Part shown: piece after piece, positions 1 to 31,850 of the stretch
Position numbering within the stretch: the first letter of the stretch is position 1
Layout: every line of letters starts with the position of its first letter
Assembly: GCA_036170245.1 (NCBI GenBank)
Contig: JAVHOV010000029.1
Location: 1 to 31,850, forward strand
Direction of reading: 5' to 3'
DNA: 31,850 nucleotides
Origin: an archaeon
Lineage (GTDB): Archaea > Iainarchaeota > Iainarchaeia > Iainarchaeales > JAAZKV01
Made by a program: the position numbers and the translations under genes
Notes under the pieces: generated by a model
Databases searched by the model: none
What the model saw: the letters and a program-made list of their open reading frames with translations, nothing else
Told to the model about the DNA's origin: nothing

Positions 1-133
1 CAGTAATCTCCTGACTAGGAGAAGAAAAAACATTAGTCACCAAACCAACAACAACAAGAGAAATAACCACAACAACCGCAATAATCACAAGATACTCAAT
101 TGTACCTTGCGCAGAATTTTTACTAAAAACCAT
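1..133 (-). CDS. Class III signal peptide (archaeal pilin-like) protein, N-terminal part; runs off the left window edge
   Basis: Not in the ORF track. Manual translation from the ATG at 133 gives MVFSKNSAQGTIEYLVIIAVVVVISLVVVGLVTNVFSSPSQEIT. This has a short basic leader, A|Q cleavage site, Glu at +5 and a hydrophobic stretch, matching the archaeal prepilin (PibD/EppA substrate) pattern. Confidence 0.85.
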   Translation of the reverse strand, partial: MVFSKNSAQGTIEYLVIIAVVVVISLVVVGLVTNVFSSPSQEIT

Positions 134-154
134 AAAATAATAACAATTTTAATA

Positions 155-167
155 AATATAAACTTTC
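155..167 (-). promoter_or_regulatory. Putative BRE-TATA promoter of the pilin-like gene (likely leaderless)
   Basis: Minus strand reads GAAAG-TTTATATT, with the TATA-like box 22-29 nt upstream of the ATG at 133; no SD motif. The AT-rich background lowers certainty. Confidence 0.5.
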
Positions 168-255
168 TTGATTGAATTAATTTCAAATTCAAAGTACCCC
201 ACAAGATTTTTAAGGAACAAAATCCATTTATAATTAAATAAATTAAATGATTTTT

Positions 256-795
256 ATGCCTCGACCAGACAGATCAAGTCAGCAAATGCCACAAGGTTTT
301 TCTCAAACCCCTAATCAAAATTATAACCAGCCGCCGCAGCAAAATATTGGCAGGCAAGCCCCAATGCAGCAGCAGGCACCAATCCAAGGAACTCCTTTGC
401 AGGGAGGAGGAATTAGAGAAGATATTAGAGCATTAAATTCAAGTATTTTACTTGTAACTCAGAAAATGAAGTTTTTAGTTAGAAATGAAAAAATCTTAGG
501 AAGAAATTTAGTTGTATTAAATAAGAAAATAAAAAACATTGAAGATAAATTAGCTCTTGCTCCACAGGCACAAGCAGCCTCAGCTTCTGTATCAAGCGAA
601 GAAGTTGAGTCATTAAAACAAAAGGTTATTCTTCTTGAAGCCCAGATTGAAGATATGCGTTCAAGGACTGCCACTACTGAAGCATTGAAAGAATTAAAGT
701 ATGTTATTGATTCAATCAATCCTTTGGAATTTGCAACTCTAACCCAAGTTAGGGAACTGATTGATAAAAGACTAAAAGAAAAAGAAACTCAATAA
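256..795 (+). CDS. Hypothetical coiled-coil protein with Gln/Pro-rich disordered N-terminus
   Basis: ORF 247..795. The ATG at 256 is preferred because ATGAT upstream resembles the GTGAT SD motif. N-terminus is Q/P-rich (QQMPQ, QPPQQ, PMQQQAP), followed by heptad-rich helices and a C-terminal ELKYVIDSINPLEFATLTQVRELID segment. Confidence 0.8.
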   Translation: MPRPDRSSQQMPQGFSQTPNQNYNQPPQQNIGRQAPMQQQAPIQGTPLQGGGIREDIRALNSSILLVTQKMKFLVRNEKILGRNLVVLNKKIKNIEDKLALAPQAQAASASVSSEEVESLKQKVILLEAQIEDMRSRTATTEALKELKYVIDSINPLEFATLTQVRELIDKRLKEKETQ

Positions 796-825
796 AATAA
801 AGCACTAATTTTTATAAAAAAATAA

Positions 826-2307
826 TTATACTTTTGGCTGTCCGCTTAAGCTTGGGCGTAAATTTATTCTATAAGTTCTCTTTCCTTTTATCATAACTGC
901 AGTATCTTTACCAGAAACTATATTCATTTTTGAAGGAAGTATTTCATTTAATTCAGTAGGCAGTTCCCTTTCAGTTCCTAAAACTAGTCCCAAACCCCTG
1001 TTTGATGCTCGAAGAATTGCAGTTACAACTCTTTCTTTATTGCTTTCAATTAATGAGTCAATTTTAGGAATCACTACTGTGCAGTCAGAAGTATTATTTT
1101 CAGAGAATGCTTTTGTTATTTGCCTTAAGATAGTGTGAATGAAAATAATTTTTTCTTCATTAGAAAGAAATTTAGTATTAATTACTACTGCTCTGCCAAG
1201 TCTGCCTGGAATTGCCCTTACTAATTCCTCTGAAGGAACATTTTGTCCAAAAAGAGATTTCATTTCAGTATTCATTATCTGCATTATTCGCTCTGCTTTT
1301 AATTTTTCATAATCTGATAATTCTTTTGATTCACTTATTTTCTGCAATAATTCATCAATGGAATTCACTTGGGCAGTAAATGCAAAAAGGGAAAGATTCT
1401 TTTCAAATTCATTGTCTTTAACTCCAAAAAGTTCCAAAGCAAAAATCAAATCAACATCTTTTATTGAAATTGCTATGTTTTTCTTAGGAGTAAATTCTTT
1501 AACTGGAAAAGCCATTGGTTCAAATTCAACCAATTCTTCTTTTAGTTCACCTCGATTAGGAGAAGCTACGCTTAGTTGACTAAAATAATCATTATCATCA
1601 AATATAACTATAGGAACATTATCCAAAAGAAGATTTTCAGTTAAAATATATGAACAATAGTTCAAACTTAAAGATTGTCCTAAAATTTGAGTTCTCATTA
1701 TTACTGAAGTAGGTTCTTTCATTATTTCCATTGCTTTACTTAGTCCTAATTGAATAAGAGGAATTTTTTCTTCTTCAACAGGCATCTTTCCGCCAAGATC
1801 AATTTTAGATAAAGTATTTCCCTTCCCTCCGGAAGAAAGCATCTTTAGGATAAATGGATCCCCCAAAATTGCAGCATAGTCACTCTTTGCAACAGTGGAT
1901 AATTCTTTTAAGTCAACGCTCGATGCCCTTGCTAAGTCAACCATCATGCTTGAATTTTCTTCAACACGTTTTATTTCATTGTCAACTCTTCTTGAAAAGT
2001 CTTCATGCTTGAAATCAACGTAAAAGGGATCAAAAGAAAGAAAGAATATTTTTCCAGTTTTTTCGCCCAGATTTTTTTCTATTCCCAAGCATTGCTTTGG
2101 AAGAGTCTGGATAAATGATTCTATTTGCCCTTTTGCGTAAAATGCTTTATACCCTTCAATTACAGCCCCGTTCTTTTTTCCGCCAGTAGTATCATACACC
2201 ATTACTATATAAAAATTTTCAGGATTTGCTACTATTTCAACTTCATGTCCATAAGTAGTTCCCGAGAATATTACATCCCAAGGGCCGTAATCAAGCTTGA
2301 AATCCAT
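826..2307 (-). CDS. HerA/FtsK/VirB4-like P-loop fold protein with degenerate Walker motifs (probable pseudo-ATPase)
   Basis: ORF 826..2316; ATG at 2307 preferred over TTG. Motif order matches HerA-like ATPases: IQLG, then RTQILGQSLSLNY (Walker A position), ENLLLDNVPIVIFDDNDYFSQL, PVKEFTP, AVVINTKFL, TVVIPKIDSL (Walker B position) and RASNRGLGLVLGTE (cf. GRKxGhghhhATQ). Confidence 0.65.
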   Translation of the reverse strand: MDFKLDYGPWDVIFSGTTYGHEVEIVANPENFYIVMVYDTTGGKKNGAVIEGYKAFYAKGQIESFIQTLPKQCLGIEKNLGEKTGKIFFLSFDPFYVDFKHEDFSRRVDNEIKRVEENSSMMVDLARASSVDLKELSTVAKSDYAAILGDPFILKMLSSGGKGNTLSKIDLGGKMPVEEEKIPLIQLGLSKAMEIMKEPTSVIMRTQILGQSLSLNYCSYILTENLLLDNVPIVIFDDNDYFSQLSVASPNRGELKEELVEFEPMAFPVKEFTPKKNIAISIKDVDLIFALELFGVKDNEFEKNLSLFAFTAQVNSIDELLQKISESKELSDYEKLKAERIMQIMNTEMKSLFGQNVPSEELVRAIPGRLGRAVVINTKFLSNEEKIIFIHTILRQITKAFSENNTSDCTVVIPKIDSLIESNKERVVTAILRASNRGLGLVLGTERELPTELNEILPSKMNIVSGKDTAVMIKGKRTYRINLRPSLSGQPKV

Positions 2308-2457
2308 TTTTAACAATCCACTCGCTTTTCAAATTAAAAAACATTGATACTTTAGCACTAATAAAAGTGTTTTTGCCTATTTATTACTTTCCAAAAACTC
2401 CAAAAGTTATGTTTTTAAATTACAAAAACTTATTCTTGTTGTAAATTGTGATGAAAA

Positions 2458-2952
2458 ATGGTTAATGAACAAATAATGATTGATACAGTAAAGCGAATGA
2501 TTGATGCTGGAATCGATGACGCAACAATAATAAGCACTTTAACTGATGCGGGACTTTCAAATGAACAGTGCCTTGCAATTATTTCTAAGGTAAAAGAACC
2601 TGTCCCAAAAGAAGAAACCTTCGCTTCTGTTCAACCGGCTCAGGATGTTTCAGCTTTAAGAAATGTCATTGAAGCAACTGCAGATGCACAAGATTTACAC
2701 GCAGCAACTACTTCAACTGCTCTTGAAGATCATGAACAAAAAATCGCACAAGTAAATGAAAAGATTAATTCAATGAGTCAAGCAATTTCTTCTACTCAAA
2801 ATAAACCAGATGCAACCCTATCTTATAGATTGTCAACTTTAGAGCAAAAAGTTGAGGAAGTTAACTCAGCCTCAAAAGCTCAGCTTGATTTGATGCAAAA
2901 AATTCTTGAAACTAACAGAAAAATATTAACAGAGCTTGAAGCCAAGAAATAG
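2458..2952 (+). CDS. Hypothetical protein: small N-terminal helical domain plus C-terminal coiled coil
   Basis: 164 aa ORF with GTGAT SD upstream. N-terminal helical bundle (TVKRMIDAGIDDATIISTLTDAGLSNEQ) and heptads (LEDHEQKIAQVNEKINSM; LSTLEQKVEEVN...LMQKILETNRKIL). Confidence 0.8.
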   Translation: MVNEQIMIDTVKRMIDAGIDDATIISTLTDAGLSNEQCLAIISKVKEPVPKEETFASVQPAQDVSALRNVIEATADAQDLHAATTSTALEDHEQKIAQVNEKINSMSQAISSTQNKPDATLSYRLSTLEQKVEEVNSASKAQLDLMQKILETNRKILTELEAKK

Positions 2953-2985
2953 TAATTAAATTTTCTAATTTTAATTAGCAATAAA

Positions 2986-3330
2986 TTATTTCATTCCAAG
3001 TAACTCTTTTAATTCAGTAAAAAAGTTTTTTGCAAGTTGAGGAGTTTTGTGTAGTGCTCCTTTGTAATTGTATTCCGTATTTTCTGGAGGAGCCAAAAAA
3101 TCAGCTGTTTGTTTTGAAGCCCCTTTGACATAAGTTTCAAGTTTTGCTTCAGGACTGCTTCCTTCAGCTTTTTTTGCTTGATCCCATGCTTTTCTTGATT
3201 TGGCTTCAACATAGTTATACACAAGCACAATGAAGGACACAACAAAAATAATGAAAGCTAAAGCAGATAATCCGACAAATAAAAAAAGAATTGTAATAAT
3301 TAATCCTATAAAGAAAGTGCGATAATCCAT
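2986..3330 (-). CDS. Small membrane protein (N-terminal TM hairpin, C-terminal amphipathic helix)
   Basis: 114 aa with GGGTGAT SD upstream. About 35 hydrophobic N-terminal residues, then a soluble tail ending AKNFFTELKELLGMK. Confidence 0.8.
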   Translation of the reverse strand: MDYRTFFIGLIITILFLFVGLSALAFIIFVVSFIVLVYNYVEAKSRKAWDQAKKAEGSSPEAKLETYVKGASKQTADFLAPPENTEYNYKGALHKTPQLAKNFFTELKELLGMK

Positions 3331-3343
3331 TTAATCACCCACT

Positions 3344-3670
3344 TTACCCCATCATTCCCATTCCGCCTTCTCCGCCCATTCCGCCTAAAAGACCAGCATA
3401 AGGATCAGCAGGTGCTGCATCCTCTTTTCCAAGTCCCATTATATAAGCCAAAATTAATAAGCCGAATATTGCAAATATCCAATAATCTTTCATCCCTACT
3501 CCGTTTATGAAATAAAGTACCCCTACAGAAATTAATGTAAGTATGCTGGCTTTTATATCCTTAGAAGACAAAACAAGTATTAGTGTTGCCCCAAAAACAA
3601 TCCAGACTTCCCCAATCTGTATTGCAAACCCTATAAGGGTTATTGAAACTAAAAATGAAAGCAAATCCAT
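3344..3670 (-). CDS. Small multi-pass membrane protein with Gly/Met-rich C-terminal tail
   Basis: 108 aa with GGTGA SD. About 4 short hydrophobic segments; tail is DPYAGLLGGMGGEGGMGMMG. Confidence 0.8.
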   Translation of the reverse strand: MDLLSFLVSITLIGFAIQIGEVWIVFGATLILVLSSKDIKASILTLISVGVLYFINGVGMKDYWIFAIFGLLILAYIMGLGKEDAAPADPYAGLLGGMGGEGGMGMMG

Positions 3671-3714
3671 AAGTTATTCACCAAAAACAAACATACCTTG
3701 TATAATACCAAAAT

Positions 3715-3990
3715 TTACTTTGGCTTTGGCACTCTTTCCAATAAATCTTTACCAAAGATTGACCAAATATATAATATGAAAGGGACCCAAATAAGATCTG
3801 GAAATTGGTAAAATAAAAGAAATGTAATTAAAATTGCTAAAAGCAAACCTACTGTCGCCCCGATTTGTTTCTTCGCCCAGGCATACATCCACAGGAAGTA
3901 TATTATTAATAGAACCAAAGAAATTGTAAGACCTAAATCATTTCCACTTAGGGCTCCAAAAAAGTCAAATTCTAAAATCACACTAATCAC
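3715..3990 (-). CDS. Small membrane protein (~3 TM)
   Basis: 91 aa hydrophobic ORF with a GTG start (3990, or 3981). Contains LLIIYFLWMYAWAKKQIG and ATVGLLLAILITFLLF. Confidence 0.7.
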   Translation of the reverse strand: MISVILEFDFFGALSGNDLGLTISLVLLIIYFLWMYAWAKKQIGATVGLLLAILITFLLFYQFPDLIWVPFILYIWSIFGKDLLERVPKPK

Positions 3991-4082
3991 TTTTTCCTAA
4001 TTAATATTGTTTTTCGTTCTACTTAAACTTAATTGTTAACATTTAACCGTTTTAAACAATTCAATGCAATTGCAATAATTAA

Positions 4083-4430
4083 TTACATCTTTGGTTTTGT
4101 CAAATCAAGGATAGTCTTTGATCCCCATGTAATTATACTAAATACCCCGAAAGTAAATAAAGAAATTATTAGCCATCCGCTTGCTCCAATCCACCACCAT
4201 TTGATTACTAAAAAATATATTAGCACTCCTGAAACAATTAAAGTAAGTGTCCCGTTTCCCAAAAAACCCCTGACTGATTGGAATATCATGAAAACCAAAA
4301 ATATTTTTACAATAATATCAATTGGTTCAAAGGCGTACATTAAAACTGGCAATAGTATTACAACCCCAATCATTAGGCCTAGTGCAATGAAAATGAAATT
4401 TCCTTTTTCATCCAGATTCAAATCAAACAT
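4083..4430 (-). CDS. Small multi-pass membrane protein, paralog of 4458..4862
   Basis: 115 aa. Its core VKIFLVFMIFQSVRGFLGNGTLTLIVSGVLIY aligns by eye with LKIFVLMTIVSYVTQHLGKGPLAIIIVAVIAW in the neighbouring gene. Confidence 0.8.
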   Translation of the reverse strand: MFDLNLDEKGNFIFIALGLMIGVVILLPVLMYAFEPIDIIVKIFLVFMIFQSVRGFLGNGTLTLIVSGVLIYFLVIKWWWIGASGWLIISLFTFGVFSIITWGSKTILDLTKPKM

Positions 4431-4457
4431 ACCAAAAACCTTTTTTTATAATCAACA

Positions 4458-4862
4458 TTACATCCCTGCTCTTTGTCTCATTTCCATCATTTTTCTTTGT
4501 CTGTCTTTCATATCCATTCCATGAGGCTGATTCTCTGTTTCTCCACCTTTAGCCATATTCTGTTCCATCATAACTTGAGGTGCAAGTATAAAGAAATCCA
4601 TTAATATTTGAGTTGCTCCAAACAGTACTAACATGTACAAGACGTAAATACTTCCAAATATTGCAAAATTCGAAAAAATCATCCATGCAATCACTGCAAC
4701 AATTATTATTGCCAAAGGGCCTTTTCCCAAGTGCTGAGTTACATATGATACTATTGTCATTAGAACAAATATTTTCAAAACAAAAGTCATGTCGCCAAAC
4801 ATTTCTTCAAAGAATAATACAAAAGGTAAAATTGTACCGACTGCAGCCAATAGAGGAATCAT
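4458..4862 (-). CDS. Small multi-pass membrane protein with Met-rich charged C-terminal tail
   Basis: 134 aa with about 4 hydrophobic segments. Tail is QVMMEQNMAKGG...GMDMKDRQRKMMEMRQRAGM. ATGAT SD-like motif upstream and TTTTATAC TATA-like box at 4893-4900. Confidence 0.8.
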   Translation of the reverse strand: MIPLLAAVGTILPFVLFFEEMFGDMTFVLKIFVLMTIVSYVTQHLGKGPLAIIIVAVIAWMIFSNFAIFGSIYVLYMLVLFGATQILMDFFILAPQVMMEQNMAKGGETENQPHGMDMKDRQRKMMEMRQRAGM

Positions 4863-4990
4863 TGTTAATCATTAAGATTAGTGTTTTTTGTAGTATAAAA
4901 AGATTTGGAACGGTTTTTTTAAAAATGAAAAAAGCCCATTTTATAAAAAATATTTTTTCAGTTTAGAATTTAGTTTTTATTTTACAAATT

Positions 4991-7900
4991 TTAATTTACA
5001 GAACCAATTAGAGAAAGTTCTTTGTCACTCATGCTTGTTGTTGAACCACTTACAGTTTCTATTACTGCAGGGTTCCACCAAAAGCTTGTACTTGAACCAT
5101 CGCTTGATACACATACTTTTCCTTCTTTTACTGCATCAAACAAATTTTGTATTGAACTAATCTTTGAATTTCCTAATTGATCATTATAAGTCATTTCACT
5201 TATTCCGCCAAGCTGTATAGTTTTAGTGAATTCACTATTCGCACTCCAAAAGTTAGTGCTGTTATCTTCAGCGTTTAGTATGTAAGATGATGAATCAGCA
5301 GGAACAAAGAATAGTGTCTTAATTAGCATTGTTCCTTGTCTTGAAATATCATTAAACTCAAATCCGTATACATTGTCCCCTAATTTTGAAATTCTATAAT
5401 CTGGAGAATCTTGGTAAGAATCAATTGCATTTCCGCCGTAGAAGTTCTTTGATTTAGCTGCTCCAGTCCAGTAAGCTATGTTTCCTCCAGTAATAATTGC
5501 TTTCTTTTCAGTATTCAAACTATAAGCCATCTTTCCTTCGTTAGCTTCAATAGTTACTTTTCCAATTACTGGAGTTACAAATGTTGGAGCAAGTTTTAGT
5601 GTTGCAGTGTTATTTGACACACTTGCTGAAGCAATTTGTCCTCGTGTTCCAGGAGCAACATTTACTTCTTCGAAAGTTGACTTTGTTGTTGTTTCAACTG
5701 CAGTTACACCATTGCTCAAAGCTGAGTCAAATGTGTTTACAAAAAATCCGTCATTAGATATTTGTATTCCGCCAGCATCAGCATCAATGTTCTTGTAAGC
5801 CAAACCATACCCTTGTCTTCCATTGCTCTTATCCCCAAGCATTCCGTCAAATGGCATTCTGTAGAATGGCGAATCCACACTTGGTGATTTTACAAGGAGC
5901 AATTGGATTTCTATTCGAGTATTATTTTCGTCAATTACTCTAAATGCATCAGGAGATTTAATATTTACATAAACTTCGTATAGTCCTGGTTCAATTGCAT
6001 TGTCCCCAGTGAATCTCTTTGTTATCTTGAAGTTTTTGCTAGTCAAGTAGTCAACTATCTTACTTTGAGTAGCATTGATATTTACTTTTTGTAGGAATTG
6101 TTGTCTGTAGAATTCTTTGAAGTCACTAAAGAAGTCTTCTGTAAATGCATCTCTTGTCAAGTACACTGCAAAGTCAATATTATTGTACAATTCAGTACTA
6201 TCGCTAATTGCACCAGTATAACTTACACTTTGCTTTCCGTCAATATAGTAAATTAAATTTGGAACTCCCCCGGTTCTTTGTGTAGATTGTTCCACCCAGC
6301 AAGCTCCGTTTGAATCTTTATTTACAAATGCTCTTGAAATTGGGATTCTATCTCCTTTTTCTCCGTTAACAACCGCAGTGAAATAATAAATCCCATCATA
6401 CTTTTCCACATCAACCGGGCCTAAAGTTAGTGTTGTTTCTCCAATTGGTGCAGTGAATTCCTGCATTCCAGTTGATGGTTCACCTTCTCCTTTCCAAGAG
6501 TAGCTAATGTAAGTTAATTGGGAAACGCCAGAGAGATTCTTAATCTTTAATGCAGCAGTCGCTTGATTAGTATTAGGATTCAAAGCAATTTGAACATCAC
6601 TTATTCCAATAAATCCTTCTGTAATAGTATTGCTTTGTGAATTTACTTGATCAATTGAAGCTTGTATTTCATCTTGAACTGGACTAGGAGGGCAACCAAA
6701 TTGTCCACCATTTTGTGCTAGGAATTCATCAAGGTTTGCAAGCTTCTTAGTTAATGCAATCATGAATTGTGATCCGTCACAGTAAATGTAATTCGGATTT
6801 GTATAATCACATGCATCTGCTCCAATTGCATCCCAATCCCAACTTAGTTTTATTCTTGGTAAAGCATCTTCTCCAGTTGAACCAGTTAATGAACCCATGT
6901 AACATGAAGAGTATTTTCTAACATATGCATCCTCTCCCTTAGGGTCAGAACTTATAATTCTAATGTGGTACTTTTGACTGTAACTGCTTTCGCTTACTCC
7001 GCTGCATAGTCCTTCATCCGTTCCTGAGCCAATCCAGTAATTTCCAAAAGTATTCTTTTTACATAGTACATCATAACTTGCTGATGAACCGCTGCTTGTT
7101 CCGTTTGATACCGCCATTGGATCATAACCGTGTGTGTGCTTCTTTGAATTAACTACTAAAGTTCCATATTTAGGAAGTGGGTCATCAAGCCCGCTGTTAG
7201 TGAATCTGATTGCAACTGTTTCTGAACCAGAATAATAAGCATCAGTAAAATCCCACTCTGGTGTAATAGTGTCTAAAGAGAAAATCAAATCCCCAGCATC
7301 GCTTGGAATTTCTTGGTCTACATTAGTTCCGCTAGGAGAAGTAACATTAGTTGTTCCACCTTCAAGGTTAATTACAAAGTCAGTATAGCTTACAGTCTGA
7401 TCATTCTTTGGATCGTCACAAGGAACATCCTGAGTCATATATGCTAATAGTCCGCCGATTACTGCACCAGCTAAAGCAAACCATCCTTGTTCGTGCCCTG
7501 CCCAAATTGCAAAGTGTGCAGCTTCTGCTTTAGGGTCAGTTTCTTTTATAGGAGCTTGCTGCCACACCCCAGCTTTTGGAGCTGACCAAGTATTATCAGT
7601 AAATGGATTAACATAGTTAGCTACTTGTCCAACCCAAATAGAACTTACCCAAGCACCAGTAGTACTTTGGTAGGACGCCATTTGGTTTGTTACAGAATTC
7701 ATGCTGCTCCCAGTAAAACTTTGACCTGTAGCATTATCATAAAGAGTATATTGTGTTGCAGAAGAAGCTACATTACCAGTAACTGAATTACTAATATCTG
7801 TTTTCATAACAGTATAATCTCTTCCATCAACAGAGAAATCACCTGAATAAGTTCTAGTTGTAACTCCATTTTCAATATTGTATACTCCTCCACCTTCAGT

Positions 7901-10900
7901 ATTAGCCAAAGCTGCTGAGGCTGAATTATTTAAAGTAGCTGATTCTGCTGCTTGTTGAACCGTCAAATCAGAATCCCCCACTACTCCAGATCCACTAGAC
8001 CCCTTAGAGCCACCACTTGAATCAGTCCCACTCTTCTTATCTTTTGTAGAGTTCTTTGGATCTGTCTTAAATCCAGTTCCAATCATTGAACCTACCATTG
8101 CACCTATCATTGTTCCTGTAAGTACTTTCATCCAGTCAGTGCTTGAGTTCTTTGTTCCCCAAACACATCCGTCTGCTTTTACTTTTACAGATTGTGTTAG
8201 CATATCATTAGTCAATATTACTGCATCTTCTGCACCGTTTCCTTGTAATAGTAATTCGTATTTGTTTAATTTGAATATTTTATTTTCTGGTTCAATAAAA
8301 GTTACTGGCATTTCTCCAATATAATTAAATCCTGTGCTTCCTCGTGTTCTTGCGTGAACCGTTACACCATAAGTTCCAGGAATACTTGGACCATACACTT
8401 CTATTTCTTCTGATTTGTTGTTAAGTGTGAAACTCTTTTTACTTAGAGTTATTTTTCCTTCTGCTCCGCCTGAGCACCCTGAATCATTTCTGCAAAGTAT
8501 TACATCAATCGTCTGTCCCAAGCACTTTGAAGTATCAATCTTTAATTTTGCTCGTTCATTAAATGCAGTTGAACCACCATCAGCAGTTATGCTCATGCAT
8601 TCTTTTAGGTTCACTACATTAGTTGTAAAGGTTACTGTTGAAGGATTACTCTTCACTGTCTGATTTTGGAATTTTGCTTCAAAACTTACTGGTAGTTGAA
8701 CTGATTTTCCAACTGAGTCTTCGTTTGGAGCATATGTGATTACCCCATACATTTTTGCTCCTGCAGGAACTGATTTTATAATTTCTCTTTTACTTCCATC
8801 AAGTGCAGTTCTTCCTGTACTTGTTCCGGTAGTAGAAGAAACACTTATTTGGGCTATTCCACTTAAGTCATTTACTGAAGTAACTGTCAAACTGTCAAGT
8901 GCAATATTTACATTTTCAGAGGCACATGCGTTAAGTAATTCAAAGTCAAATCTAACTTGTGCTTTTTCAGTTGTAAGAGAAGTTTTTCCAGTTGGTTTTA
9001 TTACCAAGCATTCAGTGTCAGGGTTAGCAGTTGTTGATACATTAATTGTAATTGGAATATCTAAATAGTAAAGCAATCTCAATTTAGGTTCTTCAAAAAT
9101 AACTTTTACAGCTCCCTTTATTGAAATTGGTTCTATCATTGTGTCTCCAGTTATCCCATTTGCAAGTTTTATTCTTAGTAAATCAATGTCAAGCGTGTCT
9201 TCTGCAGGAATTGTTTTTTCTTCACTGTTTAATTCATTAAAATATCCATTCATTGCATCTTCATTGATTACATCCTTGTATTTCGCATCAATTGTGACAC
9301 TTTTTATAACCAAATCTTCTTTTGTAAGATTTGCAAAAGTTACTTGTTGTATTATCTCTCTTTTAGTAAAAGTGTTTAATGTAACTGACAATTCTTCAGG
9401 AGTAACTGCAACAGTATTTTCTGAAACAGTTGTAGAAAATCTTTTTCTTGAATACCCTTCTTTGATTACTTCAATTATTACAGTTGACTTATTGAATAGC
9501 GCACCAGACTGAACTATTGCTCTTCCCATTCTGTCAGTTTTTGTTGAAGTTAGCAAGTATTCTTCAAATCCTGGTTCTTTCGCATAACTGTTTACTATTG
9601 CATCAGGCAAATAGTTTTGTTTCTCATCAAACACAGTTACTTCCATGTCAGTGTTAATCATTGCAGGAATAAACTGAGGAGAGATTGTTACTGCAAAATC
9701 TTTTTCCTTTACTATCTCAATATCCACTTCTTTTGTATAAATTATATTTCCGTCAGACTTGAGTTCAAACTTTATTATATCTGCCCCATATTTCAATCCT
9801 TCAATTTCAAGATTAATATCTATAACTGAATCTTTTTCAAATGTAGAAATTTCTAAGTTATCAACTTTTTGGATGGGAACATTGTTTGTTAAAGCTGAAA
9901 GTGAATCCCTTATTTTATAATTATTAATTCTAATTCGCTTTTCATCAGCAGAATCTCCTACAACACTCATGCTCAAATATATTTTCTTTTCAGTTCTTCC
10001 AAAATCTATTCCTGAATTGTTTACTAAAGCTACATGGTAGTTGTATTGACTTACCTGCTTCATTGAGTAAGGTGCTGAAACATATAGTTCTTCTTTTTGA
10101 GAGTAAAGCCATTCATTTGTTGCGCAAAATTCTCCTTCACATGTACTTTCAGCCCCAACAAAGTAAGTGTTTGTTTCATAAGTACTAGAGTAAAGTGTTT
10201 CATTGATGTCACTTGCAGGCTTTCTTGTTTTATCAAACTCTGCTCTATAATAGAATACTATTTCTTTGTTTGGTGTTGCAGTTCTTTTTATTGAGAACCA
10301 TACTTTTACTTCTCTTGTTGCTTTTCCTGCATCAATCCACCGTGCATTAATCCATTTTGCGAGTCCGTCAGTTAAATTATTTGAATCAAAAGCATATCCT
10401 TTAGTTGGATCATAAGTTGTTCCTCTTGTTTCTGTCTGCACTTCTGCTGCACTAACACTATCAATTGCAATTATGTCATTTTCAAGCATTGATTCTTTTC
10501 CTGCTCTAAAATGCATTAACATTGAATCATATTCAGCATCGCTTTCAATAAATAATTTAGCATAATATTTCTTTCCTGCAGCCATTGTGTTAACCGCAAC
10601 ATCATTTTCATTGTAGATTTTGTCAAATTTTATGCTTGGTTCAGATATTTGTTTCTTTAGAGTAATATCAAAAGTATAAGTTTTGTTCGGCCAAAGCATT
10701 ACTGTTGAAGTGTAATAATCTTCATAAGTTTCTGATTTTGCAAGCACATAAACTGTTTGTCCTGCTTTTATTTCTTTTGTTGTACTTCCCCCTTCAACAC
10801 TAATTAATCCAGCAAGTCCATGGCTATCACTCATTTTTCCATCAGTAGTAAGTATTTCTGCTGTCCCATCAATTTTTTCGCCAAGTTCATCAAATAAATT

Positions 10901-12451
10901 TACTTTGATGATTGAGGAACCTACTTCAATTTCTATAGTAAAGTCAGTTTCAGCGTCAATAGAAACTGTTTTAGCTGTTGAAGAACCATAGAACGGAGCT
11001 TTGATTGCATAAGCATAAACTGAACCGGTTACTTTTCCTGCTAAAAAAGTTGCTTTTCCGTTTACATCAGTAAGAACATAATTTTTTTCCTGCATTAAAT
11101 CTACTATCCCGTCAGTGTCTTTGTGTTTGAGCATTATTTTTGCATTTACTACAGGGATTCCATCCTGGTCTTTTACTAGTACATTTACTCTGCCTAAATT
11201 GCTTGCAGTTATTTTTTCAAGTTCTAAAGTAAGATTTGCATCGCCGCTTACAGTCATTGTTGCAGTTGATGAGAAATATCCCCCATTAATGTCACCCAGC
11301 TTTTTAGCAGTAAATGAATAATCTCCAACATCAGTAAATGAAAATACAGCCACTCCATCAGAATCAGTAGTAGTTGAATCAATTTCTCTGCCTTGAGAAT
11401 TTGTTACATTAACTATTGCACCAGCTATTTTTCTGTTTGTGCTTTCATCAAGAACATTAAGAGTTATTTTTGCTTTGATTGCTTTTGTTACGGCAAGTAC
11501 AAGTTCAGTGTCTTTTGTTACATCAACATTTTTTGACACAATTCCATAATTTCCACTTGAATCAGTTACTGTTACAAGGTATGACACAGGTGTAACAGAA
11601 ATAGTTGTTTCGCTTGCTCCTGAAGTTGTTGAATCATAAGAATTTTCTCCGCTTACTTTAACTCTAAAATTTGTGGAATTAACTGTAAATCCATCTTCTC
11701 TTACTTTTACAGTTAATTTAACTGCACTTACTTCTGGTTTTTCCAAAAACAAATCATAAATCAAAGAATTAACATAATATGATTTTGCAATAAATTTTGA
11801 ATCATTTACACTAGCTTTCAATATACATCCAACTGGCTCCGTAACTTGTATTTCTTCTCCACTTGTTGTTGCACTCAAGGGAGTAGGAGAAACTTTATCA
11901 GATCCTTCACATGAGAAATTTACTGTAACAGCATTAGTAAGTGCAGTGCCGGTTGCAGTTCTTACAAATATTTTTTTTGTAACAGGAGATAATTTTACTG
12001 GAGGTGCGTTTAATTTTATTCTTTCTTCAACCACATCATTTACTAAAAAGCTTCCTAAAAAAGTTCCTTTACTTAAATTAATATCAAAAACAATTTCGCT
12101 TCCCGCTTTTATTTGAGAAAAAGTTACTTCTCCAGCGGTGTCAGTTCTTCCAGATAATTCTTTTACAAAAGAATTATTTTCCATTAATTTTGCAGTAATT
12201 AAAGTATCATAAACCGGTTTTCCATCATTTGACACCAGAGTAAATTTTGCATCAAACACTTGGTTTGAACTTAGTAAGAAGAATGCTCCAAAAGCAACTA
12301 ATAGAAGAAGAACAATTAAAAATAAAATAAAACTTGGAATTACTGTGTCAATTGGATCAACTATTTTATAGATTGGAATGTGAGCATCTATTTTGTCAAG
12401 CACAGCATACCATTTCTCTTCAAGAGAATAATAAAAATCTTTTACACCCAT
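4991..12451 (-). CDS. Giant N-terminally anchored surface protein A (2486 aa) with carboxypeptidase-regulatory-like/Ig-like beta-sandwich domains and an internal glycine-zipper pair
   Basis: Uninterrupted ORF. N-terminal amphipathic helix plus one TM (PSFILFLIVLLLLVAFGAFFLL). Repeated 'V.D..G.PV..A.V...TD..G.A.F' prealbumin-like units, many NxS/T sequons and paired Cys; no C-terminal anchor. Confidence 0.9.
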   Translation of the reverse strand: MGVKDFYYSLEEKWYAVLDKIDAHIPIYKIVDPIDTVIPSFILFLIVLLLLVAFGAFFLLSSNQVFDAKFTLVSNDGKPVYDTLITAKLMENNSFVKELSGRTDTAGEVTFSQIKAGSEIVFDINLSKGTFLGSFLVNDVVEERIKLNAPPVKLSPVTKKIFVRTATGTALTNAVTVNFSCEGSDKVSPTPLSATTSGEEIQVTEPVGCILKASVNDSKFIAKSYYVNSLIYDLFLEKPEVSAVKLTVKVREDGFTVNSTNFRVKVSGENSYDSTTSGASETTISVTPVSYLVTVTDSSGNYGIVSKNVDVTKDTELVLAVTKAIKAKITLNVLDESTNRKIAGAIVNVTNSQGREIDSTTTDSDGVAVFSFTDVGDYSFTAKKLGDINGGYFSSTATMTVSGDANLTLELEKITASNLGRVNVLVKDQDGIPVVNAKIMLKHKDTDGIVDLMQEKNYVLTDVNGKATFLAGKVTGSVYAYAIKAPFYGSSTAKTVSIDAETDFTIEIEVGSSIIKVNLFDELGEKIDGTAEILTTDGKMSDSHGLAGLISVEGGSTTKEIKAGQTVYVLAKSETYEDYYTSTVMLWPNKTYTFDITLKKQISEPSIKFDKIYNENDVAVNTMAAGKKYYAKLFIESDAEYDSMLMHFRAGKESMLENDIIAIDSVSAAEVQTETRGTTYDPTKGYAFDSNNLTDGLAKWINARWIDAGKATREVKVWFSIKRTATPNKEIVFYYRAEFDKTRKPASDINETLYSSTYETNTYFVGAESTCEGEFCATNEWLYSQKEELYVSAPYSMKQVSQYNYHVALVNNSGIDFGRTEKKIYLSMSVVGDSADEKRIRINNYKIRDSLSALTNNVPIQKVDNLEISTFEKDSVIDINLEIEGLKYGADIIKFELKSDGNIIYTKEVDIEIVKEKDFAVTISPQFIPAMINTDMEVTVFDEKQNYLPDAIVNSYAKEPGFEEYLLTSTKTDRMGRAIVQSGALFNKSTVIIEVIKEGYSRKRFSTTVSENTVAVTPEELSVTLNTFTKREIIQQVTFANLTKEDLVIKSVTIDAKYKDVINEDAMNGYFNELNSEEKTIPAEDTLDIDLLRIKLANGITGDTMIEPISIKGAVKVIFEEPKLRLLYYLDIPITINVSTTANPDTECLVIKPTGKTSLTTEKAQVRFDFELLNACASENVNIALDSLTVTSVNDLSGIAQISVSSTTGTSTGRTALDGSKREIIKSVPAGAKMYGVITYAPNEDSVGKSVQLPVSFEAKFQNQTVKSNPSTVTFTTNVVNLKECMSITADGGSTAFNERAKLKIDTSKCLGQTIDVILCRNDSGCSGGAEGKITLSKKSFTLNNKSEEIEVYGPSIPGTYGVTVHARTRGSTGFNYIGEMPVTFIEPENKIFKLNKYELLLQGNGAEDAVILTNDMLTQSVKVKADGCVWGTKNSSTDWMKVLTGTMIGAMVGSMIGTGFKTDPKNSTKDKKSGTDSSGGSKGSSGSGVVGDSDLTVQQAAESATLNNSASAALANTEGGGVYNIENGVTTRTYSGDFSVDGRDYTVMKTDISNSVTGNVASSATQYTLYDNATGQSFTGSSMNSVTNQMASYQSTTGAWVSSIWVGQVANYVNPFTDNTWSAPKAGVWQQAPIKETDPKAEAAHFAIWAGHEQGWFALAGAVIGGLLAYMTQDVPCDDPKNDQTVSYTDFVINLEGGTTNVTSPSGTNVDQEIPSDAGDLIFSLDTITPEWDFTDAYYSGSETVAIRFTNSGLDDPLPKYGTLVVNSKKHTHGYDPMAVSNGTSSGSSASYDVLCKKNTFGNYWIGSGTDEGLCSGVSESSYSQKYHIRIISSDPKGEDAYVRKYSSCYMGSLTGSTGEDALPRIKLSWDWDAIGADACDYTNPNYIYCDGSQFMIALTKKLANLDEFLAQNGGQFGCPPSPVQDEIQASIDQVNSQSNTITEGFIGISDVQIALNPNTNQATAALKIKNLSGVSQLTYISYSWKGEGEPSTGMQEFTAPIGETTLTLGPVDVEKYDGIYYFTAVVNGEKGDRIPISRAFVNKDSNGACWVEQSTQRTGGVPNLIYYIDGKQSVSYTGAISDSTELYNNIDFAVYLTRDAFTEDFFSDFKEFYRQQFLQKVNINATQSKIVDYLTSKNFKITKRFTGDNAIEPGLYEVYVNIKSPDAFRVIDENNTRIEIQLLLVKSPSVDSPFYRMPFDGMLGDKSNGRQGYGLAYKNIDADAGGIQISNDGFFVNTFDSALSNGVTAVETTTKSTFEEVNVAPGTRGQIASASVSNNTATLKLAPTFVTPVIGKVTIEANEGKMAYSLNTEKKAIITGGNIAYWTGAAKSKNFYGGNAIDSYQDSPDYRISKLGDNVYGFEFNDISRQGTMLIKTLFFVPADSSSYILNAEDNSTNFWSANSEFTKTIQLGGISEMTYNDQLGNSKISSIQNLFDAVKEGKVCVSSDGSSTSFWWNPAVIETVSGSTTSMSDKELSLIGSVN

Positions 12452-12501
12452 TTAAATCATTTATCCGTATTTGATTTTCTATAAGAATAACACTTCAAAA
12501 A

Positions 12502-12520
12502 TATTTAAACGTTTGTAAGC
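12502..12520 (-). promoter_or_regulatory. Putative promoter of giant protein A: GCTTACAAA motif plus TTTAAATA box
   Basis: Minus strand GCTTACAAACG-TTTAAATA about 51-69 nt upstream of the ATG at 12451. The same GCTTACAAA occurs at similar spacing upstream of giant protein C. Confidence 0.5.
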
Positions 12521-12550
12521 CATTTTCAAACAGCTAAAAACTATTTCAAT

Positions 12551-15500
12551 TTATCTGCTAGGAATGCAAGTATTTTCTTTTGCATCAATTGTTGCTTTCA
12601 ATTCTTGGCTTAATCCTGTATTATTCCAATAATAATCTCCGCCAACTACACATACTTTCTCTTGTTTTACTAAATCTAAAACATCAGATAGAGTTTCTAT
12701 CTTGTCAGTTACATTAGTTGAATTAACTGAGAGTACTGTTCCGTTACCCATTGTACTTTCAAAGTTAGCTGATTCGTTTGCTCCAGTTAACTTGAATACA
12801 ATTGAAGCATCCTGTGGAGCAAAGAATGTTCCATAGAATGATGCTGTTCCTGCTCTTTGAGCCATAGTCCATGCTGGGAGTCCGTATCCAGTAAATCCTG
12901 TTACAGATCCGCTTGCAAATGTATCATAAGTGTTAGAGTAAGAACTCATTGATCTTCCTTCAAAGTCGACACAGCCCTGCCCGATTCCTGTCCAAGAAAT
13001 GAAGCTTCCACCTGTATTTTCAGGTTGTCCATTTACTTCTGCTGAGTAGAATGCGTAAGCATCAGTGCTTGTGTTTCGTGTAACATTCATTATAATTGGT
13101 ATTGCAATACTTGGAGTTAGAACGAATTGTACAACATCGTCTCCAGAAATGCTTAATACATTTCCTCTTGTTGGAACAGTGTTAAGTAAATCAAATGCAG
13201 CAACACCTTTGATTGTTGATACTTGTACAGTTGTTGCAGCGTTGTTTGAAGCATTTGGTCTTGCGTATACTTTTGTTCCGCCATTATTTGTAACTAAGAA
13301 TAAATCTTCAGTCAATTGTTCATATCCTGCACCGTATCCTTGTCTTCCATTGTCAGAATCAAGTCCTACAACTCCATTGAACGCAACATTGTATATTGCA
13401 AAATTAGGTTCAGGCGGACCTTGTGGTGACAAGTTTACAACAATACTTTCAATATTGTTATTGTCCCATCTCCAGTTCTCGTTCTTGAATGTAATTGTAA
13501 TAGTTGCATCGTACTTTCCAGCATCCCATGCAGCAGGACTATTTGGCCACTTAACAGTAAATTTATCGCTTAGTAGTAAGTCTCTGAATCCTCCAGTGTT
13601 GTATTCAACAGGAGCAGAAGTAACTCTATTTAGGAATTCATCAAAGTCTGCTTTGAAATCATTACTGAATCCATCTCTTAGTAAGTTAGCTTTGAATGAA
13701 ATGTACTTGAGAACTTTGTCCCCGCCAGCAGTACTCAATTGGTTGTTTGCTGCTAGAACTTTTTCGAAGTAATCTTTTGAAGTTGCGTACTTCAAGCACT
13801 GTGAAGCCCCAGTAGAGCCGATTATTACAGTTGTTCTAATAGTATCATTTCCAGTACTTCTGTTTCCGCATCCACTGCATAAAGCAGGAGTCATTATTAA
13901 GTCAACATTAAATGAGCCTTCACCAGTAATTGATTTATTCAAAGTACAACTAAATTCAGTACTGCTCTTAAAAGTATTAGTCTGGTCTGGGCAAACTCCA
14001 GAGATTTCATTTCCATCACTCTTCTTTACAGCGTATTTCATTGTTGCACTCATTTCAAGATTGTTGTTTGTCTGAACTGCAGCAGTGATTGTTGCGCCAT
14101 CGCTTAGAGATTTAACAGTAACACTAGTAATTCCAACATCCAAATCATTTGAAGCCAAGTCTTGTGTCTTTGTTCCTGCAATTTCTGCACTTGTTGGACA
14201 AGCATTTAGTGAAGTTGAATTAAAGAATTCCTTCATGTCCATCATTCTCTTTAATAGCATTATTGAGAATTGTGTAGAATCACAGTAATTGTAATTGTCA
14301 GGGTTAGAGTCAGAGTCACATTCATTGATTCCAATATCATTCCAGTTCCAAGCAAGTTTCATTTTTGGAACTCCTTCTGCTCCAGTATATCCATTCTTTC
14401 CGTCAATGTCACAATTAGAAATTGCTTTTGCTGTGCATGGGTAAGTTGTTGGACCGCAGTCAACGTATTCGTAAGAATCAAATAATAAGTGGAATGATTT
14501 AGAGTAAGCTCTAATGTCTGTTGTAGTTAAATCATCAGCAGTCATTGTAGCAGTCTTTTCTCTTACTAGTCCCGGCCCACCAATGTAATTTAGAATAGTT
14601 CCAAATATTCCGCTTCTCTTTATCTTCAAATTATCTCCTCTGTTCTGTGCACTTGTTTTAACAGAGTCATAATTATAATCAGTATCATAAATTGCTTCTT
14701 GTCCGTCAACCTTCAATACTCCAACAAATGGCTGGTTTGGACTTTGGTTGACTTTCTTTCCTGTATTAGTAAATTCAAGTTCCATTTCTTCTTCAAGTCC
14801 GATAGTTGCATTCAATGCCTGTGGATTGTACAAAACAGTTCCTGCATAAGATGAATCAAGTGAAGCAATTGAACTTACTGAACTAGTGCTACTGCTTGTA
14901 GTTGAAGAAACTCCAGAGCAGCTAGAATAATTATAAATTTTTTGATTCGCATCAAATGTGTTAACAGTAATTCCATCAGAATTCTTAAAATCAAATCCAG
15001 TTATAATAACTTTTGGAACATTGAAAGTATCAGAGAAATCAATTGTAGTATCTTTGGCCTGCATTAATGAAACAAGAGCTGCAATAGCTGCTCCGCCAAG
15101 GGCACTTCCGCCAAACATTCCAACAACTGCGCTAGTTGCAGTGCTGAATAAACCCTGACCCATTACATCTTGTATACTTGTATTAGTGCTAGTTCCATTT
15201 GTTGTAGCAGTTGTAGATGTAGCTGCAGTGCTTGTAGTTAAAAGGAAGTTACCAGTTACACTTGAAGGACATGAATTATCAGCAGGTATCTTTAGAACAG
15301 TTCCTGCAGCAATCGCAGTTCCAGTTAAACCATTTAATTCTCTAATATCAGCAGGAGAAACTCCGCACTTTATTGCAACAGTGTAAAGGTCTTCACCAGC
15401 TTTAACAGTGTAAGTTGTAGCACTACTCTGAGCAGCAGTGTTTGAAGCAGAAACTAAACTAGCATTGTTATAACTTTCAAGCATAGCTTGTCCCTCTGCA

Positions 15501-18500
15501 GAATTGCTTGTGAATCCAAGTACTCTTCCGCTAGAATTCTTAACAGAAAATAAAGTCAAATCATTGCAGATTAATTTAGCTACTCCTTTATCCTTAGTCA
15601 TAACACAGTAGCCTTTTGCTTTAACAAGTTCATCTTTGCTTTCGAATAATGCTTTTATGCTTTCGCCTGCACTAGAACTGCAGTCAACAGCTCCATTAGG
15701 CTTCACTAGTGCAAGATTTGCTCCATCACCAATTATGTTGAAAGTGCAGTAATAGTTAGTGAATTCATCATTTGCAAATTCTGCGACAGTAACATACATT
15801 CTTTTTCTATTAACATCATTTGTACCGTTATATTTCTTTCCGTCTGAAGCATAATAACCAACAAATGAACTACTCATCGGATCAACTATTGCAGTATTAG
15901 CTGAAGGAGGGGTGATTTGGTCAGTAAGAACTTCAAGTTCAGATGCAGCAGCAGCTTCTTCTTGGTTCTGTTTCTCTTCATCATATGCTTTTAAATCAGA
16001 AGCTTCTTTTTGAGCCTCTTTAGTAACTTCATCAGTACAACAATAGTACTTTGAATTCAATCCTTCAACTTTAATATTGAATAATCCAAATTCATTGCAA
16101 GGAGCTTCCATTAAATTCTGTGCGAAAGGCTTTGTCAAGCACATTGAAGTTGGACTCTCTTTTGAGAAACAGCAGTATCCTTTTGAAGGATCTGATTCTT
16201 CTGAGAAGAAACTGCTGTAAACTCCAGGACATTCAGTAGCACTGTACTTTATTACATCCTCGCCTTTTTTAGTTGCAGAATATTCTTCATTACATATTTC
16301 AGTATATCTGTCATTTTCATTTACAGTAATTCCTTTCTCTTTTAGGCAAGTAGTGCATGTGTTTGCAGCTTTTCCTAAATCTCCTTTTAACTTCTTAATA
16401 TCAGCATCAACTTTTGAAACTACTTTGTCAGTCCCTGCATTGAATTCTTTCATTAAATCAGTTCTGCTTAATGCATCATCCATACTTTCATTAGCTATTT
16501 TATCAGCACTTATCTGGAATTCAAACAGCGATTGCTCAGCACCTGCTTGGCCTGCATTAATTTTAGTTAGTATCTCAGCTGCCTTAGTATCAACTTGGGC
16601 AGACTTTTCCTGCTGAGTTTTTTGTATGTCTTTTACAACAGTATCTAGTTTCTTTTGAAGAGGAGCAATTTCACCGCTTGCGGCTTCTTTTTGCTTTGCT
16701 GCTTCAGCCTTTAATGCATCTAATCTATCAATATAATCTCTGTCACACTGAGTTGGTTCTCCTCTTGAAGCCTGGTCTATTTCAGCTTTTGCTTTAACAT
16801 CATCAACAGTCTTAATGAAAGAATCATATTCATTCATTTTCTTATCAAGTTTGCCAGAAGCTTGATCTTTTATGCCTTCAACTTTCTTTGCTGAAGCCAA
16901 TGCCTGATCTGCTAGTTTCTTTTGAATTTCAGATTTAGTATTGCTTGCTTTTTCACCGTTATTCTTTGAATCATCACTCCATAAATTACTAATCCAGTCA
17001 GGGAATATTTTTCCACTTCTTACTCCGCCTGAGATTCCACCTATTAATGCAGCAGTTAAAATGCTCTGCCAGTTATCAAATGGAACTATTCCTGTTACGT
17101 GTGCAGAAACTGATTTCTCAACACAATCATTCTTTAGGTATCCTCTGTCTACTCCATCAAAGTTATTGAACTGTGAATCATAAACATCATATTCGTATCT
17201 TGTCAAACTAAAGCAGCTGTTCACTGGTTCTACTATTACTTTTACATTGTCAAGTAATTCTAAAGAGCTTCCTGGTTGTCTTGCATAAACTAAAATGTTA
17301 TAAGCTCCAGGCATTTGTCCCACTTGGGCATTTATTGTAACTTCTTTTGTTTCGCCTGCTTTGAGTGCGAATGTTTTGTCGCTTACTGCTGCTTGCATAT
17401 CTCCTAAGTCTAATTGTATATCGCTAGCAAATTTGCATGAACTTATTATTGAGAATGTTCCGCTTTCTCCTTCCTTAATATCTACAAGTCCAGTTCCAAG
17501 TGACATACAGTCTTGTAAGTTTTCGTAATCAATAGTAAATTTAACTTCTGTAGTTATTTTTTGTGGAGCTGAATCAGTATTGTTTTGTGCTTCCATTACA
17601 ATTGATCCTGTTGCTGTTCCGCTTGAGCCTGCTAGTGGAACAAATCTTAGTGTGATTGGAATCTTTTCCCCTGCAGCCACAGTTGGCTTTAGCACTCTTG
17701 AGTATGCTGAACCTATTTCCACTTGTGCAGTTTTGTAAATTGCAGTAAAGTCTCCTGCAATACTTCCTGTTGAGTTAAGAGTTAATCCTAAGTTCTTTAA
17801 CTGTACTGGCTTTGAATCAACTGTACAATTGTTCTTTAATTCTACTCCAAGTTCTATCATGTTTCCTCTTGTTTGTGCAGCCCAAGTCCCTGGAGTTATT
17901 TGTAAGCATGACTGATTATCAACATCTTTTCCTAAACCTACTCTGATTTTTGCATTTACTTCCTGTACCCAGCTCTTTCCTTCTGAAGTTAGAGTTACTT
18001 GGAATACTCCATCAAGGTCAGTTGCACTAGGAACATAATCAGAAGATATTACTTTGAAATCAAATTCTTCAAAGTCTTGTGCAGCAATAGTCTTTCCAAT
18101 GTACTGGTCAAACCATGATTCCATCTTTGATTCGCTTAGTGCGCCTTTTAATTTTCCAGTAAGTTTAATTGACTTAATTTTTAAATCAAGGCCAGTGCTG
18201 TTTGTAAGTTTTACAGTTTGTATTTCTTCTTTCTTAGATTGTGGGTTTACAGTGTAATTTAGTTCAGTTGGTTCTATTGTTACTACATCTTCAGCAACAC
18301 CAAATTCAGTTATGAATGTTTCAAATTCTGATTTTTCAACTTTAAGAGTTAATTTTTCTCCAGGGAATGATGCAGGTATATCAATTGAAGCAACACCCAA
18401 AGCATTAGTAGTTGTAGAAAATATTTTTGTTCCGAATCTGTCAAATACTTTTACTAAAGCGTCACTTACTTCCAAGTTACTTACAGCATTTCTTGCTTTG

Positions 18501-21385
18501 ATTGTTAGAATTTGGAATTTTCCTGAAATTATTTTTGGCATTTCGCTAGAGAACTTTGAATCGCTCATATAAGTTAGAGTTAATTTCTTGTCAGAAGAAA
18601 TATTTACTGAGAAAGTTTTTTCAAATATTAATGAATTTTGTTCTCTTATCTTTATGACTAAAGTTCCTGCTCCTGATTTTTGAGGGATTATATTCAAATC
18701 CATTATGTCAATAGAAAGTCCTTTTCCAAATCCGCTTACATCAATCCAGTCTGTCTTGTAAGAATTGTTCAAATCAGATTGTCTTGTTTCATTCTTTGGA
18801 GTTTTCAAAACATATCCGTCAAGCATTATGTTTTCTTCAGGATTTTCAAGCATTATTTTTGCATTGTCAAATCCTATTATTGAATTGTTCATTACATTGA
18901 TTGATACTTGGTAAGGAGTGTTGTTTAGAGTATCAACTGTATCATTAAATTGAGTAGTAAATCCTTCAGGATTTGTAATTGTTGAAGTTAAGCAAAAGTT
19001 TCTTTCTTCGCTTACCTTGTCACAAAGTGTTTCTGTTCCAACTGTAATATAATCAGGTTTTGCTAGAGCATAAAGTGCCTGCTTTCCGCTCTTGTTTTCA
19101 CTTGTACCAAGTTCGCTGTCAAATGGATCTCTCTCGTAAGAGCCATCCATTACTCCCCAAACTCTGTACCCTAAATCTATTCTTTCTTCAGTTTGAGCAA
19201 CTGATTTAATTTTTACTTTAACTCCGACTATGATTTTTCCTTCAACAAATCCGCCTTCTTGCCATTGTACTTGAGCCCATTTGTTTTCTTCTAAATTCAA
19301 ATAGTCTTCATCAATAGAATATCCTTTTGGTTTGTTGTAAGTTGCCCCTGTAAGAGTTGTTTTTTGTCCGCCAGCATAAATGTTTTTTATGAATATATGG
19401 TCCTGTTCTGTTTTTGTGGTGCTTTCAGGCCCAACTCTTACAAAGAATCCTAGTTCATCATAAGCCTTGGGAGCAGTTATTTCAAACAGCGCATCATATT
19501 CTTGGTTTGCTTCAACTTTTTGTGCTCTTTCTCCGTTCTTGTATAATCCTAGTGATTTTACAACAAGTGCTTCTACTGGAGGTCTTGATAACTGAGCTTC
19601 AAATACAATTGTTCCGTTTCCAATTATTTGTTTTGGAACTGTAGTGTATGATTCGTATCCTTCTTTCTTTACTACCACATAAACCATTTTGTCTGCTTTA
19701 ATGTTAAAGTCAATTGTTCCGTCAACGTTTTCTATCATTCTTTTTCCGCTTACTGCTGTGCCATTGTATTCATCAAATATTTGTACTTCAGAGAATTGCA
19801 GTGCATCATCATCCATGTCAGTAGCTATTACTCTTACAAGTCCCATTGGAATATCAAGTCTTATAACAAATTCATCAGCAGAAGTTGTTGCATTTAATTC
19901 TTTTGCTTCGCTCCACCCTGAGTAAACTGATTTGAATGCAAATACTTTGTAAGTTTCTCCATCTGCAGTCTTTCTTACTGGACTCCAAGACGCTTTTCCA
20001 TTAAAGTCAGTTATTTTTTGAGCATAGCTTAATTTTTGTAAATCATCAGTAGTTTGTGAGAATATTGCTACTTTTGCAAACTGAACTGCTTTTCCGTCTG
20101 AATCAATTACTTTTACTTTTAATTCGTGTCCGCATGTTCCATCATATTTCTTTAAAGATAATACTATCGAATCCCCAATTGCTGCACTTATACTCTTGTC
20201 GCAGTATCCGTCTTTTGTTGCAATTATTGTGAATGGCCCTTCTTCAGAAACATCAAAATTTACTTCACCTGTTGAATTAGTATCATAAGCCCAGATTTCT
20301 TGTGCTGTTTGGCTTGTAGTTTCTTTTGTAAGTGCTACTCTTACTCCTTCAAGGGATTTGCTTCCTTCTTTTATCAACGCACTTACTGAACCCAAGTATT
20401 TCTTTTCAAGTGCAATTGTTACATTCTTTTGTCCGCCTTCTTTTGTAAGTGAAACTAAAGAGGAAGATGCAGCTTTGTATCCTTTTTCAGCAGCTGTTTT
20501 GAAAGTATAATCCCCTTCAATTAAATCAAATGTTGCTTGTCCGTTTACTGCTACTTCAGTATCCATTGGGATATAACTGTTTCCAGTGCTGTACGCTTGT
20601 ACACTTACTGCATCAGTAATATTTGCACCCAAATAAGTTAAGTTAACTACAACTTTGACTTGTGTTTTTGCAACTTTTTCGCTTAAAACAAAATTTCCGC
20701 TTGCACCACTTAGTGTAAAAGTATCAGTTGTGTATTTTGGTGAAGAAACGCTTACTGTAAGTGTTCCGCATGAATCAGGCTGTGCAACGTTTGTTGTTCC
20801 ACCAAATATTGTTTGATCTGTTGGAACTCCGTCAGTTACGCCTGAGGAGCATGCAAAAGTTAAATCAAGTTTTCCTGTTGCAAGTTCACCGCTTTCTGTC
20901 TTAAACATTATTGATTTTTGTGAGAAACTAGCTACATTTGAAGGAAGTACTAATTGGATATTATTTGTTGCACCCACTTCAAGATAAAATACATCAGTTG
21001 CTGTCTTATCGCCTTTTGTTGCAGTTGCATTTATTTGGCCGTAATTTAATGTTACATTTTCAGTTAAACCGAAAACATCTGTAGTCAAAGTTTTATCAAT
21101 TCCAGCAATTTTTACAGTTGCTCCTTCTACTGGAGAACCAAAATTATCTACTACTTGAACATTTATTTCTGTTTGTCCTGCACTAATTGCACCAAACATT
21201 ATGTTTGAAAACACTAAAAGCAAAATGAAAATTAGAATTAAAAACAAAGCAAAACTAGGAACTATTGCATCAATCGGGTCAATTAATTTGTAAATTGGAA
21301 TATGTGCATCCACCTTATCCCAAAAGTTATACCACTTTTCTTCGCCTGCGTAGTAAATATCTTTTAGTCTTTCACCTAAACCCAT
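12551..21385 (-). CDS. Giant N-terminally anchored surface protein B (~2944 aa) with beta-sandwich domains, glycine-zipper pair, coiled coil, Cys-rich modules and a LysM domain
   Basis: ORF 12551..21397. ATG at 21385 preferred: MGLGERLKD matches the paralog starts MGVKD and MGLVDSLKE, and GTGAT then serves as SD. Collinear similarity to protein A along most of its length. Confidence 0.9.
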   Translation of the reverse strand: MGLGERLKDIYYAGEEKWYNFWDKVDAHIPIYKLIDPIDAIVPSFALFLILIFILLLVFSNIMFGAISAGQTEINVQVVDNFGSPVEGATVKIAGIDKTLTTDVFGLTENVTLNYGQINATATKGDKTATDVFYLEVGATNNIQLVLPSNVASFSQKSIMFKTESGELATGKLDLTFACSSGVTDGVPTDQTIFGGTTNVAQPDSCGTLTVSVSSPKYTTDTFTLSGASGNFVLSEKVAKTQVKVVVNLTYLGANITDAVSVQAYSTGNSYIPMDTEVAVNGQATFDLIEGDYTFKTAAEKGYKAASSSLVSLTKEGGQKNVTIALEKKYLGSVSALIKEGSKSLEGVRVALTKETTSQTAQEIWAYDTNSTGEVNFDVSEEGPFTIIATKDGYCDKSISAAIGDSIVLSLKKYDGTCGHELKVKVIDSDGKAVQFAKVAIFSQTTDDLQKLSYAQKITDFNGKASWSPVRKTADGETYKVFAFKSVYSGWSEAKELNATTSADEFVIRLDIPMGLVRVIATDMDDDALQFSEVQIFDEYNGTAVSGKRMIENVDGTIDFNIKADKMVYVVVKKEGYESYTTVPKQIIGNGTIVFEAQLSRPPVEALVVKSLGLYKNGERAQKVEANQEYDALFEITAPKAYDELGFFVRVGPESTTKTEQDHIFIKNIYAGGQKTTLTGATYNKPKGYSIDEDYLNLEENKWAQVQWQEGGFVEGKIIVGVKVKIKSVAQTEERIDLGYRVWGVMDGSYERDPFDSELGTSENKSGKQALYALAKPDYITVGTETLCDKVSEERNFCLTSTITNPEGFTTQFNDTVDTLNNTPYQVSINVMNNSIIGFDNAKIMLENPEENIMLDGYVLKTPKNETRQSDLNNSYKTDWIDVSGFGKGLSIDIMDLNIIPQKSGAGTLVIKIREQNSLIFEKTFSVNISSDKKLTLTYMSDSKFSSEMPKIISGKFQILTIKARNAVSNLEVSDALVKVFDRFGTKIFSTTTNALGVASIDIPASFPGEKLTLKVEKSEFETFITEFGVAEDVVTIEPTELNYTVNPQSKKEEIQTVKLTNSTGLDLKIKSIKLTGKLKGALSESKMESWFDQYIGKTIAAQDFEEFDFKVISSDYVPSATDLDGVFQVTLTSEGKSWVQEVNAKIRVGLGKDVDNQSCLQITPGTWAAQTRGNMIELGVELKNNCTVDSKPVQLKNLGLTLNSTGSIAGDFTAIYKTAQVEIGSAYSRVLKPTVAAGEKIPITLRFVPLAGSSGTATGSIVMEAQNNTDSAPQKITTEVKFTIDYENLQDCMSLGTGLVDIKEGESGTFSIISSCKFASDIQLDLGDMQAAVSDKTFALKAGETKEVTINAQVGQMPGAYNILVYARQPGSSLELLDNVKVIVEPVNSCFSLTRYEYDVYDSQFNNFDGVDRGYLKNDCVEKSVSAHVTGIVPFDNWQSILTAALIGGISGGVRSGKIFPDWISNLWSDDSKNNGEKASNTKSEIQKKLADQALASAKKVEGIKDQASGKLDKKMNEYDSFIKTVDDVKAKAEIDQASRGEPTQCDRDYIDRLDALKAEAAKQKEAASGEIAPLQKKLDTVVKDIQKTQQEKSAQVDTKAAEILTKINAGQAGAEQSLFEFQISADKIANESMDDALSRTDLMKEFNAGTDKVVSKVDADIKKLKGDLGKAANTCTTCLKEKGITVNENDRYTEICNEEYSATKKGEDVIKYSATECPGVYSSFFSEESDPSKGYCCFSKESPTSMCLTKPFAQNLMEAPCNEFGLFNIKVEGLNSKYYCCTDEVTKEAQKEASDLKAYDEEKQNQEEAAAASELEVLTDQITPPSANTAIVDPMSSSFVGYYASDGKKYNGTNDVNRKRMYVTVAEFANDEFTNYYCTFNIIGDGANLALVKPNGAVDCSSSAGESIKALFESKDELVKAKGYCVMTKDKGVAKLICNDLTLFSVKNSSGRVLGFTSNSAEGQAMLESYNNASLVSASNTAAQSSATTYTVKAGEDLYTVAIKCGVSPADIRELNGLTGTAIAAGTVLKIPADNSCPSSVTGNFLLTTSTAATSTTATTNGTSTNTSIQDVMGQGLFSTATSAVVGMFGGSALGGAAIAALVSLMQAKDTTIDFSDTFNVPKVIITGFDFKNSDGITVNTFDANQKIYNYSSCSGVSSTTSSSTSSVSSIASLDSSYAGTVLYNPQALNATIGLEEEMELEFTNTGKKVNQSPNQPFVGVLKVDGQEAIYDTDYNYDSVKTSAQNRGDNLKIKRSGIFGTILNYIGGPGLVREKTATMTADDLTTTDIRAYSKSFHLLFDSYEYVDCGPTTYPCTAKAISNCDIDGKNGYTGAEGVPKMKLAWNWNDIGINECDSDSNPDNYNYCDSTQFSIMLLKRMMDMKEFFNSTSLNACPTSAEIAGTKTQDLASNDLDVGITSVTVKSLSDGATITAAVQTNNNLEMSATMKYAVKKSDGNEISGVCPDQTNTFKSSTEFSCTLNKSITGEGSFNVDLIMTPALCSGCGNRSTGNDTIRTTVIIGSTGASQCLKYATSKDYFEKVLAANNQLSTAGGDKVLKYISFKANLLRDGFSNDFKADFDEFLNRVTSAPVEYNTGGFRDLLLSDKFTVKWPNSPAAWDAGKYDATITITFKNENWRWDNNNIESIVVNLSPQGPPEPNFAIYNVAFNGVVGLDSDNGRQGYGAGYEQLTEDLFLVTNNGGTKVYARPNASNNAATTVQVSTIKGVAAFDLLNTVPTRGNVLSISGDDVVQFVLTPSIAIPIIMNVTRNTSTDAYAFYSAEVNGQPENTGGSFISWTGIGQGCVDFEGRSMSSYSNTYDTFASGSVTGFTGYGLPAWTMAQRAGTASFYGTFFAPQDASIVFKLTGANESANFESTMGNGTVLSVNSTNVTDKIETLSDVLDLVKQEKVCVVGGDYYWNNTGLSQELKATIDAKENTCIPSR
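15284..15418 (-). other. LysM domain within giant protein B (about aa 1994-2038 of the track ORF)
   Basis: TTYTVKAGEDLYTVAIKCGVSPADIRELNGLTGTAIAAGTVLKIP matches the LysM consensus YtVk.GDtL..IA.kygvs...l...N.l....i..Gq.L.iP. Confidence 0.88.
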
Positions 21386-21445
21386 ACCCAATATCACTTG
21401 TTAACGTGCATTAAAGATTAATCTCTACAAAAATTACGTTGACTG

Positions 21446-21463
21446 TATATAAATACCTTTCCC
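21446..21463 (-). promoter_or_regulatory. Putative BRE-TATA promoter of giant protein B
   Basis: Minus strand GGGAAAGG-TA-TTTATATA, a purine-rich BRE plus a canonical archaeal TATA box, about 60 nt upstream of the ATG at 21385. Confidence 0.6.
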
Positions 21464-21471
21464 TTTTGCTT

Positions 21472-21975
21472 TCAGCGTTTGAATTGATTTAATTCATTTA
21501 GCAAACTCATTACAGTTTGGCTTTCTTGAACAGTGAAACCAGTATCTGCAGGCCAAAATTGCACAAGGTAAGGTAAAATTAATTCAATTATTATTGCAAT
21601 TACTAATGAAATAATTAAAATAGTAGTAACTATTTTCATTGTTTTTAAATAATTTTTTTTGCCCCAAAAATCACTTTCTAAAGCAAAGCCTAGTTTTGTT
21701 CCAGCATAAGTGGATATGATTATTGGAAAAATATAAAGAAATATTGCCGCATTTTTTTGTGCACCTAGCTGAAGACCAATTAGTAATGCTGGAATAAATG
21801 CAGCATATCCAAAAAATATTGCTCCAAATAAAAAATTTAGTATTGTTAATATACTTAGAGGAATTTGACTTTCAACTCCAAATAATAATGTTGTTGGATA
21901 AAAATAGGAATAGGCAAAAGCTGCGAGTAAACCAAATAAAGTGAAAATTGCCATGCTTAGAGATTTTTCATCCAT
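21472..21975 (-). CDS. Integral membrane protein, SpoIIM/DUF95-like
   Basis: 167 aa with about 5 TM. Segments GAIFFGYAAFIPALLIGLQLG, STYAGTKLG and ISLVIAIIIE resemble SpoIIM-family C-terminal motifs (aaGlrlG; ll.AA.IE). The usual PHG..E motif is not evident. Confidence 0.55.
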   Translation of the reverse strand: MDEKSLSMAIFTLFGLLAAFAYSYFYPTTLLFGVESQIPLSILTILNFLFGAIFFGYAAFIPALLIGLQLGAQKNAAIFLYIFPIIISTYAGTKLGFALESDFWGKKNYLKTMKIVTTILIISLVIAIIIELILPYLVQFWPADTGFTVQESQTVMSLLNELNQFKR

Positions 21976-22010
21976 TTTTTCCTCTTCCCCTTTTTTGTTT
22001 TTAGGATTTT

Positions 22011-22051
22011 AAAAAAACTTGGCTTTGGATACAATTGGCTAATTTATCCAA
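22011..22051 (-). terminator. Hairpin/palindrome plus T-run downstream of giant protein C (terminator or operator)
   Basis: 22025-22051 reads TTGGATA-C-AATT-GGCT-AATT-TATCCAA, an 11-bp stem with one bulge. On the minus strand it is followed 7 nt later by T7 (22011-22017). Confidence 0.4.
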
Positions 22052-22068
22052 TAAACCTATTTTGTTTT

Positions 22069-25000
22069 TTATTTAATCAAGCTTGCTTCATTCCACACAA
22101 TTGAATCTGTTTGTACGCATGCAGTTTTATTATTTATTAATTCAAGAACATTGTCAAGAGTCATTTTACTTGCAGCAGCACTTACTTCAGCTGATTCAAT
22201 TGCAAATCCTTGTTGATTTCTTCCAGGAATAGTTTGAGTAGAATCAAATTGAACAAGTTGAGTAACTGACTTTGCGTTAAGTGTTCCGCCAGTTATTCCT
22301 GATGATACTCCAAGTACTCCTCCAACTGGGTAATAATATATTCCTTTAATTATTTGTACTTGTCCTGTTGGCTTTACATTAATTGTATAATATTGTCCAC
22401 CTAAATTATCATTTCCGATTTCTACTCCGCTAGAGTTATACCATTTGATTATTTCTTTTGGCCTTGCAATTGATGTTTGTGTTGGAATATAACTTAAGTT
22501 AGTTTCTGTTCCGTATAATGTTGCAGTTAATTTAACAGGGATTCTATTATAGAATACTCCGCTTGTTGCGCCTGCATCTAATTGTACTATTATTGCTTTT
22601 GTTGTATTTACTAACGCATCTTGTGTACTTACTGTAGGGAAATCAAATCCGCCTTTCAATAATACATTTTCACTTGCTTTCAAAGCATTGGCAACTGGTT
22701 TCTTTTCTCCAAGAGTTACTTTAACTTGCTTTGTATCATTCTTCAAATCATAATCTAATTCAGCAGAATATAACCCAACTTCTGAACTAGTTGTTCCAAT
22801 AAATTCTGTAGTAAGTCCTTCAAGGCCTGTTGCTTTAGCCAATAATTCAGTATCAATTTTGCCTTTTCCAAGAGCAGGAATACTTGTTAGTAACAAACTT
22901 GGCTTTACTGTTCCGCTTAGGCTTGAATCAAATTTAGCTAAATTGTGTATTGTCTTTAGCTTTGGATTTTGAGTGTAAATTAATTCAATATCAGATTTAT
23001 TCATATCTTTGTGTGCTTTGTCAATTATTCCTTGCATTAACTTTCCTCTTATAATTGTTCCAAAGAATGCAGCTGGTTCAAGAGTTACATTTGATCCGCA
23101 GTAATTTACAGTACAAGATTTGTTATCAATATTGCAATCGCTTTGAGGATTAGTCTTTCCTTCTTCAGTTCTTAATACTTTCAACAATTCAATGTATCCA
23201 TTCAGTGTCATGTATCTCTTTGTTCCAACTTTAGTCATCTTTAGTGCATCATATTGGGCGTTGTAAGTTGTGTTTTCATCAAATTCAAGTAGTAATGAGT
23301 TTTTGTCTTTTATCCCATCTAAAACTGAAATCATATCAGAAATTGCCGCAGCACTGCTAAAATTAGAAATTGAATCAACTTTTTCTTTTGGCAATAAGTC
23401 AGATGCTATTGATCCTGTCTTTGTTACAAGTGTTCCTTTTTCGCTCTTGAAAAAGTTTAAATCTTTGTTAGTGCAATTTGTAACTGCTTTAGTTCCGCTT
23501 GCTCTGTATAATTCAACTAAGCTAGTAGCTCCATTTACTACACTAAGTTTATTTACTTCAGTCTTTATTTCAGCAAATCTGTGCAATAAGAATGATTGTA
23601 GCATTGAATCGTTACAGAAATAATTTGTACAATCAACCATATCAGCTGTATTATAACTTGCAAGTTTTGTCTTAAATATTTTATTGAATCCATATTCGTT
23701 AGAATCAATTGAGCATCCACTAGTTGCAATGCTTCCTGTAGCAAGCATTGTGATTGCACTTTCAAGACTTACATAAGGAGTACATAGAGGATTTGCTGCT
23801 AAAAAGTCATCAACAGCTTTCTTTATTCTTGAATCAGTAGGAGTAGTTATTCCTGCAGTAGCTAAAGAAGTCTTAAACTTATTTACACAGTCAGTAGGAA
23901 GGCTTTCTATTTGCTGTACATTCATACATTCTTTTTCATTTCCTCTGTACTGGTATCCTTGTTTAGTAAATAATACTCGTAAGTTCCAAGTTAGTTCTTG
24001 TGTTTCCATTGTTATTGCTCTTGTTACACTTGCTTTGATTGGTATTTCTAGTTTTACACAATTTGAAGTCATTGAACTTCTGTCAATTTGAACCATCAAG
24101 TTAGATCCGTAAGTATTAGTTAGTAAACTTCCTGAACTTGTTGTTTCTACACTTACTATTGCTCCGCCAGTTAGTTCAGCAGGGATTTTTGTTAATACTT
24201 TAATTGAATCAGTTAATCCGCAGTTTGCTTTTGCATCAGCAGATGGAGTAGTTTTATCTTTGCTTGGATTTTGGAGTTGTGCTTGCTGTTGGAAGTAAGA
24301 ATAATTATATTGAGTGTTAACTGCCTGAGGATAATATTGACTCATTGTATTTGGCATTGGTCCAATTCTTAATGCACCAGGATCTGCAGTAAAAATGTAA
24401 ATGTTTTTATTTGATCCAGTGTATTCAGATTCTGGAACTACTCCGCCAACTGGTGTAATACTAGCACCATTGCTTGGAGCACTTGGTGCAGAAGGTGCAC
24501 TTGGTGGGCTAGGTGCACTTGGTGCAGCTAATCCAGTACTTGGATTTCTTGCAGTCCAATAAGCTATAATATCAAGTGAATCTTTTCTCTGGCAGTCAAC
24601 TGGCTTTGCAAGTGGATCTCCCCAGTTAAGTGCTGAATCAACACTTTCTCCAAGTCTCCACATGTCAGCAATAGTGATTGGGAATTCCATACATTCTTGC
24701 ATTCCTGATGCATTGCTATAGTTGATATTCAAGTTTCCATAAACATCAGTTCTAGCATCAGTTTCTGTTGCCCATTGTCTTACGTCGCTTAGACTCTGGA
24801 ATAATCCTGCAGTTCCCTGCTTATTATTGAATAATCTTCTTTGTGCAATATAATTTGGATTAGGTATTACATCAAAGTCTACTGTTTCAATTGATCCATT
24901 TGTTCCTTCAGTTATATTTCTTTGTCGAACATTTGTTCCAGTTATTAGTGAGCATGATCCAATTCCGCATGCCCCATTTGATGAACTGAATTGATTATAA

Positions 25001-28000
25001 CTATTATATCCTGATCCAGAACCTAATTGGTATTGGTTTCCGTAAGTGCTTTCCATTCCAACTTGAAGGTAAGGCAAGTTTTGTATTCCTGCTCCTGTTG
25101 CTGATGAACAGTTGATTGAAGCTACAGTGGACCTTGCTAATTGTACTCCTGAATCATAACAGTAGTTGTATGCAGTGTACTTCTGTGGCTTCATTACAAA
25201 TGAGTTAAGATTAATGTTTGTTACGTTTGTTTTAATACAATCCTTATCAATGTCTCCAAGTCTTCTTACAAGAACACTTACTGAATCAATTTTTTTCTTA
25301 GCATCTTTTGTTCCGTCAATTCTTGCATTAACTTTGATTGAGTATTTTCCAAGCATGTACCCTGGCTGTACTATTACACTTGAATCAGAGCCTGCCCCGA
25401 TTGCAAATGTACTTTCAGGAACTGTTATTCTTGGGTCAACATCAAGACTTACTTCAATATCTGAAGTACAGTTGTTTGTAATAGTAAATGCGCTTTGTGC
25501 ATAACCTGTAGCACTTGCACCAAGTGTACTCCCCGTGTATCCTGTATTACCAGTTAATCCATTATATCCATTTAATCCGCTTGAACCGTACATTTGAGTC
25601 AGATAGTTATTGCTAGTGTTAAATCCTTGGTAATTGCTAAGAGCTGAATTCATTGATGCACCATAATTAGATCCAAGTATTCCTGCATTTCCTTGTGTTC
25701 CAGGAACTGTGTCAAGTATTATTCCTCCAGTTGGTTCACTAACTACAACACATTTAGCCAAGTTGTTCATTGTTACATTTATTTTTGTAGTAGCTGTTAC
25801 TTTTTCATTAGAGTTACTGTCAAGTAAATTCTTTCCTAAAACTGTTAGTGTTAAACTTTGTGTTCCTGATTCTACTGCAAGAGTTGGAGAATATTTCAAA
25901 GTTACTTCTGTTTCAGAATCTTTTTCAAGCAAATCTCCTAGTGAAGTGTACTTATCAGTAACATCTGCATTTAATCCAGTTCCAATTATACTTATTGTTC
26001 CAAACTTGCTTGCTTCGTTTAATTTTGCTTCAAGTTGTCTTAAATCAACATTTATTCCTTCAGCAGTACAAGTGTTTACAAGAGTTATAGTCTTTGTCAT
26101 TTCACTGCTTGTTGTAGTAAAATCTATTGTTGAAGGAGTGATTTTCAAGCATTTTCCACTGTCAAGTAGGCCAGGGAAAGTCAATCTTATTTCAGCAGGT
26201 ATTTCGTTTAAGAATGACTGGTTTGCTCCGCTTACTTCAGTATTAATTACAATAGTTCCAGTTACATCTTTTGGTTCATTTAATCTTGAAGCAGCACTAT
26301 TTAGTTTTATACTCAAAGCATAATTCTTGTCTTTTCCAGATTCAATTATTGTTCCGTTAATTGCGCCATTGAATGTTACATTCATGTAATTCTTTAAGTC
26401 TCCATTAATAGTAGCAGAAACTAATTTCAATGTCTTTGCAGTGTTGTTTTGTATAATTATATCAGTTGAGAGTGCAGTTGTTTCTCCAATCTTGATTGTT
26501 TCTTCAATTTTTGGAGGAATTAAAGTAAGAACAGATTTTTCAACCTGCTTTGTAACTACAACATCATCATATCCTTCTTTCTTTGCAGTAATTGTTAGTG
26601 TTGTTCCAACTCTTGGTGCAGCCAAAGTAAATTGTGTAATTCCTTCACCGTTTGTAGTAGCAGTTCCAAGAGCAGTTGTCCCTGACTTAATTGAAACTAT
26701 TACTCCATTTAGAGTAGTATTAGCATCAGTTGCTGTGAAGTACAAAACATTTTCTAAATAAGGAATAATTACACTTGGAGTCATATCCAAAGTAAATTCT
26801 TTATTTGGTTTGATATTAACATTGTAAGTTGATTCAAGTTCTGTCTGTGTTGCAGAATTAACTGTTACTTTAATTGAACTTGCTCCAGAATTAGTTGACC
26901 TAAATAAGATTTGTAGTTTCAAAGGTGAATCAATTCCAATTGCCCCAACACTTATTGTGTTTAAGTCAACTTGAGTCGCACCATTTACTGTTATTGAATT
27001 AATATCAAGGCTCATTCCTTCTACTGATACAGAAGCGCCAGGAATTACTCTTCCGCTATAATTAACTAAATCAATTGTAAGTAAATAATCAACATCTTTC
27101 TTTGCTTCAATAGTCCCTGTGACATATTTTTTCTTTCCTGCGTCTGTTCCGCTTAATGCTTGAACCATTACAGTTTTGCAGAAATTATCAGAGCACAAAT
27201 TTGTTGCTCCGCTTGAAAGCATTCGAACATTTGCAGGAGCATATAATTCATTTCCAGTCAAAGTTCCAGTTGGGTATCTTAATACGCTTGAACCTTTTGC
27301 CCAGCCTCTGTAGTAAATATTCAATGGAGCGTTTGGATTTGTTTCAGTCACATTAACGCTGGCTTCAACTTCGTAAGTTCCTTCAGTTGGGTTCTTCCAT
27401 GTTGAGTTAATCCACTTTGCTTTTCCTGTAGTAATTAAATTCTTGGAATCAACATCGTACCCAGTAGGAGGAGTAAAAGTTGTTCCCATTACTAGTCTTC
27501 CGCTTGATATAACATCAGCTAAATATAATCCGTCTTCTTCAACCAAATTTGTAACGTTTGCTGTTTCTTTTCCGGTTCGTAAATGCAGTCCTGCTTCAGA
27601 GAATATTCCTTTTGGAACTTGAACAATTGCTTTAATTGAATATACTCCTTCACCAAGAGTGCTTGCATTTTCTCCGCTTGTATTTATCGCTTCACCGTTT
27701 GAAGTAATACTTAATATTGCAGCTTTAAGTTGAGCAGATGTTTTTTGCATTATTACATCTTTTTCTGTAGCACTTGAAGCATATTCAGCACTAGTGTAGT
27801 ACTTTGAATAATCGCTTGCTTCAACTACAAAATAAACTTTCTTGTCAGCTCTGATTGTAAATAGAGTTACTCCTTCGCTACTTGTGCTTTGAGTTGATCC
27901 TATTTGTTCGCTAGTAAAATAATTAATTGCTTTTACATTTGCTCCAGTAATTGGAGTATTTTCCGGAGTTAGTACTTTAACAGTAATTGTTTTTTCTTCA

Positions 28001-29526
28001 ATATTGAATGGAACTTCAAGTATTTTTTGAGCTCTTGGGCTTACCTGTACGCTTTCAGAATTTACAGAACCAAAATTATCTTTTGAAGCAACAACCATAT
28101 AAGTTTTTCCAATAATTAAACTGTCAAACTGTGCTTCTCCATTAGTCCCAGTCATTTTTTCTCCGACAACCGGTTGTACTACATCAAGAGTTTTTAGTGT
28201 TACTCGAACATTATCAATCGGATTCTTCTTTGCATCAACTACTCTTACTAAAAGAGAATTTGAATTAGTGCTATCTGCTTTTGTCAATAGAATTGTTAAA
28301 GTATCCCCAGCCTGTGCAGGAGTTGTTTCTCCAATTAAATATTCAACGTGATCAACTGTAGCTACAAAACTATTTCCTACACTTACATTGAATGTTAATT
28401 GCCCAGTAGCGCCGGTTACTTGTGTTTGGAAATCTTCTGAATTAGTTACTGAAGCGAGTTTTACTTCAGCTCCTTTAACTGGAAGGTTTGTTGAAGAATC
28501 TTTTACGCTGATTGAAATTGTTGAAGAAGGAGTTTTTGTTAAAATTGCAGTGAATTGAGTTGTTTCACCTTTCTTTACTTCTTTGTTATCAGCTGTTGTT
28601 GAGCCATTGTAAGTCTGGTAATTTCCGCTCAGATCCTGAACTAAAACGTAATATGTTTTTGCAACAATATCACTAAATAAAACTACATTTGTTCCGGTAG
28701 TTAAAGTTTCAAGTGGAACCGTCCCGTCAATTGGAACTAATTTTACTCTTAAACCTGCAGGAACTGTTTCAGTTGATGAAGCAACACTTATTGTTACTGC
28801 CGCAGTACCAGTAGTTGATTCTATTTGTTCTACAGTTACTGCTCCAGTTCCTGAAAATGAAGCTACTGCATTTACTAAAGAATAATTTTCAAGACTTATT
28901 ACTTCTACTTCAGCACATGATTCGCTTAGCTCTGCATTGAATTGCCCGTTTGAATAATCAGTATCTTTTGTTTCAGAGTCGCTTGCTGTTTTGCATTTGT
29001 AAAATACTCTTCCGTATCCAGTGATTAAATCTCCGTTTGCAGTTTTCAAATAAACCGCTCTTGTTACTTTAATATCTTCAACGGATAGTACTAATTCATC
29101 TTCAAAATTTGCGTTAACTGTAATGCTTTTTGTGCTTGAAAGATAATTATCTTTTGTTGCCTTAACAGAGTAAGTTCCATTAGGAAGAACAAAACTTATT
29201 TTTCCTTCAGAGTTAGTATAATCTTCTTTTATTGTTGCTCCATTTTGCATTACTGCAACAGACGCTGTTTCAAGCGGATTTTGATTATCATCAAGGATTG
29301 TAAGTGAAACTGTAGAACCAGTTGTTGAAGAAAATAAAAAGAATAAACCGATTATTAATAATAAAACTATTAAAATTGCAAGAGGAAAACTAGGAATTCC
29401 TTTTTCTTCCGCAGTATCAACAATTGAACCAACCGCAGGAACTTTCTCAGAAACAGAATCAACAAAAGTATACCACTTGTCTTCGACTGAGTAATAAGCT
29501 TCCTTAAGAGAATCCACTAAACCCAT
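22069..29526 (-). CDS. Giant N-terminally anchored surface protein C (2485 aa), more divergent paralog with low-complexity G/S/N/Y/Q inserts
   Basis: GTGAT SD. Same N-terminal motif (YYSVEDKWY...IPSFPLAILIVLLL), prealbumin-like repeats, shared mid-domain (GTTFTPPTGYDVD..NL...AKW) and C-terminal motif (LELINNKTACV...VWN). Confidence 0.9.
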   Translation of the reverse strand: MGLVDSLKEAYYSVEDKWYTFVDSVSEKVPAVGSIVDTAEEKGIPSFPLAILIVLLLIIGLFFLFSSTTGSTVSLTILDDNQNPLETASVAVMQNGATIKEDYTNSEGKISFVLPNGTYSVKATKDNYLSSTKSITVNANFEDELVLSVEDIKVTRAVYLKTANGDLITGYGRVFYKCKTASDSETKDTDYSNGQFNAELSESCAEVEVISLENYSLVNAVASFSGTGAVTVEQIESTTGTAAVTISVASSTETVPAGLRVKLVPIDGTVPLETLTTGTNVVLFSDIVAKTYYVLVQDLSGNYQTYNGSTTADNKEVKKGETTQFTAILTKTPSSTISISVKDSSTNLPVKGAEVKLASVTNSEDFQTQVTGATGQLTFNVSVGNSFVATVDHVEYLIGETTPAQAGDTLTILLTKADSTNSNSLLVRVVDAKKNPIDNVRVTLKTLDVVQPVVGEKMTGTNGEAQFDSLIIGKTYMVVASKDNFGSVNSESVQVSPRAQKILEVPFNIEEKTITVKVLTPENTPITGANVKAINYFTSEQIGSTQSTSSEGVTLFTIRADKKVYFVVEASDYSKYYTSAEYASSATEKDVIMQKTSAQLKAAILSITSNGEAINTSGENASTLGEGVYSIKAIVQVPKGIFSEAGLHLRTGKETANVTNLVEEDGLYLADVISSGRLVMGTTFTPPTGYDVDSKNLITTGKAKWINSTWKNPTEGTYEVEASVNVTETNPNAPLNIYYRGWAKGSSVLRYPTGTLTGNELYAPANVRMLSSGATNLCSDNFCKTVMVQALSGTDAGKKKYVTGTIEAKKDVDYLLTIDLVNYSGRVIPGASVSVEGMSLDINSITVNGATQVDLNTISVGAIGIDSPLKLQILFRSTNSGASSIKVTVNSATQTELESTYNVNIKPNKEFTLDMTPSVIIPYLENVLYFTATDANTTLNGVIVSIKSGTTALGTATTNGEGITQFTLAAPRVGTTLTITAKKEGYDDVVVTKQVEKSVLTLIPPKIEETIKIGETTALSTDIIIQNNTAKTLKLVSATINGDLKNYMNVTFNGAINGTIIESGKDKNYALSIKLNSAASRLNEPKDVTGTIVINTEVSGANQSFLNEIPAEIRLTFPGLLDSGKCLKITPSTIDFTTTSSEMTKTITLVNTCTAEGINVDLRQLEAKLNEASKFGTISIIGTGLNADVTDKYTSLGDLLEKDSETEVTLKYSPTLAVESGTQSLTLTVLGKNLLDSNSNEKVTATTKINVTMNNLAKCVVVSEPTGGIILDTVPGTQGNAGILGSNYGASMNSALSNYQGFNTSNNYLTQMYGSSGLNGYNGLTGNTGYTGSTLGASATGYAQSAFTITNNCTSDIEVSLDVDPRITVPESTFAIGAGSDSSVIVQPGYMLGKYSIKVNARIDGTKDAKKKIDSVSVLVRRLGDIDKDCIKTNVTNINLNSFVMKPQKYTAYNYCYDSGVQLARSTVASINCSSATGAGIQNLPYLQVGMESTYGNQYQLGSGSGYNSYNQFSSSNGACGIGSCSLITGTNVRQRNITEGTNGSIETVDFDVIPNPNYIAQRRLFNNKQGTAGLFQSLSDVRQWATETDARTDVYGNLNINYSNASGMQECMEFPITIADMWRLGESVDSALNWGDPLAKPVDCQRKDSLDIIAYWTARNPSTGLAAPSAPSPPSAPSAPSAPSNGASITPVGGVVPESEYTGSNKNIYIFTADPGALRIGPMPNTMSQYYPQAVNTQYNYSYFQQQAQLQNPSKDKTTPSADAKANCGLTDSIKVLTKIPAELTGGAIVSVETTSSGSLLTNTYGSNLMVQIDRSSMTSNCVKLEIPIKASVTRAITMETQELTWNLRVLFTKQGYQYRGNEKECMNVQQIESLPTDCVNKFKTSLATAGITTPTDSRIKKAVDDFLAANPLCTPYVSLESAITMLATGSIATSGCSIDSNEYGFNKIFKTKLASYNTADMVDCTNYFCNDSMLQSFLLHRFAEIKTEVNKLSVVNGATSLVELYRASGTKAVTNCTNKDLNFFKSEKGTLVTKTGSIASDLLPKEKVDSISNFSSAAAISDMISVLDGIKDKNSLLLEFDENTTYNAQYDALKMTKVGTKRYMTLNGYIELLKVLRTEEGKTNPQSDCNIDNKSCTVNYCGSNVTLEPAAFFGTIIRGKLMQGIIDKAHKDMNKSDIELIYTQNPKLKTIHNLAKFDSSLSGTVKPSLLLTSIPALGKGKIDTELLAKATGLEGLTTEFIGTTSSEVGLYSAELDYDLKNDTKQVKVTLGEKKPVANALKASENVLLKGGFDFPTVSTQDALVNTTKAIIVQLDAGATSGVFYNRIPVKLTATLYGTETNLSYIPTQTSIARPKEIIKWYNSSGVEIGNDNLGGQYYTINVKPTGQVQIIKGIYYYPVGGVLGVSSGITGGTLNAKSVTQLVQFDSTQTIPGRNQQGFAIESAEVSAAASKMTLDNVLELINNKTACVQTDSIVWNEASLIK
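24472..24525 (-). repeat. Six imperfect 9-bp tandem units encoding an (APS)n linker in protein C
   Basis: Minus strand GCACCAAGT GCACCTAGC CCACCAAGT GCACCTTCT GCACCAAGT GCTCCAAGC encodes APS APS PPS APS APS APS. ACTTGGTG recurs with 18-bp period (24481, 24499, 24517). Confidence 0.85.
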
Positions 29527-29578
29527 TCAAAATCACGTGAAATAAACTTCTTAACTATAATAATATAATCTTTCAACC

Positions 29579-29599
29579 TTTATTAATGTTTTTGTAAGC
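29579..29599 (-). promoter_or_regulatory. Putative promoter of giant protein C: GCTTACAAA motif plus AT-rich box
   Basis: Minus strand GCTTACAAAAAC-ATTAATAAA, about 53-73 nt upstream of the ATG at 29526. Confidence 0.45.
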
Positions 29600-29631
29600 T
29601 GATTTTAGTTTTTTTTATAGTAAAAAATATT

Positions 29632-31077
29632 TTAACTTATACTTGGAGTGCATTTTCCTAGACCCGTATAACAGTAGTGGTTGACTGTACCATATTCTGC
29701 CATTATTACGCTAGGAAAACTTATATCACTTATTCTAATTTTATACACATTGCTTTTTTGGCCTGCTGTTACTGATGTTCCTTTTACCAAAAAATTTGGA
29801 TTAGTGTCAACAAACGCAATATCTGCACTTGTATTGATTATTCTTCCGCAAAATAACTTCTCTCCAGCACCACCTTTGATTTCCGAATAAACTTCAGGAG
29901 CTGCCCCAATTGTAACAAGATAATATCCGCATCCAGAAATCGCTTCTTTTATTTGAGCACCTTTTCTGCTCGGATCCAAAAAAGTATTTAACACAAAAAA
30001 TGTAGGATCCCCTGTTTCAAATGCCCCATCATTAATTGAATTTTGGCACACTTGCTCCGCACCATACCCCCAAAGACCTTTTACTCCAACTGAATCCCCT
30101 CCTGAGAAGTAATTTGTTATTCCCGCATGAGAACTAGTAAGATTAACAACCCATTTTGCTTCTTCTGAAGTCGGACAATCCTTATCCCATGCACCTGATG
30201 TAGGAGTAGTTGCATCAGTTCTTGGAACACAACTCATGTTATCACAAAAACCCAATCTATATTCTGAATTTTGCTGATGCGAATCCTTTAGCCCTTTTGC
30301 TGCATCCATGGATTCTTTTAAAACTTTAAAAAATCTCAAAGGAATATAAACTTTCAAATTTGTTTTTGGGAGTATTGCCATTTTGATTTGTTCTTGAGTA
30401 AAAGTGTCTTTTACAATTATCCTTGGAATTAATTCATACTGTTCATCAGTTAATTTGTTTAGTGGAATATTAAAATAAAATGATCCTTTAGGACAGGAAC
30501 TTTCTGTGCAGTCAACTACTTCTAAAAATCCGCTTCCCTGCGCATTAAGGACAGTTGCAAGAGCAGTGTAAAGCGCTTTTTTAGCTTGCGGACTTTTATC
30601 AGTTAATTCAACTCTGTATTTACCATAAGTCCATTCAGCAAAATTAGTAACTGTGTTTTCTGAAACATAATCTAAAACACTTGAAAAGTTTTGACCTGAA
30701 GAATTAGTATTAAGTAAAATGTTTTCCTCAAATTTTTTCTGTAGTTGGTCAAAAGTAATTGTATCAGAATCAGTTCTGATTTCAAACAACCCCATTCCGG
30801 GTTCGTCACGCATTTCTGTATCAGTGTAAGTCAAATAATCCTCCATTTTTTCTCTGAAAGAATAATTGAAACTCTGTAATGCATCCGCTCTTGCAATGTT
30901 TGCTGCATCTGCCAATTGGTAATTATTGAGCATCCCGTAAATCTGTGTGCTTGTTTTTTCTTCACTCATTACAAGTGTTCCAACTAACACAGAAACCGTC
31001 ATTATGAGCACTACTGCAACAATTGCAGAGAACATGTTAAACCCCTTTTCTGAAGAAGGCAAAAGAACTATTTTCAT
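29632..31077 (-). CDS. Large prepilin-like (class III signal-like) exported protein with Cys-rich C-terminal half; possible minor pilin or adhesin
   Basis: ORF 29632..31083; ATG at 31077 preferred. N-terminus SEKG|FNMFSAIVAVVLIMTVSVLVGTLV has a KG|F site and a hydrophobic helix, then a long alpha-helix; the remainder has about 10 Cys. No Glu at +5. Confidence 0.65.
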   Translation of the reverse strand: MKIVLLPSSEKGFNMFSAIVAVVLIMTVSVLVGTLVMSEEKTSTQIYGMLNNYQLADAANIARADALQSFNYSFREKMEDYLTYTDTEMRDEPGMGLFEIRTDSDTITFDQLQKKFEENILLNTNSSGQNFSSVLDYVSENTVTNFAEWTYGKYRVELTDKSPQAKKALYTALATVLNAQGSGFLEVVDCTESSCPKGSFYFNIPLNKLTDEQYELIPRIIVKDTFTQEQIKMAILPKTNLKVYIPLRFFKVLKESMDAAKGLKDSHQQNSEYRLGFCDNMSCVPRTDATTPTSGAWDKDCPTSEEAKWVVNLTSSHAGITNYFSGGDSVGVKGLWGYGAEQVCQNSINDGAFETGDPTFFVLNTFLDPSRKGAQIKEAISGCGYYLVTIGAAPEVYSEIKGGAGEKLFCGRIINTSADIAFVDTNPNFLVKGTSVTAGQKSNVYKIRISDISFPSVIMAEYGTVNHYCYTGLGKCTPSIS

Positions 31078-31151
31078 AGTCAAAACTAAGTTATTTGTAA
31101 TTAATAAATCTGCTCTTTGTTTTTAAAAAAAATAAAATGATTAAATTATTT

Positions 31152-31850
31152 TTACTTTGTTTGAGTTGCAGGAGCAGTAGTTTTAGCAGGAGTAGTTGCT
31201 GGAGTTTTAGTTGAAACAGTATTTGTGTCAGCTACAGGAGCAGTTGCAGCCTCTGTTGGAGCAGGATTAGGAGCATTTGCCCCGTTAATTTCAGGTTTTG
31301 AAGCGTCAGGAGATTCGTTTGCAGCTATTCCCCAAAATGTAATCATTTGTAAGAATTTAGTTGCGCCTTCAGTATTTATTTTCTTATCTCCAAATGCAAG
31401 AATTACTTCTTTTGTAGTTAACTTGTCAGTGATTTTATGATTAGAGTGAACTTGCAGTAATTTCTTTGTGTATTCTTTTAGCATTCCTTCATGAGTTTGC
31501 TCTTCAGCTTCAATTTGTGAGAAAATTCCATCTTTTGATTTTGAATTCCAAAAATATAGTAATACTGAAATTACTTCACTTTCCTGTGCCCCTTTAATCA
31601 AAAATTTACTATTAGAGTTTGTGTAATCAAATATTAATTGTCTGATGTTTGTATCACTAATTATTTCTAATTGGTGTTGTGCTTCTGCATCTTCAAAAGG
31701 ATAATTTTTCTGTGCAAGCAAAATATTTGCAACATTAACTGAAGTATTAATCATCCAGTAGCTCAATTTTCTTTCTTCAGGCAATTTTTCGTTTGAAGAA
31801 AGAGTTTTGTTTTCAATTAATTTCTTAGTTGAAATTATTTCTCCTTTCTT
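31152..31850 (-). CDS. Hypothetical protein, C-terminal part only; ends in an Ala/Pro/Thr-rich tail
   Basis: The frame stays open to the right edge (KKGEIISTKKLIENKTLSSNEKLPEE...), so the TTG at 31784 is probably not the true start. Tail is GANAPNPAPTEAATAPVADTNTVSTKTPATTPAKTTAPATQTK. Confidence 0.75.
   Translation of the reverse strand, partial: KKGEIISTKKLIENKTLSSNEKLPEERKLSYWMINTSVNVANILLAQKNYPFEDAEAQHQLEIISDTNIRQLIFDYTNSNSKFLIKGAQESEVISVLLYFWNSKSKDGIFSQIEAEEQTHEGMLKEYTKKLLQVHSNHKITDKLTTKEVILAFGDKKINTEGATKFLQMITFWGIAANESPDASKPEINGANAPNPAPTEAATAPVADTNTVSTKTPATTPAKTTAPATQTK

Follow-up and report, generated by a model that had tools for sequence, protein, structure and literature searches.

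Within the 31,850-nucleotide stretch of archaeal DNA analysed here (the window), giant protein A carries two weakly hydrophobic glycine-zipper helices on either side of a hypervariable insert. Our preferred reading, to which we assign a rough probability of 45%, is that these conserved arms are exported together with the insert and packed against each other as a disulfide-clamped neck, on which a fast-changing domain is presented at the cell exterior. Helix position and conservation, the co-variation of two bracketing cysteines, the turnover of the insert and a drop in hydrophobicity in insert-bearing forms are evident from A and its homologs.

The zipper helices and their setting in protein A

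Protein A has, in this order, an N-terminal transmembrane anchor, a stretch of about 1,350 aa made up mostly of Ig-like domains (PF13620, E 7.5e-10 in a Pfam profile search), the hairpin site and an 800-aa C-terminal region (Table 1). A hydrophobicity scan detected no C-terminal transmembrane segment, and the anchor is N-terminal. The C-terminal region was modelled with a pLDDT of 91 and a pTM of 0.73 and carries a His-rich motif near aa 1772, in the remainder of a split beta-sandwich. The structure model places the hairpin site in a loop of this sandwich, within the predicted extracellular part of A; a two-Ig match to intimin D0-D1 extended over model residues 2-557 (Z 8.3, rmsd 4.6, 166 aligned).

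Table 1. Features of the window, all on the minus strand
Feature	Position	Remarks
Giant protein A (ORF A)	4991..12451	2486 aa
N-terminal transmembrane anchor of A	12275..12331	aa 41-59
First strands of the predicted split beta-sandwich bearing the hairpin	8174..8275	aa ~1393-1426; structure model
Cys1429, N-side Cys of the putative disulfide clamp	8165..8167	homolog comparison
Glycine-zipper helix 1, DWMKVLTGTMIGAMVGSMIGTGF	8069..8137	aa 1439-1461
Hypervariable S/T/G/A-rich insert	7487..8068	194 aa
Glycine-zipper helix 2, GWFALAGAVIGGLLAYM	7436..7486	aa 1656-1672
Cys1678, C-side Cys of the putative disulfide clamp	7418..7420	homolog comparison
C-terminal region of A	4994..7399	remainder of split sandwich, Cys-rich conserved core, one Ig-like domain, part without fold match
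Paralog B	12551..21397	2948 aa
Hairpin site of B, weaker Gly-rich helices	~17071-17012 and ~15139-15059	around ~620-aa insert with many Cys
LysM domain in the B insert	15412-15284	domain match
Paralog C	22069..29526	2485 aa; same N-terminal scaffold
Conserved multi-TM protein in the B-C interval	21472..21975	167 aa; no Pfam or NCBIfam match
Protein with pilin-like N-terminus	29632..31083	483 aa
Five small membrane proteins with 1-4 TM	2986..4862	directly downstream of A
HerA-like protein, degenerate Walker A region	826..2316	PF01935, E 6.7e-5

A preliminary description of this DNA had placed a pair of glycine zippers in the middle of A, around an insert rich in Ser, Gly and Thr and containing Trp. 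We found both helices there, around an insert with 27 Ser, 22 Thr, 21 Ala, 20 Gly and 5 Trp residues. The zipper of helix 1 reads G1446-x3-G1450-x3-G1454-x3-G1458, and that of helix 2 is shorter (G1662-x3-G1666-x3-A1670); the structure model has helices at aa 1440-1459 (pLDDT about 63-72) and aa 1653-1673. Past the N-terminal anchor, the two contain the most hydrophobic 19-mers of A (GES 2.05 and 1.57; next best 0.93). Both are nevertheless weakly hydrophobic, with Kyte-Doolittle (KD) values of 1.40 and 1.26-1.37 versus 3.22 for A's own anchor and a crude insertion free energy of about +2 on an approximate scale. Four-glycine zippers occur 9 times in the 367 ORFs of at least 250 aa in the same genome, and the one in helix 1 of A is, on inspection of the list by eye, the sole member that lies within an uncharged aliphatic helix.

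The hairpin site is bracketed by Cys1429 and Cys1678, and this pair co-varies: among 100 homologs, 90 have both residues, 7 have neither and 3 have one only. We infer from this comparison that the two form a disulfide clamp around the site. Between the helices, the model of the insert consists of a linker, a helix, a five-strand sheet (pLDDT 52-70) and a disordered tail. When the insert was compared with those of 15 relatives, the median identity was 24.5%, versus 24.0% for shuffled sequence and 62% and 51% for the flanks; the insert is not conserved above shuffled sequence.

Hairpin and insert across the giant family

A core profile search detected the giant family in 155 of 159 genomes of Iainarchaeales (Iainarchaeota, DPANN) and in 0 of 12 from other orders. 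Protein A matched the family profile, which was built with its sequence included, with an E value of 4.6e-62, and it belongs to the clustered Iainarchaeales giants, with which it shares the conserved post-hairpin core, the N-terminal anchor (median KD 3.08 in 95 family proteins), the tandem cluster and the conserved gene order. The giants are multi-copy and near-universal in this uncultivated order, and they occupy several percent of a genome of less than 1 Mb. Apart from the hairpin site, the giants have no candidate for a second contact with a membrane. The site is also their main variable slot: between its cysteines, some homologs have a direct hydrophobic hairpin and others an insert of up to about 480 aa.

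Conservation of the helices across homologs, a point raised in the preliminary description, was borne out in the 40 homologs with inserts of at least 150 aa. GxxxG is present in helix 2 of all 40 and in helix 1 of 36, an uncharged run of at least 18 aa spans helix 2 in 39 and helix 1 in 25, and the helices end in aromatic residues, with acidic flanks on the outer side. In short homologs, the site is an uncharged Gly/Ala hairpin of 35-70 aa, which likewise has acidic outer flanks. The KD value of helix 2 is at least 2.2 in 35 of 52 homologs with inserts below 60 aa; none of the 40 with inserts of at least 150 aa attains this value (maximum 2.02), and short-form hairpins reach 3.4. The long inserts fall into two separate clades of the flank tree, and in L020 and L021, the closest insert-less relatives, hydrophobicity is already weak; ancestry may therefore explain part of this switch. 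In three long-insert homologs (P0041, P0055 and P0081), polar, acidic segments replace both helices and both cysteines are missing, so their insert cannot cross a membrane.

The family comparison supports descent of A's hairpin from a hydrophobic hairpin, which looks membrane-spanning in most short homologs. In the neck model, the ancestral insert-less form would have been a hairpin of two helices, inserted as a second anchor by the cell's own translocon, and the gain of a large extracellular insert would have required helices below the stop-transfer threshold. The zipper arms may also pack against neighbouring subunits or the outer lipid leaflet, and the displayed domain might serve in the recognition of hosts, surfaces or viruses. 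If true, nature would here offer an example of a membrane hairpin that became less hydrophobic as it gained an exported domain. The domain concerned is small enough to express: it measures about 250 aa in short homologs, to which A adds its insert.

Sidedness of the insert and rival readings

We then weighed the possibility that both helices are an ordinary second anchor in the cell's own membrane; the giant would then arch over the surface, and its insert would be cytoplasmic. Marginal transmembrane helices gain stability from GxxxG motifs, the short homologs have a strong second helix in their uncharged, acid-flanked hairpin, and the helices of long forms retain bilayer length. In A, however, both helices are marginal and 194 aa apart, and we consider this arrangement rather unlikely. 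The positive-inside character expected of a cytoplasmic loop was not found in 13 S/T-type inserts (K+R 2.1 versus D+E 2.2 after helix 1); the Cys-type clade has a slight pattern of this kind (K+R 1.4 versus D+E 0.3), and a Lys-rich stretch after helix 1 of A itself speaks for the second anchor.

The insert looks extracellular. Its secreted-versus-cytoplasmic composition ratio (0.113) exceeds the 99th percentile (0.086) of 453 windows without TM segments, as do the ratios of 12 of 16 S/T-type inserts and only 1 of 24 Cys-type inserts; the score may do no more than favour low-complexity linkers. Of the 24 long inserts that contain Cys, 22 have an even number of them, and B-type inserts contain up to 68-77 Cys. 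Together with the Cys-rich and LysM cargo of paralogs and the polar replacements that keep the insert, composition and even Cys counts point outside, against a cytoplasmic insert. N-glycosylation sequons in the inserts were as frequent as expected (71 seen, 71 expected) and were little enriched in control secreted proteins too. BLAST found no similarity between the P0041 insert and a Cys-clade insert. A TG-x-F-like motif before helix 2 offers a lead, and no more, to possible cleavage there.

Glycine zippers mediate helix packing in membrane pores, for example VacA, and the preliminary description had proposed membrane-inserting elements with a pore, translocon or fusion-like function toward a host. 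The first part stands in so far as the helices are conserved, are predicted to lie in the extracellular part, are much weaker than the protein's own anchor and appear to descend from a hydrophobic hairpin. An exported hairpin at the tip of the Ig-like arm might insert into a host membrane, either to anchor there like a harpoon or to form part of an oligomeric pore, translocon or fusion device, which we judge unlikely as a whole, and highly unlikely for a pore or fusion proper. The helices are weak enough for export yet bilayer-long, in four short forms the hairpin site consists of no more than a short aromatic loop, 10 of 32 carry a CxxC or CxxxC turn, and the conserved, multi-copy operon also contains genes for small membrane proteins and a pilin-like one. 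With a length of about 1,350 aa, the Ig-like array could reach across two S-layers, and an intercellular tube of 68 nm is reported for another DPANN pair (PMC11329633). Ca. Forterrea is predicted to be host-dependent (PMC5905446). Against host entry, short forms with strong hydrophobicity (KD up to 3.4) are the expected substrate of the cell's own translocon and should stop there, which we counted against a pore or fusion. Moreover, no motor is evident that could drag folded Cys-rich inserts across (the Walker A region of the HerA-like protein is degenerate), the hairpin varies more in length and sequence than a defined pore lining suggests, and there is no known host.

The pore, translocon or fusion role itself found no support: several homologs lose hydrophobicity and keep the scaffold, and nothing beyond generic Ig-like domains matched a pore former or fusogen, in a fold search whose multi-domain models can hide matches. 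The HAP2 match came only via such a domain, at background Z values of 8.4-9.1, and a class II fusogen (HAP2/fusexin) is opposed by the N-terminal anchor of A and its missing C-terminal TM. Foldseek/VIA against the PDB matched only Ig-like domains (residues 1-109 of the first model and 257-362 of the second); both models exceed 400 aa, and their other parts were therefore barely covered. Against viral structures, Foldseek gave no meaningful match for either model (best TM-scores to the query at most 0.14), and a PDB sequence search with two alignments returned 0 matches at E 10. An ESM Atlas search yielded no usable match, which indicates neither absence nor novelty.

A broader proposal, doubtful to the same degree as host-membrane insertion, makes the operon a host-contact machine in which four or more Ig-like arms would cross S-layers and their clamped hairpins jointly enter the other cell's membrane, anchor the symbiont and present or deliver lineage-specific cargo. 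The proposed cargo comprises Cys-stapled helical rods, Cys-rich repeats and LysM. Such a machine, with its modular cargo slot, would give the phylum its first named molecular candidate for an organelle of attachment or feeding.

VirB10 crosses the outer membrane by a two-helix antenna, and a giant spanning a periplasm might likewise pass its weak zipper pair through a second, outer membrane and hold the insert on the surface. This would reconcile bilayer-sized weak helices with an extracellular insert, and there are sub-threshold matches to outer-membrane glycine-zipper families: A scored 14.2 bits against PF13441 (cut-off 28.9) and 12.9 against PF13488 (cut-off 25), the best scored homologs reached 20-22 bits against PF05433, PF13488 and PF13441 (cut-offs 24.2-28.9), and weak matches occurred in 4-8 of 25 family members. 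Neither A nor any scored homolog attained a curated cut-off of the Pfam glycine-zipper 2TM clan. We regard an outer membrane as most improbable, since strongly hydrophobic short forms would remain in the inner membrane and the S-layer family PF05124 is present in 76 of 90 genomes of the phylum, with a fragment in the source genome too; the same distribution led us to reject the giants as an S-layer replacement. A cultivated Micrarchaeon once thought two-membraned likewise has an S-layer, according to 10.1101/2021.04.28.441871. Finally, conserved Cys pairs, secreted-type Ig-like domains and secreted-like flanks led us to reject a body in the cytoplasm with the insert alone outside; the net charge on either side of the N-terminal anchor favoured neither orientation.

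Known systems and gene neighbourhood

Ca. Forterrea multitransposorum (Diapherotrites) has a single 42-kb region, about 5% of its genome, that encodes five membrane-anchored proteins of more than 1,800 aa, proposed for cell-cell interaction (PMC5905446). Compared by description, this is the same kind of cluster in the same phylum; the main text of that paper gives it one sentence, with no domains, hairpin or family analysis. In the openly accessible main texts searched, we found no description of the hairpin or the family. Pfam glycine-zipper 2TM proteins share a GxxxG-rich two-helix hairpin of moderate hydrophobicity, direct in our short homologs and split in A; unlike in those families, the hairpin lies in the middle of an archaeal protein of 2,500 aa, is bracketed by Cys and has 0 to about 480 aa between its two arms. 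VacA, secreted alpha-pore toxins with hydrophobic Gly/Ala hairpins and HAP2/fusexins are glycine-zipper pore formers and fusogens. Like them, A has Gly/Ala-rich hydrophobic segments in an exported protein, and its Cys-clamped loop, at the end of a beta domain, recalls class II fusion loops; it differs in the lack of a PDB sequence match, of a C-terminal anchor and of any HAP2 likeness beyond the Ig-like domain.

The SPEARE giants of Nanohaloarchaeota exceed 5,000 aa (10.1101/2025.05.02.651781; PMC6642349) and large membrane proteins of Ca. Sukunaarchaeum are predicted to be helical and multi-TM (10.1101/2025.05.02.651781). Both resemble the A family as giant surface or membrane proteins of reduced archaeal genomes, some in tandem and with proposed host contact; the A family is instead beta-rich with one strong anchor. 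The Nanobdella attachment organelle (PMC11104419) and the ARM-1 nanotube dock (PMC11329633) are large surface assemblies of repetitive build by which a DPANN cell is connected to its host, and the building proteins of such structures are called largely unidentified (PMC11104419). Both belong to other phyla, and the core profile has no match even in other orders of the class, so this likeness is functional and conjectural only.

Among the neighbours of A, paralog C showed no clear hydrophobic pair in the hydrophobicity scan (best internal GES 1.29). LysM as a family trait indicating a bacterial host was dismissed, as none of 48 other inserts or parts of inserts carries it. A homolog of the 483-aa protein gave a weak, below-cut-off match to the ComGF pilin (E 5e-4). 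The order of the five small membrane proteins is conserved within the family and partly beyond, and in many families a HerA-like gene lies within about 5-10 kb of a giant, when coordinates are compared by eye.

The zipper pair of giant A

The three tandem giant paralogs A, B and C each carry a single strong N-terminal transmembrane segment (the anchor) and carboxypeptidase-regulatory-like Ig domains. Translation of A located two glycine-zipper helices and the 194 aa between them, rich in S, T, A and G, confirming the preliminary description of a zipper pair around an S/G/T-rich insert. Helix 1 has four glycines spaced i+4 and is followed by lysines, while helix 2 reads G-x3-G-x3-A. In hydrophobicity, the two rank second and third among the segments of A, well under the anchor (Kyte-Doolittle [KD] values of 1.40 and 1.26 versus 3.22). 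Weaker helices occupy the equivalent site of B. In C, a Gly/Asn/Tyr/Ser low-complexity stretch (aa ~1270-1345) and a short Pro/Ser/Ala repeat (aa ~1668-1690) take the place of a clear hydrophobic pair.

Features of the window and of related own-genome sequences
Feature	Position	Strand	Description
A	4991-12451	minus	2,486-aa ORF, last of the three giants
Helix 1	A aa 1439-1461
Helix 2	A aa 1656-1672
His-rich motif	7124-7138 (A aa ~1772)		in the hairpin-bearing domain
B			2,948 aa
C	22069-29526		2,485 aa
Small multi-TM protein	21472-21975		between B and C
Class-wide locus	247-4862 and 29632-31083		pilin-like gene, small membrane proteins, two short proteins, HerA-like protein
Open frame	31152-31850		at contig end
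[TAS]-G-[LFW]-F-like motif	15239-15256; L113 (own genome C26), L114 (C2), L115 (C41)

We modeled A aa 1280-1920 with AlphaFold2 (25 sequences, pLDDT 69, pTM 0.52). Both segments came out as predicted helices placed between strands of a beta-sandwich. The flanks of the sandwich were confident (~90), and an Ig-like domain lay ahead of it; for the insert, the model gave a helix and a five-strand sheet, both at low confidence, joined by disordered linkers. A confident fold was predicted for the C-terminal 801 aa (pLDDT 91, pTM 0.73) using 99 of 107 candidate sequences, with near-duplicates, truncations and weak tails dropped by choice. Known-fold matches of the two models were Ig-like domains only, and searches of viral structure libraries and PDB sequences gave no match for the A models or alignments, leaving the pore or fusion function first proposed for the helices possible but unsupported. 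VacA, VirB10, secreted alpha-pore toxins and fusion loops are systems for comparison with a zipper hairpin, not established members.

Conservation and variation at the hairpin site

A-type sequences that covered both flanks numbered 136; 100 were scored, and 36 were left out because the motif chosen as a sequence landmark was not found in them. In 90 of the 100, cysteines sat on either side of the helix pair, one immediately ahead of helix 1 and one immediately past helix 2; 7 lacked both and 3 lacked one, with joint loss in more than one clade. Since these cysteines are kept or lost together, we infer a disulfide clamp. The stretch between them ranged from a short loop up to ~480 aa. Fewer than 60 aa separated the helices in 52 homologs, at least 150 aa in 40, and an intermediate number in 8. 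In the <60-aa forms, the segment was usually one uncharged, Gly/Ala-rich hairpin, helix 2 had a KD of at least 2.2 in 35/52, and a CxxC or CxxxC turn occurred in 10 of 32 short hairpins. Helix 2 reached KD 2.2 in none of the 40 long forms, all of which kept its GxxxG. Both segments fell below KD 1.3 in 16 of the 100, among them three clamp-less long forms with polar acidic segments, and four short forms with an aromatic loop only. Also in the hairpin-bearing domain is a His-rich motif that reads H-x-H-G-D-x-x-H in short homologs; it hardly varies across 26 sequences and may be a metal site or pH sensor.

Long inserts sat in two apparent clades of the flank tree (FastTree, midpoint-rooted): an S/T/G-rich type that includes A, and an Ala-rich helical type with an even cysteine count in 22/24 and a near-symmetric cysteine pair, which suggests a stapled antiparallel rod. 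The insert of A showed 24.5% identity to 15 relatives, equal to the shuffled level, against 62% and 51% for its flanks. B-type inserts reached 68 to 77 cysteines, arranged in L082, L087 and L099 (740 to 840 aa) in repeated modules with no Pfam match. A LysM domain was present in the B insert of the window and in 0/48 other inserts or insert parts scanned.

Placement of the helices and insert

Both flanks of the hairpin lie on one side, outside the cell, because a single predicted domain with co-varying cysteines holds both; helices 1 and 2 must therefore share one fate, crossing a membrane together or not at all. The short, strongly hydrophobic forms would most simply be hairpins in the cell's own membrane. 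Inserts of the long forms are probably outside the cell, as indicated by secreted-like composition, cysteine patterns of the disulfide type, the LysM domain, extreme turnover, and homologs that are polar yet retain a long insert. Helix hydrophobicity drops in both insert-bearing clades, as exporting the loop would demand. On these grounds, we tentatively favor (probability roughly 0.45) the pair in A being a zipper neck that is exported and presents a variable domain. However, the helices retain bilayer length and aromatic ends, lysines follow helix 1, the hydrophobicity switch is drawn from two clades whose sister forms are already weak, 23/24 Cys-type inserts failed the secreted-like composition test, and N-glycosylation sequons were not enriched. 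These observations give room to a self-membrane pair, which we consider rather unlikely, and to insertion into a host membrane, as first proposed, which is a shade more doubtful. They likewise admit a pair crossing an outer membrane of the organism, a very improbable reading against which S-layer genes in 76/90 genomes argue. The survey of the hairpin site, the S-layer genes and the homologs with weak or polar segments together lower the odds of a second membrane.

The giant family and its locus

Most labels on named relatives were Ca. Iainarchaeum, Diapherotrites or unclassified archaea; Falkowbacteria, Thaumarchaeota, Chloroflexi or Micrarchaeota stood on a few, and these are presumably loose labels. 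Across phylum genomes at least 80% complete, a profile of the post-hairpin core matched 155/171 (155/159 within the order, 0/12 in other orders), typically ~4 times per genome. It matched 488 clusters at 50% identity, from the best 150 of which sequences were retrieved. The giant family is order-defining, and the hairpin is a real, conserved and undescribed feature; a literature search for either found no description. Ca. Forterrea encodes five membrane-anchored proteins of >1,800 aa within one 42-kb region, likely for cell-cell interaction (Probst and Banfield, PMC5905446). No candidate proteins turned up in the passages of PMC11420986 covered, and those of 10.1101/2024.05.28.596244 mention Iainarchaeota in a figure legend only. 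Related literature includes PMC11104419, PMC11329633, PMC6349945, 10.1101/2025.05.02.651781, 10.1101/2021.04.28.441871 and PMC6642349.

Three other genomes share the gene order of the window. First come the fourth giant (D), pilin-like protein, C, small multi-TM protein, B and A; small membrane proteins follow, and after two short proteins come the HerA-like one and a gene of DNA polymerase size. By this order, the open frame at the contig end would probably be the fourth giant's 3' end. The multi-TM protein had no library match; it may resemble SpoIIM-like proteins. The class-wide locus adjoins the polymerase-sized gene and is present also where giants were not found. An order without a core-profile match still has the small genes, and another genome without a match has C- and D-like giants only. 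The HerA-like gene, whose product has a degenerate Walker A, occurred in 59/59 class genomes searched. Further loci of the same genome (L116, C36; L117, C20; L118, C37) encode giants of 2203, 1737, 1777, 1551 and >1597 aa, and the 1737-aa giant has several Gly/Ala-rich hydrophobic helices (aa 605-860).

Five own-genome surface proteins carry a [TAS]-G-[LFW]-F-like motif ~6 to 25 aa before a C-terminal anchor. It matched none of the NCBIfam sorting signals. The motif preceded the C-terminal anchor in 10/53 candidate own-genome ORFs, some spurious (3.3 when shuffled), and lay upstream of the helix-2 region in 26/57 B-type giants (11.6 when shuffled). It may be specific to this lineage and act in processing or at the membrane surface.
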